DNA from: Nannocystis bainbridge | GTDB taxonomy: Bacteria > Myxococcota_A > Polyangia > Nannocystales > Nannocystaceae | Length of the DNA stretch: 64,000 nt | Assembly (NCBI RefSeq): GCF_028368995.1 | Contig: NZ_JAQNDL010000001.1 | Location: forward strand, 1-64,000 | Direction: 5' to 3' | Part shown: piece by piece, positions 1 to 64,000 of the stretch | Layout: each line of letters opens with the position of its first letter | Position numbering within the stretch: position 1 is the first letter of the stretch | Program-made: the position numbers and the translations under genes | Notes under the pieces: generated by a model | Database searches by the model: none | Seen by the model: only the letters and a program-made list of their open reading frames with translations | Told to the model about the DNA's origin: nothing

Positions 1-557
1 CCGCCTGCTCGGCCGGCAGCCCGCCGGCCAGGGCGGCGCGGTGGTGGGCGTGGGCCTCGCGCAGCGCGTCGTCGGTCAGCGTGCGCTCGCCGATCTCCAG
101 CGTCAGCCGCTCGGCGCGGGCCCACTCGAGCTTGCCCATCGCGTGGTGCAGCAGCGGCGCCTCGGCGGCCGCCGGGAAGTGCCGGCGCAGGGCCGCGTAG
201 GCCTGGCGGGCCAGCGTATGGCTCTGCGACCCGCCCGACTCCGCCCCCTGCTCGGCCCACCGCAGCGTCACCGTCGCCAGCGCCTCACGGGTCGCCTCGG
301 CGCAGCGCTCGCCGTCCGGCCGCCCGCGCGTCGCCGCGTGCGCCTGCACGAGTTTCTCGATCTCCTCCCACAGGTAGCGGTCGGCCAGGCGCACCAGCCC
401 GTCCTGGACCGCGCTGGCCCGCTCGTCGCAGGCCGCCACCGCCGCCGCTCCGGATGTCCTGACGGACATGTCCTGAGGGGCACGTACCGCCGTCGTCGTC
501 GGCGCGCGCGGCGTGCAGCCGACGAGCGCCCCCAGCAGCGTCAGCGCGAGCCGGCGC

Positions 558-571
<14 letters not shown>
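1..571 (-). CDS. Hypothetical lipoprotein, helical/TPR-like (runs off window start)
   Basis: Not in the ORF track. ATG at 571 gives MARRERRLALTLLGALVGC (lipobox) and the frame stays open to the window edge. Overlaps the kinase stop by 14 nt. Confidence 0.7.
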
Positions 572-2363
<1,792 letters not shown>

Positions 2364-2533
2364 GCCCCAGCAATGTTGCCGCCAACGCCGTCCGGCGACA
2401 ACGCCCGCACGCGCGCCTGCGCGGCGCCGCTCTCCGCGCACGGATCGCCGCCGAAGGGCGCGGAGGGCCCCGCCGCGCCCAAAACCCGCCCCGATCGCGC
2501 AAGGTCCGCGGTGGGCCCTATAGTGCCGGCACG

Positions 2534-2977
2534 ATGCACTTTCGCCCGGCCACGAGCTCCGACGTCCCCGCGATCCTCGACATGATGGAGGACTTCAACC
2601 GCCTGGAGCACATCCCCTGGCGGCGCGGCCCCGGGGAGGCGCCCCTGCTCGCGCTGATGGGCTCACCCGCGCTCGGCATCGTCGTGCTCGGCCTCGAGGG
2701 CGAGGCGCCGCGGGGCTACTTCATCCTCACGTGGGGCTTCGACCTCGAGTGGGGCGGCCGCGACGCTTTCCTCACCGAGCTGTATCTGCGCGCCGAGGTC
2801 CGCGGCGCCGGCCACGGCCGCCTGTTCCTCGACGCCGCGCTCGCGTCCGCCCGCGCCCACGGAGCCCGCGCCGTCCACCTGATGGTCCGCACCGACAACA
2901 CGCCCGCCCTCGCCCTCTACCGCCGCGCCGGCTTCTCCGCGCCGCCGCGGGTGCTGATGACCCGGCCGCTCGATTGA
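2534..2977 (+). CDS. GNAT family N-acetyltransferase
   Basis: LTELYLRAEVRGAGHG acetyl-CoA motif A; N..ALALYRRAGF. Confidence 0.9.
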   Translation: MHFRPATSSDVPAILDMMEDFNRLEHIPWRRGPGEAPLLALMGSPALGIVVLGLEGEAPRGYFILTWGFDLEWGGRDAFLTELYLRAEVRGAGHGRLFLDAALASARAHGARAVHLMVRTDNTPALALYRRAGFSAPPRVLMTRPLD

Positions 2978-3069
2978 ACATGTCCTGAAGGGCATGTTCG
3001 TGAGAGCATGTCGTGAAGGACATGCTCTTTGGCGCATGCTCTTGGGGACATGTCCCGAAGCGCATCGGG
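2976..3069. repeat. 14-bp-period palindromic array, 6-7 units
   Basis: GAACATGTCC TGAA GGGCATGTTC GTGA GAGCATGTCG TGAA GGACATGCTC TTTG GCGCATGCTC TTGG GGACATGTCC CGAA. Confidence 0.9.
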
Positions 3070-3098
3070 CGGGGCCGCTCACCCCGCACGCGCGAGCT

Positions 3099-4661
3099 TC
3101 ACTTCTTCGCGCCGACGTTCTTGCGCTGGAGCTCGATCGCCTCGATGTCGCCGACGGCCTCGGCCTCTCTCAGCAGCCACTGGAACATCGGCCCCGACAG
3201 GCCGTACTCCTTGCGGTCGTTCCACAGCCACACCGCGTAGCCGCACACGTCGCGGTGGACCTGCGGGAACATCAAGTAACGCAGCGCCAGCCCGCCGAGC
3301 AGGGTCGCCTCCTCGTAGCCGCGGCGGAACTGATTCCACGCCCGCGACTCCTCGGCCGGCGGCAGCCGGCGGTCGGCGGCCGTGCGCGCGCGCAGCTCCT
3401 CCGAGCCGGCCTCGACCCCGGTGAGCAACTCGGCGCGCAGCTCGGAGGCCGCCTCGGCGGCCGTCGCCACCTCGACCTCGAAGCCGTCGAGCGGCAGCTT
3501 GGCGGCCCGCGCCAGCCCGGCCAGCTCGACCGCGACAGCGCGCCGGATGGCCGCCAGCGCCTCCTCGGCTCGCGTCTGGGCGGTCAGCGCCGCCGCGCGC
3601 TGCCGCATGCGCCGCTCGGCGACCGGCCACGCCGCCTCCCACGCGCGACACAGCTCCTGCATGCGCGTGGCCGACAGCCGCTGCTCGAGCTCGGTCGCCG
3701 GCTGGCCCGCGGTCTTCGGCCGCAGCGCCAGCCAGGTGGCGTGCAGCGCCTGGGCGTGGGCGACGGGATCGTCGGCGTGATCGGCCGGATCGACGAGCGG
3801 CACCGTCGCGGGCGCCGGCCCCGGCGGCGGCGGCTTGCGCTGGTGCAGCACCCGCGGCGCCGCGCGGGCCTGATCGAGCAGCGGTCGCATGGCCTTTCGG
3901 CCAGGTGCCAAGAGCCACGACCACCACAGGCCGAGGTCGGTCGGGTTGGGCTCGCCGGCCAGCGCCTCGCCGCGGATCCGCGCCGCGGCGCGGGCGAGGA
4001 AGGCGGTGTACGCGGTCGCCTGGCCCGGCTGCACGCCGCGGCGCATCACGGTGATCCAGTCGCCGCGAGCCGCCGCGTCGGCCACCAGCCAGTCGTTGGC
4101 GGCCCGCCGCGCGGCCCTCGGCGCGTAGTCGGGATCGAAGGTGTCGACGCCGAGCAGGATGTCGCGCGCGCCGTCGCGGTCGCCGCGGCTGGCCGCGAGC
4201 AAGCCGGTGGCGACGACGCTGCCGAGCCCCGATCCGGCCCGCGCCTGGATCTTGCCTTCGAGCCAGGTCGCCAGCGCCGGATCGTGCGAGCGGTGCAGCA
4301 GCGCCAGCGCGGCCGCGACGACCTGCCCGCCCTCGCGCTCGCGCTCCCACGCCGAGCGCGCCAGCACCGTGAGGTAGTAGCTGGGCCGCACGAGGCCGGC
4401 CGCGATCACGGTGCGCCGCAAGACCGGCCATACGAGGCCGCCGACCAGATCCAGCAGCGCGAACAACCACCCGCCGAGACCGACGAGGAGGATGAGGCCG
4501 CCGAGCACGCTGCCGATCGCGTAGAGCTGGGTGACGAACGCGGGCCCGCCGAGCACGATCGCCAGCGCCAGCAATGCCAACACCGGCCCGAGGCGACGCC
4601 GCCCGCTCCGCCTCCGCGACCTCGACCGCGACCCCGCGACCCGATCCTTCGGCGCGCTCAT
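3099..4661 (-). CDS. Hypothetical membrane protein (N-terminal TM helices, helical C-terminal region)
   Basis: 520 aa, GC3-biased frame, 2-3 hydrophobic N-terminal segments, ATGA overlap with the upstream gene. Confidence 0.8.
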   Translation of the reverse strand: MSAPKDRVAGSRSRSRRRSGRRRLGPVLALLALAIVLGGPAFVTQLYAIGSVLGGLILLVGLGGWLFALLDLVGGLVWPVLRRTVIAAGLVRPSYYLTVLARSAWEREREGGQVVAAALALLHRSHDPALATWLEGKIQARAGSGLGSVVATGLLAASRGDRDGARDILLGVDTFDPDYAPRAARRAANDWLVADAAARGDWITVMRRGVQPGQATAYTAFLARAAARIRGEALAGEPNPTDLGLWWSWLLAPGRKAMRPLLDQARAAPRVLHQRKPPPPGPAPATVPLVDPADHADDPVAHAQALHATWLALRPKTAGQPATELEQRLSATRMQELCRAWEAAWPVAERRMRQRAAALTAQTRAEEALAAIRRAVAVELAGLARAAKLPLDGFEVEVATAAEAASELRAELLTGVEAGSEELRARTAADRRLPPAEESRAWNQFRRGYEEATLLGGLALRYLMFPQVHRDVCGYAVWLWNDRKEYGLSGPMFQWLLREAEAVGDIEAIELQRKNVGAKK

Positions 4662-5026
4662 GACCGCCTCCAGCCGAGCGCCGCGAACGCGCCCGTGAAC
4701 GGGGCCGGGCCCGGGCCGCTGGTCTCGGGGGCCGGCGGCGGCTTCGGCGGCGCCGCGGGCGGCGGCAAGCTGGCCCAGAACTCGTGCGCCAGCCGCTTCT
4801 CGTGGTCGCGCAGCGCCGCCATGGCCGCCCGCACCTTGTCCTCGGTGCGCGGCCGCGGCCCGAGCGGGCTCATGTACGTCGCCGCCGACTTGAGCCTCAG
4901 CCCGAGCATCCCGAGCAGCTTCTGGCCCTCGCGCTCGACGTCGACCCGGCTGCAGTCGGGCCGCAGGCCGAGCACGTAGAACGGGTTGTCCGCCATCGCC
5001 TGCGAGTCATCTGGCTTTTGCGACAT
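4658..5026 (-). CDS. Small J-domain-like protein lacking HPD
   Basis: NPFYVLGL...LRDHEKRLAHE resembles J-domain helices I and IV; no HPD; directly downstream of Hsp70. Confidence 0.7.
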   Translation of the reverse strand: MSQKPDDSQAMADNPFYVLGLRPDCSRVDVEREGQKLLGMLGLRLKSAATYMSPLGPRPRTEDKVRAAMAALRDHEKRLAHEFWASLPPPAAPPKPPPAPETSGPGPAPFTGAFAALGWRRS

Positions 5027-5034
5027 GGTGCTCC

Positions 5035-5069
5035 CGACAGGTCCTTGAGGACATGGCCGATGGGCCAGC

Positions 5070-5072
<3 letters not shown>
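5035..5072. repeat. 14-bp-period motif, 2-3 units
   Basis: CGACAGGTCC TTGA GGACATGGCC GATG GGCCAG. Confidence 0.7.
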
Positions 5073-7529
<2,457 letters not shown>

Positions 7530-7554
7530 CGCCGGTGAGTGTACCCGGGCGCTC

Positions 7555-8043
7555 TCAGCCTCGCAGCGGCGAGCGGGCGCGCCGGCGCAGAGCCCGGTCG
7601 AGCGTCACCCCGCCGGCCGCGCCGAGCCCGACCAGCGCGAACAGCAGCGGCAGATCGCGCGGCCCCTCTGCGGGCCCGCTCGGGGCCGCGCCGCGCCAGG
7701 CCACCCGCACCCGGCCGGCGCTCCACGTCCCGCAGAGCTCGCCGACCAGCGCCGTCGTCGCGGCCGCGTCCCAGCCCGGCGGCGCCAGCCCGGCCACCAC
7801 CACCGCGCCCGGATCGTCCGCCCCCGGCAGGCGCACCTCGACCGCCAGCGCCTCGGCCCCGAGCGCCTGCAGGCTCGCCGCCACCGCGTCCGCCAGCGCC
7901 AGCTCTTCCCGCGCGCGCTCGCCCGCGCGCGTGGGCACCAGCGCTGGATCTCCGAACAGCTCGCGCTTGCCGCGGACCCCGCGGGCCTCGGGCGCGCGCG
8001 CCGGCTCGCAGGCGCCCGCGAGCAGCGCTGTCCCGAAGAGCAT
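7555..8043 (-). CDS. Lipoprotein with SctJ/PrgK/FliF-like ring-building motif and C-terminal TM
   Basis: LLAGAC lipobox; ELFGDPALVPTRAGERAREELALADAVAASLQALG..AVEVRLP; C-terminal TM followed by a basic tail. Start uncertain. Confidence 0.6.
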   Translation of the reverse strand: MLFGTALLAGACEPARAPEARGVRGKRELFGDPALVPTRAGERAREELALADAVAASLQALGAEALAVEVRLPGADDPGAVVVAGLAPPGWDAAATTALVGELCGTWSAGRVRVAWRGAAPSGPAEGPRDLPLLFALVGLGAAGGVTLDRALRRRARSPLRG

Positions 8044-8103
8044 GCCCCATGCGACATGTCCGCGAAGACATGTTCGTTCGGACCGGTCCGAACGGCCAGG
8101 CCG
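8024..8103. repeat. 14-bp-period palindromic array, about 6 units
   Basis: ..CTGTCC CGAA GAGCATGCCC CATG CGACATGTCC GCGA AGACATGTTC GTTC GGACCGGTCC GAAC GGCCAGG. Confidence 0.85.
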
Positions 8104-8335
8104 CGATCGCCTCACGACCCGACCCCGGCGGGCTCGCAAGGGCTGCCCTTCCACCAGCGCTCGACACCCCTGTCCCCTGCTCCGCTCACGGCCCTCGCTC
8201 CAGCGAGCGAGCTCCGGCCCTGCATCGACCGGCGCTCGACGCCCTTGGCCCACACACCGCTCGCGGCCTCGCCTCCGGCGAGATCGCGCCTGCCCGAGGA
8301 GCCTCGCCGATCGCCACGTCTGCTGCCTGCGCCGG

Positions 8336-9064
8336 TCACGGCCCGGCCTCCGGAGGTCGCGCCTCGGCGGCCAGCAGATCGGCCAGGCGACGCAGCAGCC
8401 GCTGGTGGCGGCGGGAGATCGTGCTGACGCTGGTGGCGAGGTCGGCCGCGACCTCGGTGAGCGTCAGGCCGCGCACGTAGACCGCGTCGATCAGCGCCCG
8501 CTCGTCGGCGTCGCAGCGCTCCACCGAGTCGCGCAGCGACAGCCGGACCTCGGGGCCGAACGGATCGTCGTCGTCGCCCGCGAACAGCCGCGACAGCACC
8601 GCCGCCGCCGTGACCTCGCGGACCAGCTCGGCCGCGTCGCCGAAGCGCTCGCCGATCCGCCGCGGGTCGTCGCCGGGGCGCAGGCGGATCTCCGACAGCT
8701 CCTGCGTCACCTCGAGGGTGTTGAGGATCCGCCGGGCCCGCTTGTGGTCAGGGAAAGCGTTGCGGGCGGCGTCGATCATCGCCCCGCGCACCCGGTAGAA
8801 CGCGAACGCCGCGAACGGCACGCCCGCGCCCGGGTCGTAGCGCAGGGCCGCGCGGGCCAGCGCCTCGTAGCCGGCGCTCTCGCACTCGTCGGGGGCGATG
8901 CCGACGATCCGCCGCAGGCTGCGGGCGATGCCGGGCACCCGCGGCGCGAACGCCTCGACCCGCGCGCGCTGCTCCGGGCTGAGGCCGGGCCCGCGCGCTG
9001 GCTCGCGGCTGGCCGGCTCGCCGTCGTCCGTGACGTACGCGACCTCGTCGTGAGGCTGGTTCAT
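8336..9064 (-). CDS. FliA/WhiG (sigma-28)-like RNA polymerase sigma factor
   Basis: Region 2 ALRYDPGAGVPFAAFAFYRVRGAMIDAAR; region 4 GLTLTEVAADLATSVSTISRRH; ATG 9064. Confidence 0.85.
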   Translation of the reverse strand: MNQPHDEVAYVTDDGEPASREPARGPGLSPEQRARVEAFAPRVPGIARSLRRIVGIAPDECESAGYEALARAALRYDPGAGVPFAAFAFYRVRGAMIDAARNAFPDHKRARRILNTLEVTQELSEIRLRPGDDPRRIGERFGDAAELVREVTAAAVLSRLFAGDDDDPFGPEVRLSLRDSVERCDADERALIDAVYVRGLTLTEVAADLATSVSTISRRHQRLLRRLADLLAAEARPPEAGP

Positions 9065-9093
9065 GTGACATGTCCTCGCGGACAGGGGCCGGC

Positions 9094-9414
9094 TCAGGCG
9101 CCGGCGGCCTCCTGGCTGTCGAGGATGTGCTTGCGCAGCGCGCCCTTCTGCTCGTCGGTGATGTGGACGAAGCGGACCGCCATGTCCTCGTCGCCGCCGC
9201 GCACGACCATGCCGGTGAGCGGCAGGCTGGCCGACAGCGCCGGGAAGCTGAGCACCAGCGCGACCTGCTGCCCCGCCTCCTCCCACGCCGGCCCGTCGAA
9301 CTTGCAGCCGCCGAGGCTGAGGTCGTCGAGCGGGCGGGCCAGCACGACCTCGGAGCCGATGATGTCCGCGTGGGCCTGGATCCGCAGGCGGGGGTGGAAG
9401 CGGGCGTCCGTCAC
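9094..9414 (-). CDS. Stand-alone PilZ domain protein
   Basis: RFHPR (RxxxR) and DLSLGG (DxSxxG) c-di-GMP-binding motifs; GTG 9414. Confidence 0.88.
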   Translation of the reverse strand: MTDARFHPRLRIQAHADIIGSEVVLARPLDDLSLGGCKFDGPAWEEAGQQVALVLSFPALSASLPLTGMVVRGGDEDMAVRFVHITDEQKGALRKHILDSQEAAGA

Positions 9415-9625
9415 CCCGCGATGATAGCCGGCGCGCGCGCGCGCGACCTCGCCACTCGCCGCGACACGCCGGCACACGCGGCGGACGGCCCGTCACGCCC
9501 ATACGACGCGCTGGCACGCCGGCCCCGGGCCTTTTGCCAAATTGGCACTCAGGGCCCCCAAACCGCGCTCCCGACGCGTGTGCTAAGTCCTTGTTCGAAG
9601 AAGCGTCTTTACGATCTGGCGCCCG

Positions 9626-9641
9626 TGGCCGCGTGCTTGCA
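9626..9641 (+). promoter_or_regulatory. Possible sigma-54 (-24/-12) promoter
   Basis: TGGCCGCGTGCTTGCA = GG-N10-GC, 20 nt before ATG 9661; leader would be very short. Confidence 0.3.
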
Positions 9642-9660
9642 CAATGCGCCTCGCTCGACC

Positions 9661-10170
9661 ATGCCCGGACGTTCCCTCGCCCTCGCACTCGTTGCGGTGC
9701 TCGCCGCGCCCTCTGTCGTTGGTTGCAAGAACACCGCGATCATCCCCGGCACGGAGATCCCGGACACCCCCGACAACCGCGAGCTCCTGCAAGTCATCGA
9801 GCGCTTCCGGACCAGCTTCGTCCGTCAGGACCCGGCCGGCATCCTCGCCACCGCGCACCCGACCTACTACGACGAGTCGGGCACCGACGACCCCAGCGAC
9901 GACATCGTCTACGAGGAGCTCGGCCCGATCCTGCGCCGCCGGATCGCCCAGCTCGAGTCGGTCCGCTTCACCATCGAGTACCTCGACGTCTACATGCGCC
10001 GCGACCGGGCGACGGTGAACGTGTGGATCGACGCGACCTTCCGCCTCAAGCCGATCCTCGGCGACGACGGCATGCCCCGCTTCCCGCCGCGCGTGGTGCC
10101 CAAGCAGGACTACGCCAAGTTCGAGCTGATCCGCGAGGGCGACTCCTGGCTGATCACCAAGGGCATCTGA
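9661..10170 (+). CDS. Lipoprotein, NTF2/SnoaL-like fold
   Basis: MPGRSLALALVAVLAAPSVVGC lipobox; helix-then-beta pattern ending FELIREGDSWLITKGI. Confidence 0.8.
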   Translation: MPGRSLALALVAVLAAPSVVGCKNTAIIPGTEIPDTPDNRELLQVIERFRTSFVRQDPAGILATAHPTYYDESGTDDPSDDIVYEELGPILRRRIAQLESVRFTIEYLDVYMRRDRATVNVWIDATFRLKPILGDDGMPRFPPRVVPKQDYAKFELIREGDSWLITKGI

Positions 10171-10172
10171 GC

Positions 10173-10252
10173 CCGCCTGTCCCGACGGGCAGGTCCTTCG
10201 AGACCTGCCCGTTCGCGCATGTACGAACGGGCAGGTCCTGAGAGACAGACCC
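10173..10252. repeat. 14-bp-period palindromic array, 6 units (CAGG/CCTG variants)
   Basis: CCGCCTGTCC CGAC GGGCAGGTCC TTCG AGACCTGCCC GTTC GCGCATGTAC GAAC GGGCAGGTCC TGAG AGACAGACCC. Confidence 0.85.
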
Positions 10253-10310
10253 GCTTCGTACGGCGCGGGGCGGACGGCGACCTACGGATCGCTCACCCGC
10301 CCCGCTCCCT

Positions 10311-10376
10311 TTGCGGCTCAACCGCTCCCGGCGCTTGCGGCTCAGCCGCTCCCGGCCTCTGAGGCTCAGCCGCTGC
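10311..10376. repeat. 24-bp tandem repeat, about 3 copies, overlapping a stop codon
   Basis: TTGCGGCTCA(A/G)CCGCTCCCGGC repeated at 10311 and 10335, degenerate at 10359. Confidence 0.7.
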
Positions 10377-11004
10377 AGCCGCCGCCCGAGCAGCTCTTCT
10401 TGCACTTCGCGTCGCCCTCGCAGCCGCGCGGGCAGCCGCCGCCCGAGCAGGTCAGGTCGCAGTCGGAGCCGGCCTTGCACGTCTGCGTGCAGCCGCCGCC
10501 CGAGCAGGTGAACTTGCAGGTCGCGCCGGCTTCGCACGCCTGGATGCAGCCGCCGCCGCCGCAGCCGTTCTCGCAGGTGCCGCTGCTGCAGGTCTGACGG
10601 CAGCCGCCGTCGCCGCAGTCCTTGCCACCGGCGCCGGCCGCCGCGGGCGCGTCGTCGGCGTCGGCGTCGAGGCCGGTCGGCGCGACGACCACGGCACCAC
10701 CCGGCAGCTTGACCGTCCCGTCGGCGCCGATCTCGACGTCGCCCGCCTTCACGCCCTCGGCCGAGACCTTGACGTCGCCGATCTCGGTGCCGCTGACCTT
10801 GACCTCGCCGGGCTTGACCTCGACGCCGACCGGGCCGGCCTTGACGTCGACCCCGGTCTCACCGGCCTTGATGGCCACGTCGTTGGCCGACGCCGCGGTC
10901 GCCGGCACGGCAGCCTTCTGTTCGGCCTCGGCGGCAGGCTTGGAGTCGCAGCCGAACAACGATACCGCCGCGATCACGGCGAGGAACGAATTTGCGCGCA
11001 TCAA
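10366..11004 (-). CDS. Cys/Gly-rich repeat lipoprotein
   Basis: SLFGC lipobox; beta-repeat middle; four C-x-GGGC-x3-C-type repeats at the C-terminus. Confidence 0.85.
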   Translation of the reverse strand: MMRANSFLAVIAAVSLFGCDSKPAAEAEQKAAVPATAASANDVAIKAGETGVDVKAGPVGVEVKPGEVKVSGTEIGDVKVSAEGVKAGDVEIGADGTVKLPGGAVVVAPTGLDADADDAPAAAGAGGKDCGDGGCRQTCSSGTCENGCGGGGCIQACEAGATCKFTCSGGGCTQTCKAGSDCDLTCSGGGCPRGCEGDAKCKKSCSGGGCSG

Positions 11005-11492
11005 GTGGTCTCCTGTGGGCGGGAACCTACCACGCCCCGGCGGCTCGGGCGCGCTCGGATTGCCCTGTCCTCGAGGCCAGCCGCGCGCATCGAGCTCGAC
11101 TGGAGAACATCGTCCGTCGGGATCGATACCTGCTCCACGGCCGAGTTCGGTCGCGCGAGAAGGAGCGATGTCCCGCCCGGCTCACGCACCGTGCGCCCAT
11201 TCACGGCGCACGAGCAGCGCCGCGAGTCGGCGACGTCCTGGCTCCCATTGCGAAGCGCGAGCGTCCGCTCGAGCGTCGCTCGAAACGCCGTCCTACGCGA
11301 TGGTCGACGCTCGATTCGAGTCTCGAGCGGCGCTCGAACGGCCGCCGTCCTGTCGCTCGGTCCCCGTAACAATCAACGCTCTCTGCGAGCATCAACCGCG
11401 CATCGCATCTCACGACCTGTCCCAAAGAACAGATCGCCCGCACTGTCGGGCCGGATCTCGACCTGTCCCATGCGACAGGTCGCCACTTCCCA

Positions 11493-12569
11493 TCAGGTGC
11501 GCGCGTCGACGCCCGGCAAGGCCCGGCAGGTGTCGAGGATCCACCGCTGCAGCGCCATGTACGGCGACGCATAAGCCACGTACGAGCCGCCCTTGAGGTC
11601 CTGGTCGAGGCGGACCAGCGCCGCGTAGGCCGAGCGCAGGCGCGGCTCGCTGAACCCGCGGGCTTGCGCCTCGAGCCCGCGCGTGAGGAACGGCGGCAGC
11701 TTGGTAGCCTCGGCGACGCGGCCCGGGTTGGCCTTGGCGGTGAAGATCAGGCGGATCTGGCGGGTGAGCATCGCCAGCACTTGCATCGACACACCGGCGT
11801 CCTTCTCGCCGGCGGCGAACATGCGCGCGAGCACGGTGAGGGCCACGTCGGCCTCGCCGCGGCCGACGGCGTCGGTGAGGTCGAAGATCCGCGCCTCGCG
11901 GGTGTGGGCCACGATCGCCTCGACGTCGGCGAGCCCGACCGGGCCGTCACCGGCGTGCAGCAGCGCCTGGTCGAGCGCGGCCAGCAATTCGCTGCGGCCG
12001 GTGCCGACGGCGGCGACCAGCGCCGCGGCGGCGTCCCGCGAGAGCCTGCGCCCCTGCGCCTGGGCCTCGCCGACCACGAACCCGAGCGCCTCGTCGTCGC
12101 GCTTGTAGGCCTCGAATTTGTGGGCCCACCCGGTCGACTTGCAGGCGTTCACCAGCTTGGAGCGGCCGTCGATGCCGCCGCCGCTGATGACCAGCACGGT
12201 CGTCGGGCTCGGCGCCTTGATGTAGCTGGCGAGCGCGTCCATGGCCGCGGCCGCGGTGCTCTCGGCCTCGGGCCCCTTGCCGAGGTCGTCAGGGTTGGCC
12301 AGCTCGACGAGCCGCCACTTGCTCATCATCGGCACCTGGGCGCAGGCCGACAGCACCGGCCCGGCCCCGCTGAGGTCGACGCCGTCGAAGCGCTCGTGGT
12401 TGAAGGCCGCCATCGCCTGCGCGGTCGCGTCGTCGGGCGGGATCACGAACTTGCGCAGCGCCGTCACCACCGCCCGGATCGCCGCCGGCTCGTCGCCGTA
12501 CAGCACGTACACCGGGTCGAGCTTGCCGGCCCCGATCGCCCGCTCGAGCGCGCGGACGTCGTCGCTCAC
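11493..12569 (-). CDS. holA: DNA polymerase III delta subunit
   Basis: PVYVLYGDE, QVPMMSKWRLV, IFDLTDAV, LDQDLKGG. Confidence 0.9.
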   Translation of the reverse strand: MSDDVRALERAIGAGKLDPVYVLYGDEPAAIRAVVTALRKFVIPPDDATAQAMAAFNHERFDGVDLSGAGPVLSACAQVPMMSKWRLVELANPDDLGKGPEAESTAAAAMDALASYIKAPSPTTVLVISGGGIDGRSKLVNACKSTGWAHKFEAYKRDDEALGFVVGEAQAQGRRLSRDAAAALVAAVGTGRSELLAALDQALLHAGDGPVGLADVEAIVAHTREARIFDLTDAVGRGEADVALTVLARMFAAGEKDAGVSMQVLAMLTRQIRLIFTAKANPGRVAEATKLPPFLTRGLEAQARGFSEPRLRSAYAALVRLDQDLKGGSYVAYASPYMALQRWILDTCRALPGVDART

Positions 12570-12636
12570 CGGGGCATGACCTTTCGGACAGGCGCGACCG
12601 GACCGCGCGAGCGCCCGTCAGGCCCGGCCGAGGGCG

Positions 12637-14004
12637 TCATGACCTGTGCCTCGGGGCATCCAACGCGACGATCACCTCGACCTCCGGCGTCATCGGCATC
12701 ATGTCGATCGCCAGCGCCGAGGCGGCGCGGTGGCCCGCCTCCAGCATCGATTCGAGGTCGCGCGCCAGCGTGGCCGGGTCGCAGGCGATGAACACCGTGC
12801 GCCCGCTGGCGACCCGGGCCAGCGCCCGCGCCCCCTCGAGGCCGAGGCCGGCGCGCGGCGGGTCGAGCACCACCCGGTCGAAGCTGCGGCCCTCGGCGGC
12901 GTAGCGGGTCAGCGCCCGCGTCACGTCGAGCCGGCGCACCTCGATGTGCGCCTGTCGGTTCGCAGCTGTCTTTTTGGCCATGCGCAGCAGCGCCCCCGCC
13001 GAGCCGCGATCCTCCTCGACCGCGACCACCTCGGCGGCCTCGCGGGCGAGCGCGCGGGTGAAGTTGCCGCCGCCGGCGAACAGCTCGAGCACCTGGCCGC
13101 CGCGGGCGTCGGCCAGCGCGACCACTCGCTCGATCAGGACCCGATTCTGGGCCGCCTGGGCCTGGGCGAACTCGAACGGACCTGTCGAAACGGCCATGTC
13201 CTCGTGGCCAGCATCGGCCAGCGCCAGGCGCCCGCGCCCGAGCACCAGCTCACGCCGACCGCCGCGCGCGACCACGCCGACCACCACGTTGTCGAGCACC
13301 TCGGAGAGCGCGGCGCGCAGGCCGACCTCGTCGGTGTCGCCGCCTTGCGGCGCGAGCCCGGGGATGCCCACGACCACCGCGGCGCCGTCGGACAGCAGGT
13401 GGACCTCGCCGCGTCGCAGCCGTCGCAGCACCTGCGCGAACGCCCCGTCGCCGGCGGCCAGCGCGTGCATACGCGCCAGCGCGTGGTTCAGCGGGGCGTC
13501 GAACACGGGGCAGTGCGCGAGGTGCAAGATCTCGTGCGATTGCCGGCGGTGCAGCCCGAGGCGCAGCTCGTTGCCGACCCGCTCGACGTGCAGGCGGGCC
13601 CGCCTGCGGTAGCCCAGCGCGCGCGGGCTGGCCAGCGCGTGCGGCACCGCGATCCCGAGCCGCCGCAGCGCGCCCTCGGCGATCTGGCGCTTGAGCTCGG
13701 CCTGCGCGGCCGCCCGCGCGTGCTGCAGGCCGCAGCCGCCGCACACGCCCTCGACCGGGCACGGCGGCTTCACGCGATCGGGGCTGGCCTTCAGCACCTC
13801 GATGGTCCGGCCGCGGATCATCCGCCGGCGCTCCTCCGACCTGGCCGCAAGGACATGTTCTCCGGGCAATGCCCCTTCGACCAGCCATGTGCGCGTGTCA
13901 GCGTCGTCGCCGACAGCCCGGCCGACACCCTCGCCGCCGTGGGCGATCCCGCGGATCTCGACGCGCTCGCCGGCCGCGGCCTCCGTGGCCTCCGTCTTCA
14001 TCAT
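12637..14004 (-). CDS. rlmD: RlmD/TrmA-family RNA (uracil-5)-methyltransferase with TRAM domain
   Basis: GEGVG, GALPGE, CPVEGVCGGC Fe-S motif, YRRRARL, LELFAGGGNF, LDPPRAG, IACDPATLARD. Confidence 0.9.
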   Translation of the reverse strand: MMKTEATEAAAGERVEIRGIAHGGEGVGRAVGDDADTRTWLVEGALPGEHVLAARSEERRRMIRGRTIEVLKASPDRVKPPCPVEGVCGGCGLQHARAAAQAELKRQIAEGALRRLGIAVPHALASPRALGYRRRARLHVERVGNELRLGLHRRQSHEILHLAHCPVFDAPLNHALARMHALAAGDGAFAQVLRRLRRGEVHLLSDGAAVVVGIPGLAPQGGDTDEVGLRAALSEVLDNVVVGVVARGGRRELVLGRGRLALADAGHEDMAVSTGPFEFAQAQAAQNRVLIERVVALADARGGQVLELFAGGGNFTRALAREAAEVVAVEEDRGSAGALLRMAKKTAANRQAHIEVRRLDVTRALTRYAAEGRSFDRVVLDPPRAGLGLEGARALARVASGRTVFIACDPATLARDLESMLEAGHRAASALAIDMMPMTPEVEVIVALDAPRHRS

Positions 14005-14609
14005 TATTTTTTCTTCTTGTTGGTCTCTTCGGCGTTCACGTCGATGACGCGGTCACGCGCCGGACGCTGCTTGCCGTCGCCCATCTGGGCGAAGGGGAAA
14101 CTGCCGAAGCCAGGAGCACCGCCGCCGCCGCCCGCGGGCCCGGCCGGGCCGCCGCGGCCTTGCTGCTGCGCGGCCTGCTGGGCCTGCTGCATCGCCTGCA
14201 TGGCCGCCTGCAGGTTGGCGAGCGGCCCCGTGGCCTTGGGCTTGGGCAGGAACTGGGCCAGCAGCGCGAAGCCGAGGGCCCCGAGGCCGAGGATATAGAC
14301 CGTCGGATCCGAGCCGCGCGACACCCCGCAGGCGACCGCGCCGAGCCAGAAGAAGAACAGGACGATGGCGAAGCAGCCGGCCCCGCGGGCCAGGCCGAGC
14401 AGGCCGAGGATCGCCACTGCGCCGCCGCCGACCATCACCACCGTGGGCAGGTACGGCGGCGGACCGTTGATGAACAGACCGACGATGGTGACCACCGCGC
14501 CGACGAGGAACAGCGAGATGCGCCGCTGCATCTCCTTCTTCATCAGGCTCATCGCGTCGGGCGGGAGCTTGCTGATATCGAAGGGCATCTGGGGCGGGAC
14601 TTGGGCCAT
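14004..14609 (-). CDS. Hypothetical 4-TM membrane protein
   Basis: Four hydrophobic segments, Q/G-rich tail, RVIDV; stop overlaps the rlmD start. Confidence 0.8.
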   Translation of the reverse strand: MAQVPPQMPFDISKLPPDAMSLMKKEMQRRISLFLVGAVVTIVGLFINGPPPYLPTVVMVGGGAVAILGLLGLARGAGCFAIVLFFFWLGAVACGVSRGSDPTVYILGLGALGFALLAQFLPKPKATGPLANLQAAMQAMQQAQQAAQQQGRGGPAGPAGGGGGAPGFGSFPFAQMGDGKQRPARDRVIDVNAEETNKKKK

Positions 14610-14711
14610 GGTCGTGGTCGGGGGGTTGGCGGCGGAGTGCGGAGGTGGAGCGCGACGGCGCAGTGAGACGGCGAGAGCCGTTCCGAAAGCTGCGTCCTCA
14701 GCCTAGCAGCG

Positions 14712-15875
14712 CTAGCCCGCGGCGCGAGCGAATCGGCGCGCGATCTCACGGCTGATGACGATGCGCTGGATCTCGCTGGTGCCCTCGAAGATGCGGGTCA
14801 CGCGGACGTCGCGGAGGTAGCGCTCGACCGGGAACTCGCGGGTGTAGCCGAAGCCTCCGAGCACCTGGACGGCCCGGTCGCACGCCGCCCAGCCGCGCTC
14901 GCTGGCCGCCAGCTTGGCCATCGAGGCCTCCTGCGTGAACGACCGGCCCTGCTCTTTGAGCCAGGCGGCCCGCAGCGTCAGCAGCCGCGCCGCCTCGAGC
15001 TCGGTGGCGCTGTCGGCCAGCATCCACTGGATCGCCTGGTAGTCGGCGATCGGGTGGCCGAACTGTTGCCGCTCCAGCGCGTAGCCGCAGGCGAACTCGG
15101 TGGCGGCCAGGCCGCAGCCGAGCGCCAGGGCGGCGATGCCGATCCGGCCGCCGTCGAGCGCCATCATCGCCACGCGGAAGCCCTTGCCGACCTCGCCGAG
15201 CAGCGCCTCGGGGCCGAGCTCGATGTCGTTGAACTCGAGCGGCGTGGTGGTGCTCGCGTGCTGCCCGGTCTTGTGCTCCGGCTTGCCGCGCACGAGCCCC
15301 GGCGCGTCGCCGCGGACCAGGAAGGCGGTGATGCCCTGCGAGCCTGGAGCGTCGCTGGTGCGCGCCCACACCACGAACAGCCCGGCGTCGGTGCCGCTCG
15401 TGATCCACAGCTTTTGCCCGCTCAGGACCCAGCCGTCGCCGTTCGGCACGGCCCGCGTGCGCATGCCCGCCGGATCGCTGCCGGCGCCGGCCTCGGACAG
15501 GGCGAAGCCGCCGACCACGTACTCGCCGGAGCACAGCCGCGGGACGTGCTCCTGCTGCTGCTCCGGGGTGCCGAACTTGGTGACGACCTCGGCCACCATG
15601 TTGCTGACGGTCATCGCCACCGTCGTCCCGGCGCACGCCTTGGCCAGCTCGATCACCGCCAGCGCGTAGGCCACCGCGCCCGCCTCGACCCCGCCGAGCC
15701 GCTCCGGCACGTTGATGCCGAGGAGGCCCAGCTCGGCCGCCTCGGCCAGGCTCGCGCGCGGGAAACCGCCGTTGGCGTCGAGCTCGGCCGCCCGCGGCGC
15801 CAGCGTGCGCGCCGCGAACTGCCGCGCGGTGCCGACGATCAGCTCCTGGTTCTCGGTCGGGGTGAAGTCGTACAT
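14712..15875 (-). CDS. Acyl-CoA dehydrogenase (short/branched-chain type)
   Basis: FALSEAGAGSD, GQKLWITSG, LDGGRIGIAA, RQQFG, IFEGTSEIQR. Confidence 0.95.
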   Translation of the reverse strand: MYDFTPTENQELIVGTARQFAARTLAPRAAELDANGGFPRASLAEAAELGLLGINVPERLGGVEAGAVAYALAVIELAKACAGTTVAMTVSNMVAEVVTKFGTPEQQQEHVPRLCSGEYVVGGFALSEAGAGSDPAGMRTRAVPNGDGWVLSGQKLWITSGTDAGLFVVWARTSDAPGSQGITAFLVRGDAPGLVRGKPEHKTGQHASTTTPLEFNDIELGPEALLGEVGKGFRVAMMALDGGRIGIAALALGCGLAATEFACGYALERQQFGHPIADYQAIQWMLADSATELEAARLLTLRAAWLKEQGRSFTQEASMAKLAASERGWAACDRAVQVLGGFGYTREFPVERYLRDVRVTRIFEGTSEIQRIVISREIARRFARAAG

Positions 15876-15886
15876 GGTGTCGAAAG

Positions 15887-15952
15887 GGACATGCCCGAAG
15901 GGGCATGACTCTGGGGACATTCTCGAAAGGACATGTCCCCGGGAGCCTGCCC
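15887..15952. repeat. 14-bp-period palindromic array, 5 units
   Basis: GGACATGCCC GAAG GGGCATGACT CTGG GGACATTCTC GAAA GGACATGTCC CCGG GAGCCTGCCC. Confidence 0.85.
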
Positions 15953-15971
15953 CTCGGAGCAGATGGACGCG

Positions 15972-16517
15972 CTAGTAGGCCTCGCCGACCTTGCCGGTGT
16001 ACGTGTAGACGTACTCGACCTCGGGCGCCGGGTCGAACTCCCACTTGAAGGCCGACTCCTCGACGCACGGGGCGAACAGCTTGGCCTCGCGCGGCTGGAA
16101 CTTGTCCTTCGGCACGCCCTTGGGCGGCCGGCGCTCCCTGATGTCGATCGTCGGGATGTTGACCTTGGTGACCTTGCCGCTGGTGGCGATGGTGACCTCG
16201 GCCGAGAAGGTGCCGGCGATCCAGCGGTTCTCGTAGGCCTCCATGTCCTTCTGCAGGCAGCGGCCGAAGTCGCGCTCGTAGACGCTCTCCATGGTGTCCT
16301 GGATCGACGCCAGGGTCTTCGGCGAGACGGACGCCTGCGCGGTGCGGTCGTACTCGTCGAGGCCCTCCTCGGACTTCACCATGTCCTTGTCGTACTCCGT
16401 CTTGGTGTACTCCGAGTACATGGCGTCCTCGTTGTTATCCATCTTGTTGAGGTGGCGCTTGGCGCACCCCGGGCCGGCGACGGCGGCGGCGAGCAGGATC
16501 ACGGTGATGGTTCGCAT
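15972..16517 (-). CDS. Lipoprotein with AgmX/PglI C-terminal (TonB-C-like) domain
   Basis: AGPGC lipobox; RCLQ..GTFSAEVTIATSGKV..CVEESAFKWEF. Confidence 0.75.
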   Translation of the reverse strand: MRTITVILLAAAVAGPGCAKRHLNKMDNNEDAMYSEYTKTEYDKDMVKSEEGLDEYDRTAQASVSPKTLASIQDTMESVYERDFGRCLQKDMEAYENRWIAGTFSAEVTIATSGKVTKVNIPTIDIRERRPPKGVPKDKFQPREAKLFAPCVEESAFKWEFDPAPEVEYVYTYTGKVGEAY

Positions 16518-16602
16518 GATGGTTCCTCGTGGCGGCTCGGGCAGGCGCTGTCGCCCGCGAGCCTGGGCGTCCGCGGCATGATACCGCGCCGCGGGCTGGC
16601 GG

Positions 16603-17748
16603 TCACTTGCGGCGCAGGAGCCCCGCGGCGATGACGACGCGCTGGATCTCGCTCGTCCCCTCGTAAATCTCGGTGATCTTGGCGTCCCGGAAGTGGCGCT
16701 CGACCGGGTACTCGGTGACGTAGCCGTTGCCGCCGAACACCTGGATCGCGTCCTTGGCGACCTTGTTGGCCGTCTCGCTGGCGAACAGCTTGGCCATCGC
16801 GCTCTCGATCGAGTGCCGCTGCCCCCGCTTCTTGAGGCTCGCCGCCCGGTAGGTCAGCAAGCGGGCGGCGTCGATGCCGACCTGCATGTCCGCGAGCATG
16901 AACGCGATCGCCTGGTGGTCGATGATGCGGCGGCCGAAGGTCTTGCGGTCGAGCGCGTACTCGGCCGCGGCCTCGAACGCCGCGCGGGCGATCCCGAGGG
17001 CCTGGGCGGCGATGCCGATCCGCCCGCAGTCGAGGGTGGCCATCGCGACCTTGAAGCCGCCGCCGACCTGGCCCAGGACCTGGTCGTTCGTCACGCGATG
17101 GTCGGTGAAGAAGATCTGGCACGAGTGGCTGGCGCGGATGCCGAGCTTGTCGTCCTTCGGCCCGCGGGAGACGCCCTCGCCGTGCATGTCGACCACGAAC
17201 GCGGTGATGCCCGAGTTGCCGCGCTCCGGCTCGGTCATGGTGAACAGGATCCCGGTGTCGGCCTGCGGGCCGTTGGTGATCCAGTTCTTCACGCCGTTGA
17301 TGACCCAGCCGTCGCCGTCGCGCACGGCCGTGGTCTTCTGCGCCGCGGCGTCGCTGCCGGCGTTGGGCTCGGACAGCATGAAGCAGCCGAGCTTGTCGCC
17401 GCTGGCCAGCGGCACCAGCCACTCCTGCTTCTGCGCCTCGGTCGCGAACTTGAGCAGCGGGTCGCACACGAGCGAGTTGTTGACGCTCATGACCACGCCG
17501 GTCGAGGCGCACGCGGCCGAGATTTCTTCCATCGCCAGGACGTACGAGATCGGGTCGAGGCCCGAGCCGCCGTAGGCCTCGGGGACCTCGATGCCGAGCA
17601 GCCCGAGCTCGGCCATCCGCCGGACCAGCTCCTTGGGGAACCGGGCCTCGCGGTCGAGCTCGGCCGCGAGCGGCTTCACCTCGCGGGCCGCGAACTCGCG
17701 GACCATCTTCTGCAGCGCTTCTTGGTCTTCGGTCAACGACAGGTCCAT
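16603..17748 (-). CDS. Acyl-CoA dehydrogenase (butyryl-CoA type)
   Basis: CFMLSEPNAGSD, GVKNWITNG, KLGIRAS, RKTFG, IYEGTSEIQR. Confidence 0.95.
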   Translation of the reverse strand: MDLSLTEDQEALQKMVREFAAREVKPLAAELDREARFPKELVRRMAELGLLGIEVPEAYGGSGLDPISYVLAMEEISAACASTGVVMSVNNSLVCDPLLKFATEAQKQEWLVPLASGDKLGCFMLSEPNAGSDAAAQKTTAVRDGDGWVINGVKNWITNGPQADTGILFTMTEPERGNSGITAFVVDMHGEGVSRGPKDDKLGIRASHSCQIFFTDHRVTNDQVLGQVGGGFKVAMATLDCGRIGIAAQALGIARAAFEAAAEYALDRKTFGRRIIDHQAIAFMLADMQVGIDAARLLTYRAASLKKRGQRHSIESAMAKLFASETANKVAKDAIQVFGGNGYVTEYPVERHFRDAKITEIYEGTSEIQRVVIAAGLLRRK

Positions 17749-17785
17749 CGCGGTCCTCTGCTCCCTTGTTCGCTCGGCGGGCTGC

Positions 17786-18580
17786 TCACGCGCCCTTGAA
17801 CTCGGCCCTGCGCTTGCCCAGGAAGGCGGCCATGCCCTCCTTTTGATCGGCGGTGTCGAACAGGCCGGCGAACGCCTCGATCTCGAGCGCGTTGGCCTGC
17901 GCCAGCGGCAGGCCGGCGCCGGCGTGCAGCACCCGCTTGGCCTCGGCGACCGCCACGGGGCCCCAGTCGGCGATCTTCTTGGCCGCGGCGAGCGCGACCG
18001 ACAGCGCCTCGCCGGCCGGCACCACGCGGTTGGCGAGGCCGATGCGCGCCGCCTCGGCGGCGTCGATGGTGTCGCCGGTGAGGCACAGCTCGAGCGCGCG
18101 GGCCAGGCCGACGCGCCGCGCCAGCCGCTGGGTCCCGCCGAAGCCGGGGATCACGCCGAGCTTGACCTCGGGCTGGCCGAACTTGGCGTTCTCGGCCGCG
18201 TAGATGAAGTCGCAGGCCAGCGCCAGCTCGCAGCCGCCGCCGAGCGCGAAGCCGTTGACGGCCGCGATCGTCGGGATCGGCAGGCCGGCCAGCGCCTCGC
18301 CGACGCCGTGGCCGGCGCGGGCGAACTCGCGGGCTGTCCCGACGGACATGTCGGCCATCGCCGCGATGTCGGCCCCGGCGACGAACGACTTCTCGCCGGC
18401 GCCGGTCAGCACCAGCGCGCGCACCTCGCCGGCGCGGGCCGCCGCCGCGGTGTCGTCGAGCACCTGCGCGAGCCCGGCGATGACCTCGGGGTTGAGGGCG
18501 TTGAGCGCCTTGGGCCGGCTGATGGTGACGACGCGGACGCGGCCGTCGTCGCTGACGAGCAGGGTGTCGGTGCCGGTCAT
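17786..18580 (-). CDS. Enoyl-CoA hydratase (crotonase)
   Basis: FVAGADI, AVNGFALGGGCELALACD, FGQPEVKLGVIPGFGGTQRL. Confidence 0.95.
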   Translation of the reverse strand: MTGTDTLLVSDDGRVRVVTISRPKALNALNPEVIAGLAQVLDDTAAAARAGEVRALVLTGAGEKSFVAGADIAAMADMSVGTAREFARAGHGVGEALAGLPIPTIAAVNGFALGGGCELALACDFIYAAENAKFGQPEVKLGVIPGFGGTQRLARRVGLARALELCLTGDTIDAAEAARIGLANRVVPAGEALSVALAAAKKIADWGPVAVAEAKRVLHAGAGLPLAQANALEIEAFAGLFDTADQKEGMAAFLGKRRAEFKGA

Positions 18581-18584
18581 CGGC

Positions 18585-19481
18585 CTACTTCCCCTTGCTC
18601 GCGTAGTCGTAGAAGCCGCGCCCGGTCTTGCGCCCGTGCCAGCCGGCGGCCACGTGCATGCGCAGGACGTTGGCCGCGCGGTACTTGTCGTCGCCGAGCT
18701 CGCGGTGGAGCACGTCGGCGATCGCCAGGCAGGTGTCGAGGCCGATCAGGTCGGCCAGCTCGAGCGGGCCCATCGGATGGTTCAGGCCGAGCTTGGCCCC
18801 GGTGTCGATGTCCTCCGGCGTGCCGAGGCCCTCCTGCAGCGCGAAGCAGGCCTCGTTGATCAGCGGGATGAGCACGCGGTTGACGAGGAAGCCCGGGCAG
18901 TCCTTGCTCGTGATCGTCGTCTTGCCGAGCTTCTGCGCCAGCGCCACGGTCGCCCCGTAGATTCCGTCGGCCGTCTGCAGGCCGCGGATGATCTCGACCA
19001 GCTTCATCAGCGGGACCGGGTTCATGAAGTGCATGCCGACCACGCGATCGGGCCGCCGGGTCTGCGCCGCCAGCAGGGTGATGCTGATCGAGCTGGTGTT
19101 GGTCGCCAGCACCGCGCCGTCGCCGAGCGCCGCGTCGAGCTCGCGGAACAGCTTCTTCTTGAGCTCGATGTTCTCGGTGGCCGCCTCGACCGCGAAGTCC
19201 GACGGCGCCAGGCCGGCCGCGCCGACCACCGCGGTGATCCGCTCGACGATCGCCGCCCGCTCGGCCTCCTGCAGCTTGCCCTTCTCGACCAGGCGCCCGA
19301 GCTGCTTGGCGATCCCCGCCTTGCCGGCGTCGGCGCGGGCCTGGTCGACGTCGGCCAGCAGCACCCGGTAGCCGGCCTGCGCCGCCACCTGGGCGATGCC
19401 CGCCCCCATCTGCCCCGCGCCCAGCACGCCGATCGTGCGGATGTTGGCCAGGATCTCGTCTGCGCTAGTCCCTTGGGTCAT
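18585..19481 (-). CDS. hbd: 3-hydroxybutyryl-CoA dehydrogenase
   Basis: GAGQMGAGIA, ATNTSS, GMHFMNP, HPMGPLELADLIGLD, GRKTGRGFY. Confidence 0.95.
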   Translation of the reverse strand: MTQGTSADEILANIRTIGVLGAGQMGAGIAQVAAQAGYRVLLADVDQARADAGKAGIAKQLGRLVEKGKLQEAERAAIVERITAVVGAAGLAPSDFAVEAATENIELKKKLFRELDAALGDGAVLATNTSSISITLLAAQTRRPDRVVGMHFMNPVPLMKLVEIIRGLQTADGIYGATVALAQKLGKTTITSKDCPGFLVNRVLIPLINEACFALQEGLGTPEDIDTGAKLGLNHPMGPLELADLIGLDTCLAIADVLHRELGDDKYRAANVLRMHVAAGWHGRKTGRGFYDYASKGK

Positions 19482-19519
19482 GTCCGATCTCCGGTGTGCC
19501 TTGGTTCAGGTACGAAAGT

Positions 19520-20698
<1,179 letters not shown>

Positions 20699-20972
20699 CA
20701 GAAACTCCTTTTGCGCAGCCTGTGAACCGGCGAGGCGCGCGGCGACGGGGTCGTCGCCCTGGCGCTCATTGGTTCGCAAGATTCGCTTAGCACGCGGGGA
20801 CGCAAGATCTGAAGCCCTGGAGCCGGCAGCGCCCGCGGCGCCACCCTTGCGCTGACTCACTGCGCTGGCGCATCCGCGAAGATGTCCGGAAATTCTTCGC
20901 GCGAGCGACGAGACTCGAAGCTTTGCGGTTGACGATGGCCGCTCAAATCGGGTACGCACGTGCGCCCTCGAT

Positions 20973-21046
<74 letters not shown>

Positions 21047-21048
21047 CC

Positions 21049-21082
21049 CAAGCCCGCCCCACCAGGCGGGCTTGTTTCTTTT
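21049..21082 (+). terminator. Rho-independent terminator after the tRNA
   Basis: CAAGCCCGCC-6 nt-GGCGGGCTTG followed by TTTCTTTT. Confidence 0.8.
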
Positions 21083-21092
21083 AAAAAAGGGG

Positions 21093-21116
21093 CGACCTGT
21101 CCCTTGGGACAGGTCG
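21093..21116. repeat. Perfect inverted repeat of the motif family
   Basis: CGACCTGTCCC-TT-GGGACAGGTCG. Confidence 0.85.
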
Positions 21117-21134
21117 ATGCGGGCGGCCCGGCCC

Positions 21135-21610
21135 GGCCTGCTGCGCCGGACAGCTCACGCAGGCGGGCGAGCGCTCGCTCTCGCAGGCGTGAGTGACCTG
21201 GCGCTCCGGACAGGTCTGGCCCCGGGGGCGCTGCGTCCGCCCGGAGCATGAGCGAACTACGCTGCGGGCCGGTCACGCGAGGGGCGCGCTGCGCCGTCGG
21301 CACGAGTGACCTGGCGCTCAGGACAGGTCTCGCCACGGGTGCGCTGCTTCCGCTCGGAGCATGAGAGAACTGCGCTGCAGTTTGGTCACGCGAGAGGCGC
21401 GCTGCGCCGTCGGCACGAGTGACCTGGCGCTCAGGACAGGTCTCGCCACGGGTGCGCTGCTCAGAGCCTGCGCTGCGGACCAGTCACGCGAAAGGCGCGC
21501 TGCGATCTGTACGAGTGACCTGGCGCTCGGGACAGGTCGAACGGCGGGCGCGCGTTCCCTCAGAGCCTGAGCGGCCTGCTGCGGACAGCGCACGCGACGG
21601 CGCTGCGCCT
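21135..21610. repeat. Degenerate tandem repeat, about 113-bp unit x4, non-coding
   Basis: Core GAGTGACCTGGCGCTCNGGACAGGTC at 21191, 21304, 21417, 21513; the sequence between cores is also similar from copy to copy. Confidence 0.88.
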
Positions 21611-21676
21611 CGAAGCCGAGGCCTGGCCCTCCGGACAGAGCCTCCGTCACGCGCCGGCCTCAGGCAGCCCCGCGCT

Positions 21677-24600
21677 TCAGACCTTCTTGTCGCGCGGCCC
21701 CGGCTTCACTGCAGGTTTGGTCGCGTCGTCGGTCTCGGGGCCCTTCGGCCCGAGCGGCGCGCGCGGCAGCAACCCGCCAGGTCCGCCGCCGGGGATCGGG
21801 ATGTCGAACAGCCCGGACTTGCCCTGCGATCGCGACCCCGGACCGATCGGCTCGAAGGGCCGGGGCGCGGGCTTCGGCTCCGCTTCCTGAGCCGGGACCG
21901 GCTCCGCGGCGGCCGGCTTCGCACCTGTCCCGGAGGACATGCCCGAAGTACCAGCTGCTCCGGAGCTCGCCGGCTTCACGCCTGTCCCCGAGGACATGCT
22001 CGAAGCGCCAGCCGCGCCCGGTCGCGTCGGCGCCGCGGGCCCGACGCTGGTCGTCGGGCCCTTCGCCGCCGGGCTCGCCGCTGCGGGCGCAGGCCTCGCC
22101 GCCCCCCCGAGCGGCGACGCCGAACCTGTCCCGACAGCTTTGTCCGCCCCGCCAGGCGCGCTCGTCGACCTCGCGGCCGGGGCCGCGCCCGCCGGCTTCG
22201 TCGCCTCGCTCGCCGTCTGCGGGCTCTTCGTGGTCACCGGCCCGCTCACCGTGGGCCCGCTCGCGGCGCTCGCGGCCTTCACCAGCCCGCTCGCCACCGG
22301 CGTGCTCGCGGCGCTCGCGGCCTTCACCGGTCCGCTCGCCACCGGCGTGCTCGCGGCGCTCGCGGCCTTCACCGGCCCGCTCGTCGGTCGATTCGTCGAT
22401 GGCCCCGGAGCCGCCTTCACCGCCCCGCTCGTCGGCCGGCCGCTCGGCTGCACCGGCGCTCCGCCGGCGGCCTTCACCGGCCCGCTCGTCGCTCGGCCCG
22501 TCGGCTGCGCCGCTCCCGTGCCGGCCGCAAAACTCGTCGCACCAGTCGCAGGCTTCGCCGCTCCGCCGGCCTTCGCCGGCTCCGCAGCGCTCCCTGCTTT
22601 CACGGGCCCGCTCGCCCCCGCAGGGCTCGCGGCCTTCACCGGCCCGCTGGCGACCCCCGCCGTCCTCGTCGCCGCGTTCGCCTCGCTCGCCGCGGGCAGC
22701 GGTCCCGAGGCCGCCCGGCCCGCCGCGGTCGACACCGTCGCGCCCACGCCCGAAGGCGCGCGCCCTGGCGTCGGCGACGACCACCGCGGCGCCTCGCCCG
22801 GCTTGCTCACGCTCGTCTCCGGGGTCGTGGTCGGGCGAGTCGGCAGCGCCCCACCCGGCGGCGCGAACGTCTTGCCCGGCGCCGCGGGTGACACCGCCGG
22901 CTGGCCATGCGCCGGCGTGGCCGGCCTGCCCGCAGGGACAGGTCCCGAAGCACCTGTCCCGGGGGACACCACCGGCTGCCCGTGCGCCGGCGTCAACGAC
23001 CTGCTCGCCGGGACAGGTCCCGAAGCACCTGTCCCCGGAGACACGCTCGGCTGACCCATCACCGGCGTCGGCCGGCTCCCGAGCCCCGCCCCAGGCACCG
23101 CCGCGGGCTGACCCATCACCGGCGTCGGCCGGCTCCCGAGCCCCGCTCCAGGCACCGCCGCGGGCTGCCCCATCACCGGCGTCGGCCGGCTCCCGAGCCC
23201 CGTCGCAGGCACCGCCGCGGGCTGACCCATCACCGGCGTCGGCCGGCTCCCGAGCCCCGTCGCAGGCACCGCCGCGGGCTGACCCATCACCGGCGTCGGC
23301 CGGCTCCCGAGCCCACCGATCCCCGAAGGAGGCGCCGCCGCGGGCTGCCCCATCACCGGCGTCGGCCTGCCCGTCGGCAGCCCGCCCAGCGCGGCCGGCC
23401 GCGTCGGCGCCGGCCCGACCACCGTCTGCCCCATCGGCTTGCTGGCCGCGGGCCCGGACAGACCTGTCCCCGCGCGCATGCTCGATGGGACAGGTCCCGA
23501 AGCACCTGCCCCGCGCGACATGTCCGTACCGACATGTCCCGGAGCACCGGTCGCTTGCGCCTGGGCCGCGCGCACGCTCTCCGGCACCGGCAGCTCGGCC
23601 GGCACCATCATCTGCACCGTGGCCTCGTTGGGGTCGGGCTCGCCGTCCTCGAGCTCGTCGACCTCGTCGGCGTCGACCTCGGCGACATCGTCGTCAACCG
23701 CGTCGGCGTAGCCCTGCTCGGCCTCGCCGTCGCCCGCCGCGGCCTCGTCGTACTCGCCCTCGCCCGCCGCGGCCTCGTCGTACTCGCCCTCGCCCGCCGC
23801 GGCCTCGTCGTACTCGCCCTCGCCCGCCGCGGCCTCGCCCTCGCCCTCGCCGTACTCGCCCTCGTAGGCGCCGCTGTGGCCCAGCGGCTCGTCATCGGCC
23901 GCAGCGGCGATCGTCTCGGCCGCGGCCGCGTCGTCGAGCTCGGAGGAGCTCGCGGGCTGCTCGTCGGCCTCGACGGCGATCTCCACGGAGCTCGGCCCCG
24001 CGGCCTTGACCGGCTTCGACTCCGGCCGGTCGTCGGCGCGCGCGGGGATCCCCAGCGACGCGCGCCGCTCCTCGAGGATCTTGCGCAGCTCGGCCTTGCC
24101 CTCGCGGGTCAGCAGCGTCCGCGAGCGCGCCTTGGGAGCCTCGGCGGCGATGTTCACCCCGGTCCCGCTGCCGGCCGCGAGCGCCTTCGCCCGCAGCGTC
24201 TCGTCGACGTTGATCTCGAAGTCCTCGGGCACTGGCCCATCGGCCAGGTTGGCGAACGGCCCGCTCACGCTCGGCGCCGGCTTCTGGGGCGCGGGCGCGA
24301 GCGGCAGGCTGCGCGGGCGCGCCGAGCCGGCCATCGGGTCGGTCTTCGGCCGCGCACCGACGAGCGTCGGCGTGGTCGAGGCGCGCACCGGCGGCGCGCG
24401 CGGCTCCTCCCAGTCGTCCTCTTCGCACAGCTGGTTCAGGACATCCTGGACCACCACGCGCATCACGTTGGCACTCGGCCACCGCGCCATCGGCTCGAAC
24501 GCGAGGGCCCGGTCGACCAGCTCGATGAGCGGCCGCGGCAGGTCGGGCCGCAGCGTCGCCAGCGATCGCGCCGGCGTGCGGGCCACCGCGAGCAGGCGCT

Positions 24601-25309
24601 CGATCACCGGGCCGATGGCCGGGAAGACCGTCTCGCCCGACATCGCCCGGAACATGGTCGCCGCGATCGACCACAGGTCGCTGCGCGCGTCGAGGTTCTC
24701 GTTGTCGGCGCGGGCCTGCTCGGGCGCGATGTACGAGACCGTGCCGAACACGATGCCGTCGCTCTGGTCGAGCGCCTCGGCCGACAGCTCGCGCACGCGG
24801 GCCAGCCCGAAGTCCAACAGCTTCACGCTGCCGTCGCGGCACAGGAAGATGTTGGCCGGCTTGATGTCGCGGTGAAGGATGCCCTTCGAGTGGGCGGACG
24901 CGAGCACCTCGAGCAGCGCGTCCGTCATCTCGAGCACGGCCACCGGGGGCAGCAGGCCCAGTCGCTCCAGACGTCCCTCGAGCGACTCGCCCTCGAGCAG
25001 CTCCATCACCAGGTACACGTCGCCCTCTTCGGTGATGTCGTCGTCGAGGACGTGGACCGCGTTGCGATGGCCGACGCTGTTGGCCGCGTAACCTTCGCGC
25101 AGGAAGCGGCGCCGCGCCTGCTCGTTGCGCAGGAAGAGCGTGTGCAACACCTTGAGCGCCGCGCGGTTGCCGTTGCGATGCGTGGCCGCGTACACCGACG
25201 CCATGCCGCCGATGGCGATCAGGCTGTCGAGGTGCCACTTGTTTCGCAGCCACCGGCCCACGCGACTCTGGGCCTCCGACAAGAATCTTGTGCTGCTGCC
25301 CCCGACCAA
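21677..25309 (-). CDS. Ser/Thr protein kinase with about 900-aa low-complexity C-terminal tail
   Basis: GGMASVY, ALKVL, HRDIKPAN, DFGLA, GTVSYIAPE; acidic then P/A/G/S/T-rich tail. Confidence 0.93.
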   Translation of the reverse strand: MVGGSSTRFLSEAQSRVGRWLRNKWHLDSLIAIGGMASVYAATHRNGNRAALKVLHTLFLRNEQARRRFLREGYAANSVGHRNAVHVLDDDITEEGDVYLVMELLEGESLEGRLERLGLLPPVAVLEMTDALLEVLASAHSKGILHRDIKPANIFLCRDGSVKLLDFGLARVRELSAEALDQSDGIVFGTVSYIAPEQARADNENLDARSDLWSIAATMFRAMSGETVFPAIGPVIERLLAVARTPARSLATLRPDLPRPLIELVDRALAFEPMARWPSANVMRVVVQDVLNQLCEEDDWEEPRAPPVRASTTPTLVGARPKTDPMAGSARPRSLPLAPAPQKPAPSVSGPFANLADGPVPEDFEINVDETLRAKALAAGSGTGVNIAAEAPKARSRTLLTREGKAELRKILEERRASLGIPARADDRPESKPVKAAGPSSVEIAVEADEQPASSSELDDAAAAETIAAAADDEPLGHSGAYEGEYGEGEGEAAAGEGEYDEAAAGEGEYDEAAAGEGEYDEAAAGDGEAEQGYADAVDDDVAEVDADEVDELEDGEPDPNEATVQMMVPAELPVPESVRAAQAQATGAPGHVGTDMSRGAGASGPVPSSMRAGTGLSGPAASKPMGQTVVGPAPTRPAALGGLPTGRPTPVMGQPAAAPPSGIGGLGSRPTPVMGQPAAVPATGLGSRPTPVMGQPAAVPATGLGSRPTPVMGQPAAVPGAGLGSRPTPVMGQPAAVPGAGLGSRPTPVMGQPSVSPGTGASGPVPASRSLTPAHGQPVVSPGTGASGPVPAGRPATPAHGQPAVSPAAPGKTFAPPGGALPTRPTTTPETSVSKPGEAPRWSSPTPGRAPSGVGATVSTAAGRAASGPLPAASEANAATRTAGVASGPVKAASPAGASGPVKAGSAAEPAKAGGAAKPATGATSFAAGTGAAQPTGRATSGPVKAAGGAPVQPSGRPTSGAVKAAPGPSTNRPTSGPVKAASAASTPVASGPVKAASAASTPVASGLVKAASAASGPTVSGPVTTKSPQTASEATKPAGAAPAARSTSAPGGADKAVGTGSASPLGGAARPAPAAASPAAKGPTTSVGPAAPTRPGAAGASSMSSGTGVKPASSGAAGTSGMSSGTGAKPAAAEPVPAQEAEPKPAPRPFEPIGPGSRSQGKSGLFDIPIPGGGPGGLLPRAPLGPKGPETDDATKPAVKPGPRDKKV
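23051..23370. repeat. 57-bp coding tandem repeat (SRPTPVMGQPAAVPxxGLG) x5-6
   Basis: CTGACCCATCACCGGCGTCGGCCGGCTCCCGAGCCC recurring every 57 bp. Confidence 0.9.
23731..23850. repeat. 30-bp coding tandem repeat (GEGEYDEAAA) x3-4
   Basis: CGCCCGCCGCGGCCTCGTCGTACTCGCCCT repeated exactly three times. Confidence 0.9.
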
Positions 25310-25625
25310 GCTGGCCCAGGATCACGACTGAGGGCGTAATGTGTCAAGCGCGCTGGGGGGCACGCGCCGCAGCCAGTTGCGGTCGGTCGCAAAGCCGCGG
25401 TCGCCGCCCCCGCCCCGCCCCGCCGCCAGCGGCCTCATGCGCCGCGAACGTCGCTCGGCGGGCCTTTGCGCGGCCTGTCGGGCGGATCCGCCCGAACCGG
25501 TCGTCCGCGGTCATGCGGGCCCCGACGGCCGTGTGCGCGTCCCCTCCGAGCGGCCGCAGGTGCCTCGCCGCGCGCTTTCGCCGGTTTTTTGGTCGTCTGC
25601 CGCCGCGGGTCTACGCTCCTACACC

Positions 25626-26579
25626 GTGGAACTCGCAACCGCGCAGCGTCCGACGCTCTCCGACCTCGGCGATCACGTGCCGGGCGGCGAAGTGATCGAG
25701 CTGCCGGTCGAGATCGACAGCCCGCTCGAGCACCTCGAGCGCTACACCGTGCTCCGCCTGATCGGGGCCGGCGGCATGGGTAAGATCTACCAGGGCTACG
25801 ACAGCCTGCTCGAGCGCAACGTGGCGCTCAAGGTCATGCACGCCGACATCCCGGCGCGCGAGCAGCGACGCTTCCGCCGCGAGGCGATCCTCGGCGCGCG
25901 CCTGCTGCACCCCTGCCTCGTGCGCGTCTACGACATGGGCGTCGACCACCGCGGCCACACCGAGTGGATGGCGATGGAGTACCTGCCCGGCACCGACATG
26001 CTGCGGCTGCTCGACGCCACCCGCGCGCGCGGCCGGGCGCTGCCGTGGCCGGCCCTGGTGCGCGGCCTGACGCAGGTGCTGATGGCGCTGCAGTACCTTC
26101 ACGACTGCCGGGTGGTCCACTGCGATGTGAAGCCCGCCAACATGTTCGTGACCCGCGATCCGAACACGCGCTTCCTTACCACCAAGCTGCTCGACCTCGG
26201 CATCGCCTACGACCTCGACGGCCCGCGCCCCGGCCCGACCGAGCCGCTCTGCGGCGACCCCAACTACCTCGCCCCCGAGCAGACGGTGCACGGCGGGATC
26301 ATCGAGCCGCGCACCGACATCTACGCCCTCGGCGTCAGCCTCTACGAGCTGGCCACCGGCGTGCTCCCGTTCGAGGAGCTCACGAGCGCCCCGCTGCACG
26401 AGCTGCTGCAGGCCCAGCGCGACCTGACCCCGCCGCCGCCGAGCTCGCGCATGCCCGCCAGCACGCCGCCGGAGATCGCGGACAGGCTCGACTGGATCTT
26501 CAGCCGCGCCTGCGCCAAGGATCCCGCGCGTCGCTACCCGAGCGCGCGGGCCATGCAGGCCGCGCTCGGCGCAGAGTGA
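25626..26579 (+). CDS. Cytoplasmic Ser/Thr protein kinase (kinase domain only)
   Basis: GAGGMGKIY, VALK, HCDVKPAN, DLGIA, GDPNYLAPE; start GTG 25626 uncertain. Confidence 0.9.
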   Translation: MELATAQRPTLSDLGDHVPGGEVIELPVEIDSPLEHLERYTVLRLIGAGGMGKIYQGYDSLLERNVALKVMHADIPAREQRRFRREAILGARLLHPCLVRVYDMGVDHRGHTEWMAMEYLPGTDMLRLLDATRARGRALPWPALVRGLTQVLMALQYLHDCRVVHCDVKPANMFVTRDPNTRFLTTKLLDLGIAYDLDGPRPGPTEPLCGDPNYLAPEQTVHGGIIEPRTDIYALGVSLYELATGVLPFEELTSAPLHELLQAQRDLTPPPPSSRMPASTPPEIADRLDWIFSRACAKDPARRYPSARAMQAALGAE

Positions 26580-26691
26580 GTCGCAGCTCGGGCGAACCCT
26601 GCCCGCGGCTCACTGCCCCCGATCGTTGATGGGGTGCGGCCTTGGAGCCTCGCTTGCCGACGTCGATCGCCGATGCGTATGATCGCGCAGC

Positions 26692-28641
26692 GTGCTGAAG
26701 ACCGTCCGTGTCCCGCCGCGGTTCGAGCCGCTGTTCGAGCAGGCGCAGGAGTTTGTCGGGCGGATCTTCGCCGAGCGTAGCGACATCCCTGACAAGGGCC
26801 GGATCGAGGTCTTCGGCCAGCGCTACATGCTCGTGCGGGCGCGGGCCATGTCGGTCGAGTTCTTCGAGATGGTCCAGCGGCTGTACCGCGACAAGGGCCA
26901 GGACGAGGCGCTGGGGGTCGCGCGGAGCCTGTTGTTCGACATCGCTCACGCCATGGGGCTCTCGGACGCCAACGACTTCGCCGAGCGCATGCATTTGCAA
27001 GATCCGATCGCCCGGCTGTCCGCGGGCCCCATCCACTTCTCGCACTCCGGGTGGGCCTTCGTGGACATCTCGCCCGAGAGTCGTCCGGCCCCGGACGAGA
27101 GCTTCTACCTCCTCTACGATCACCCCTACTCGTTCGAATCGGACTCGTGGATCGACGCCGGCAAGCGGCCCGATTTCCCCGTATGCGTGATGAACGCTGG
27201 TTACTCCTCGGGTTGGTGCGAAGCCAGCTTCGGGGTCCCGCTGGTGGCGACGGAGATCCTCTGCCGGGCCAAGGGCGACGATCACTGTCGCTTCATCATG
27301 GCCCACCCCTCCCGGATCGAGGGCTACATCGACGCCTACCTCCACGGCCAGCCGCACCTCGCCGCTCACGTCACGCGCTACGAGATCCCCGGCTTCTTCT
27401 CGCGCAAGCAGCAGGAGGACGAGCTCAAGAGCCGCGAGGAGCAGTACCGCGGGATCTTCGAGGCCGGCACCAACGCCCTCCTCATCCTCGACGAGGCCGG
27501 CGTGATCGTGCAGGCCAACCCGGCCGCCTCGCGGCTGTTCCGCTGCTCGCGCCCCGAGCTCGCCGGGCGCAGCTTCGCCGATCTGCTGAACGCTGGCGCC
27601 GACCTGTTCGCCCGCCTGCGCGCGGCCGTCCACGATCACGGCCACTTCCTGTCCGAAGGGACAGCCACCGCCACCGACGGCCGCACCTACGTCGTCGAGC
27701 TGCGGGGCGCCCGCTTCCGCCTGCAGAACCGCGACCACCTGCTGGCCGTGCTGACCGACATCACCGAGCAGAACCGGGCCCAGCTCGCGCTGCGCCAGGC
27801 CCACGACGAGCTCGAGCAGCGGGTCCGCGAGCGCACCGCCGAGCTCGAGCGGCTCAACCAGCAGCTCCACCTCCTCAACGGCCAGTTGGTCTCCGCGCGC
27901 GACTCGGCGATCGACGCCAGCCGGGCCAAGAGCGCCTTCCTCGCCAACATGAGCCACGAGCTGCGGACCCCGCTCAACGCCATCATCGGCTACAGCGAGC
28001 TGCTCGAGGACGAGAGCGGCGAGGAGGGCCGCCAGCACCTCGACCTCGGCGACCTCGGCAAGATCCGCGGCTCCGCCCGCCACCTGCTCGCCCTCATCAA
28101 CGACATCCTCGACGTCTCCAAGATCGAGGCCGGCAAGATGGAGCTGTTCGTCGAGGACTTCGCCGTCGACGAGTTGGTCGCGGAGGTCGTCGCCACCATC
28201 GAGCCGCTCGTGCGCAAGAACGACAACCGGCTCGAGATCACCACCCGCCCCGGCCTCGGCGCCGTCGCCCTCGACCGCACCAAGGTCAAGCAGATCATCA
28301 TCAACCTGCTCGGCAACGCCTGCAAGTTCACCCACAGCGGCGTCATCGGCCTCCTCGTCGCGCGCGAGGATGGGCCGCACGGCGAGCAGCTCGTCGTCGC
28401 CGTCCAGGACACCGGCATCGGCATCGACCCGACCCGCCTCGAGGAGCTGTTCCAGCCGTTCCGCCAGGCCGACGAGTCGACCACCCGCAAGTACGGCGGC
28501 ACCGGCCTCGGCCTGTCGATCAGCCGCCACTACGCCGAGATGATGCGCGGCCGCATCGACGCCCGCAGCGCCCCCGGCCAGGGCTCGACCTTCACCGTCA
28601 CCCTGCCCCTCTCCGCCCGCGGCGTCGAAGCGGCCGAGTGA
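26692..28641 (+). CDS. Sensor histidine kinase, XylR_N/V4R + PAS + HisKA + HATPase
   Basis: PVCVMNAGYSSGW..EILCRAKGDDHCRF (V4R); ANPAA PAS; FLANMSHELRTPLN; NLLGNACKFT, DTGIG, GGTGLGL. Confidence 0.95.
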   Translation: MLKTVRVPPRFEPLFEQAQEFVGRIFAERSDIPDKGRIEVFGQRYMLVRARAMSVEFFEMVQRLYRDKGQDEALGVARSLLFDIAHAMGLSDANDFAERMHLQDPIARLSAGPIHFSHSGWAFVDISPESRPAPDESFYLLYDHPYSFESDSWIDAGKRPDFPVCVMNAGYSSGWCEASFGVPLVATEILCRAKGDDHCRFIMAHPSRIEGYIDAYLHGQPHLAAHVTRYEIPGFFSRKQQEDELKSREEQYRGIFEAGTNALLILDEAGVIVQANPAASRLFRCSRPELAGRSFADLLNAGADLFARLRAAVHDHGHFLSEGTATATDGRTYVVELRGARFRLQNRDHLLAVLTDITEQNRAQLALRQAHDELEQRVRERTAELERLNQQLHLLNGQLVSARDSAIDASRAKSAFLANMSHELRTPLNAIIGYSELLEDESGEEGRQHLDLGDLGKIRGSARHLLALINDILDVSKIEAGKMELFVEDFAVDELVAEVVATIEPLVRKNDNRLEITTRPGLGAVALDRTKVKQIIINLLGNACKFTHSGVIGLLVAREDGPHGEQLVVAVQDTGIGIDPTRLEELFQPFRQADESTTRKYGGTGLGLSISRHYAEMMRGRIDARSAPGQGSTFTVTLPLSARGVEAAE

Positions 28642-28643
28642 TC

Positions 28644-28737
28644 GGACATGTCCTTCGCGGCATGTCCGAGGGGGCATGCGCGGAAGAGCATGCTCTCCGA
28701 GACATGTCCCCGAGGGCATGTCTCAGGGAACACGTTG
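28644..28737. repeat. 14-bp-period palindromic array, 7 units
   Basis: GGACATGTCC TTCG CGGCATGTCC GAGG GGGCATGCGC GGAA GAGCATGCTC TCCG AGACATGTCC CCGA GGGCATGTCT CAGG GAACACGTTG. Confidence 0.92.
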
Positions 28738-28813
28738 AACCCGGCTCCGCCGTACCGCTAGCGTGCGTCGGTCGGCACGACCGTGAACGCTCGCCGCGCC
28801 GCCTTCACCGGGC

Positions 28814-29755
28814 TCAGCCGAGCAAGCGGCCCGAGCGGTAGTCCGCGAACGCCTGCCGCAGCTCCTCGTCCGTGTTCATCACGAACGGCCCGCGGCGGGC
28901 CACCGGCTCGCGCAGCGGCCGGCCGGCGAGCACCAGCAGCCGCGCCCCTGCGTCGCTCGAGAGCGCCAGCGTGTCGCCGTGGCCGAGCACGCCGATCTGG
29001 CCCTTGCGCAGCTCACGGCCGTCGCTGCCGAGCTGGACCGCACCGTCGAGCACGTAGGCGAACGACGCCAGGTCGCAGGCGATGTGCTGCCGCATGGCCG
29101 CGCCGGCCGCGAGCGTCACGTCCATCACCAGCGGCTTCACCGTAACCCCGTCGACCGGCCCACGCTTGCCCGCCAGCTCACCGGCGACCAGCCGCACCTG
29201 CGCGTCGTCGACCTGCAGCGTCGGGATCGTCTCCGGTCCCAGCTCCTGGTAGCGGGGCTTCGTCATCTTCTCCGCGGCCGGCAAGTTGACCCACAGCTGG
29301 AAGGCCCACAGCTCGCCGTCGTCCTGCGGCTGCGGCATCTCCTCGTGCACGATCCCGCGGCCGGCCGTCATCCACTGCGCCGCGCCGGCCCCGATCCGTC
29401 CGTGGTTGCCGACGCTGTCGCGGTGCTCGAACGCCCCGGCGAGCACGTACGAGACCGTCTCGAAGCCGCGGTGCGGATGCTGCGGGAAGCCGGCCTGGAA
29501 CTCGTCGGGCCGATCGCTGCGGATCTCGTCGAGCATCAGGAACGGATCGAGCGCCGGCAAATCGCGATGCCCGAGCGCGCGCCGGATGGTGACGCCGGCC
29601 CCGTCGCGCGACGCGTGGAAATCGTGCACTGCCGTCATGTCGCGCACCGTCGCGCTCTTCTTCACCAGCGGCGTGGTAATCGCCGGCGGCGTACAGCCGG
29701 TGAAGAGCAGAGCGGGAGCGGCCTTCAAGAGCGCGCGACGCGTCGGTGCGGACAC
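28814..29755 (-). CDS. Pirin family protein with possible Tat-lipoprotein signal
   Basis: DGAGV, DPFLMLD, GFPQHPHRGFETV, MTAGRGIVHEE, FQLWVNLP, GPFVMNT; N-terminus TRRALLK...FTGC. Confidence 0.93.
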   Translation of the reverse strand: MSAPTRRALLKAAPALLFTGCTPPAITTPLVKKSATVRDMTAVHDFHASRDGAGVTIRRALGHRDLPALDPFLMLDEIRSDRPDEFQAGFPQHPHRGFETVSYVLAGAFEHRDSVGNHGRIGAGAAQWMTAGRGIVHEEMPQPQDDGELWAFQLWVNLPAAEKMTKPRYQELGPETIPTLQVDDAQVRLVAGELAGKRGPVDGVTVKPLVMDVTLAAGAAMRQHIACDLASFAYVLDGAVQLGSDGRELRKGQIGVLGHGDTLALSSDAGARLLVLAGRPLREPVARRGPFVMNTDEELRQAFADYRSGRLLG

Positions 29756-30180
29756 GCCCCCACGCTAAGCCCGCGTGCACAGCGTTTCAACCTCCTGGCG
29801 ATCCACCGCTACGTCACGCGTCACGGCATGTCCCAACGGTCATGTGTCCGCCGCGGCGAGTCCGCCGAACCATGCGTCCGCTGGATCCACGCCCCGCTCT
29901 TCATCGATCGACGCGGCGAGGCAAGACACGGGCCAGTTTTCCTCGGTCGCCACGCGCGGGACCTCCTTCAATTTCGGCGAGCACCGCGGCCGGCCGAGTT
30001 CGGCCCGCGCCCCGAAGCCGACTGCACGCGCGAGCAGCCACGACTCGCATCGTTCGCCGCGGACGCTCGCCGGACTCTCGCGGACATCCACCGCGGTTCC
30101 GACCCGCGAAGATCGATCTCCATCCGGCCCGGCGGTCGGCCTCACCGGGCCCATCGCTGCCATCCACCGATGAGGCTCGC

Positions 30181-33069
30181 TCAGCGCTCGCTCGGATCGA
30201 GGCCCTGGATCCCCGCCACCATCACCGCGTGCAGCCGCGGCTCGTCGATGTGGGCCGCGATCGCGTCGGCGGTCAGGTCGCGCAGGCGGACGATGTCGAC
30301 CAGCGTCTTGCCCGCCGGCGTGATCGGCGGCAGCACCTGCACCTCGATCGGCACGTGGCGCGGCAGCCATGTCCCGTCATGGAGCGCGTTGCGAGTGCCG
30401 CGCAGCGCGATCGGCACCACCGGCACACCTGTCTCGCAGGCCAGGCGGAACGCCCCGAGCTTGAACGGGCGCAGCCCGGCCTCGCGGCTGAACGTGCCCT
30501 CCGGGAACACCACCACCGGCGAGCCCGACCGCAGCACCTCCGCCACCGCCTCGAGCCCTGCCAGCGCGCGCTCGGCCTGCAGCCGCTCGATCAGCACGTG
30601 GCCCGCCCGCTGGATCAGCGGCCCGAAGGCCCGGTTGTCGCGGCACTCGCCCTTGACCACGAAGCGGATCGTGTCGGGCAGCGCCGCCAGCAGCACGAAC
30701 GGGTCGAGGTAGCTGCAGTGATTAGGCGCCAGCACACATGGCCCTTCGGGCATGTTCTCGAGGCCAGTCACTTGCGGGCGCAGGCCGATGGTCGTCAGCG
30801 TCGCGCGGGCCACGTTGCGCGAGAAGCTGCGCAGCGGCTTGCCCGCCGGGATCAGGCGGCCGGCCGCGGTCGAGGCCGCCAGCATCCCGCCGAACGTGCC
30901 GAGCGCGAAGCTGCCGTACGCGACCTCGCCGGCGCGCCCGGCCAGCGCCTTCGCGCGACGCGGCAGCCCGCGCAGGTAAAGGCCCGCCGCCTGGCGCGCG
31001 AACGATCCGTGACTGCGGCCCAGCTCGCCCGCCAGATACAGCCGACGCGTGTCGCTGCGGCGGATCTTCCCGCTCGAGGTCTTCGGCACCGCGCCCGGCC
31101 CGGTCAGCACCACGCGATCGGGCGGGACGCCCACGGTGCTGGCGATCGCCTCGCCGATCTTCTGCTGCAGCGCCTGCCGGGCCTCGGGGCGCTCCTCCTT
31201 GGTCTCCGCGACCACCACGATCGACTCGGTCCCGCTCGCCTCGTCGCGCACGGCGAACGCGGCCACGCAGCCCTGGCGCACCCCCGGCACCGCGCCCGCG
31301 GCCGCCTCGATCTCGTGCGGGTAGTAGTTGCGGCCGCCCTTGATGATCAGGTCCTTCACGCGGCCCGAGATGAACAGCTCGCCATCCACCAGATAACCGA
31401 GGTCGCCCGAGTCGACCCAACCGTCGGCCAGCTTGACCTTCGCCGTCGCCTCCGGGTTGCGGTAGTAGCCCTTGAACGCCGACGGCCCGCGGAACAGGAT
31501 CCGGCCCTGACGGCGGTCCGGCAGCGGCGCCCCGGCCTCGTCGGCGATCCGCACCTCGTGGCTGGGCACCGCCGCGCCGCAGCCGACGAACTGCAGCACC
31601 TCGCTCTCGGGCGCCTCCCCTGCGGCCGCTCGCGCCTCGCCGCTCCCCTCGAACGTCGCCCGCTCGACCCGATCGACGAAGGGTCCGCGGCCCGGCGGCG
31701 GGAACGTCACCGCGACCATGTTCTCGGCCAGGCCGTAGGCGCAGAACAGCGCCTCGCGGTGGAACCCCGCCGGCGCCAGGTGGGCGGCGAAGCGATCGAG
31801 CGTGCTCGCCAGGATCGGCTCCGAGCCGTTGAGCAGGGCCCGGATCGGCCCCAGCTGCAGCGGCGCGATCGTCTCCGGCGGGACCCGCTTGACGCACAGG
31901 TCGAACGCGAAGTTGGGCGCGCACGAGATCGTGCCCTTGTAGTGCGAGAACGCCTGCAGCCACCGCTCGGGCCGGGCCAGGAACGTCACCGGCGACAGGA
32001 TCACCGTGGCTGTCCCGAAGTACAGGTTCATCAGCCACCCGCCGACCAGCCCCATGTCGTGGTAGAGCGGCAGCCAGCTGATCATCACGTCGCCGGCCCG
32101 CAGCCCGCAGCCCTCGGCCGCCGCGCGGATGTTGGCGAGCACGTTGGCGTGCGTCAGCTCGACGCCCTTGGGGTCGCCGGTGCTGCCCGACGTGTACTGC
32201 AGCAGCGCCGTGTCCTCGCCGCGCAAGTCGGCCGCCACCGCCGTGTCGAGGCTGGCGTCGGCCAGCGCCTCGTCGACGTCGACCACCTGCCCGAGCGCCG
32301 GCACCTGATCGCGCACCAGCTCGGCGACCCGGGCCGCGCGCGCGAACGTGATCAGCACCTCGGCCTCGGCGTTGGCCAGGATCTGCGCCTCGCGCTGGAT
32401 GTACTCGGCGATCCGGTCGAGGCGGAACGGCGGGTACAGCGGCACCGGCACCCCGCCGGCCAGCTGCGCGCCCATGAACGCCGCGAAGTACCCGCGCGAC
32501 GTCGGCAGCATGATCGCCACCTTGGCGCCCGGCTTCAGCCCGCGCCGCCGCAGCGCCGCCGCCACCCGCCCGGCGTCGCGCCGCAGCGCCCCGTACGTGA
32601 TCGCCTCCTCGCGCCCGTCCTCGCGCAGCAGCATGACGTGGACCCGCCCCGGCGTGCGCCCGGCGTGGTACTCGAGCGCCTCGATCAGCGTCTGCGCGGC
32701 GGTCGGCGCCGGCGACGGCGGCTCTGTCGGCAAGGACATGTCCTCGGAGACATGTGCTTTCGGACCTGCGCTCACGGACATGTCCGCAGCGCCATCCCCG
32801 CGCGCCTGCCGGGCCAGCGCCACCAGCTGACGCGGGGTGTCGGCGACGCTGAGCGCCTCCTCCGGGAACACGACCCCGAGGCGGGCCTCGAGCCGGCCGA
32901 GCAGCTCGACGCGCTCGAGGCTGCCGAGGCCGAGCTCGCGCTCGAGCGAGGCGTCGAGGTTGAGGTGGCCGAGGCCGCGTCCGTCGCCGACGGCGGAGAT
33001 GAGCTCGCCGACGACGGCGAGGACCGTGGCCTCCTCGATCGGGCCCGGAGCGGAGGGCGTGCCTGACAT
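30181..33069 (-). CDS. ACP - fatty acyl-AMP ligase - PlsC-type acyltransferase fusion
   Basis: LGLGSLERVEL (ACP), QYTSGSTGDPKG, SWLPLYHDMGL, YGLAE, SGDLG, PKTSSGK; NHCSYLD, FPEGT. Confidence 0.92.
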   Translation of the reverse strand: MSGTPSAPGPIEEATVLAVVGELISAVGDGRGLGHLNLDASLERELGLGSLERVELLGRLEARLGVVFPEEALSVADTPRQLVALARQARGDGAADMSVSAGPKAHVSEDMSLPTEPPSPAPTAAQTLIEALEYHAGRTPGRVHVMLLREDGREEAITYGALRRDAGRVAAALRRRGLKPGAKVAIMLPTSRGYFAAFMGAQLAGGVPVPLYPPFRLDRIAEYIQREAQILANAEAEVLITFARAARVAELVRDQVPALGQVVDVDEALADASLDTAVAADLRGEDTALLQYTSGSTGDPKGVELTHANVLANIRAAAEGCGLRAGDVMISWLPLYHDMGLVGGWLMNLYFGTATVILSPVTFLARPERWLQAFSHYKGTISCAPNFAFDLCVKRVPPETIAPLQLGPIRALLNGSEPILASTLDRFAAHLAPAGFHREALFCAYGLAENMVAVTFPPPGRGPFVDRVERATFEGSGEARAAAGEAPESEVLQFVGCGAAVPSHEVRIADEAGAPLPDRRQGRILFRGPSAFKGYYRNPEATAKVKLADGWVDSGDLGYLVDGELFISGRVKDLIIKGGRNYYPHEIEAAAGAVPGVRQGCVAAFAVRDEASGTESIVVVAETKEERPEARQALQQKIGEAIASTVGVPPDRVVLTGPGAVPKTSSGKIRRSDTRRLYLAGELGRSHGSFARQAAGLYLRGLPRRAKALAGRAGEVAYGSFALGTFGGMLAASTAAGRLIPAGKPLRSFSRNVARATLTTIGLRPQVTGLENMPEGPCVLAPNHCSYLDPFVLLAALPDTIRFVVKGECRDNRAFGPLIQRAGHVLIERLQAERALAGLEAVAEVLRSGSPVVVFPEGTFSREAGLRPFKLGAFRLACETGVPVVPIALRGTRNALHDGTWLPRHVPIEVQVLPPITPAGKTLVDIVRLRDLTADAIAAHIDEPRLHAVMVAGIQGLDPSER

Positions 33070-33148
33070 GCGCGGGACGATACCCGATCCGCGGCGCCCC
33101 GCCGTCACGCCCGCGGCGGGCCCAAGCGCACGCGCGGGCGGCCGCGGC

Positions 33149-34612
33149 TCACTTCAGCTTGAACTCGATGCGCCGGTTCTTGGCCTTGCCGGTCTTGGAG
33201 TTGTTGTCGGCGATCGGCTCGTCGGGGCCAGCGCCGCGGGTCGTGATCCGCGCGGAGTCGATCCCCTTGTCGGTCAGGTACTTCTTGACCGCGTCGGCGC
33301 GCCGCTTCGAAAGGTCGACGTTGTGGTCGCGGTCGCCGGAGCTGTCGGTGTGGCCGCTGATCTCGACCTTCACCGAGGGGAAGTCCTTCAGCACCTTGAC
33401 CGCGTTGTCGAGCGTCGCCTTCGAGGTCTTCTTGATCGAGTCCTTGTCGATGTCGAAGAAGATGCCCTTGATGACGCCGGTGAACTTGGTGACCGCGCGC
33501 GGGATTTCGTCGGCGCAGCCGTCCTCGTCCTGATAGTTGTTGCGGGTCTCGGGCACGGTCGGGCACTTGTCGACGCGGTCGGGGATCCCGTCCTTGTCCT
33601 TGTCGGGCAGCGGGCAGCCGTCGGGCGCGATGCCCTTGTCGTCGGGGCACTTGTCCTTGCTGTCGACGAAGCCGTCGCCGTCGCGGTCCTTCTCCGGGCA
33701 GCCGTCGGGGGCGATGCCCCGCTCCTGCGGGCAGGCGTCGACCGAGTCGAGGAACCCGTCGCCGTCGGCGTCGCCCTCGCCCGGCTCCGGGCAGCCGTCG
33801 GGCGCCACGCCCGGGACCGTCACGCACCTGTCGACCGAGTCCTTGAAGCCGTCGCCGTCGCTGTCCGGATCGTCCCTGGTGACCGGCTGCTTCTTGCGCA
33901 GCACGAACGACAGCCCGAGCAGCACCTCGATGTGGTGCGTGCGGCCGCCGTCGATCCCGTACTGCGCGGACGCGTTGTCGCGGACATCGAGGCGCAGCGC
34001 CAGGTAGTTGTTGATGTAGAACTTCACGCCGCCGCCGAAGTGGATCGCCGGGTCGACGTCGCCCCCGAGCGCCGACGTGCCGAGCAGCCCGGGCCCGATC
34101 AGCACGAACGGCGAGATCCGGTACGGCAGCTGGGCCAGCACGTACCCACGGAACCCGCCGAGCACCGCGCCCTTGCCGTCGTTCTCGGTCTTCGTCGGCA
34201 TGATCGCGCCCTCGAGCTCGAGCCCGAGGAACGACAGCGGATAGAAGCCCGCCCGCAGGCCGATGTCCGGCGCGACCTTCTTGTACGGCTGCCAGTTGAT
34301 CGGGTCGCCCGGCTGCGGCGGCAGGTACAGCTCGTGATCGCGGGCCGGGAACATCAGGCCGGCGAAGATCCCGAACTCGCCCGACATCGCCGTCGGTCGG
34401 TAGCGCTTGATCCACGGCACCCCGCTGCGATCCTTCGCCTTCTTCGCCCGCTTCGGCTTCCCGCCCGCCGCGTCGCCCGAGGCCTCGGCGCCGGCTGGCG
34501 ACAGCGACACCGAGCCGCCCGCCTGCGGCCCCTCGGGTTCCTGCGCCGCCGCCGACAGCGACAGCGACGATACGACCACAGCAGCGGCGACGGGGAGCAA
34601 GAACTTGGACAT
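33149..34612 (-). CDS. OmpA family protein: N-terminal beta-barrel, thrombospondin type-3 repeats, peptidoglycan-binding domain
   Basis: Signal peptide; DxDxDG..D..D.CP repeats; ISGHTD, LSKRRA, NRRIEF. Confidence 0.93.
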   Translation of the reverse strand: MSKFLLPVAAAVVVSSLSLSAAAQEPEGPQAGGSVSLSPAGAEASGDAAGGKPKRAKKAKDRSGVPWIKRYRPTAMSGEFGIFAGLMFPARDHELYLPPQPGDPINWQPYKKVAPDIGLRAGFYPLSFLGLELEGAIMPTKTENDGKGAVLGGFRGYVLAQLPYRISPFVLIGPGLLGTSALGGDVDPAIHFGGGVKFYINNYLALRLDVRDNASAQYGIDGGRTHHIEVLLGLSFVLRKKQPVTRDDPDSDGDGFKDSVDRCVTVPGVAPDGCPEPGEGDADGDGFLDSVDACPQERGIAPDGCPEKDRDGDGFVDSKDKCPDDKGIAPDGCPLPDKDKDGIPDRVDKCPTVPETRNNYQDEDGCADEIPRAVTKFTGVIKGIFFDIDKDSIKKTSKATLDNAVKVLKDFPSVKVEISGHTDSSGDRDHNVDLSKRRADAVKKYLTDKGIDSARITTRGAGPDEPIADNNSKTGKAKNRRIEFKLK

Positions 34613-34817
34613 GGCGACCTCGTGGGGGGAGGCGCCGCGCCGGCGGTGCGCGGCAAAATCCCTTGTACATGCGTCCGTCCACGTTGCCTAGGTCGCGCCA
34701 GCCCCCCGTGCGACCGCGAAGCGCCAGGCGACGCCCGACCCGCCTGGTCATGAGGACAGGTGAGGACGGCCGCTCCGGGGCGCGCGCCCGCGCTCCTGTG
34801 GTACGGTCCCGCGCGCC

Positions 34818-35174
34818 ATGACGGCCGTCCTCTTCGCCCATCCTCGCTGCGACACCTGCCGCAACGCGCGGCGCTGGCTCGACGCCCACCACGTCGCCTA
34901 CGACGTCGTCGACCTCACCGTCCGCGCGCCGACCCTCGCCGAGCTGCGCGCGATCCAGCAGAACTCCGGTCAGCCCGCGCGCAAGCTGTTCAACACCTCC
35001 GGTCAGTCCTACCGGAACGGCGGCTTCGCCGACAAGCTCAAGGCCATGGACGACGACGCCATGCTCGCCGCCCTCGCGGCCGACGGTCTGCTCGTCAAGC
35101 GCCCGATCTTCACGCGCGGCGACCTGGCTCTGGTCGGCTTCGCTGCGGACGCCTACGCGCGCGCGCTCGCCTGA
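34818..35174 (+). CDS. Spx/MgsR/ArsC (YffB-like) family protein
   Basis: CDTCRNARRWL, LFNTSGQSYR, LLVKRPI. Confidence 0.92.
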   Translation: MTAVLFAHPRCDTCRNARRWLDAHHVAYDVVDLTVRAPTLAELRAIQQNSGQPARKLFNTSGQSYRNGGFADKLKAMDDDAMLAALAADGLLVKRPIFTRGDLALVGFAADAYARALA

Positions 35175-35271
35175 CCCGCCTGTAAGCCGCCGCGAGAGGC
35201 GGTCGTTGGGGGACCACCGGCACGCACCGCGACCCTTTCGGTCGCGACGCCGCGGCCCACAGGTTTTTGCC

Positions 35272-35865
35272 ATGACCGCCCTCGCCTATCCTCGCCCCGT
35301 CCGCCTGCCGGCCTCCGTCAAGCTGGCCCTCCTCGCCCTCCTCGCCGCCCTCGCCGTGATCACGCCCCGGCCCGCGCGCGCCAGTGAGGGCGAGGTCGCT
35401 ACCGACTTCAAGCGCGGTGTGTTCGCCGAGTTCGCTTGGCGCCCGGCTCTCGTGCCGCTGCGCAACGACGCCATGCCGGCCGCGCGCACCCACATGACCT
35501 TCGGCGCCCGCCTGTCGCCCGCGGTCGCGCTCGGCACCATGGCCCACGTGACGATCTACTTCGACAAGGATCAGAAGGTCGGCGCCGGCCTCGACGCGAT
35601 GCTGCAGGTCAACGTCACCCGCGGCTTCTACCTCCGCACCGGCGTCGGCGCGATCAGCCACATCCCGGTCGCCCGCGAGCTCACCGCGCGCACCCCCGGC
35701 TACGGCGGTCAGGTCGGCCTCGGTTACGCCTTCCGCCTCTCAAAGGACAAGGGCAAGGGCCCCGGCGTCGCGCTGGCGCTCGGCGCCGACTACGACCTCC
35801 GGATCCTCGCCGACAGGAGCCGCCGCGGCATCTTCGTCCTCGGCCTCTCGTTCATGTTCGGCTGA
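35272..35865 (+). CDS. Exported protein, probable small outer-membrane beta-barrel
   Basis: Signal peptide ending ARA; alternating beta-strands; ends LGLSFMFG. Confidence 0.75.
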   Translation: MTALAYPRPVRLPASVKLALLALLAALAVITPRPARASEGEVATDFKRGVFAEFAWRPALVPLRNDAMPAARTHMTFGARLSPAVALGTMAHVTIYFDKDQKVGAGLDAMLQVNVTRGFYLRTGVGAISHIPVARELTARTPGYGGQVGLGYAFRLSKDKGKGPGVALALGADYDLRILADRSRRGIFVLGLSFMFG

Positions 35866-35870
35866 AGTTC

Positions 35871-35908
35871 GCAGGTGTCCGTTCGGACATGTCCGAACGA
35901 ACACCTCG
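35871..35908. repeat. 14-bp-period motif, 3 units
   Basis: GCAGGTGTCC GTTC GGACATGTCC GAAC GAACACCT. Confidence 0.75.
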
Positions 35909-35910
35909 GC

Positions 35911-36525
35911 TCAGATCTGGTTCTCGAGCACGCACTCGCCCGCGACGCAGCGGGCCACCTTGGCCGTGCACTGGTCGATCGCCACGCACGGCACCTCGTC
36001 GGGTGGCACCGGGCACTGGGCCAGGCGGTCGATGCAGTCGCGGGCGATCGCCAGCTCGCGCCCGCCGAGGCTGCACGGGCAGCAGCCGCCGACCACCTTC
36101 GTGCAGTCGACGTCGTCGACGCACGCGCAGCGCGGCTCCTGCTGGCACTGACACACCTCGCAGCCGCGCTCGTCGGTCTCGAACCCGAACGGACACAGCA
36201 GCTTGCAAAGGACCGGCTGGCAGCGCGACGCCGCGTCGACGCAGACCCCGCCGCCGCAGTCGAGGCTGCAGGTCGTCGCCCCTGTCTGCGGATCGCAGCT
36301 GCACAGCGACGGCACGCACTGCGGGCCCTTCTGACACACCTGTCCCTCCGGACACCCCGCCTGCACGCAGCCCGGCTGCGTGAAGCCCTCGCACGGATCG
36401 CCGGGAGCGTCCGTCTCCGCGACCGCGGGCACCACCTCCGCCGCCTGCATCGTCACGCCCAGGGGCACGATGTCGCACGCCAGCGCCGCCGCCGACAGGA
36501 CCACCGACAATGGCAAAGCTCGCAT
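35911..36525 (-). CDS. Cys-rich lipoprotein with antistasin-like module
   Basis: MRALPLSVVLSAAALAC lipobox; CKLLCPFGFETDERGCEVCQC. Confidence 0.85.
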   Translation of the reverse strand: MRALPLSVVLSAAALACDIVPLGVTMQAAEVVPAVAETDAPGDPCEGFTQPGCVQAGCPEGQVCQKGPQCVPSLCSCDPQTGATTCSLDCGGGVCVDAASRCQPVLCKLLCPFGFETDERGCEVCQCQQEPRCACVDDVDCTKVVGGCCPCSLGGRELAIARDCIDRLAQCPVPPDEVPCVAIDQCTAKVARCVAGECVLENQI

Positions 36526-36699
36526 GATCGGACTCCTCGCCCCGCAGCGTGGTCCGGCCCCTCGCCCCCGCAAGCCCGCGAGCCGCCCGCCGCCCGCCGC
36601 CGCGGTGCCGCCCACGCGCCTCCGCTCGGGCTGCTGCTCGCTCGCGGCGCCGCGGCTCCGGCGGCCCGCCCGCTCCGGCGGCCGCGTCTGCTGCCTCAG

Positions 36700-36751
36700 G
36701 GACATGTCGTCGAGAACATGACCCCCAGGACATGCCCATCTCGACATGTCC
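36700..36751. repeat. 14-bp-period palindromic array, 4 units
   Basis: GGACATGTCG TCGA GAACATGACC CCCA GGACATGCCC ATCT CGACATGTCC. Confidence 0.85.
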
Positions 36752-36826
36752 TCGGATCAGGCCCTCGAAGCCATCACGGGAGGCGCGACGCGCGGCGGGG
36801 AGCCGCCGCGGCCCCGCCCGCGCCGC

Positions 36827-37699
36827 TCACTGCAGCACGCACTGCCCCTGCACGCACGCCGCCTTCGCGTCGGTGCACAGGTAGACCGCCGGGCACGCCA
36901 CCTGGTCGGGCGGCAGCGGGCACGGCTCGAGCTGATCGGCGCAGGCCGCGGCGACCGCCACCTCGCCTCCGCCCATGTTGCACGAGCAGCAGCCCGGGCT
37001 CGCCTTGACGCAGTCGGCGTCGACCTGGCAGCCGCACGCCGGCGGCTCGTTGCACGCGCAGACCTCACAGCCCTGCTCGTCCTGCTTGAACCCGAACTCG
37101 CAGAACAGGTTGCACACGACGGGGTTGCACACTGCCCCCTCGACGCACGTACCGCCGCCGCAATCGGGGGTGCACACGATCTGCTGCGACGCCTCGTCGC
37201 ACAGGCAGGCCGACGGCACGCACTCGATCTCGAAGTTGCACATCTGGCCGTCGGGACAGCCCTTGTCGAGGCAGCCCGGCGGCTCGAAGCCGTCGCAGAC
37301 GTTGCCGCCGGTGCTGGTCTCGCCGGTGGTCGTCGTCTCCCCGGTCGTCGTCGTCGTCTCCCCGGTCGTCGTCGTCGTCTCGCCGGTCGTGCCCGTCGTC
37401 GTCGTCTCGCCCGTGGTCGTGGTCGTCGTGCTCGTGGTCTCGCCGCCGGTCTGCGGACCGCTGGTCGAGGTGCTCTCGGTCTCGCCGCCGGTGGCCCCGC
37501 CCTCGGTCGGTCCGCCGGTCCCGGTGGTCGCCGCGCTACCCGAACCGGTGTCGGCGGTCGCCTCGCTGCTCGCGGTGCTCTCGCCGGTCTCGCCGGCCTC
37601 GGTGCTCCCGCCGGACTGGCCACACCCCATCACCAGCGCCAGCGCGGCCCCACTCGCTGCGCGCGCCCATGCTTGCTGCATCGTCATCATCATCGTCAT
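36827..37699 (-). CDS. Cys-rich lipoprotein with Thr-rich linker and antistasin-like module (paralog of 35911..36525)
   Basis: LVMGC lipobox; GETTTTT repeats; CNLFCEFGFKQDEQGCEVCAC; same Cys spacing as the neighbour. Confidence 0.87.
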   Translation of the reverse strand: MTMMMTMQQAWARAASGAALALVMGCGQSGGSTEAGETGESTASSEATADTGSGSAATTGTGGPTEGGATGGETESTSTSGPQTGGETTSTTTTTTGETTTTGTTGETTTTTGETTTTTGETTTTGETSTGGNVCDGFEPPGCLDKGCPDGQMCNFEIECVPSACLCDEASQQIVCTPDCGGGTCVEGAVCNPVVCNLFCEFGFKQDEQGCEVCACNEPPACGCQVDADCVKASPGCCSCNMGGGEVAVAAACADQLEPCPLPPDQVACPAVYLCTDAKAACVQGQCVLQ

Positions 37700-37823
37700 C
37701 GCTAACTAAGCTCCTTCGTCGCGGGCATAGCCGACCCTCGCGGGCCCGACAAGCGACGCAGGACGCCGCTCGCCGCCTCGCGCTGGCCTTTGCAGCCACG
37801 CGCCGCGCTTCCCCCTTTTTAAA

Positions 37824-38846
37824 TTAAACCCGCACCACGGCGCAGGGCGGCGGCGCGCCCGGCAGTTGCAGGCAATAGGCAACGAAAGCCGCGAATACCG
37901 GACGCGGCGGCCCCTCGGTCGGCAGCGCGTGAAGGTGCAGCGCCGGCACCACGTTGACCTCGAGCAGCAGCGCTGCGCCCGCGCTCGCGGCCGTCGGCTG
38001 CGTGAACGCGGCCATCGGCCCGCGCAGGTCGACCCCGCCGACATCGACCCCCAGCAGATCGCACGCCGACGCCGCGACCGCCAGCCACTCCGGATGCACG
38101 ACCTCGGTCCGATCGATCACCTCGAGCTCCTCGCCCGTGATCTCGACCTCGCGCTCGCCCGGGATCGCCGCCTCGAGATCGAGCCCATAGACCTCGAGGT
38201 GCCCCTCGAGATCTTCCTCCGCCTCGATCTGGTCCATCGAGCGCAGGCTCGGCGCCGTCCACGTCCCGCGCCGCGGGTCGCGGTTCAGCGCCGCCACCTG
38301 CGCCTCGGCGCTGCGGCCGGTCGCGAGCTTCGGCCGCACCACCTCGACCGCCGCGCTCGCTCGCCCGCCGATCACCGCCACCCGCAGGTTGGTGCCGGCG
38401 ATGAACGGCTCGACCAGCACCTCCTCGTCGAGGTCGATCGCGCGGGCCCGGTCGCGCGCGCGGATCAGCGTCGCCAGGTCGCGCACGTCGGTCGCCACCC
38501 CGACCCCGCGGTTGCCCCAATTCGGCTTGACCACCAGCCGCCCGTGACGCGCCAGCAGCTCCCGGACCGCCGGCCCGTGGATGTCGCCGGCCTCGTCGAC
38601 CAGCACCCCCGCGGCGCACGGCAGCCCGCGCGCCCGCAGCAGCTCGCGGCTCAGGTGCTTGTTGTTGGCCAGCCCCTGGGCCACCTGTGTCAGGAACGGC
38701 GAGCGGGTCTTGCTGACGACCGCCGTCCGCTCGCCGTGCGTCAGGCGCATGAAGTAGTCGGTGTGCTCGCGCCCGAGCGGCTCGGCGCGGGCCCCGAGCT
38801 CCGCCGCGGCCGCCGCGATCAGCTGGTTCGTCCGGCTCCAGACCAT
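37824..38846 (-). CDS. ATP-grasp ligase (cyanophycin synthetase N-terminal / GshF-like)
   Basis: NKHLSRELL..GLP, LVVKPNWGNRGVGV, VLVEPFIAG..LRVAVIGG, GGVDL, LEVN..P. Confidence 0.85.
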   Translation of the reverse strand: MVWSRTNQLIAAAAAELGARAEPLGREHTDYFMRLTHGERTAVVSKTRSPFLTQVAQGLANNKHLSRELLRARGLPCAAGVLVDEAGDIHGPAVRELLARHGRLVVKPNWGNRGVGVATDVRDLATLIRARDRARAIDLDEEVLVEPFIAGTNLRVAVIGGRASAAVEVVRPKLATGRSAEAQVAALNRDPRRGTWTAPSLRSMDQIEAEEDLEGHLEVYGLDLEAAIPGEREVEITGEELEVIDRTEVVHPEWLAVAASACDLLGVDVGGVDLRGPMAAFTQPTAASAGAALLLEVNVVPALHLHALPTEGPPRPVFAAFVAYCLQLPGAPPPCAVVRV

Positions 38847-38848
38847 AC

Positions 38849-38914
38849 GGACATGTCCCTTCAGACCTGGCCTAATCGCCCTGTCCCTTGGAGCCTGTCG
38901 TATAGGACAGCAGC
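38849..38914. repeat. 14-bp-period array spanning the SpeE C-terminus and intergenic gap
   Basis: GGACATGTCC CTTC AGACCTGGCC TAAT CGCCCTGTCC CTTG GAGCCTGTCG TATA GGACAG. Confidence 0.8.
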
Positions 38915-39792
38915 GGCCCCTCGCCGGTGATCACCTCGCCCGGCTGCTCGATGCGGCGGCGCAGGATCGGCGGCAGCTCCATCGCCGCGCGGTGGCTGGT
39001 CGGCGTGTACCACTGCAGCTCGCCGAGCGCGGCGATCCGGGCCGCCAGGTCGGGCGGCTCGGCCTCGAGCGGCCGGCGCGACATCAGCGCGAAGCCCCAC
39101 AGGCAGTGGAACGACGGCACGAAGCCGTGGGCGAAGCGGACGTGGGGGAACACCGCCTGCAGCGTGCTGCGGACCGTGCGGGCCAGCTTGAGGTCGAGCG
39201 GGTCGAGCTCGCCGGCCTGCAGCACGCACACCCCGTCGTCGGCCAGCGCGCGCAGGACCAGGGCGAAGAACTGGGTCGAGAACAGCGCCGCCGACGGCCC
39301 CTCGTCGGTCGGATCGGTGACGTCGAGGACGATGACGTCGAAGCTGCCCGGCGCGGCCTGGCGCAGCGTGTCGAAGATGTCCTCGGTGCGCAGCTCGACC
39401 CGCGGATCGTCGAGGCTGCCGGCGTGCCAGCTCGGCAGGTGCTCCTTGCACAGCGCCACCACCTCCGCGTCGAGGTCGACCGACACGATCGACTCGACCG
39501 AGCGGTGGCGCAGGATCTCGCGCAGCGCCGCGCCCTCGCCGGTGCCGCCGACCAGCACCCGCCGCGGCCCGCCGTGCAGCACCAGCGCCGGGTGGATCAG
39601 CGCCTCGTGGTAGAGCGCCTCGTCGGCCTCGGCCGACTGGACCAGCCCGTCGAGGAACAGGATCCGCCCGTACGCGCTCGTGTCGGCGACGATGGCCTCC
39701 TGGTACTGCGTCTGCACGTGCGCCACCAGGCGCTCGACGCTGTAGAGGATCGACACGCCCTCGATCTCGGGCTCTTGCAGCACCAGGTGCAT
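38872..39792 (-). CDS. speE: Polyamine aminopropyltransferase (spermidine synthase family)
   Basis: YGRILFLDGLVQS, YHEALIHP, VLVGGTGEG, VDLD, FDVIVLDVTDP; ATG 39792. Confidence 0.88.
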   Translation of the reverse strand: MHLVLQEPEIEGVSILYSVERLVAHVQTQYQEAIVADTSAYGRILFLDGLVQSAEADEALYHEALIHPALVLHGGPRRVLVGGTGEGAALREILRHRSVESIVSVDLDAEVVALCKEHLPSWHAGSLDDPRVELRTEDIFDTLRQAAPGSFDVIVLDVTDPTDEGPSAALFSTQFFALVLRALADDGVCVLQAGELDPLDLKLARTVRSTLQAVFPHVRFAHGFVPSFHCLWGFALMSRRPLEAEPPDLAARIAALGELQWYTPTSHRAAMELPPILRRRIEQPGEVITGEGPLLSYTTGSKGQGD

Positions 39793-39809
39793 CGCGTCTG
39801 TCCTTTCGC

Positions 39810-40292
39810 TCAGCCGCGCGGGCGGCGGCGGCTGACGATCATACCCAGACCGGTGGCGACCAGGCCGAGCATCCCGAGGCCCGCGGCCAGCGCGATCGCC
39901 TGCCCCGGCAGACCGATGATCTCGCCGGTGTGCAGCTTGAACAGCAGCCGCGTCAGCCCGCCCGCGGTGCGCCGGCGCTCGATCAGGGCCCCGTCGCCGG
40001 CGAAGTACAGCACCGTCTCCGCGTCGTCGTCGACCCAGAACACCCACGGGTCGTCGGGCTCGGTGGCCAGGGCGATGTCGGTGATCGCCTCGTCGCCGGC
40101 CTCGCGCTGGGCGCGCGCGAGCAGCTCCATCAATGGCAGCGGCTGCTCGACCACCGGCGCGCTCGGGGCCGGCGTCTTCATGCAGCCGCGGAACACCAGG
40201 ATCGCCCCCGTCAACGCGATCACCGCGAACACCGCCGACAGCGTCGCGCCGACCGCCTGGTGCCACTTGAAGAGGCTGCGTCGCATGCTCAT
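39810..40292 (-). CDS. PepSY-associated TM helix protein
   Basis: FKWHQAVG...ALTGAIL; LFKLHTGEIIG...TGL. Confidence 0.88.
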   Translation of the reverse strand: MSMRRSLFKWHQAVGATLSAVFAVIALTGAILVFRGCMKTPAPSAPVVEQPLPLMELLARAQREAGDEAITDIALATEPDDPWVFWVDDDAETVLYFAGDGALIERRRTAGGLTRLLFKLHTGEIIGLPGQAIALAAGLGMLGLVATGLGMIVSRRRPRG

Positions 40293-40332
40293 GAAGACAT
40301 GCTCCTTCGGACATGCTCTTTAAACCATGTCC
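40281..40332. repeat. 14-bp-period palindromic array, 4 units, covering the PepSY start
   Basis: TCGCATGCTC ATGA AGACATGCTC CTTC GGACATGCTC TTTA AACCATGTCC. Confidence 0.85.
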
Positions 40333-42786
40333 TCACATCATGGCCCCCCACGTGCGCCAGAACCACCGCTCGATCCGGCGCGCGCCCGCCGTCCAGACCC
40401 GGCGGTTGACCTTGCCGCGCTTCCAGCTGGTCCGGGCCTGCTCGCCGGCCTTGCCGCGGATCCACTCGTGGGCGAAGCCCAGGTTGAAGTAGAACGTGCG
40501 CGGCCGCATCGCCAGGATGCCGCCGTTGATGTCGTCGGAGCGGGTGAACCACACCTCGTTGAGCAGGTTCTTGACGCCGACGGTCGCCTCGAGCCGCCAG
40601 CCCTGCGGCAGGCTGGTGCGGTAGCCGAGCCACGCGCCCATCAGCGTGTAGGCCGGCATCGTCCCGACCTCGCCGGTCGCGCGCGGCGCGTCCCAGTTGG
40701 CGTAGTCGGTGTACTGCTTGTCGACGAACTCGACCTTGGTGCCGACGCGCAGGCCGAACGGCGCCTCGTAGCTGGCCGCGCCCCACACCTCGTGGGCCGG
40801 GTACCACGGCATGCGGTTGTTGGTGTAGAGGTCGCGCAGCACCCGGCTGCCGTTGTACGCGTAGCCGGCGTTGAGCTCGAGCCCTTCGACCTTCTCCCAC
40901 ACCTCGCCGGGCAGCCACTCGACGTCGACCTCGGCCCCGTAGGTGTGGGCCGCCGGGATGATGTCGATCGCGTTCTCGCCCTCGTCACGCAGGTTGTTGA
41001 AGTAGCGGTACCAGCCGTCGACGGTCGCGTACACCCCGCCGAGCTCCATCAGCTTCACGCCCGCCTCGACCGTGTCGGCCAGCTCGGGCTTGATGAAGCG
41101 CAGCGCCCGGCCCATCGCCTCGCCGGGGTTGATCGGCTGGATCGCGCCCGACAGGTAGCTCGGGGCCCCGAACGAGCGCCCGTAGCCGAGGTAGAGCCCG
41201 ACGTGATCGCCGCCGTACCACAGCGACGCCGCCGGCAGCGGCCCGCCGTACAGCGGCCGCGGGTAGCTCAGGCCCTCGAGCACGTTGTAGAAGCTCTGCT
41301 TGGTCAGCTCGAGGCGCACGCCGGCGGTCAGCACCAGCTTGGTGTCGAGCAGATAGATCTTGTCCTCGAGGTACAGCGAGTAGCCGCCGATCCGGCCGTC
41401 GAAGCAGCGCAGCGCGTCGGGCGAGCCCTCGGGCAGGAGCGTGCCGCGCGGGCACACGCGCGCGTCGCCGTCGGCCTCGAGCTTGTCGCCGGGGCGGTCG
41501 GGGAACTCGACGCGGAAGCCGCGGATCCGCGCCGTCTCGAACACCCCGCGGGTGCCGATCGAGAGGTCGTGGAAGCCGCCGCGGTGGCGCACGCGGAACG
41601 CGTAGCGCGGCTCGATGCCGACCACGTCGAACGCCCGCGGCTGCACCAGCAGGAACGTCGGCGCCGCGCCGAGGTTGCGGTCCTCGTTGGTCGCCTGGAC
41701 CACGCGCCGCAGCGTGTGGCTGTAAAACGCGATCACCTGCAGCTCGTGCTCGGCCTTGGGCCGCCAGTGCAGCTTGAGGCTGGTGCCCTCGCGGTGGCCG
41801 TTGAAGGTGTCGTACGGGCGCTTGCTGGCGAACCGGTCCTCGGCGTACAGCTCGGAGTCGACGCCGCCGGGCAGGTTGGTCTTCTCCCAGAACAGGTGCG
41901 TGCTCGACAGCAGGTCGAGCCGCTTCGTCAGCGGCACGGCGAGCTTGACGATCCCGCCGTGGCTCTGAAACTCGCTGTGCTCGCGGTACGTCTTGCCGAA
42001 CCGCGGCGCGTACTCGACGTACACGCCGACGCCCTTGTGCGTGCCGCCGTACGAGGCCGCCGCGCCGGCGTCGCCGAACTGGTCCGACTGGGCGAACACC
42101 GACACCGTCGGGTTCTTCGGGATCGGGTGCGAGACCATGTTGAACACGCCGCCCGACGTCCACGGCCCGAACCGCACCGACGAGCCGCCGCGCACGGTGT
42201 CGACCTTGGCGATCTGGAACAGCGACAGCGGGAATAGCACCATCGACGGCGCGCCGTACGGCGCCGGCGCCACCGGCACCTCGTCGAGCAGGATGGTCGC
42301 CTGCTCCGACAGCCGCGGGTCGGCGCCGCGGACCGCGAGGTTCAGCTTGGTCGACGAAGTCGAAAGCGCCGACGCGCCCTCGACCGCGCGCACCCCCGGG
42401 ACCTTGTCGAGCAGCTCCGCCACCCCGCTCGCGCCCTGGGCCTTCGCGTCGTCGACGTCGACCACCCGGCGCCCGCCCGCGTGGCGGTGGGCGTCGACTC
42501 GGGTCGAGCGGCCCAGCAGGTCGGTCGTGACCTCGATGTCGCGCGACTCGCCGGGCAGCAGCTTGGTGTCGCTCGCGGGCGGCGTGCTCACCGGCGCGGC
42601 CACGCTCGCGGCTGCAGCCCCGGTCGAACCTGGCTCTTCGGGCATGCTCTTCGGGACCTGTCCCGCGGAGAATGTCCAATCGGGCCTGTCCTCGGGGGCA
42701 GGTACCTCCGGCGCGGCGTCCGGCCCCGCGTATGCGCGAGGGTCGGCCGCCAGCAGCAGGGCGAGTGGGAGCGCGAGCGACGACAC
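40333..42786 (-). CDS. TonB-dependent receptor, FecA-like
   Basis: Plug: LLDKVPGV, NLAVRG, ILLDEVPVAPAPYG, VRGGSSVRFGP..GGVFN; barrel end GVKNLLNE.W...PRTFY. Confidence 0.93.
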   Translation of the reverse strand: MSSLALPLALLLAADPRAYAGPDAAPEVPAPEDRPDWTFSAGQVPKSMPEEPGSTGAAAASVAAPVSTPPASDTKLLPGESRDIEVTTDLLGRSTRVDAHRHAGGRRVVDVDDAKAQGASGVAELLDKVPGVRAVEGASALSTSSTKLNLAVRGADPRLSEQATILLDEVPVAPAPYGAPSMVLFPLSLFQIAKVDTVRGGSSVRFGPWTSGGVFNMVSHPIPKNPTVSVFAQSDQFGDAGAAASYGGTHKGVGVYVEYAPRFGKTYREHSEFQSHGGIVKLAVPLTKRLDLLSSTHLFWEKTNLPGGVDSELYAEDRFASKRPYDTFNGHREGTSLKLHWRPKAEHELQVIAFYSHTLRRVVQATNEDRNLGAAPTFLLVQPRAFDVVGIEPRYAFRVRHRGGFHDLSIGTRGVFETARIRGFRVEFPDRPGDKLEADGDARVCPRGTLLPEGSPDALRCFDGRIGGYSLYLEDKIYLLDTKLVLTAGVRLELTKQSFYNVLEGLSYPRPLYGGPLPAASLWYGGDHVGLYLGYGRSFGAPSYLSGAIQPINPGEAMGRALRFIKPELADTVEAGVKLMELGGVYATVDGWYRYFNNLRDEGENAIDIIPAAHTYGAEVDVEWLPGEVWEKVEGLELNAGYAYNGSRVLRDLYTNNRMPWYPAHEVWGAASYEAPFGLRVGTKVEFVDKQYTDYANWDAPRATGEVGTMPAYTLMGAWLGYRTSLPQGWRLEATVGVKNLLNEVWFTRSDDINGGILAMRPRTFYFNLGFAHEWIRGKAGEQARTSWKRGKVNRRVWTAGARRIERWFWRTWGAMM

Positions 42787-42793
42787 GGCCGGC

Positions 42794-43966
42794 TCAGGGC
42801 ACGACGACGGCCGTGGCCCCGCGGATCCGCAGGCTGCGCTCGGGATCGGTGAACAGCGGCCCGAGCTCGTCGTGGACCGCGAACTTCCAGCTGCCCGGCG
42901 CGTCGGCGGTCGGCTCGGTGATCTCGTAGACCGTGCCGCCGATGCCGACGGCGTAGAGCGAGCCCTGGACCCGCGCGAGCCCCTCGATGTCGAAGCCGGC
43001 CGGGATGTCGTCGATGTACGGCCCGTAGGCGCGCGGCTCCGGCTTGTCGCCGGTCGCGGCGACGCGCAGCAGCTCGTGACGGCCGGTCGGCAGCGACTCG
43101 GACATCTCGCCGCGGACCAGCGCCAGCACGTCGCCGTCGGGCCCGGTGGCCATGTCGCCGGCGACGCCGACCTTCTCGTCGAACTCGGCGTGGATCGAGC
43201 AGATCGGCGCGCACGCGTAGTAGGACGGGTCCTTGCTGATGTCGCTCGGCAGCACGCAGTGCTTCGGCGCGGCCAGGAACTCGGGGTCGAGCGCGAACAG
43301 GGCGCCGCGGGCGTCGAGGCCGTTGCCGGGCTTGCCGGCCGAGGCGGCGAACAGCGCGTCGCCGACGAACTCGAGCCCGTTCATGCTCTGGCGCCAGTAG
43401 CAGGCGTCGGTCGCCGCGTCCTTCACGTCGCCGTACTTGAAGGCGTAGCGGACGCTCTCGATGCGGTTGTCGGCGCGGGTCCAGTCGGGCACGCCGAGGG
43501 TCATCAGGCCCCACTCGTCGTTGAGCGGGTCGTAGCTGAGGCCCCACAGGCCCCGGTCGGCGTGCCAGGCGATGTCGCGCACGGTGAACCGCATCAGCGA
43601 CGTGTCGGCCATCGAGATCGAGCCCATCTTCTCGTCGAGCCACAGGTTGCCGACCTTGGCCAGGCAGCCCTCGCCGTCGCACTTGCGCGACGGGTCGTAG
43701 AGGTACATCGCGCTGCCGACGAACCGGCCCTTGCTGTCGAGCGCGAAGTTGCTCTGGAAGTTGGCCCCGCCGTCGGTCGGCTTGGTGTTGACGATCAGCA
43801 TCAGCTCGCCCCGCAGCGGCTGATCTTCGGGACAGCCTTCACAGAGGTCGACCTCCGGCGGCAGTCCATCACCCTCGTACGTGTCCGGCTGCATCGGCTC
43901 GAAGCCGACGCAACCCGACGCGACCGTCGCCACGCCGGCGAGGGCAATATTGAAAATCGTTTTCAT
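42794..43966 (-). CDS. Lipoprotein of unknown function (beta-rich, Cys-containing)
   Basis: MKTIFNIALAGVATVASGC lipobox; GC3-biased frame; stop 7 nt before the receptor start. Confidence 0.82.
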   Translation of the reverse strand: MKTIFNIALAGVATVASGCVGFEPMQPDTYEGDGLPPEVDLCEGCPEDQPLRGELMLIVNTKPTDGGANFQSNFALDSKGRFVGSAMYLYDPSRKCDGEGCLAKVGNLWLDEKMGSISMADTSLMRFTVRDIAWHADRGLWGLSYDPLNDEWGLMTLGVPDWTRADNRIESVRYAFKYGDVKDAATDACYWRQSMNGLEFVGDALFAASAGKPGNGLDARGALFALDPEFLAAPKHCVLPSDISKDPSYYACAPICSIHAEFDEKVGVAGDMATGPDGDVLALVRGEMSESLPTGRHELLRVAATGDKPEPRAYGPYIDDIPAGFDIEGLARVQGSLYAVGIGGTVYEITEPTADAPGSWKFAVHDELGPLFTDPERSLRIRGATAVVVP

Positions 43967-43967
43967 T
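43949..43967. promoter_or_regulatory. Fur-box-like inverted repeat
   Basis: ATTGAAAATCGTTTTCATT (TGAAAA-N3-TTTTCA), AT-rich island overlapping the start codon at 43966. Confidence 0.7.
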
Positions 43968-44043
43968 TTGCCGGTTCTGTAGCACCGGAGTTCCCCGGGG
44001 GTCAAGGGGGGAACGCTCCCCAAGAAACAGGAAATCAATGACC

Positions 44044-44068
44044 TTGCAAATGATTTTCCTTTTCATTA
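44044..44068. promoter_or_regulatory. Second Fur-box-like AT-rich site
   Basis: TTGCAAATGATTTTCCTTTTCATTA upstream of the divergent lipoprotein. Confidence 0.5.
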
Positions 44069-44112
44069 TGACCGGCGCCGTTCGCTCGAAAGCGTTCCCT
44101 CAGGAGACTTCC

Positions 44113-45381
44113 ATGCGCCTGCGCAGCCTTCCCCTACTCGCCCTCTCGTTCGGTCTCGTCGCCTGTCCCGGCAGCGGCTCGGACACCGACGGCAGCACCA
44201 CCGACTCCACCACCGCCGGCCCGACCACCGAGCCGTCGACCGAGGGCACCGCGGGCACCGAGACGGCCGGCCCGACGACCACCGAGGACGAGCCGACCGC
44301 CGGCACGACCGGTGAGCCCGGCGGCGACCTGAACCCGCACACCCTGGGCGACCACGCCAGCCAGGGCTGCATCGACGCCATGGCCGGCGCCGCGACCTTC
44401 CTCGCCGCCACCGCCGAGTTCGACGCCGACGCCGCCGCCGCCGCCTACACCGACGCGCTCAAGATCTACGTGCAGGCGCTCGACACCGCCAACGAGCGCG
44501 ACGACGACAGCGCCATCACGGCCGCCCTCGCCGACGCCGACGGCCCCGGCGCCGCCCTGGCCGAGGGTCACCTCTACACCAGCCTGATGTTCCAGCTGCG
44601 GGCCAACCTCTCGGCCGTCGAGACCGGCGCCGAGGACAAGTACGCCGCCTGGGACGAGGCCCACTGCGTGTGGGACGGCGGCCTGCGCAGCCTGGCCGAG
44701 CGGGCCCAGGCCGAGGGCTGGACCGGCGCCGGCGACCCCATCGTCGCCGACATCGACGCCGCCTTCGCCGCCGGCCACGACGGCCTCAGCGGCGAGCCGC
44801 CGAGCACCGCCGGGGACGACTGGCGGATCCCCCCGAACAAGCAGATCATCGAGAAGACGCTCTTCCGCGCCGCCCACCGCGACATCGTCGGCCAGTCGAT
44901 CGGCGCGACCATGGCCGTCGACGCCGCCCGGGCCGCCCGCGCGCTCGGCGTGTTCGGCATCGTCCGCGACCGCCTGCAGGACCGCAACACCCCCGGCATC
45001 GCCGTCATCGAGGCCATGCTGGCCGGCGACCCGGCCATGATCAGCGGCTCGCTGATCGCGGTCGAGATGGACAAGGCGTTCGCCAAGCGGACCCGCAACT
45101 ACGCCGACCAGGCGTTCAGCGAGGGCCTCGGGATCCCGCCGAGCTACAAGGGCGCGGTCGAGGGGCGCACCTATGCCAAGCTCATCGTCGCCGGGATGGG
45201 TTCGGCGATGATGAACACCGAGGCCTACCTGGCCGACTGGGAAGAGTACGCGGAGCTGGTGCGGACCGGCGACGACGAGGCGGCGGCCCAGGAGGTCAGT
45301 CAGCGGCTCATCGACGCCACGTGCGCCTACCAGACCGCGCTCGGAATCGCCGCCTGCACCGGCAGCGATGACGAGACGTAG
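44113..45381 (+). CDS. All-helical lipoprotein, probably iron-regulated (imelysin/FEA1-like?)
   Basis: CAGGAG RBS; GLVAC lipobox; Thr/Gly linker; WDEA motif; family call is tentative. Confidence 0.8.
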   Translation: MRLRSLPLLALSFGLVACPGSGSDTDGSTTDSTTAGPTTEPSTEGTAGTETAGPTTTEDEPTAGTTGEPGGDLNPHTLGDHASQGCIDAMAGAATFLAATAEFDADAAAAAYTDALKIYVQALDTANERDDDSAITAALADADGPGAALAEGHLYTSLMFQLRANLSAVETGAEDKYAAWDEAHCVWDGGLRSLAERAQAEGWTGAGDPIVADIDAAFAAGHDGLSGEPPSTAGDDWRIPPNKQIIEKTLFRAAHRDIVGQSIGATMAVDAARAARALGVFGIVRDRLQDRNTPGIAVIEAMLAGDPAMISGSLIAVEMDKAFAKRTRNYADQAFSEGLGIPPSYKGAVEGRTYAKLIVAGMGSAMMNTEAYLADWEEYAELVRTGDDEAAAQEVSQRLIDATCAYQTALGIAACTGSDDET

Positions 45382-45408
45382 GTCGACGGCGCAATATGAC
45401 CGCACTGC

Positions 45409-45825
45409 ATGGCCGCGATTTTTTCCGGGTACAGCGAGTTCGGCCGAGTCCTGGCCGACTACATCACGCGTGAAGCCTCGGTGCGCGGGGCGGTGCTCAG
45501 CGACAACGAGGGCGACGCTGTCGACCTCGCCTTCGATGAGGACCGCACCACCGCCCTCGAGGTCCAGATCCTCGGCGCCCAGCTCGACCGGGCCGCCGAG
45601 CGGCTGTCCACGTGGTTCCAGGATCGCGGTCGAGGCCCCTGTGAGATCTTGATTGAGGCAAGTCACGGGAGCCTCTGCTACGCGTTCGTCGCGGGCGCCT
45701 ACGTGCTCGCGGTCTTCTCCGAGCCCGCCCAGGGCGACGACGAGGCCCGCTCCGCCGAGGCCGAACGGGTGCTCGCGGGCTTCCGGGGCCTGCGCCGTGA
45801 CATCGAGGCCCTCCTGGAGGCCTGA
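45409..45825 (+). CDS. Roadblock/LC7 (MglB-like) domain protein
   Basis: VRGAVLSDNEGDAV...YVLAVF pattern; 138 aa. Confidence 0.65.
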   Translation: MAAIFSGYSEFGRVLADYITREASVRGAVLSDNEGDAVDLAFDEDRTTALEVQILGAQLDRAAERLSTWFQDRGRGPCEILIEASHGSLCYAFVAGAYVLAVFSEPAQGDDEARSAEAERVLAGFRGLRRDIEALLEA

Positions 45826-46278
<453 letters not shown>

Positions 46279-46318
46279 GCCGCCGTCGGCGCTCGCTTCA
46301 CCAACCGATACGATCTCA

Positions 46319-46349
46319 AGAGCGGCGCCACGGCGCCGCTCTCCGTTTT
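46319..46349 (+). terminator. Probable intrinsic terminator
   Basis: AGAGCGGCGC-CACG-GCGCCGCTCT then CCGTTTT. Confidence 0.65.
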
Positions 46350-46650
46350 GGGTCGCGCCCGCGCCGGCCGACCCCCGTCGTTCGCGCTCGCGTCCGAAAG
46401 GATCTCGCCGCGAAGGTCACCCGGACCGAGGGCATCGCGCCCTGCCGGCCCCGCTTCACGCGGGCATCGCCTCGCCCGCGATCGCGGCGCCTCCCCCGGC
46501 CCGGGCGGGCCTCCCCTGAAGCGCGCGGGGGCCTTCACGACCGGTCGCGCGCCGCGTGAGCATCCTTCGCGCGTCCCGACCCCGCGATCGCCTGCAGGTC
46601 CGAGCGAGGGCCCTGACATTCGCCCGCGCCCCGGGGACACTCTCGCCAGC

Positions 46651-47688
46651 GTGACCCCCTCGCCCGCACCTGCGCCTGCCGCCGCGCCCGCGCGCGTGTG
46701 GCTGCGCGTCGGCCTCTCGCTGGCGATCACCGGCCTCGCGCTGTGGCTGGTCCAGCGCCAGCTCGATCCCGTGCCCGGCACGCTCGAGATCGCGTCCTGG
46801 GGCCTGCCCGCCTACCTGGCCACCCTCCTGGTCTACGCCTTCCTCCGCTCGGCGCGGTGGTGGTTCCTCGTCAGGCCTTTGGGACAGGTTCGCTTCGGCG
46901 ACGTCATGCTCGTCGGCCTCGCCGGCGCGCTGTGGATCGTCGCGCTCCCGTGGCGGCTCGGCGAGCTGGTGCGTCCGGCCCTGCTCGCGCGGCGCAGCGG
47001 CATCCCGGCCAGTCAGCTGCTCGGCACCGTCGCCATCGAGCGCGTCGTCGACGGCCTTTGCGTGTGCGCGGCCTTCTTCGTCGCCGCCGCCGGCGCCCCC
47101 GACGTCCCGGCGCTGTCCGGCCTCTACGCCGCCTGTTACGCCGCCTTCGCCCTGTTCGCCGCCGCCCTCGCCGTGCTCGTCGCGCTCGCCCGCTGGCCGG
47201 CCGCGCTCGAGCTGCTGCTGCGGCGCGGGCTCGGGCGGATCGCCGCGCGCCCGGCCGCCATCCTCGCCGACGTCGCCCGCGGCCTCGCCGAGGGTCTGCG
47301 CGCCCTGCCCTCGCTGCGCCCGCTGCTGCTGTTCCTCGTTGGCACCATCGCCTACTGGGGCACCAACGTGTTCGGCATGGCCCTGCTCGCGCGCGCCTGC
47401 GGCCTCGACCTCGGCCCGCTCGAGGCGCTCGCCGTGCTCGCCGTCCTCAACCTCACCCTCCTGGTCCCCGGCCCGCCCGCGCACGTCGGCACCTTCCAGC
47501 TCGGCGTCGCCGCCGGCCTCGGCCTGTTCCTCCCGCCCGACGTCGTGCGCGCCGGCGGCTCGACCTACGCCTTTTTCCTCTACACCTGCCAGCTCGCCAT
47601 GATCGCCGCGCTCGGCATCGCCGCCATGCTGCGCCTGCGCCTCGGCTGGCGCGCCGCCTTCGACCTCCGCCCGGGCCCCGGCCGATGA
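46651..47688 (+). CDS. Lysylphosphatidylglycerol synthase TM / flippase-like (UPF0104) protein
   Basis: RSARWWFL, LPWRLGELVR, GTVAIERVVD, PGPPAHVGTFQ; GTG 46651. Confidence 0.88.
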   Translation: MTPSPAPAPAAAPARVWLRVGLSLAITGLALWLVQRQLDPVPGTLEIASWGLPAYLATLLVYAFLRSARWWFLVRPLGQVRFGDVMLVGLAGALWIVALPWRLGELVRPALLARRSGIPASQLLGTVAIERVVDGLCVCAAFFVAAAGAPDVPALSGLYAACYAAFALFAAALAVLVALARWPAALELLLRRGLGRIAARPAAILADVARGLAEGLRALPSLRPLLLFLVGTIAYWGTNVFGMALLARACGLDLGPLEALAVLAVLNLTLLVPGPPAHVGTFQLGVAAGLGLFLPPDVVRAGGSTYAFFLYTCQLAMIAALGIAAMLRLRLGWRAAFDLRPGPGR

Positions 47689-47700
47689 ACGCCACGCCGC

Positions 47701-47780
47701 GCACCTGCCTGTTCGGCCATGTCCTTACCGACATGCCCCTCGGCGCATGTCCCTTGCGGCATGTCCCGACGAACATGTCC
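47701..47780. repeat. 14-bp-period palindromic array, 6 units
   Basis: GCACCTGCCT GTTC GGCCATGTCC TTAC CGACATGCCC CTCG GCGCATGTCC CTTG CGGCATGTCC CGAC GAACATGTCC. Confidence 0.9.
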
Positions 47781-47797
47781 CCGAGGAGCCCCCGCTC

Positions 47798-48775
47798 GTG
47801 AGCCCGCGCCTGCGCACCGCGATCAAGCTGCTGCTCGGCCTCGGCCTGCTGGCCGCGCTCGTGTGGTCGCTGGTGCCCGGCGGCGACGCCCTGCGGGCCG
47901 CGTTGGCGCGGGCTGAGCTGCGGCCCGGCTGGCTCGGCGTGTGCCTGCTGGCGACCTTCGCCGCCACCCTCGTCACCAGCGCGCGCTGGCGGCTGATGGC
48001 CGAGGCGATGGGCGGCAACCGCCTGCCGCTGATCGCCTACTTCCACAGCCTCGCGCTGACCAAGATCCTCGGCCAGGTCAGCTCGGCCTTCGTCATGGAC
48101 ATTGTCGGCCGCGGCGTCGCGCTGCGGGCCGCCGGTTCGCAGCGCGGCCTCGGCCACGCGATCACCCAGGCCGTGCTCGAGCGGGTGTTCGACCTCGTGC
48201 TCCCGGTCATGCTGCTCGCCTGGGCCCTGGTCGCCTGGCGCGGCCAGTTCAGCGCCGCCGAGGCGGCCGGCTCGTTCGCCGGCGTGTGCCTGCTGTTCGC
48301 CGCGCTCGCCGCGGTGTGCCTGGCCCCGCTGACGCGCCTGGCCCTGCGCACCTATGCGGCCGCGCGCGACCTGCGAGCCCGCCTGCGCCGGGTCGCCGCC
48401 CCCGACGAAGCGCTCGAGCCGCCCGTCGTGAACCGCCGCCTCGCCGTCCAGATCGGCGTCTACAGCCTGCTGCGCTACCTCTCGGCCATGCTGCTGTTCT
48501 GGTCGACCGCGGCCGGCATCGGCGTCGACTTCAGCTTCTTCCAGATCGCCGCCGCGACCCCGATCGGCCAGCTCGCCGGCATGCTGGGCTTCACGCCGGG
48601 GGCGCTGGGGATCCAGGAAGCCGGGTGGGTCGGCGGCTTCAAGTGGGTCGGGGCCGACGACGCCGCGATCGCCCTGTTCGTCCTCAGCTCGCGCCTCGTC
48701 ATGACCGCCTCGTTCGCCGTGCTGGTGCTGATCAGCTGGCCGCTGCTCCGCCGCAGCCGCGCCGCCCAGGCGTGA
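47798..48775 (+). CDS. Second lysylphosphatidylglycerol synthase TM / flippase-like protein
   Basis: SARWRL, VLERVFD, TPGALGIQEAG; GAGGAG RBS before GTG 47798. Confidence 0.88.
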   Translation: MSPRLRTAIKLLLGLGLLAALVWSLVPGGDALRAALARAELRPGWLGVCLLATFAATLVTSARWRLMAEAMGGNRLPLIAYFHSLALTKILGQVSSAFVMDIVGRGVALRAAGSQRGLGHAITQAVLERVFDLVLPVMLLAWALVAWRGQFSAAEAAGSFAGVCLLFAALAAVCLAPLTRLALRTYAAARDLRARLRRVAAPDEALEPPVVNRRLAVQIGVYSLLRYLSAMLLFWSTAAGIGVDFSFFQIAAATPIGQLAGMLGFTPGALGIQEAGWVGGFKWVGADDAAIALFVLSSRLVMTASFAVLVLISWPLLRRSRAAQA

Positions 48776-48789
48776 GCCGACGCTGCGCG

Positions 48790-48855
48790 ACGCATGTCTC
48801 ATCGGCCATGCCCTCGCGGACATGTCTGCTTCGACATGTCCGATTCGACATGCCC
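48790..48855. repeat. 14-bp-period palindromic array, 5 units
   Basis: ACGCATGTCT CATC GGCCATGCCC TCGC GGACATGTCT GCTT CGACATGTCC GATT CGACATGCCC. Confidence 0.9.
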
Positions 48856-48867
48856 CCAAGGGACACA

Positions 48868-50874
48868 TCAAGGCGTGACGATGGCGAACGCCGGCGGGAA
48901 GCGGTCGAGCAGGCCGAGGAACTCCTCGACCGCCGCCCGCTTGCCGCGCAGCTTGAGCGCCCGGGCGGCCAGCGCCTGCTCGATCGTCGTCTCGCCCATC
49001 TGCAGCTCGATCAGCGTCATCTTCGCCAGCACTAGCCCGGCGTCCGCGTCCGCGTCTGCGTCCTCGGCGGTGCGGCGGGCGTAGTTGAGGACCCCGCGCT
49101 CGACCGTCAGCCTGTAGCGCTCGTCGAGGTCGGTGAACTCCACGTCGAGCTTCAGCGTCGTCGCGGCCGCGCGGGCGCCGTTGAGGCGGACCGCCAGATA
49201 GTCGAACAGCAGCGTCGGCGGCAGCGCGCGCAGCGTGTCGCGCCCGCTCGAGTCGATCGCCGCCGCCTCGGGCACCCCGTGGCGCAGCTCGTAGGCGCCC
49301 TGCAGGTACTCCGAGCGCCACGGCCCCGACTCGGCCTGATAACCCAGCTGCTCGTACGCGTCGGCCAGCAGCTCCTTGCCCGCCGCGCTGTCCGGGTTGG
49401 CGAACACCACGTGGCGCAGCACCTGCGCCGCCCAGCGGTACTCGCCGCGCGCGAAGTCGGCGCGCGCCCGCTCCAGCACCGCCGCCTCGCCGCCCATGTA
49501 CTCGACGTATTTGCGGGCCGCCGGCTCCTGCGGCAGCTCGTCGAGGTCCGACGGGTTGCCGCTGTAGAAGCCCATGTAGCGCTGGTACACCGCGCGCGCG
49601 TTGTGGCGGACCGTCCCGTAGTAGCCGCGATTCGGCCAGTAGTGGGCCAGCGCCGGCGGCAGCTCGAGGTACTCGGCGATCTCCGTGCCGATGTAGCCGA
49701 AGTTCAGCATGTGCACCGACTGATCGTGGATGTACTTGTAGAGGTCGCGCTGCTGCTCGAGGTAGGCGCGCACCTGCTTCTGGCCCCACATCGGCCAGTG
49801 ATGGGCCTGGAACTTGACCTCCAACCCGGCCCCGTACAGCTCGATCGTCTCCTGCAGGTGCTTGGCCCACGCCAGCGCGTCGCGGACCTTGGCCCCGCGC
49901 AGCGTCAGGATGTTGTGAAGCGTGTGCGTCGCGTTCTCGGCCATCCACATCGCCTTGAACTGCGGGAAGTAGGTGTTCATCTCCGACGGCGCCTCGGTGT
50001 CGGGCGTCAGCTGGAACACCATCTTCACCCCGTCGATCGTCAGCTCCTGCCCGGTGCGGGTGATCGTCTGCGTCGGAGCGATCAGCGACACCGTCCCCGA
50101 CGCCATCGCGACCCCGAGCCCGCTGCCCACGTTGCCCTGGGCGTCGCGCGGCAGGAACGTCCCGTACATGTACGCCGCGCGCCGGGTCATCGCCGCGCCC
50201 GCGAGCACCATCTCGCTGACCGCGTGGGCCAGGAAGCCCTCCGGCGCGATGATCCGGACCCGGCCGGAGCGCACGTCGGCCTCGTCGACCAGCCCGCGCA
50301 CCCCGCCGTAGTGATCGGGGTGCGAGTGGCTGTAGATCACCGCCACGATCGGCCGGTCGCCGAGGTGCTGCTTGACCAGCGCGTGCGCGGCCCTGGCCGT
50401 CTCGATCGTCAGCAGCGGGTCCATCACGATCCACCCGCGGTCGCCCTTGATGAACGTGATGTTCGCCAGGTCGAACCCGCGGACCTGATAGATCCGCTCC
50501 GACACTTTGAACAGCCCGTAGATCAGGTTGAGCTGCGACTGGCGCCACAGGCTCGGGTTCACCGTGTCGGGCGGCGGCGCGTCGCGGCGGATGAATTTCT
50601 TGAACGGCTCGAGGTCCCACACCACGTTGCCGTCGCCGTCCTTGATCGTCAGCGTGTGCGGGCGCGCGATCAGGCCCCGCTCGGCGTCCTCGAAGTCGGC
50701 GCGGTCGGCGAACGGCAGCCGCTGCTGCAGCGCCGCGTTGGCCTGTCGCGTCGCCTCGCTCGCTGGCTTCGGCCCCGCCGGCCCCGCCGCCAGCACCGCG
50801 TAACGTACCCCGGCCAGCAGCGACCCGAGGGCGGCCAGCGCGATCAGCCATGCACGAGGTCGGCGGAGCTGCAT
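48868..50874 (-). CDS. Alkyl/aryl sulfatase, SdsA1/YjcS family (metallo-beta-lactamase fold)
   Basis: TVNPSLWRQ, YSHSHPDHYGG, TPDTEAPSEM, HNILTLRGA, HHWP, RGYYG, C-terminal SCP2-like domain. Confidence 0.95.
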   Translation of the reverse strand: MQLRRPRAWLIALAALGSLLAGVRYAVLAAGPAGPKPASEATRQANAALQQRLPFADRADFEDAERGLIARPHTLTIKDGDGNVVWDLEPFKKFIRRDAPPPDTVNPSLWRQSQLNLIYGLFKVSERIYQVRGFDLANITFIKGDRGWIVMDPLLTIETARAAHALVKQHLGDRPIVAVIYSHSHPDHYGGVRGLVDEADVRSGRVRIIAPEGFLAHAVSEMVLAGAAMTRRAAYMYGTFLPRDAQGNVGSGLGVAMASGTVSLIAPTQTITRTGQELTIDGVKMVFQLTPDTEAPSEMNTYFPQFKAMWMAENATHTLHNILTLRGAKVRDALAWAKHLQETIELYGAGLEVKFQAHHWPMWGQKQVRAYLEQQRDLYKYIHDQSVHMLNFGYIGTEIAEYLELPPALAHYWPNRGYYGTVRHNARAVYQRYMGFYSGNPSDLDELPQEPAARKYVEYMGGEAAVLERARADFARGEYRWAAQVLRHVVFANPDSAAGKELLADAYEQLGYQAESGPWRSEYLQGAYELRHGVPEAAAIDSSGRDTLRALPPTLLFDYLAVRLNGARAAATTLKLDVEFTDLDERYRLTVERGVLNYARRTAEDADADADAGLVLAKMTLIELQMGETTIEQALAARALKLRGKRAAVEEFLGLLDRFPPAFAIVTP

Positions 50875-51125
50875 GCTCCGACCTATGGCCGAGCCGCGCG
50901 CCCGCGCCAGTGACGGCGCGCCGCTCGTCGCGTCCGCCGCGACCGCGCCGCGGCTCGCGGCGCGGCCACGTTCGCGCCTGTCCCGAAGGCCAGATTCATC
51001 AAACCCCGCCGCCCCCGGCGCCGCCCACCGATGTGGTCTGCGACGCAGGCGTACGTCCGCGAGCGAGCGACGGAGCGCCTTCGCAACCGGCGGCGCCGCC
51101 GCCTACCTGTCCCGAAGGCCAGCCT

Positions 51126-53210
51126 TCACGGCGCCACGAGCACGCGCGCCGAGCGGGCCGGCACCATCACCGACGGACCCTCGACCATCTCTCCCGTCAG
51201 CTCGTCCTTGAGCGCCATCCCTGGCAGCCCGCCGACCGACTTGCCCGCGTCGCTGCGGTTGACCGCGACCCACACCGTCTCGCCCTCGCCGGACATCGAG
51301 TAGGTCAGCGAGTCGGCGTCGGCGCCGAGGCGGGCGTACGAGCCGCGGCGCAGCGCCGGGTGGGCCGCGCGGATCGCCCCGAGGTCCTGAATATGGCCCA
51401 AAAGCCAGCTCTGCCCGCTCGAGTAATTCGACCACTGCATGAAGCGGCGGTTGTCGGGGTCGCCCGCGCCGGGCATGCCGACCTCGTCGCCGTAGTAGAC
51501 CAGCGGCGCCCCGGGCGTCGTGTAGAGCAGCGTGAACGACAGCCCCAGCCGCTCGAACGCCGCGGCCCCGACCGGCAGCCCCGGCTTGTCGTTCCACGCC
51601 TTGTCCTTGCCGTCGGCCCACTGGTTGTTCCACACCGGCGAGTCCTCGGCCAGGTGGATCGCGCGCGGGATGTCGTGGTTGCCGATGAACGTGCTCATCA
51701 CCGCCGCGCCGCCGTTGTAGTAGTCGGTGTTGGCGTCGAAGAAATCGGCCAGCTCGTTCATCGAGCCCTGGCGCATCAGCACGTTGTAGGCCATCTGCAT
51801 GCGCAGCGGGAAGTCGAACTGCCCGTCGAGCTTGTCGCAGCCGACGTACTTGTTGATGGTCGGCTTGTCGCCCGTGAACGTCTCGCCGACCATGTAGAAG
51901 TGCTGCCCCGACATCGGCTCGATGTCGGCCTTGACGCGCGCGCGCAGGTCGAGCAGCCACTCGATCTTGATGTGCTTGACCGCGTCGAGGCGGAACCCGT
52001 CGGCGCCGGTGTCCTTGATCCACTGGATCGCGTTGTCGATCGAGTAGTCGCGGGCCGCCTGGTTGCTGAAGTCGAAGTCGGGCAGGTAATCGGTGAACCA
52101 GCAGCGCTCGCCGTCGGCCCCGTCCCACGAGCAGCCGGCCCCGCACACGCAGTCGCCGCCGTTGCCGTTGTCGTTCGGGTTGAACCAGCTCGGGTTGTCG
52201 ACATACACGGGCGCGGTGATGTGGACGTGGTTCATCGCGTAGTCGAGGATGACCTTGAGGTCGGCCGCGTGAGCCGCCGCCACCAGCGCCTGCAGCTCGG
52301 CCAGCGAGCCGAAGTGCTCCTCCGTCTGTGACAGGTCCGTCGGCCAGTAGCCGTGGTACGCGCTGTACATGTGCCCGTCGGTGCCCAGCCCGTCGTCCGA
52401 GGTGTTGTTCATCGGCACCGTCAACCACAGCGTGTTGACGCCGAGCTCGTTGAAGTAGCCGTCCTCGATCTTCGCCGTCACCCCGGCCCAGTCGCCGCCC
52501 TGCCAGTCCGCCGCCGTCTCGACCCCCGTCAGCGCGTCGTTGCCGGGGTCGCCGTTGTTGAAGCGGTCGACGAACACGAAGTAAATGATCGAGTCGCGCC
52601 AGTCGAAGCCGCCGTCCTGCGTCACCGCGCACGAGGCCGCCTCGCAGGTGAACTCCTCGCAGGTCATCGGCTGCAGCACCGAGTTGTAGCCGCCGAAGCC
52701 GTCGTCGATCTGGTCGGGGTTGTTCGGGTCGGGGATCCACGCCATCGACCCGTCGATGCGCAGCTTGTACTGCACCGACGTGTCCCACGGGACAGGTACC
52801 GTCACCCGCCAGTTGGTGCCGTCGCTCGTCATCGCCGCGCCCTTCGACCAGCCGTCGGGCGCGAAGCTGCCCATCACGTCGACCGACGTCTCGCCCATGT
52901 CGGGGTAGGTGAACTCGTAGGCGCAGCGCTTCAGCGCTTCGTCACACATCGGCGGCGGCGGCTCGCCGGTGGTCGGGTCGCCGGTCGTGGTCGGATCGAC
53001 CTGCCCGCCGGTCGCGTAGCCGGTCACGCCGCCGCCCTGCGACGGGTCGTACGGCATCGTGCTCGGCGGCATCGTCGCCGAGTCGGTCGTCTCCGACTCG
53101 AGCGGCGGATCGGTGCAACCGATCACCGACAGGAGCGACAGGACAGGCAAGATCCGGAGAAGGCGAGCCACGCAGCTCCGAGGATGGCGCCGCGACCCGC
53201 CCGGGGTCAA
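51126..53210 (-). CDS. GH13 alpha-amylase-family lipoprotein with CBM48-like domain
   Basis: SVIGC lipobox; FVDRF, YHGYW, GFRLDAVKH, VGE, NHD, YYGDE; start uncertain. Confidence 0.93.
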   Translation of the reverse strand: MTPGGSRRHPRSCVARLLRILPVLSLLSVIGCTDPPLESETTDSATMPPSTMPYDPSQGGGVTGYATGGQVDPTTTGDPTTGEPPPPMCDEALKRCAYEFTYPDMGETSVDVMGSFAPDGWSKGAAMTSDGTNWRVTVPVPWDTSVQYKLRIDGSMAWIPDPNNPDQIDDGFGGYNSVLQPMTCEEFTCEAASCAVTQDGGFDWRDSIIYFVFVDRFNNGDPGNDALTGVETAADWQGGDWAGVTAKIEDGYFNELGVNTLWLTVPMNNTSDDGLGTDGHMYSAYHGYWPTDLSQTEEHFGSLAELQALVAAAHAADLKVILDYAMNHVHITAPVYVDNPSWFNPNDNGNGGDCVCGAGCSWDGADGERCWFTDYLPDFDFSNQAARDYSIDNAIQWIKDTGADGFRLDAVKHIKIEWLLDLRARVKADIEPMSGQHFYMVGETFTGDKPTINKYVGCDKLDGQFDFPLRMQMAYNVLMRQGSMNELADFFDANTDYYNGGAAVMSTFIGNHDIPRAIHLAEDSPVWNNQWADGKDKAWNDKPGLPVGAAAFERLGLSFTLLYTTPGAPLVYYGDEVGMPGAGDPDNRRFMQWSNYSSGQSWLLGHIQDLGAIRAAHPALRRGSYARLGADADSLTYSMSGEGETVWVAVNRSDAGKSVGGLPGMALKDELTGEMVEGPSVMVPARSARVLVAP

Positions 53211-53242
53211 GCGCGCCCGCTCCCCGCGCCGAGCTCATGCTT

Positions 53243-54160
53243 TCACCTCGGCCCGAAGTCCTCGCGATAGCTACCGTGCTCGATGTCCGCGAGCAGCCCG
53301 ACCTGCCGCGGCTGCCAGCCGAGCGCCCGCGCGTGCGTCGCTCGCACGCGGCTGTTCGACGCCAGGCCCAGGCTCGCCGCCTCGACCCCGAGCGCCGCGA
53401 TCGCGTCCTGCAGCGGCCACTCGACCGTGCGCTCGCCGAACCCGAGCATGCGACCGATCGATCGCGCCACCTCGCCGAGCGCCGCCTCGCCGTTCTCGGC
53501 GAAGAAGAAGCTGCCCGGCTCCGCCTTCGCCAGCACCAGCGCATACAGGTCGACAAGATCGTCGATGTGGACATTCGACCAGATGTTGCGACCCGGCCCG
53601 ATGTGGACCCCCGCGCCGCGCTCCTTGGCCGCACGGATCAGCAGCGGCACCTGGATCGAGTCGCGCTTGGTGCCGGTGCCGCGGCCGTAGATCATCGTCG
53701 GGCAGACCACCGCGGTGCGCAGGCCCTCGGACGCCGCCTCGCGCACCCGGCTGTCGATCGCCACGCGCGCCACCTTGGCCGCGATCGGCGTGTTCGGCGT
53801 GTCGTCGGTGAACACCCGCTCCGACGATTCGCCGATGCCCTCGTCGGCCACGATCGACGAGCCGCTGGTGTGGATCAGCGTCTTGCCCGACCCGCGCAGC
53901 CCGGCGATCAGCGCCTCGATCGCCGGCCGGTGATCCGAGTCCGCCGTGTTCACCACCACGTCGGCCTCGCTCGCCAGCCGCTGTAACAGCGCCGCGTCGT
54001 CGAGCCCGCCGATCGCCGCGCGGACTCCGGTCGCCTCGATGCGGGCCGCCGCCGCCGGGTCGCGGACCAGGCCCACCACCGCGAATCCGTCCTGCACCAA
54101 CCGACGCGCCACCGAGCCGCCGATGTAACCGGAAACACCTGTCACGAATGCACGCTTCAT
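53243..54160 (-). CDS. NAD-dependent epimerase/dehydratase (atypical SDR)
   Basis: MKRAFVTGVSGYIGG, IHTSGSS, WSNVHIDDL. Confidence 0.92.
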   Translation of the reverse strand: MKRAFVTGVSGYIGGSVARRLVQDGFAVVGLVRDPAAAARIEATGVRAAIGGLDDAALLQRLASEADVVVNTADSDHRPAIEALIAGLRGSGKTLIHTSGSSIVADEGIGESSERVFTDDTPNTPIAAKVARVAIDSRVREAASEGLRTAVVCPTMIYGRGTGTKRDSIQVPLLIRAAKERGAGVHIGPGRNIWSNVHIDDLVDLYALVLAKAEPGSFFFAENGEAALGEVARSIGRMLGFGERTVEWPLQDAIAALGVEAASLGLASNSRVRATHARALGWQPRQVGLLADIEHGSYREDFGPR

Positions 54161-54253
54161 CTCGCTGTTCCTCGTGCCTCGAGTTTGGCCTGTTCCTCCC
54201 CAGCATGGTAGCGTGATTGCCGGCAAACGCCCTGTGCCGCCGAGGCAAAGCCC

Positions 54254-55138
54254 GTGGACCTGACCCCGCAACTCCAGGCGTTCGTCCGCAGCGTCCGGGC
54301 CGGCAGCTTCAGCGCCGCCGCGCGCGAAGCGGGTACCACCCCCTCGGCCTTCAGCAAGCAAGTCGCGCGGCTCGAACAGAAGCTCGGCGTGCCGCTGGTC
54401 GTGCGCACCGGACAGGGCCTGCAGCCGACGCCCGAGGGCGAGGCGTTGTTCGAGCGGGTCCAGCGGGCGCTCGACGACATCACCGACGCCTGCGAGGAGG
54501 CCGCCCGCGCCACCGGCCCGCGCGGCCTCGTCCGGATCAGCGCCCCGGTCGAGCTCGGCCACGCCTGGCTGGTCCCGCGGCTGCCCGCGCTGCACCGCGC
54601 CCACCCGCAGATCGCCGTCGAGCTCGGCCTCGCCGATCGCTTCGTCGACCTGCAGGCCGAGCAGTTCGACCTCGCCGTGCGCGTCGGCGGCGACGGCGAC
54701 GGCCGCCTGGTCCAGCGGCGGATCGGTCGCCTGCGCCGGTTCGCCTGCGCCACCCCGGGCTACCTCAAGTCGCACGGCGTGCCGCGCACGCCCGAGGCGC
54801 TGCCGCGTCACACCCTGCTCGCCATCACGCGCGCCGGTCGGCGCATCCCGTGGGAGCTGGCGGGCGGCGCTCGCCTGGTCCCGCAGGGCCCGTTCGCCGC
54901 CGACAGCAACGAGGCCCTGCGTCAGCTCGCGCTCGCCGGCGTCGGCATCGCCTGGCTGCCCGAAGTCACGGTGGCCGCCGACGTCAAGCGCGGCGCCCTG
55001 CGCTTGCTGTTCGCCGACGACCCCGAGCCCGGCCTGCCGATCCACCTCGTGTTCCCGCAGGGCCGCCTGCTGGCCCCGCGGGTCCGCGCCGTGGTCGACT
55101 TCCTCGCCGACGCCGCCCGCACCAGCATGCCCGCTTGA
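54254..55138 (+). CDS. LysR-type transcriptional regulator
   Basis: GSFSAAARE..TPSAFSKQVARLEQKLGV; FDLAVR; divergent from the SDR. Confidence 0.95.
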   Translation: MDLTPQLQAFVRSVRAGSFSAAAREAGTTPSAFSKQVARLEQKLGVPLVVRTGQGLQPTPEGEALFERVQRALDDITDACEEAARATGPRGLVRISAPVELGHAWLVPRLPALHRAHPQIAVELGLADRFVDLQAEQFDLAVRVGGDGDGRLVQRRIGRLRRFACATPGYLKSHGVPRTPEALPRHTLLAITRAGRRIPWELAGGARLVPQGPFAADSNEALRQLALAGVGIAWLPEVTVAADVKRGALRLLFADDPEPGLPIHLVFPQGRLLAPRVRAVVDFLADAARTSMPA

Positions 55139-55327
55139 GCATGTCCTGAAGGGCATGTCCCCGGAGACACGCGGTCTCGGGCTCGACATGCCCATGAAGA
55201 CATGTCTCGTCAAAACTTCCTGTCCCCGAAGACAGGCCGCTCGACATGTCCCTGCAGACAGCCCAGTGCACCCGGGTCTCGACCCCTCGGCACGCGGCGG
55301 ACCTGACATGACCCTTCGGACATGTCG
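55137..55327. repeat. Extended, interrupted 14-bp-period motif cluster
   Basis: GAGCATGTCC TGAA GGGCATGTCC CCGG AGACA..; CGACATGCCC ATGA AGACATGTCT; CTGTCC CCGA AGACAG; TGACATGACC CTTC GGACATGTCG. Confidence 0.85.
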
Positions 55328-55498
55328 ATGCGCTCCCCTCGCTCCCAGGCACTCCGCTCTCACACTGCCGCTTTGGTAATTTCCATCACCATAATTTCAC
55401 CGTTCGTAAACCCCTCGCCGAAGCCATCCCCCGTTTTCAGCCCGCGCCGCCCCGGTCGCGCGCCGCCCCGGTCCCTCGTGGTATGACGGCCTCGTGGC

Positions 55499-56098
55499 AT
55501 GACCCTCGAGCAGGCACGATTCGGGCGCACCGCCGCCGCTCTGGCTCGCGGCCCGCTCGGCCTGCTCGCGCTGTGCCTCGTGTTCTCCTACGGCGTCGCC
55601 GGGGCGTTCGGCGGCGTCGCCGTCGACCACCTGACCGACGGCCAGCGCAGCGTCCTCGTCGGCTTCATCGTCCTGTTCCCGCTCGCCGTGCTGGCCGCTC
55701 TGTACCGGCTCGTCACGCGCCACCACCTCAAGCTCTATGCCCCCGGCGATTTCCGCGAGGAGCGGCATTTCGTCGAGGTCGGCCGCCCCGCCGCCGACCG
55801 GCTGACCGCCGTCAGCCCCCCGGGCCTCGTCGAGCCGGTCGTGCACGGCGACGATTTCCTGCTCATCGACGTCGCACCGCCGGCCAACAGCGCCCCGCGC
55901 TCGCGCCCCGGGTTCTGGACCCGCGCCGGCGAGACCTACTACGTCACCCGCCAGGGCCTCGTCTACCTGCTGCGCTCGCCCGCCCAGCGGGCCCAGATCA
56001 CCCGCGTGGACGCCCTGCCGGCCGACTGCAGCCCGATCGCCAGCCAGCACTGCGACCCGGCCCTGTGCGCCCTCGCCGAGGCCGCCGACTCGCGCTGA
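55499..56098 (+). CDS. Hypothetical protein with two N-terminal TM helices
   Basis: PLGLLAL..; FIVLFPL..LVTRHHLKLYAPGDF; Cys-containing C-terminus. Confidence 0.75.
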   Translation: MTLEQARFGRTAAALARGPLGLLALCLVFSYGVAGAFGGVAVDHLTDGQRSVLVGFIVLFPLAVLAALYRLVTRHHLKLYAPGDFREERHFVEVGRPAADRLTAVSPPGLVEPVVHGDDFLLIDVAPPANSAPRSRPGFWTRAGETYYVTRQGLVYLLRSPAQRAQITRVDALPADCSPIASQHCDPALCALAEAADSR

Positions 56099-56104
56099 CC
56101 TCGC

Positions 56105-56183
56105 GGACATGCCCCCGACGACATGTCCCGAGCGACATGTCGCAGTCGACATGTCCCGGTCGACATGCTCCCGCGGACACCCC
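56105..56183. repeat. 14-bp-period palindromic array, 5-6 units
   Basis: GGACATGCCC CCGA CGACATGTCC CGAG CGACATGTCG CAGT CGACATGTCC CGGT CGACATGCTC CCGC GGACA. Confidence 0.92.
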
Positions 56184-56227
56184 ACGAAGCCCGGCCGCGC
56201 CGCCCGCTCATTCGCCCGCGCGCGCGC

Positions 56228-56833
56228 TCACGCCTGCGCGTCGTCGCCGTAGAGCAGCCGGGCCGCGCGCGCGACCTGCTCGACCACCATCTCGGGGCTG
56301 AGCAGCCCGCCGGTCCAGCCGACCAGGCGCGAGAACCACACGTCCTCGAGCACCGCCAGGCGGTCGAGCTCGGTCGCGCTGACCGGCTCGTCCTCGCGGC
56401 CGCGGATGGCGCCGACGATCAGCTCCATCAGCGCGGTGTGGAACCGCTGCAGCCGCTCGGCCAGCGCGTTCTCGCCGGTCGCGGCCGAGCGGATCACGGC
56501 CCGCCCGAGGTGCGGCCGGCCGCACAGCGTGTCGGTCAGGGCGGCGAAGCACTGCACCAGCCGCTCGAGCCGCGTCGTGCCCTGCAGCGGCTCGGCGGCG
56601 AAGCGCTCGCGCAGGGCCACCAGCTCGAGCGAGAGGACGCCGACGAGCAGGTCCTCCTTGCTGCGGAACCGCTTGTAGACGGTGCCGAGGGCCACGCCCG
56701 AGGCCTGGGCCACGTCGCGCAGGCGCACCGCCGAGAAGCCGCCGGTCTCGGCCAGCCGCACCGCGGCGTCGAGGATCCGGCGGGCGCGATCGTCGATGAG
56801 GTTGAGCTCGCCGGGCAGCGGGACTGCAGTCAT
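56228..56833 (-). CDS. TetR-family regulator, KstR-like
   Basis: RRILDAAVRLAETGGFSAVRLRDVA..SGVALGTVYKRFRSKEDLL; C-terminal EDVWFSRLVGWTGG..ARAARLL. Confidence 0.9.
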   Translation of the reverse strand: MTAVPLPGELNLIDDRARRILDAAVRLAETGGFSAVRLRDVAQASGVALGTVYKRFRSKEDLLVGVLSLELVALRERFAAEPLQGTTRLERLVQCFAALTDTLCGRPHLGRAVIRSAATGENALAERLQRFHTALMELIVGAIRGREDEPVSATELDRLAVLEDVWFSRLVGWTGGLLSPEMVVEQVARAARLLYGDDAQA

Positions 56834-56865
56834 CCCCCTCGGTGTATGCGGCCCCGCAGGCGTCG

Positions 56866-58245
56866 TCAACGCTTGGCCTCGACGCGAACGAGGACCCCGT
56901 GCTTGGGCCGCATCGTGATCTGGAATTCCTGGGCGATCCGGGCCCGCGGGCTGAGCGTAAGGCGAAAACGCTGGGCGATCATCGCCAGCACCAGCGTGCC
57001 CTCGAGCAGGGTGAAGTGGTTGCCGATGCACATGCGCGGTCCGGCGCTGAACGGGATGTACGCCAGCTTGTGCCGGCCCTGCGCCTGCCCCGGTAAGAAC
57101 CGCGCCGGCTCGAACTTCTCCGGGTCGTCCCAGAAGCGCGGGTCGCGGTGCATCAAGAACGGCACGTAGAGCACACGATCGCCCGGGTACACGCGATGCC
57201 CGGCCAGCTCGGTCTCGGCGACGATGTCGCGCCCGCCGCTCCAGGTCGGCGGATACAGCCGCAGCGACTCCTGCAGCACCGCCTTGGTGTAGTGCAGCGT
57301 GGTCTGGACGTCTTCAGCCGTCGGCACGCGCCCGTCGAGCTTGTCGACCTCTTCGATGAGCTTGTCCCACACCTCGGGATTTGTGCCGAGCAGGTAGAAC
57401 GTCCACGCCAGCGCGATCGCGGTGGTCTCGTGGCCCGCCAGGAAGAACGTGGCGATCTCGTCGCGCACCAGCCGCGGGTCGAGCGGCTGGCCGTTCTCGT
57501 CGCGCGCGTTGAGGTACGCCGCCAGCAGGTCGTCCCCCATCGCGCCCTCGGCCCGCCGTCGCGCGATGATGTCGAACGTCACCTCGTCGAGCGTCCGCAG
57601 CGCCTTACGCAGGCGCAGGTTGCCCGGCGTCGGCCAGCGCAGCGGCAGCTGCAACATCTGGTTGCCGCGCCCCGACACCTGCTCGAGCGCCACCGTGAAC
57701 GCCTCCGCCGACTCGCCGACGCGCGCGCTGAGGTCGAGGCTGAAGAGCGTCTCGCCGATGATCTCCATCGCCAGCCCGAGCAGCTCCGAGTACACGTTGA
57801 ACTCGTCGCCGACCTTGAACCGCCGGGTCCAGTCGCCCAGCGTGCGCTCGGTCAGCCGCGTCATCTTGCCGGCCAGCGCCGCCACGCTGCCCTTGTTGAA
57901 GGCCGGCTGGGCGATCCGCCGCTCGCGCCGCCACAGCTCGCCCTCGCTGGTCAGGATCCCGTCGCCCACCAGCATGCGGATCGAGTCGTACGTGTCGCGC
58001 TTGCCGTACGAGTCCTTGTCGGTCAGCAGGATCTGCTCGACCGCGTCCGGATGCAGCGCGACGAACAGCGAGTGCTTGCCCACGCACAGGCGAAAGAAGT
58101 CGCCGTGCTTCTGCCGCGCCGCCTCGACCACGGGCATGATCCCGTGACGCGTCAGCATCGGTAAGTGGCCGAACACCGGCCAGCGCGTCGGTGTCGGGAT
58201 CGAGTCGATGGGCGGCGAGACACGGTCGAGCAAGGCTTGCAGCAC
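56866..58245 (-). CDS. Cytochrome P450
   Basis: FFLAGHETT, ESLR (ExxR), FEPARF, PFSAGPRMCIG heme ligand. Confidence 0.96.
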   Translation of the reverse strand: MLQALLDRVSPPIDSIPTPTRWPVFGHLPMLTRHGIMPVVEAARQKHGDFFRLCVGKHSLFVALHPDAVEQILLTDKDSYGKRDTYDSIRMLVGDGILTSEGELWRRERRIAQPAFNKGSVAALAGKMTRLTERTLGDWTRRFKVGDEFNVYSELLGLAMEIIGETLFSLDLSARVGESAEAFTVALEQVSGRGNQMLQLPLRWPTPGNLRLRKALRTLDEVTFDIIARRRAEGAMGDDLLAAYLNARDENGQPLDPRLVRDEIATFFLAGHETTAIALAWTFYLLGTNPEVWDKLIEEVDKLDGRVPTAEDVQTTLHYTKAVLQESLRLYPPTWSGGRDIVAETELAGHRVYPGDRVLYVPFLMHRDPRFWDDPEKFEPARFLPGQAQGRHKLAYIPFSAGPRMCIGNHFTLLEGTLVLAMIAQRFRLTLSPRARIAQEFQITMRPKHGVLVRVEAKR

Positions 58246-58259
58246 GGTGGTTCCCTCTT

Positions 58260-58293
58260 TGAAACGCGTTCTACACCCCTAGAACACGTTCCA
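58260..58293. promoter_or_regulatory. Two tandem KstR-type operators (TnnAACnnGTTnnA)
   Basis: TGAAACGCGTTCTA (58260-58273) and TAGAACACGTTCCA (58280-58293), 15-48 nt upstream of the P450 start. Confidence 0.8.
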
Positions 58294-58486
58294 CCCCCGT
58301 GCAAGAGCCTGCACGGCGCGCTCCCGCGCATTCGCCGTCCCAGGCCCTCCAGGGCCCCCAGAAACCCAATCGGCGGTCCCGCATTTCATCCTCGATCGGC
58401 GCGCGAGCACGCGCCGAGCGGCGTCGACCCGGCGCGGCTTTGAGCCTGCCAGGCGTGAACCGCCGCGCGATCGGGCCTGCGCTTTC

Positions 58487-58566
58487 GGACATGCCCGATC
58501 GGGCATGTCCATGTCGCCATGCCCTCGAAGACATGTCCTTTTCACCATGCCCTCGAAGCCATGTCC
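58487..58566. repeat. 14-bp-period palindromic array, 6 units
   Basis: GGACATGCCC GATC GGGCATGTCC ATGT CGCCATGCCC TCGA AGACATGTCC TTTT CACCATGCCC TCGA AGCCATGTCC. Confidence 0.92.
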
Positions 58567-58577
58567 CATCGCGCAGC

Positions 58578-60701
58578 TCACAGGCACGGATCGCCGGCCG
58601 GCAGCAGCACCCGCAGCGAGCGCGGCGCCATCGCCACCGACACCCCCGGCGCCAGCGCGAGCGTCTCGCCCGTCTGCGCGTCCACGTACTCGCCGGCGGC
58701 GAGCGACAGCCTGTCCAGCGCGATCGTCTGCGCCTCGCCCGCCCGCGACGTCAGCACCAGCGCCCGCTCGCCGCCCGGCGTCACCCGCTCGAACGCGTAG
58801 GCGTCCTTCGTCACCGTCACCGCCCGCCGCGACCCGCGGAGCAGCGCCGGCGAGCAGCGGCGCAGCGTCCCCAGCCGGCGCGCCGTCGCCAGCAGCGCCG
58901 CCTGCGGCTCCGGCAACGCGTCCCAGGCCGGCATCACCCGCCGGTTGTCGGGGTCCTGCCCGCCCGCCAGCCCGACCTCGTCGCCGTAGTACAGCACCGG
59001 CAGCCCCGGCAGCGTCAGCACCAGCCCGAGCGCCAGCGCCTGCCGCTCGTACGCCAACGCCTCGGCCGGCTGCGGCTCCGGGCTGGCCCAAGGGTCAGGT
59101 GCCGTCCCGCCCGCCGCCTCCGACACGAACCGCGTGACGTCATGGTTGCCGATCATGCGCGCCAGCGTCCCGCCGCTGCCGGCGGTCTTGGCCTCGACCT
59201 CGACCAGCGTCGCCTCGACCGCCGCGAACCCGGCCGACTCGTGGGCGATCACGTCGCGCAGCGCCCACATCAGCGGGAAATCGAACACGCTGTCGAGCCC
59301 ATCCGGCCCGAGGTAGTAGCGGATCACCTCGATGCCCCACGCGCCCGGGCCGGTGAACACCTCGCCGACGAAGAAGCTGGCCTCGCGCGGCGCCAGCCGC
59401 TCGCGCACCTCGGCCGCGATCCGCCGCGTCGCCGCCCGCGGCATCATCGGCACCGCGTCGATCCGCAGCCCGTCGATGTCGAACGTCTCCATCCACCACA
59501 CCGCGTCCTCGTAGGCCCAGCGCAGCGCCTCGGGCCGCTCGAGCCGCAGGTCGGGCAGGTACGGGGTGAACCAGCAGGTCTGGATGTAGCGACCCCAGTC
59601 GCAGCCGCCGAGGCCGCACACGCATGGCGGATCGGACATGTTCCAAAGGTCCTGCGCCTGCGACATGCGATAGCGCGGGTTGTCCTCGTAGACATGGTTG
59701 GGCACCAGGTCGAGCAGGACCCGCAGCCCGCGCGCGTGGGCGGCCGCGATCAGCGAGCGCAGCGCCGCCTCGCCGCCGATCCGCGCCTCGACCCCGCGCG
59801 AGTCGAGCGGCCAGTAGCCGTGATAGCCCTCGTAGAATTTCCCGTCGCCGCGGCCCTCGCGGGGCTCGATCGGGTTGACGTACACCGGCGACAGCCACAG
59901 CCCCGTCGCCCCGAGCGCCTCGATCGCCGCCAGCTCCGCCTCGATCCCGTCGAGCGTCCCGCCCGCGCGCCCGCCCGGGCTCGCCGGCGGCTCCAGCGTC
60001 GCCCCGCCCGGCCCGCGAAAGCGGTCGATCATGATCTGATACAGCAGCCCCTCGGCCGGCCGCTCCGCCGCCGGCTCGACCCACCCGACCGCTCCTGCCC
60101 GCGCCTCGCGGCCGGCCTCGTCGACCGCCACCAGCGCCAGCGAATGCTTGCCGCGCGGCAGCCCGGCGCGCGCCAGCGTGATCGCCCCGCTGGCCGCGTC
60201 GATCGTCGCCGGCACCACCGTCCCGTCGCTCGCGCGGCCCTCCGCGCGCACCAGCGGCGACCCGTCGGCGCCCGCCAGCAGCCGCGCCGAGGCCGTCCAC
60301 GCGCCCTCCGGCGTCGCCGTCACCCCGTCGACCACCAGCTGCGGCTGCGCACAATCGGCGATGCGCAGCAGCGACACCTCGAGGTCGTCCTGCTCGCGCC
60401 AGAACGTCGAAAGCGGGTTGTGGTCATCGACGCGATCGACCCCGTCCTCGACGATCAGGTAGCCGTACTCGCCGGGCGGCAGCTCGAAGCGCGCCACCTG
60501 CCACGCCGGGTCCTCGGCGCTCGTGCGCAGCGGGATCCCGGGCGAAAACCACGAGTTCCACGAGCCCACGATCTCGAGCGTCGCCCCCGCGCGCTGCGGC
60601 TGGGCCCACACCGTCGCCGCGCAGTCGCGCCGCGGAGGGGCCGCGTCCTCGCACGCAGCGAGCCCTGCCGCGATCGCCGCGGCCGCGATCCGAGCGGACA
60701 T
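58578..60701 (-). CDS. GH13 alpha-amylase-family lipoprotein with N-terminal CBM48/Ig-like domains
   Basis: GLAAC lipobox; MIDRF, YHGYW, GLRIDAV, VGE, NHD, YYGDE..DPDNRR. Confidence 0.93.
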   Translation of the reverse strand: MSARIAAAAIAAGLAACEDAAPPRRDCAATVWAQPQRAGATLEIVGSWNSWFSPGIPLRTSAEDPAWQVARFELPPGEYGYLIVEDGVDRVDDHNPLSTFWREQDDLEVSLLRIADCAQPQLVVDGVTATPEGAWTASARLLAGADGSPLVRAEGRASDGTVVPATIDAASGAITLARAGLPRGKHSLALVAVDEAGREARAGAVGWVEPAAERPAEGLLYQIMIDRFRGPGGATLEPPASPGGRAGGTLDGIEAELAAIEALGATGLWLSPVYVNPIEPREGRGDGKFYEGYHGYWPLDSRGVEARIGGEAALRSLIAAAHARGLRVLLDLVPNHVYEDNPRYRMSQAQDLWNMSDPPCVCGLGGCDWGRYIQTCWFTPYLPDLRLERPEALRWAYEDAVWWMETFDIDGLRIDAVPMMPRAATRRIAAEVRERLAPREASFFVGEVFTGPGAWGIEVIRYYLGPDGLDSVFDFPLMWALRDVIAHESAGFAAVEATLVEVEAKTAGSGGTLARMIGNHDVTRFVSEAAGGTAPDPWASPEPQPAEALAYERQALALGLVLTLPGLPVLYYGDEVGLAGGQDPDNRRVMPAWDALPEPQAALLATARRLGTLRRCSPALLRGSRRAVTVTKDAYAFERVTPGGERALVLTSRAGEAQTIALDRLSLAAGEYVDAQTGETLALAPGVSVAMAPRSLRVLLPAGDPCL

Positions 60702-60812
60702 GCCTCGGCCCCGCATCGGCCCCAGCGTATCACGACGGGCCCGTCCGGCGGCCGCTCCGTGCAGCCCCGTGCGCGTCTGCCTGGAGGTGCTACGGGTCTC
60801 GCGGAGCCACTC

Positions 60813-61121
60813 ATGCAGTCACAACAGATGATCCAGGCCCTCGCGCAGATCACCTCGGACTTTCGCCGCGGCGACGTCGACGCCGCTTACGAGGGTTATC
60901 GCGACCTGTTCAGCAACCCGGCCTTCGCTCAGGGCAGCGCCGAGGATCGGCGACACGCGCTGCGCCAACTCGTCCACACCCAGGGCGCCCCGGCCCAGTT
61001 CACGCGGACCATGCGGGTCGCCCACGACGCCGCCGTCGGGCCGATCCAGGCCCTCGTCGCCGAGACCGACGACGCCGGCGATCGCGAGCTGCTCAAGACC
61101 CTGAAGCAGCGCCTCGGCTGA
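60813..61121 (+). CDS. Small helical hypothetical protein (102 aa)
   Basis: GGAG RBS before ATG 60813; GC3-biased frame MQSQQMIQAL...KQRLG. Confidence 0.7.
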   Translation: MQSQQMIQALAQITSDFRRGDVDAAYEGYRDLFSNPAFAQGSAEDRRHALRQLVHTQGAPAQFTRTMRVAHDAAVGPIQALVAETDDAGDRELLKTLKQRLG

Positions 61122-61179
61122 TCCCGCGATCCACGCTCGACAACCGTCGTCGCTTCGGAGTACGAATGCGACGACGCCC

Positions 61180-62808
61180 GTGCGCTGCGATTTTCCTCTC
61201 CTGTCCCTCGCCGTCGCGTTGCTCGGCGTCGTCGCCCCTGCGGCGGCCGCCCAGAGCCCGGCGTCGCCGCCCACCACCTCGCAGCCCACGGCCTCCACGC
61301 CGCCGGTGACCCCGGCCGAGCCCGAACCTGCCCCTGAGGACAGCTCGGCCGTGCCCGCGCCGGACGCCGTGCCGACCGCGAGCGCCGCCCCGACGCCAGC
61401 CGAGGCCCCGCCGCCGACGCCCGTGCCCGAGCCCGCGGTCAAGCCCGACAAGCCCGGCTCGCGCGGCCCGCACCCCCACGATCCGAACAGCCCGCCCGGC
61501 CTCGCCGACGGCTTCCATTTCGGCTCGTACGGCCGCGTCATCGCCGGCGGCGACTCTACCGGTCGCGCCGGCCGCAACGGCGACATCGTCGCTCGCGGCT
61601 CGCGGCTCGACGAGGCCAACTACGCCGAGCTCGAGCTGCGGCGCGAGGACTACTGGAAATCGACCGGCGCCTACACGCGGATCGTCGCCACCACCGCCTT
61701 CGCCACCCCGATCTTCCACTATAACGGCCAGTTCTCGGCCGCCCTGGCGATCCGCAACCTCTACCTCGAGGTCCGCAACGCCGGCGTCAAGGGCCTGTCC
61801 TTTTGGGCAGGTTCTCGCATGTACCGCGGCGACGACATCTACCTGCTCGACTTCTGGCCGCTCGACAACCTCAACACCATCGGCGGCGGCGTCGGTTACA
61901 CCTTCAAGACCGGCACCGAGCTCAAGTTCCACGCCGGCCTCAATCAGCCGACCGATCCTTACTATCGCCAGACCATCCTGCGCCCGCCGGCCTACAATCA
62001 ATTCGGGTCCGCCGAGGTCGCCATCCTCGATCGCCAGAAGCTGGTCAGCAGCCTCAAGCTCAGCCACGTCTGGCCGATCGGCGACAGCGGCGGCGTCAAG
62101 GGCATCCTCTACGGCGAGCTCCACTACGTGCCCGAGGGCCAGCGCGAGATCGAGAGCAAGGTCTACGAGGCTGTCCCCAAGGACAAGGGCTTCGTCGGCG
62201 GCGCCCAGGTCGGCGCCTTCACCGGCAAGCGCAGCACCTACGTCAACCTCACCGCGCGGTTCGCCTCCGGCATCGCGGCCTACGGCGAGCTCAACGCCCC
62301 CCGGCAGCTGCGGCCCGATCGCACCGCCACCGGCGCCCACGAATTGCTCGTCACCCTCAGCGGCAACTGGGAGCGCGGCCCCTTCGGCCTGCTCATGGGC
62401 TCCTATTATCGCCAGTTCCGCAACGCCAGCCGCTCGCTCGATTGGGACGACCTCAACGAGGGCATCGTCATCGTCCGCCCGCAGGTGTGGTTCGCCAAGA
62501 TCGCCGGCGTCGCGCTCGAGGCCTCGTATCAGGCCCAGCAACGCGGCGTCGCCACCGAGTCCGAGCCCAACCTCTTCAAGCCCGTGTTCGCGCAGATGGG
62601 CCGCTTCGGCGTCATCCCGTTCATCACCCCGGGCGGCCCCGGCGCGTTCCAGCGCCCGCAGATCCGCCTGATCTACCTGCTCACCGTGCGCGACGGCGCC
62701 ACGCGCTCGTTCTACCCCGCCGACGACGTGTTCGCGCGCCGCGGCGTCGACCACTTCATCGGCGTCGGCGCCGAGTGGTGGTTCGGCAGCACCAGCTACT
62801 TCCGCTGA
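61180..62808 (+). CDS. Carbohydrate porin, LamB/maltoporin family
   Basis: Signal peptide, Pro-rich linker, FGSYGR, SRLDEANYAEL, WAGSRMY..DIYLLDFW, GVGAEWW. Confidence 0.88.
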   Translation: MRCDFPLLSLAVALLGVVAPAAAAQSPASPPTTSQPTASTPPVTPAEPEPAPEDSSAVPAPDAVPTASAAPTPAEAPPPTPVPEPAVKPDKPGSRGPHPHDPNSPPGLADGFHFGSYGRVIAGGDSTGRAGRNGDIVARGSRLDEANYAELELRREDYWKSTGAYTRIVATTAFATPIFHYNGQFSAALAIRNLYLEVRNAGVKGLSFWAGSRMYRGDDIYLLDFWPLDNLNTIGGGVGYTFKTGTELKFHAGLNQPTDPYYRQTILRPPAYNQFGSAEVAILDRQKLVSSLKLSHVWPIGDSGGVKGILYGELHYVPEGQREIESKVYEAVPKDKGFVGGAQVGAFTGKRSTYVNLTARFASGIAAYGELNAPRQLRPDRTATGAHELLVTLSGNWERGPFGLLMGSYYRQFRNASRSLDWDDLNEGIVIVRPQVWFAKIAGVALEASYQAQQRGVATESEPNLFKPVFAQMGRFGVIPFITPGGPGAFQRPQIRLIYLLTVRDGATRSFYPADDVFARRGVDHFIGVGAEWWFGSTSYFR

Positions 62809-62829
62809 AGCGACCTCGGAGACCTCGCC

Positions 62830-64000
62830 ATGCACGATCGCCGACTCCTCGCATTCGCCCCCGCGCTGCTCCTCGCCGCCGGCTGCCTGCACTTCGACAC
62901 CCTCGACGAACCGGTCAAGATGGCGACCCACGCCAAGGACTGGCGCGAGGCCGTCATCTATCAGGTGCTCATCGATCGCTTCGACGACGGCGACGACGGC
63001 AACAACAACCTGCTCGACCGCGAGAACATGGCCCGCTATCACGGCGGCGACTGGATCGGGCTCGAGAACCGGCTCGACTACATCCAGGAGCTGGGCGTCA
63101 ACACCCTGTGGATCTCGCCGGTCATCAAGAACATCGAGACCGACGCCAACGTCGACGGTTATCACGGCTACTGGGCCGTCGACCTGACCCAGCCGAACGC
63201 CCACTTCGGCAACCTCGACGACCTGCGCTCGCTCGTGCGCGCCGCCCACGAGCGCGACATGTTGGTGGTGATCGACATCGTCGCCAACCACATGGGCCAG
63301 CTGTTCTTCTACGACATGAACCTGAACGGCGTGCCCGACATCCTGCTGCAGGGCACCGGCACGCGGCCGCAGGGCACCCCCGTGCCGCCGGGCTTCGACC
63401 AGTCGGGCTTCACCCACATCACCGAGTACGACCCCGACTTCAACCCGCTCGGGGTCCAGGCCTTCACCTCGCTGGGCCCGGCCGGGCCGGCGCCGGTCGT
63501 GTTCCCGTTCGACCCGAAGAGCGGCCACGTCACGCCGATGCCGGCCATCTTCCAGAACCCCGAGGTCTACAACCGCAAGGGTCGCACCTTCAATTACGAC
63601 GACCCGCAGCAGCTGCTCACCGGTGACTTCCCCGGCGGCCTCAAGGACGTGAACACCACCCGCTGCGACGTCAAGCAGGCGTTCGTCGACTCCTACGCGC
63701 GGTGGATCGAGCTGACCGACGCCGACGGCTTCCGCATCGACACCGTCAAGCACGTCGAATACGAGTTCTGGCGCTACTTCACCCAGCGCGTGCGCCAGCG
63801 GCTGGCGGCCCAGGGCAAGAACAAGTTCTTCATGTTCGGCGAGGCCTTCGACGGCCGCGACGAGCTGGTCGGCTCGTTCACCAAGAACGACCTCCCGAGC
63901 GACGAGGAGCTCGCGCGCGAGAACTCGTGCGACGACGGCCCCAAGCTCACCGGCGATCAGCTCGACAGCGCCTTCTACTTCCCGCAGCACTACCAGGTGT
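62830..64000 (+). CDS. GH13 alpha-amylase-family lipoprotein (runs off window end)
   Basis: Not in the ORF track; ATG 62830 MHDRRLLAFAPALLLAAGC; DWREAVIYQVLIDRF, YHGYW, GFRIDTVKH, FGEAF. Confidence 0.92.
   Translation, partial: MHDRRLLAFAPALLLAAGCLHFDTLDEPVKMATHAKDWREAVIYQVLIDRFDDGDDGNNNLLDRENMARYHGGDWIGLENRLDYIQELGVNTLWISPVIKNIETDANVDGYHGYWAVDLTQPNAHFGNLDDLRSLVRAAHERDMLVVIDIVANHMGQLFFYDMNLNGVPDILLQGTGTRPQGTPVPPGFDQSGFTHITEYDPDFNPLGVQAFTSLGPAGPAPVVFPFDPKSGHVTPMPAIFQNPEVYNRKGRTFNYDDPQQLLTGDFPGGLKDVNTTRCDVKQAFVDSYARWIELTDADGFRIDTVKHVEYEFWRYFTQRVRQRLAAQGKNKFFMFGEAFDGRDELVGSFTKNDLPSDEELARENSCDDGPKLTGDQLDSAFYFPQHYQV

What the first reader, a model, noticed from the sequence alone, without database searches (positions are those of the whole stretch)
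13837..13888. The 14-bp motif is written into conserved protein domains using rare codons
In rlmD the conserved TRAM segment EGALPGEHVL uses GAA GGG GCA TTG CCC GGA GAA CAT GTC CTT, A/T-rich codons otherwise scarce here, and these spell CGACCTGGCC GCAA GGACATGTTC TCCG GGCAATGCCC. The same happens in the porin SFWAGS (TCC TTT TGG GCA GGT TCT, 61791-61814), the histidine kinase PAS (TGTCC GAAG GGACA, 27650-27663) and a GH13 (52781-52794), with further cases near 3885, 6322, 13178, 18335, 30735 and 59634. Inference: insertion cannot explain these, so the site is selected or mutationally driven at DNA level as a second code over the genes, comparable in kind to cyanobacterial HIP1 or DNA uptake sequences.
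Basis: partly seen in the sequence, partly recalled or inferred. Interest (0 to 1): 0.8.

Follow-up and report, generated by a model that had tools for sequence, protein, structure and literature searches.

The report
Genus-wide palindromic DNA word overwriting genes
This myxobacterial genome carries about 11,000 copies of a palindromic ten-letter DNA word spaced every 14 bases, mostly just behind genes, and thousands more are written into genes by point changes that force rare codons even in conserved protein domains.

Summary
The rlmD segment is a real in-gene pair or triplet of the unit GGACATGTCC at a 14-bp period. It uses codons with 1.4-10.5% usage (GGG 19.7%), and it aligns without gaps to orthologues from other genera.

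Genome-wide, TGTCC-N4-GGACA occurs 1,987 times against about 10 expected from base composition. Inside genes there are 819 perfect copies against 24 in synonymous-codon shuffles. A 24-bp weight matrix finds 3,870 in-gene positions against 251.5.

Orthologue alignments of four genes show substitutions, not insertions. A/T-ending codons make up 32.4% of motif codons and 6.0% elsewhere.

Arrays start a median 14 nt after stop codons, in 2,226 of 5,570 gene 3' regions, and their presence is conserved across species.

High copy number was seen only in the window's genus, whose nearest named relatives are Nannocystis. No RAYT transposase was found, spacing is not regular, and base-pair covariation is weak.

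My best reading is a DNA-level word recognised as duplex DNA by an unknown symmetric protein. It would be kept by selection or drive and filtered by protein constraint. Its function is unproven.

The parts
13837..13874 (.). In-gene array in rlmD (gene 12637-14004, minus strand). Three decamer units at a 14-bp period: CGACCTGGCC / GGACATGTTC / GGCAATGCCC.
   Evidence: Sequence. PWM scores 24.4 and 17.8 bits in register. The rare codons are kept in 6 close species, with no indel against 11 more distant orthologues.
13178..13215 (.). Second in-gene array in rlmD: GGACCTGTCG AAAC GGCCATGTCC TCGT GGCCAG.
   Evidence: PWM 22.1 bits. The one-mismatch core at 13197 is kept in all 5 relatives.
61791..61814 (.). 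In-gene site in the LamB-family porin (gene 61180-62808, plus strand), written on the conserved peptide GLSFWAGS.
   Evidence: PWM 22.6 bits. The codons are TCC TTT TGG GCA GGT TCT, against AGC ATC/GTG TGG GCC GGC TCC/TCG in most outgroup genera. There is no indel in 24 aligned sequences. RNA fold z -4.5.
27645..27668 (.). In-gene site in the histidine-kinase PAS domain (gene 26692-28641, residue about 320). The 14-mer core is perfect.
   Evidence: FLSEGTA aligns to outgroup YNAEKIA / YHAELVG / FQGEVVA without indel.
18330..18353 (.). In-gene site in the enoyl-CoA hydratase gene (17786-18580, minus strand). The core is perfect in all 6 close species while the 4-nt spacer varies.
   Evidence: Across 35 aligned sequences there is no indel. 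Outgroup D/E-Q/E is replaced by G-T (GGG ACA).
52776..52799 (.). In-gene site in the GH13-family gene (51126-53171, minus strand), at about residue 126, N-terminal to the catalytic domain.
   Evidence: Perfect core. PWM 19.3 bits. Pfam domain limits. Relatives differ by substitutions only, with G007 unaligned.
32720..32799 (.). In-gene array of five junctions in register (14-bp steps), in the linker between the PP-binding and AMP-binding domains of gene 30181-33069.
   Evidence: PWM hits at 32720, 32734, 32748, 32762 and 32776. Domain limits.
56096..56175 (.). Intergenic array between convergent genes: five CATG cores at a 14-bp period.
   Evidence: The orthologous spacers of 4 relatives also hold phased CATG arrays with different spacers and unit numbers. 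RNA fold z -2.3.
48790..48860 (.). Intergenic array between convergent genes (47747-48775 plus strand, 48868-50874 minus strand).
   Evidence: arrays are present in all 5 relatives. RNA fold z -5.0.
35871..35903 (.). Intergenic site between convergent genes: TGTCC GTTC GGACATGTCC GAAC.
   Evidence: RNA fold z -4.85.
21093..21116 (.). Intergenic site just after a tRNA gene and its hairpin-plus-T-run terminator.
   Evidence: The tRNA lies at 20973-21046.

Best explanation
The feature is a genus-specific, hyper-abundant genomic word. The unit is the palindromic decamer GGACATGTCC, whose CATG core is nearly invariant, and units are phased every 14 bp.

Shown:
- It occurs about 11,000 times.
- Its densest habitat is arrays that begin within about 15 nt after stop codons.
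- About 3,900 in-gene positions pass the matrix threshold (3,864 distinct sites in 1,858 of 7,871 called genes), in all three reading frames. They are made by point substitutions, which are synonymous changes to rare codons where the peptide is conserved and amino-acid replacements where it is not.
- In-gene copies sit in fast-evolving protein segments. Their two 5-bp arms vary about half as much as the 4-bp spacer between them.
- Whether an intergenic region holds an array is conserved between species, even though the array sequence turns over.

Inferred: the word is read as duplex DNA by an unknown symmetric (dimeric or oligomeric) protein. It accumulates through selection for such sites or through a recognition-linked drive, as proposed for uptake sequences and HIP1. 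Protein constraint then decides where in genes it can persist. What the bound arrays do at gene ends is not known; termination, a roadblock, topological insulation or uptake tagging are all possible.
For: Abundance. There are 1,987 perfect 14-mers against about 10 expected from base composition. There are 6,245 with at most one mismatch, and the distances between them peak at 14, 28, 42, 56 and 70 bp (485, 274, 165, 58, 28). The weight matrix finds 11,079 sites of at least 14 bits.

In genes.
- Perfect copies: 819 against 24.0 in synonymous shuffles. Matrix positions: 3,870 against 251.5.
- By reading frame, observed against shuffle: 67 against 1.0, 284 against 1.0 and 467 against 24.0.
- Flanking GC3 is 0.92 on average, so these are true coding regions.
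- A/T-ending codons are 32.4% inside the motif and 6.0% outside.

No indels against outgroup genera in rlmD, enoyl-CoA hydratase, LamB and the histidine kinase.

Conservation across 150 kb in 6 genomes, 53 in-gene sites:
- arms, 77 of 437 positions variable (1.03 times the codon-position baseline);
- spacer, 55 of 172 (2.10 times);
- +/-8-nt flanks, 170 of 702 (1.51 times);
- three-mismatch control sites, 0.96-0.98 times.
Fisher's test gives p=1.9e-4 for arms against spacer and 0.0096 for arms against flanks.

Signs of duplex rather than hairpin recognition.
- Single-arm variants far outnumber compensated doubles, for example 945 against 154 at pair 2-11 in intergenic copies.
- Spacer preference is Y-Y-R-R on both strands, with no orientation relative to transcription (TTCG 64 against CGAA 52).
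- The rlmD segment does not fold better than shuffles (z -0.57).

Gene-end habitat.
- Density is 5.03 per kb in convergent, 1.82 in tandem and 0.67 in divergent spacers.
- 2,226 of 5,570 gene 3' regions carry it, and the first site starts a median 14 nt after the stop.
- Orthologous spacers agree in presence or absence: 158 of 174 against 9 of 190 (Fisher p=3e-71).

Parallels with accumulation in resident DNA.
- Density rises with local GC, from 3.8 per 20 kb at 66-69% GC to 14 at 72% and above, although the word itself is only 60% GC.
- It is lowest in genes with GC3 of 0.97 or more.

Taxonomic range. All 10 other genomes of the genus have it (6-498 copies of the 18-mer). Two sister genera have 7-9 copies. 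The sampled rest of the phylum has at most 2 in 300 genomes, which is the level of the reversed-pattern control.
Against: - No binding protein was identified. PadR, whose operator I recalled as ATGT-N8-ACAT, was not found in the genome.
- There is a modest strand asymmetry. In tandem 3' regions, variants that keep G.U pairing in the sense transcript outnumber A.C variants 1,237 to 966 (p=8e-9). This could mean some RNA-level selection, or it could be transcription-linked mutation bias.
- Intergenic arrays do fold well as RNA (z -2.3 to -5.0).
- The relative conservation of the arms rests on 53 sites from one 150-kb region in six closely related, non-independent genomes, and sites were ascertained in one genome.
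- Gains and losses look balanced (13 against 14), so no ongoing drive is visible.
- Gene calls are my own GC3-based calls, not a curated annotation.
- Depletion in low-GC regions has other possible causes.
- Selection and biased conversion cannot be told apart with these data.
Confidence: 0.6

Rival explanations
1. The word is an RNA or single-strand hairpin element of the REP / U-tract-less terminator type. Adjacent self-complementary units pair in the transcript to stop transcription or protect 3' ends. In-gene copies are tolerated by-products, or they act on untranslated antisense RNA.
For: - Arrays start a median 14 nt after stops, and 40% of 3' regions have them, while only 257 of 5,570 have a T-run.
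- They are enriched in convergent spacers.
- Intergenic arrays fold with z -2.3 to -5.0, and the porin site with z -4.5.
- G.U-type variants exceed A.C-type variants in the sense strand, 1,237 to 966.
- There is a small excess of compensated doubles in intergenic copies, for example CG 117 against 69.5 expected.
Against: - Uncompensated single variants dominate.
- Only the CATG core is near-invariant. The other stem pairs are Watson-Crick in 50-73% of copies.
- Spacer sequences are strand-symmetric.
- No downstream T-tract is seen.
- The rlmD in-gene array and the linker array do not fold better than shuffles (z -0.57 and -1.19).
- No Y1/RAYT transposase was found.
- 41% of perfect copies lie inside genes, which is unlike REPs.
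Confidence: 0.25
2. The word is a DNA uptake sequence in the strict sense. Competent cells of the genus preferentially take up DNA carrying it, and uptake followed by recombination drives its accumulation in genes and spacers.
For: The pattern matches the published uptake-sequence pattern (abstract and table headings of PMC2817400).
- Thousands of copies, with 41% of perfect copies in ORFs here, against 34.5-65% there.
- Located at poorly conserved residues.
- Sparse in atypical DNA.
- Clade-specific.
ComEC and DprA homologues are present. The HIP1 palindrome has recently been linked to transformation (abstracts).
Against: - ComEC and DprA are present in most control genomes, so they do not discriminate.
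- Strict 14-bp phased arrays and a start right after stop codons are not features I know for uptake sequences.
- The abstract of PMC2817400 reports frames using preferred codons, whereas here the enrichment is strongest in rare-codon frames.
- No uptake data exist for this genus as far as my searches show.
Confidence: 0.15
3. In-gene copies are insertions of a small mobile element (MITE/REP-like) that happen to preserve the reading frame.
For: - Some in-gene copies lie in indel-rich low-complexity or linker segments (LamB site 61329; the array at 32720-32799).
- 20 of 228 aligned relative-site comparisons contain indels.
Against: - In four of four genes compared with motif-poor genera, the named sites (rlmD, enoyl-CoA hydratase 18335, LamB 61796 and 62172, histidine kinase 27650) show no indel.
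- Nothing is conserved beyond about +/-10 bp.
- The 14-bp period is not a multiple of three.
- No Y1 transposase was found.
Confidence: 0.03
4. It is an artefact of chance or codon context.
For: Two-mismatch matches are not enriched (4,208 against 4,720), so weak look-alikes taken singly can be chance. Phase-2 near-matches arise from common V-P-x-D peptides, as at site 62172.
Against: - Excess over synonymous shuffles is 34-fold for perfect copies and 15-fold by PWM.
- The reversed-pattern control gives 0 against 616.
- The window has 40 in-gene sites of at least 14 bits, against about 1.5 expected (my arithmetic).
Confidence: 0.01

Closest known systems
DNA uptake sequences (USS of Pasteurellaceae, DUS of Neisseriaceae)
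   Same: - Clade-specific short word in thousands of copies.
- A large share lies inside ORFs, made by substitution and sitting at poorly conserved residues.
- It is sparse in atypical DNA.
- Many intergenic copies sit behind genes.
The comparison is with the abstract and table headings of PMC2817400.
   Different: - This word is palindromic and arranged in strict 14-bp phased arrays.
- Enrichment is strongest in rare-codon frames.
- No uptake bias is known or tested.
- The specific receptor is unknown.
HIP1 (GCGATCGC) and other highly iterated palindromes of cyanobacteria
   Same: It is a palindromic word that is hyper-abundant in both coding and non-coding DNA of one clade, conserved beyond expectation, and of disputed function (abstracts seen).
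   Different: - HIP1 is an 8-mer tied to the methyltransferases DmtA and DmtC, with a quasi-periodic genomic distribution (abstract).
- Here the unit is a 10-mer at a local 14-bp period.
- There is no long-range regularity (CV 1.18).
- It is strongly tied to gene 3' ends.
- Methylation was not tested.
REP / BIME elements with RAYT transposases
   Same: It consists of short palindromic units in hundreds to thousands of copies, clustered in arrays, lying behind genes and between convergent genes.
   Different: - No Y1_Tnp (RAYT) gene was found in the genome.
- 41% of perfect copies are in genes.
- The units are fully symmetric, with no orienting head sequence.
- Covariation is weak.
The REP features named here are recalled knowledge, not taken from a call.
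Phased operator arrays of ribbon-helix-helix repressors (MetJ met-boxes, omega heptads)
   Same: Short, palindromic or invertible units are repeated at a fixed short period with variable neighbours, which suggests cooperative binding of dimers side by side.
   Different: Those arrays occur at a handful of promoters. Here there are thousands, behind genes and inside genes. This comparison is recalled knowledge and was not tested.

Membership tests
DNA uptake sequence (USS/DUS) | Fixed short word in hundreds to thousands of copies, specific to one clade | tested here: met
   - 1,987 perfect 14-mers and 11,079 PWM sites.
- 10 of 10 other genomes of the genus carry it.
- At most 2 copies in each of 300 other genomes of the phylum.
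DNA uptake sequence (USS/DUS) | Coding copies arise by substitution and sit at poorly conserved residues | tested here: met
   No indel in 4 genes. Spacer and flanks are 2.1 and 1.5 times as variable as the baseline.
DNA uptake sequence (USS/DUS) | Competent cells take up DNA with the word preferentially | not testable with these tools
   Only ComEC and DprA homologues were shown, and these do not discriminate.
HIP-type iterated palindrome | Palindromic word abundant in coding and non-coding DNA, conserved at orthologous positions | tested here: met
   In-gene sites of at least 16 bits keep at least 14 bits at the orthologous position in 252 of 313 aligned comparisons; 52 more were unaligned.
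HIP-type iterated palindrome | Quasi-periodic distribution along the genome | tested here: not met
   Cluster spacing has CV 1.18 and a median/mean ratio of 0.63. In-gene clusters are not placed farther from intergenic ones (p=0.08).
HIP-type iterated palindrome | Cognate DNA methyltransferase acting on the word | not tested
   CATG is not avoided (observed/expected 1.24). No methylation data were available.
REP/BIME | Extragenic location | tested here: not met
   818 of 1,987 perfect copies lie inside genes.
REP/BIME | Associated RAYT (Y1 transposase) gene | tested here: not met
   PF01797 was not found in G000 (marker completeness 90.5%, 5 contigs). The control rang in 6 of 14 genomes.
REP/BIME | Stem maintained by compensatory change | tested here: inconclusive
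   There is a small excess of compensated doubles in intergenic copies, but single variants dominate. The G.U against A.C asymmetry is 56:44.
Intrinsic (Rho-independent) terminator | GC-rich hairpin followed by a U-tract | tested here: not met
   Only 117 of 2,226 motif-bearing 3' regions have a T-run. No T enrichment is seen downstream.
PadR-family operator (ATGT-N8-ACAT, recalled) | A PadR-family regulator encoded in the genome | tested here: not met
   PF03551 was not found in G000. The control rang in 14 of 14 genomes.

The most novel reading that the evidence does not exclude
The phased CATG arrays could be the genus's general, factor-dependent, bidirectional gene-end signal, replacing U-tract terminators, which are found at under 5% of 3' ends. 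A dedicated symmetric protein would read them on duplex DNA. The thousands of in-gene copies would then be kept by selection because, being palindromic, they stop or mark untranslated antisense transcription, or serve as uptake or identity tags, while translated sense transcripts read through. That would be a true second code, strong enough to force amino-acid changes and rare codons in about a quarter of all genes.
Probability: 0.12. Interest if true: 0.85.

Novelty: new variant of a known kind. Interest (0 to 1): 0.66.

Why it matters
Clade-specific genomic words such as USS, DUS, HIP1 and REP are few, and their origin and function are still argued. This one combines traits that are usually separate.
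- It forms REP-like arrays behind genes.
- It also overwrites coding sequence in the manner of uptake sequences or HIP1.
- It has a strict 14-bp phase.
- It is strong enough to hold runs of 1-10% codons in conserved domains of a genome with 95% GC3.

The genus is culturable and a producer of natural products. Several complete genomes at about 8% divergence are available. The competing models (protein site, RNA hairpin, uptake tag) can therefore be tested directly.

There is a practical side as well. The word explains a fifth of the local GC3 dips (744 of 3,650) and marks 40% of gene ends, which matters for gene calling, codon optimisation and expression-construct design in these bacteria.

Tried and rejected
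- RAYT-driven REP model: PF01797 was not found.
- PadR operator lead (ATGT-N8-ACAT, recalled): PF03551 was not found.
- Regular spacing, or compensation between in-gene and intergenic sites: not seen.
- CATG restriction avoidance: not seen.
- Spacer orientation relative to transcription: none.
- Rfam: only a tRNA in the window.
- RNA evidence: no RNA holder was listed.
- Sister-genus sites (G011, G013): the contexts were fetched, but gene structure around them was unclear at about 60% GC, and I did not follow them to a candidate regulator.
- Literature: searches for Nannocystis with palindromic/repeat, myxobacteria with REP, and Nannocystis with inverted repeat found no description of this word. 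Supplements of papers were not consulted. The library lacks most subscription journals, so an earlier description cannot be excluded.
- (first conservation script) crashed after printing the arm, spacer and flank counts. It was redone on 150 kb.
- Complex prediction, structure prediction and the protein-database searches were not used, because no candidate protein emerged.

Rows dropped or subsets used:
- One search used 16 of the 80 rlmD loci (the closest 13 plus 3 others).
- One search dropped G007 and L163 through a coverage filter of at least 80%.
- One search used the 6 full-length loci out of 25.
- Intergenic regions shorter than 20-40 bp or longer than 1.5-3 kb were excluded. In one search, 36 comparisons without anchors were set aside.
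Full report
WHAT IS AT THE SITE. It lies in a minus-strand gene (12637-14004) whose product matches the tRNA(U5)/rRNA methyltransferase family (PF05958, E=7e-18). The nearest named relatives of that product are RlmD-like genes of Nannocystis species, at 87-90% identity. The N-terminal TRAM label is only weakly supported (E=0.018, below the cut-off).

The peptide EGALPGEHVL is encoded by GAA GGG GCA TTG CCC GGA GAA CAT GTC CTT. In this genome GC3 is about 0.95. These codons have shares of 9.1, 19.7, 2.2, 4.5, 30.9, 2.8, 9.1, 10.5, 57 and 1.4% of their amino acids, so the joint share is about 1e-11 (my arithmetic).

WHAT THE MOTIF IS.
- The 14-mer occurs 12 times in the window and 1,987 times in the 11.05-Mb genome. 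The decamer occurs 956 times. Base composition predicts about 10 and about 9.
- Copies with at most one mismatch number 6,245. The distances between neighbours peak sharply at 14, 28, 42, 56 and 70 bp, and arrays reach 8-10 units.
- The CATG core is almost invariant. The outer positions and the 4-bp spacer (preference Y-Y-R-R) are looser.
- An iterated 24-bp weight matrix finds 11,079 sites of at least 14 bits.

IS THE IN-GENE EXCESS REAL? I called genes from GC3 periodicity: 7,873 genes covering 84% of the genome.
- Of the perfect copies, 1,152 are intergenic, 818 lie inside genes and 17 straddle a gene edge.
- In-gene copies are spread evenly along genes, and flanking GC3 is 0.92 on average (median 0.95), so they lie in real coding sequence.
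- Shuffling synonymous codons within each gene gives 24.0 perfect copies against 819 observed, and 439 against 1,821 for one mismatch. There is no excess at two mismatches, 4,720 against 4,208.
- With the matrix, real CDS has 3,870 positions of at least 14 bits against 251.5 in shuffles. As local maxima these are 3,864 distinct sites, and 1,858 of 7,871 genes carry at least one.
- The excess is greatest in the frames that need rare codons. Observed against shuffle: phase 1, 284 against 1.0; phase 0, 67 against 1.0; phase 2, 467 against 24.0.
The window holds 40 in-gene sites of at least 14 bits, where about 1.5 would be expected (my arithmetic).

GC3 DIP. Third positions flanking the fixed core drop to 0.45-0.79 GC. 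A/T-ending codons are 32.4% of motif-covered codons and 6.0% elsewhere. Of 3,650 ten-codon windows with at least five A/T-ending codons, 744 touch a motif site, against a 1.9% background.

INSERTION OR OVERWRITING? Four genes were aligned with orthologues from genera that lack the word.
- rlmD: the EGALPGE block is gap-free in 17 sequences. Six close species share the rare codons, while the others use GAG/GAC, GGC, GCC/GCG and CTG.
- LamB-family porin, site 61796: GLSFWAGS is conserved across the family. The close species write TCC TTT TGG GCA GGT TCT, where most outgroups have AGC ATC/GTG TGG GCC GGC TCC/TCG.
- Enoyl-CoA hydratase, site 18335: across 35 sequences there is no gap. The outgroup pair D/E-Q/E is replaced by G-T (GGG ACA).
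- Histidine-kinase PAS, site 27650: FLSEGTA aligns gap-free to YNAEKIA, YHAELVG and FQGEVVA.
So the word is written by point substitution. These are synonymous where the peptide is constrained and non-synonymous where it is not.

There are exceptions. LamB site 61329 lies in an indel-rich low-complexity N-terminus. A five-junction array at 32720-32799 lies in an inter-domain linker. And 20 of 228 aligned comparisons have indels.

IS IT MAINTAINED? I aligned contig C1 positions 1-150,000 with the syntenic regions of five genomes of the genus; coding third positions differ by 13.5% on average. At 53 in-gene sites:
- the arms vary at 77 of 437 positions (1.03 times the codon-position baseline);
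- the spacer varies at 55 of 172 (2.10 times);
- the 8-nt flanks vary at 170 of 702 (1.51 times);
- positions 25-45 nt away vary at 353 of 1,828 (1.18 times);
- chance-level three-mismatch sites give 0.96-0.98 throughout.
The arms differ from the spacer (p=1.9e-4) and from the flanks (p=0.0096).

So in-gene copies sit in locally fast-evolving segments, and their arms are held back relative to their surroundings. Sites of at least 16 bits keep at least 14 bits at the orthologous position in 252 of 313 aligned comparisons. Changes between perfect and one-mismatch states are balanced, 13 against 14. Caveats are that this is one region, the genomes are related, and sites were ascertained in one genome.

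THE MAIN HABITAT. Per kilobase, sites with at most one mismatch are 5.03 in convergent, 1.82 in tandem and 0.67 in divergent spacers, and 56% of convergent spacers have one. Of 5,570 gene 3' regions with at least 40 bp of spacer, 2,226 have a site within 150 bp. The first site starts a median 14 nt after the stop codon. Only 257 have a T-run.

Orthologous spacers keep the presence or absence of arrays: 158 of 174 where G000 has one, and 9 of 190 where it has none. Yet unit number and spacer letters differ between species.

DUPLEX SITE OR HAIRPIN?

For a hairpin:
- Intergenic arrays fold well (z -2.3 to -5.0).
- In tandem 3' regions, G.U-type variants exceed A.C-type variants in the sense strand, 1,237 to 966. 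Transcription-linked mutation bias could also produce this.

Against a hairpin:
- Single-arm variants are nearly as common as the consensus and far outnumber compensated doubles.
- Stem pairs other than the CATG core are Watson-Crick in only 50-73% of copies.
- Spacers are strand-symmetric.
- No T-tract follows.
- The rlmD and linker arrays do not fold better than shuffles.
I therefore favour recognition of duplex DNA by a symmetric protein, at moderate confidence.

OTHER TESTS.
- Clusters show no long-range regular spacing (CV 1.18), and in-gene sites do not compensate for missing intergenic ones.
- Density rises with local GC and is lowest in the most codon-biased genes.
- CATG is not avoided.
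- Neither a Y1/RAYT transposase nor a PadR-family regulator was found.
- ComEC and DprA are present but uninformative.

DISTRIBUTION. All 10 other genomes of the genus have the 18-mer CMTGTCC-N4-GGACAKG (6-498 copies), while the reversed control gives 0-2. Elsewhere in the family, two sister genera have 9 and 7 copies, a third has 2, and the other five genomes searched have none. Of 12 genomes from other families of the class, 11 have none. In a sample of 300 further genomes of the phylum none has more than 2, which is the same range as the control. In the sister-genus genome G011 the copies look like single palindromes in AT-richer DNA.

COMPARISON WITH KNOWN SYSTEMS. The coding-region behaviour parallels uptake sequences (abstract and table headings of PMC2817400). 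The parallels are a large ORF share, poorly conserved positions, and absence from genes without homologues. It also parallels HIP1 (abstracts). The gene-end arrays resemble REP/BIME elements, a comparison I make from recalled knowledge.

It fails defining tests of each family. It lacks HIP1's quasi-periodic spacing. It has no RAYT and is not extragenic, unlike REPs. It has no U-tract, unlike intrinsic terminators. Preferential uptake could not be tested. The strict 14-bp phasing of a self-complementary decamer, combined with genome-wide overwriting of genes in all three frames, is not something I found described. I file it as a new variant of the known kind "clade-specific hyper-abundant genomic word".

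VERDICT.

Noticed in passing
window 32720-32799 (gene 30181-33069, minus strand): A run of five motif junctions at exact 14-bp steps is translated as the linker between a PP-binding and an AMP-binding domain. It may be a former intergenic array captured by a gene fusion.
   Followed up: partly
window 21921-23530 (gene 21677-25282, minus strand): The C-terminal two-thirds of a Ser/Thr protein-kinase gene has unusual composition (GC2 0.64) and at least 13 motif sites, some in 14-bp register and some 57 bp apart. It looks like a low-complexity repeat region rich in the word.
   Followed up: no
G001 region orthologous to window 56085-56241 (locus set): One relative carries about 1.3 kb of extra DNA in this convergent spacer, made of about three tandem copies of a unit of roughly 390 bp, flanked by motif arrays.
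   Followed up: no
L209-L224 (G011, G013): Two sister genera hold 9 and 7 copies of the 18-mer (expected well under 1, my arithmetic). In G011 they are single 20-bp palindromes in AT-richer, apparently non-coding DNA. These may be ordinary operators of the ancestral binding protein.
   Followed up: partly
whole genome G000: CTAG is strongly under-represented (1,509 observed against 7,649 expected from a Markov model, ratio 0.2).
   Followed up: no
whole genome G000, gene 3' regions: T-runs typical of intrinsic terminators occur in only 257 of 5,570 gene 3' regions, so most genes lack a canonical terminator.
   Followed up: partly
in-gene sites in C1:1-150000: The 4-nt spacer in the middle of in-gene sites is the most variable part (2.1 times baseline, including first and second codon positions), more so than the flanks. 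It could be a mutational hot spot in an extruded loop, or simply the least constrained residues.
   Followed up: no
window 20973-21116: A tRNA gene is followed by a classical hairpin-plus-T-run terminator and then, about 20 bp on, a perfect motif copy.
   Followed up: no

Follow-up and report, generated by a model that had tools for sequence, protein, structure and literature searches.

Does an iron-regulated outer-membrane uptake operon of the soil bacterium Nannocystis bainbridge that ends in two polyamine-type enzymes encode its own metallophore pathway, or do these genes belong to neighbouring units with no shared function? The question is raised by one locus in the window, the 64,000-nucleotide stretch of contig NZ_JAQNDL010000001.1 analysed here. 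Five minus-strand genes follow one another in the order lipoprotein (lipoprotein A), FecA-like TonB receptor, half-size PepSY_TM protein, SpeE paralog and stand-alone ATP-grasp ligase. A second lipoprotein gene is divergent from this run, with two Fur-like boxes in between. A reading made from the sequence alone had proposed a metallophore synthesis or tailoring pathway with its own uptake route. The features of the locus are as follows.

44113..45381, plus strand: divergent lipoprotein gene, 422 aa, lipobox LVAC
44045..44065, unstranded: Fur-like box 1, in which two matches to TGAAA-N5-TTTCA overlap, each with two mismatches; it adjoins the divergent lipoprotein gene at its start
43977..44005, minus strand: promoter-like element, TTGACC, 17 nt, TG-CTACAG
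43951..43965, unstranded: Fur-like box 2, exact TGAAA-N5-TTTCA palindrome over codons 1-6 of lipoprotein A, including the start codon
42794..43966, minus strand: lipoprotein A, 390 aa, lipobox VASGC
40333..42786, minus strand: TonB-dependent receptor, FecA-like, 817 aa
40293..40332, minus strand: conserved hairpin region in the gap that separates the receptor gene from the PepSY gene, MFE -16.4 kcal/mol, z -2.35
39810..40292, minus strand: half-size PepSY_TM, 160 aa
38872..39792, minus strand: SpeE paralog, 306 aa
37824..38846, minus strand: stand-alone ATP-grasp ligase, 340 aa
37819..37846, minus strand: terminator-like hairpin with a T/A run where the ATP-grasp gene ends

The coordinates bear out the gene order and the gaps of 7, 40, 17 and 25 nt that had been reported, and the five genes form one tight unit. 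When both strands of 37400-45600 were scanned, the sole terminator-like site lay directly after the ATP-grasp stop, and none was internal to the five-gene run. The plain ORF list gives a 480-aa frame for SpeE, which is over-extended through the PepSY gene in another frame. As the sequence-only reading had it, the window holds neither an IucA/IucC (NIS) synthetase nor an AdoMet decarboxylase, and the sole matches of these families in the genome lie at C1:2.23 Mb, C4:0.16 Mb and C1:4.46 Mb. In line with the lack of an NRPS, none of the Pfam-scanned ORFs of the window, which lie outside 21-25.3 kb, has a condensation domain. These ORFs also include no exporter and no enzyme of hydroxamate, catechol or citrate chemistry, and the locus has no inner-membrane siderophore permease.

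Iron control of the locus promoter is well supported in silico, because four of the five other exact sites of the box motif are found at iron genes: the IucA/IucC (NIS siderophore) cluster, a TonB (heme) receptor with HmuY, bfd with the ferritin-like bfr, and an imelysin gene. The remaining exact site precedes a membrane SpeE-like gene. The exact motif occurs at 6 sites in the 11 Mb genome, compared with 1 for a reversed control, and at 37 sites compared with 13 when up to one mismatch is allowed; the genome also contains Fur-family genes. The boxes that had been noticed between the divergent genes were recovered as an exact palindrome and a two-mismatch copy of a motif that marks iron genes elsewhere. 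Among relatives, box pairs are present in 10/10 loci in which the receptor and enzyme genes are linked and in 5/5 unlinked uptake units, with the box 1 equivalent always in the same relative position. Codons 1-8 of lipoprotein A have a GC3 of 0.5, versus 0.97 in the remainder of the gene. A generic promoter scan of the locus returned no consensus promoter. The promoter-like element at 43977..44005 leaves almost zero leader ahead of the lipoprotein A ATG at 43966, and TTGAC(C/G) with a TGnTA-type second element is preserved in all 10 aligned loci.

The receptor comprises Plug and TonB barrel domains and a 41-residue, Arg/Trp-rich tail past the usual barrel end. Its best family matches are ferric dicitrate and siderophore receptor models, and it scores 273 bits against the FecA model, under the cut-off of 1100. 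Lipoprotein A belongs to a family restricted to Nannocystaceae-type Myxococcota, none of whose 93 relatives has a Pfam domain, and it lies directly upstream of the receptor in every linked locus and unlinked unit; we propose that it could be the ligand-binding partner of the receptor. Its atlas leads are beta-propeller families at 0.91-0.93. The divergent lipoprotein, composed of a signal peptide, a Thr/Glu/Pro-rich linker and an Ala-rich body, has no Pfam match and no PDB sequence match, and is kept near the receptor unit in 7/10 linked loci and 3/5 unlinked units. For this protein the atlas offers leads only, to unnamed clusters and Fea1/DUF4856 at 0.76-0.83. The PepSY_TM protein matches PF03929 with 62.5 bits (cut-off 28.8) over profile positions 174-294 of 295 only, and is therefore half-size, with two TM helices and one PepSY-like domain. 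Its His11, His121 and DDDxE motif are invariant in 11/11 orthologs.

Precedents for a Fur-regulated receptor with a PepSY reductase are described for hiuABC (PMC12424826) and, in a further account, for FoxB. XusABC of Bacteroides and the hiuABC/FoxAB-type systems resemble the locus in that a TonB receptor, a PepSY_TM protein and, in some of them, a lipoprotein form an iron-box unit with no inner-membrane siderophore permease alongside (PMC13142918, PMC12424826). The locus differs in its lipoprotein, which lacks DUF4374 or any other Pfam match and occurs in Nannocystaceae-type genomes only, in its PepSY_TM of half the size, and in the second, divergent lipoprotein. It also carries SpeE and ATP-grasp genes, whereas these systems, as far as those sources describe them, come without biosynthetic enzymes.

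PepSY_TM proteins are not confined to iron: CrpH is described as copper-linked, and its operon includes a TonB-dependent transporter for copper (PMC13038864). The present system might accordingly handle copper or zinc, by analogy with such copper-linked transporters or with zinc-controlled opine metallophores. We consider this highly unlikely, given that the operator motif is common to bfd-bfr, the heme receptor, the NIS cluster and FecCD-type transport genes, that the receptor matches best to the iron-related models above, and that no nicotianamine-synthase-like gene is present.

The SpeE-like protein scores 133 bits against Spermine_synth and falls below both NCBIfam equivalog cut-offs (for one of them, 236 versus a cut-off of 260). 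The search for a separate housekeeping speE, suggested by the sequence-only reading, located one elsewhere in the genome (328 bits, cut-off 260), about 38% identical to the locus protein, together with speD (272 bits, cut-off 256). Since canonical speE and speD are present elsewhere, the locus SpeE is an extra paralog. It keeps the aminopropyltransferase motifs and therefore probably uses dcSAM. Its best solved relatives are Thermus-type polyamine aminopropyltransferases (PDB 1uir/3anx, 7xif; E 1e-50 to 5e-52), with which it shares GGxGEGA, D-x-T-D-P and a two-residue longer loop after D-x-T-D-P, but its C-terminus is longer by about 30 residues, an extension conserved in its clade.

For the ATP-grasp protein the best match is cyanophycin synthetase, in its ATP-grasp part (NCBIfam 144.7 bits; PDB 7lg5, E 1.7e-19). 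The core of the CphA1 ATP-grasp (G) domain aligns with residues 54-336, whereas this 340-aa protein has neither the N-terminal nor the Mur-ligase-like domain of the 870-930 aa CphA1 synthetases. It retains Lys107, Asp273 and an E-x-N motif, which we take to be active-site residues. Its ortholog family is very small: out of 1.84 billion, 16 representatives reach E 1e-30 or better.

In opine-type metallophore clusters (staphylopine/pseudopaline cnt), a receptor gene adjoins a SAM-derived alkyl-transfer enzyme. Both these clusters and relatives of the locus add an enzyme of NAD-type dehydrogenase fold, in the relatives a homospermidine-synthase-like gene, but this genome lacks it. Unlike the opine-type enzymes, the locus SpeE has dcSAM-using motifs and no match to the nicotianamine-synthase fold family, and control looks Fur-type rather than Zur-type. 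The phevamine (hsv) operon of Pseudomonas syringae is, like the locus, small and NRPS-free and combines a polyamine-modifying enzyme with ATP-grasp amide ligation, in which a modified spermidine is acylated to yield a spermidine-amino-acid amide (PMC6187163). The likeness is one of gene content: the polyamine step uses an aminopropyltransferase at the locus and an amidinotransferase in hsv, and one ATP-grasp enzyme stands against two. Phevamine has no link to iron, and in that source phevamine A did not bind ferric iron, an observation that speaks against a chelator as the product of the locus.

Compared across relatives, the locus resolves at the level of sequence into a mosaic Nannocystis operon of two evolutionary units. 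One is a predicted iron-box-controlled uptake unit of lipoprotein A, receptor and half-size PepSY_TM, with the divergent second lipoprotein and two Fur-type operators; the other is a putative polyamine-tailoring pair, SpeE and ATP-grasp, confined to Nannocystaceae and an older module in its own right. SpeE and ATP-grasp are linked in 16/16 Nannocystaceae loci, whereas both units are contiguous in only 10, which span 53-95% SpeE identity. In the other six (L027, L029, L030, L032, L033, L035) the pair lies apart from the receptor, and no Fur-like box with up to two mismatches was found near SpeE, ATP-grasp, the homospermidine-synthase-like gene or PepSY. All five genomes with unlinked units carry both, and in each the uptake unit (two lipoproteins, receptor, two boxes) is separate and boxed. 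Two full loci (L031, L036) have an opposite-strand gene between the pair and the receptor genes, so that the predicted co-transcription is a Nannocystis-type feature and not ancestral. Nannocystis loci preserve the spacings of 17 and 25 nt; since the pair begins 17 nt after PepSY_TM, its transcription is expected to start at the iron-controlled promoter.

Of 41 related genomes, 13 contain both the lipoprotein and the ATP-grasp ortholog. Another of the 41 (64% complete) has the lipoprotein alone, and ATP-grasp without the lipoprotein was found in 0 of 46 genomes searched. On an RpoB tree the holders form two separated groups, which needs three changes, at least two of them forced by well-supported branches. 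This shared distribution does not appear specific, because IucA/IucC genes have nearly the same pattern (18/18 holders versus 2/11 non-holders).

The two units could also be neighbours without shared function. The receptor would then import, in a Xus/Hiu-like manner, a foreign siderophore or the cell's own citrate-hydroxamate NIS siderophore, the pair would make an iron-unrelated intracellular or envelope polyamine conjugate, and the iron promoter would have reached the pair only through loss of the opposite-strand gene in Nannocystis. We regard this as a substantial possibility, though we would sooner decide against it. It accords with the boxed, independent uptake unit, with the boxless unlinked pair and with the phyletic pattern of the NIS genes. 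The homospermidine-synthase-like gene adjoins the pair in 8/16 loci (it is missing in Nannocystis, this genome included) and a flavin amine oxidase gene in one, which points to polyamine metabolism proper. The NIS cluster of this genome has no receptor within C1:2220200-2242000, and the FecA-like receptor could serve its citrate-type siderophore instead; siderophore-pirating systems of lipoprotein, receptor and PepSY are described (PMC13142918; PMC12424826). However, that cluster already owns a full-length PepSY_TM, the contiguity of the units persists across wide divergence, the tree requires at least two to three joint gains or losses, and neither the constant presence of the lipoprotein with ATP-grasp nor the preserved spacings favour unrelated neighbours.

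Alternatively, the pair might serve PepSY_TM rather than the receptor, by making a cytoplasmic, polyamine-linked cofactor or reductant as the electron source of the membrane reductase, with a glutathionylspermidine-like logic. PepSY_TM adjoins the pair in 13/16 loci, three of them without an adjacent receptor, and in Enhygromyxa salina shares a contig with it at a distance of 11 kb; GshF glutathione synthetases, in their ATP-grasp half, are a further match of the ATP-grasp protein (72.5 bits; PDB 3ln6, E 3e-10), and for FoxB-type enzymes the electron donor is described as not known (PMC13038864). In the Enhygromyxa/Plesiocystis group, however, PepSY_TM follows sucCD (by 16-52 nt in two genomes), so mere synteny may account for its closeness to the pair there. 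With no thiol-forming gene in the locus and no precedent, we judge such a cofactor role quite unlikely.

The explanation we prefer, tentatively and at slightly under even probability, joins the mosaic operon to a chelator pathway. Iron shortage would de-repress the operon, SpeE would extend a polyamine with dcSAM supplied via the unlinked speD, and the ATP-grasp enzyme would couple this polyamine to a carboxylate (an amino acid or other acid) through an amide linkage. Either the conjugate or a product derived from it would exit the cell and bind iron, lipoprotein A and the receptor would import the iron-loaded product, and PepSY_TM, probably as a dimer, would reduce and so release the iron in the periplasm, which would explain the absence of an inner-membrane importer from the locus. 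That the pair makes a polyamine-amide chelator is in itself plausible, if somewhat doubtful. Siderophore synthesis genes are normally iron-controlled, and the boxless pair of the unlinked loci counts against a chelator, as does a locus without an exporter or an enzyme for a classical iron-binding group. Of the proposed metallophore pathway with its own uptake, the tight unit, the iron boxes, the extra SpeE paralog and the constant linkage of the pair were retained; its unity was not, given the older pair, found apart from the receptor in 6/16 loci, and the independence of the uptake unit in 5/5 genomes. In the Nannocystis operon, two polyamine-modifying enzymes may produce the molecule that the receptor imports.

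The source genome (11.05 Mb, 5 contigs, about 72% G+C) carries the locus as five closely spaced minus-strand genes facing a divergent lipoprotein gene. The gene coordinates match the gaps of 7, 40, 17 and 25 nt that the sequence-only reading had given for the five.

Genes of the locus (window coordinates)
43966..42794, minus strand: lipoprotein A, 390 aa
42786..40333, minus strand: TonB-dependent receptor, 817 aa
40292..39810, minus strand: PepSY_TM protein, 160 aa
39792..38872, minus strand: SpeE-like protein, 306 aa
38846..37824, minus strand: ATP-grasp protein, 340 aa
44113..45381, plus strand: divergent lipoprotein gene, 422 aa

A 480-aa SpeE frame in the plain ORF list was discarded as a high-G+C artefact, since it crosses the PepSY gene in another frame. 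A single terminator-like site was found in 37400-45600, where the ATP-grasp gene ends. The next two genes on that strand, 124 nt past the operon, are Cys-rich and match the Antistasin family; they form a paralogous pair (window 35911-37699, minus strand), and the plus-strand ORF at 36975..37709, with its high GC3, is probably their antisense shadow rather than a convergent gene. Beyond the divergent lipoprotein gene, a 138-aa ORF, a ferredoxin gene and an LPG-synthase-like gene are conserved in close Nannocystis relatives only. In two root RNA libraries, contigs matched parts of the ATP-grasp, SpeE, receptor and lipoprotein genes over short lengths (90-99% likeness); they gave no usable view of the gene junctions, and DNA carry-over is possible. 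Two further runs are probably DNA. The spacer between the receptor and PepSY genes (40293-40332) holds three CATGTC-type arms that could form alternative hairpins, one of them over the PepSY ribosome site (-16.4 kcal/mol, z -2.35), and is kept in five Nannocystis loci, being doubled in one. Elsewhere in the window, a 990-aa Aas-like protein with PP-binding, AMP-binding and PlsC-type acyltransferase domains (30181-33153, minus strand) adjoins an OmpA-family protein with thrombospondin type 3 repeats.

The Fur-like boxes that had been noticed between the divergent genes were recovered as two A/T-rich palindromes of the TGAAA-N5-TTTCA type lying between the two lipoprotein genes. One of them overlaps codons 1-6 of lipoprotein A, where the codons end in A/T against a GC3 of 0.97 in the other codons. 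A TTGACC -35 and a TG-extended -10-like element stand just upstream of this gene, leaving almost no leader. Genome-wide, the exact motif occurs at 6 sites against 1 for the reversed control, and with at most one mismatch at 37 sites against 13. The surroundings of the 5 other exact sites were examined together with those of 14 one-mismatch sites out of 31, the latter picked by eye for A/T-rich spacers; these sites fall in 16 loci. Of the 5 other exact sites, one belongs to an operon that contains IucA/IucC genes, one to a TonB receptor gene followed by HmuY, one to bfd and a ferritin-like gene, where two further near-matches occur, and one to an imelysin gene; at the fifth place, tandem sites separate a DUF3570 gene from the gene of a 625-aa membrane protein that carries a spermine-synthase domain. 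Eleven of the 16 loci contain one-mismatch sites alone: in one the site precedes a Peripla_BP_2/FecCD transporter, in one an ECF sigma factor, and no visible iron link was found in the other 9. The genome contains Fur-family genes: three matches near contig ends (C1:4523313, C1:4524963 and C2:3022155) score equally and probably represent a single gene, its sequence being repeated or assembled more than once, and the fourth match, at C1:4477366, is more divergent. We read the box motif as the putative Fur-type operator of this organism, and iron control of the receptor unit, that is, the receptor, both lipoproteins and the box pair, is a well-supported prediction.

The receptor itself exceeds the domain cut-offs for the Plug (44 bits against 23.9) and the TonB-dependent barrel (94.7 against 27). 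It is FecA-like but far under the equivalog cut-off (NF041676, 273.3 against 1100), and also under that of TIGR01783 (118.8 against 223.5). Its ORF runs 41 codons (window 40333-40455) past the usual barrel end (..FAHEW, residue 776) into an Arg/Lys/Trp-rich tail, which is in frame in Nannocystis relatives and missing from other genera, where alignments end near residue 776. The PepSY_TM protein passes its family cut-off (62.5 bits against 28.8) at half size, its 160 aa covering only positions 174-294, the second half, of the 295-position profile. It thus departs from the FoxB-type layout of four TM helices, two PepSY domains and His pairs for two hemes. Two His residues and a DDDxE motif are invariant in all 11 orthologs, and a homodimer could rebuild the core of a full-size reductase. 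The one other PepSY_TM gene in the genome is full-length and lies within a siderophore cluster of the NIS type.

Neither lipoprotein A nor the divergent lipoprotein matched any Pfam, NCBIfam or PDB sequence entry, and sequence searches did not place lipoprotein A in the XusB (DUF4374) family. Lipoprotein A has 93 relatives, all strong matches and all from one group of organisms. Features from the protein atlas offer leads only: beta-propeller families in the case of lipoprotein A and, weakly, the iron-related Fea1/DUF4856 families in that of the divergent lipoprotein. An imelysin identity for the latter was rejected by profile comparison with the boxed imelysin of the same genome, which made it very improbable (probability 0.1).

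The SpeE-like protein contains the Pfam spermine/spermidine synthase domain (PF01564, 133.2 bits against a cut-off of 22.9) and the tetramerisation domain (34.7 against 22.1), and falls below both NCBIfam equivalog cut-offs (PRK00811, 236 against 260; TIGR00417, 206.5 against 249.55). A separate housekeeping speE, which it had been proposed to look for, was located at C1:303864-304694 as a canonical copy above both cut-offs (328.5 and 282.7, respectively), so that the gene of the locus is an extra paralog. Because an E. coli-type speD also scores above its cut-off outside the locus (C1:4455507-4456283), dcSAM could be supplied in trans. The closest solved structures, and the enzymes that the protein resembles, are Thermus-type aminopropyltransferases, with which it has GGxGEGA and D-x-T-D-P motifs in common. 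Its GGTGEGA and LDVTDP segments, which line up with the Thermus enzyme, do not vary among the 8 aligned sequences; we take them to be the glycine-rich dcSAM motif with its acidic residue and the D-x-(S/T)-(D/E)-P catalytic loop. A Nannocystis pusilla protein is 97% identical. A second polyamine-type gene stands under the box motif in this genome, namely that of the 625-aa membrane protein, whose spermine-synthase domain is C-terminal and whose tandem boxes occupy C1:3414493-3414519 (locus L042).

The ATP-grasp protein aligned with a PDB cyanophycin synthase over residues 54-336 (E 1.7e-19), gave partial NCBIfam matches and aligned more weakly with the ATP-grasp part of GshF. Lys107, Asp273 and Glu296 are invariant or nearly so, which supplies the conserved lysine, the acidic residue and the E-x-N of the fold. 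Its Dala_Dala_lig_C match in Pfam is under the cut-off (21.3 against 24), as are its scores for the cyanophycin synthetase family (144.7 against 877 and 122.9 against 850). Cyanophycin synthetases of about 870-930 aa combine an N domain, an ATP-grasp part and a Mur-ligase-like part, whereas this protein has the ATP-grasp part only. It is 89% identical to a Nannocystis pusilla protein and belongs to a very small family, with 16 representatives at E <=1e-30 among 1.84 billion, the named members all being Nannocystis, Enhygromyxa, Nannocystaceae or Myxococcales records. For distant stand-alone relatives (30-44% identity), a first metagenome scan found no gene context, and cluster names were 'hypothetical protein' or 'cyanophycin synthetase' only. 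A second scan gave 55 loci, 51 of which match the ATP-grasp protein at 28-34% identity; SpeE, PepSY, receptor and lipoprotein matches are missing from all of them, and from the identity level alone the 51 are taken for cyanophycin-synthetase-like genes. An 878-aa ORF, of a length to be expected for cyanophycin synthetase, contains the sole non-myxobacterial genome hit.

In the comparison set of 16 informative Nannocystaceae loci (L021-L036), SpeE directly precedes the ATP-grasp gene in 15. Several of these loci come from genomes that also figure among the other relatives compared; L021 is that of the culturable strain Nannocystis exedens DSM 71, which has the same locus and whose own NIS siderophore would be of the nannochelin type. 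The exception is Plesiocystis pacifica, where two same-strand genes, TerB-like zinc-ribbon and Mem_trans (auxin-efflux-carrier family), lie in between (L032, 3502-5829); the latter is the only transporter within the pair among the loci and is not conserved elsewhere. As conserved partners, MBL-fold, TerB-like and Mem_trans genes were all set aside, each being confined to single loci. The anticipated co-occurrence of receptor, SpeE and ATP-grasp held in part: all five genes are together in 10 of the 16 loci and the pair stands apart from the receptor in 6, with PepSY_TM nearby in 3 (contig ends cut two) and with SpeE and ATP-grasp alone in the other 3. The box pair is present in all 10 full loci. 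Divergent from SpeE in half of the 16 loci is a gene of 420-456 aa whose only PDB sequence matches are bacterial homospermidine synthases (E 7e-11 to 9e-7); tblastn did not find it in the genome of the window. Since this gene, on the opposite strand, splits PepSY_TM from SpeE in 2 of the 10 full loci, one five-gene transcript is possible only in the Nannocystis-type layout. In an Enhygromyxa MAG (L035, 478-1896), a flavin amine oxidase gene adjoins the homospermidine-synthase-like gene on the same strand.

Five genomes in which the pair lies away from the receptor each have one lipoprotein A homolog with a receptor homolog adjoining, two exact boxes per uptake unit and, in three cases, the divergent lipoprotein. 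These uptake stretches (9.6-14 kb) contain no PepSY, SpeE, ATP-grasp or homospermidine-synthase-like gene, and no box was found near the unlinked enzyme pairs even with up to two mismatches allowed. PepSY_TM is single-copy in this group: it follows sucCD by 16-52 nt in two genomes, is preceded at about 30 nt by an exact box in one, and in Enhygromyxa salina lies 11 kb from the pair on one contig.

Searches of 41 related genomes found the ATP-grasp ortholog in 13. Lipoprotein A was found in these 13 as well and in one more genome, which is 64% complete; neither was found in the remaining 27 (completeness 71-100%). The RpoB tree covers 15 holders of these genes and 9 non-holders, 24 genomes in all, and omits G004, G012, G016 and G021 (no rpoB match), G008 (partial match) and G043, which duplicates G023. 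On it the holders split into two separate groups, and 3 changes are needed, of which well-supported branches force 2 or more. This pattern fits joint gain or loss of the uptake unit and the enzyme pair, although the events are few and the genomes kin. IucA/IucC genes occur in 18 of 18 holders against 2 of 11 non-holders, so the co-distribution may reflect a broader set of iron-acquisition genes.

As the sequence-only reading had it, no NIS or NRPS synthesis genes accompany the locus: IucA/IucC genes and, among the ORFs scanned, condensation/adenylation modules were found neither in it nor in the window. The NIS cluster of this genome lies elsewhere (C1:2223684-2233400; L039, L150), with an exact Fur-like box followed by an LCM-type methyltransferase, an IucA/IucC-FhuF-GNAT fusion, an IucC-like gene and a full-length PepSY_TM. 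As no TonB receptor was found in the 22 kb around it (C1:2220200-2242000), this cluster might be the true client of the FecA-like receptor. A third IucA/IucC-FhuF gene at C4:163 kb (L152), paired with a ribose-phosphate-pyrophosphokinase-like gene and lacking a Fur-like box, is present in most holders. Its position 8.6 kb from the ATP-grasp gene in one relative (G013, C22:910 kb, L151) was dismissed as coincidence, because unrelated genes lie between and there is no box.

That SpeE and ATP-grasp form a dedicated polyamine-tailoring pair is well supported as a prediction from these comparisons. Whether the pair serves the receptor is harder to judge. Contiguity in most loci, co-distribution and placement under the iron promoter in Nannocystis speak for such a coupling, and the lack of an inner-membrane importer in the locus fits periplasmic release by a PepSY_TM reductase. 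Against it count the missing box where the pair is unlinked, a locus without an exporter or donor-group chemistry, and the precedent of a spermidine amide, made by an ATP-grasp enzyme, that did not bind iron (PMC6187163). We hold the coupling tentatively, at somewhat below an even chance. The same contiguity and co-distribution tell against the uptake unit and the enzyme pair being independent neighbours, and the unboxed, separately placed pairs favour it; we consider this account only a little less likely than the coupling. A fuller proposal is that SpeE paralog and ATP-grasp, with the homospermidine-synthase-like enzyme in many relatives, constitute an undescribed NRPS/NIS-free route to a polyamine-amide chelator, whose ferric form would be captured by a new receptor-associated lipoprotein family, imported by the FecA-like receptor and unloaded by the half-size PepSY_TM. 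Taken whole, this proposal appears rather unlikely.

By the family tests run, the locus proteins are placed outside the NIS, NRPS, cyanophycin synthetase and FecA families. The uptake part is like XusABC and hiuABC (PMC13142918, PMC12424826) and like FoxAB, with FoxB reportedly described in a preprint, but differs in its unrelated lipoprotein family and half-size PepSY_TM. The enzyme part resembles phevamine biosynthesis in logic; the amidinotransferase that is the hsv partner there was not seen among the scanned ORFs. Judged by title and abstract opening, among papers open without subscription, none was found on such a gene combination.

Even without a link between pair and receptor, the locus yields an operator motif of Fur type that can be used in Nannocystis and related organisms. 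It also defines a lipoprotein family that is specific to the clade and associated with a TonB receptor, and its half-size PepSY_TM could help to define a minimal reductase unit. If the two parts are independent neighbours, an ordinary siderophore import operon would lie beside an unexplored polyamine-conjugate pathway. To our knowledge, genome-mining tools do not flag clusters that join aminopropyl transfer to an ATP-grasp enzyme. If the pair does make the ligand of the receptor, aminopropyl transfer followed by ATP-grasp amidation would be a third siderophore-like enzymatic logic beside NRPS and NIS.
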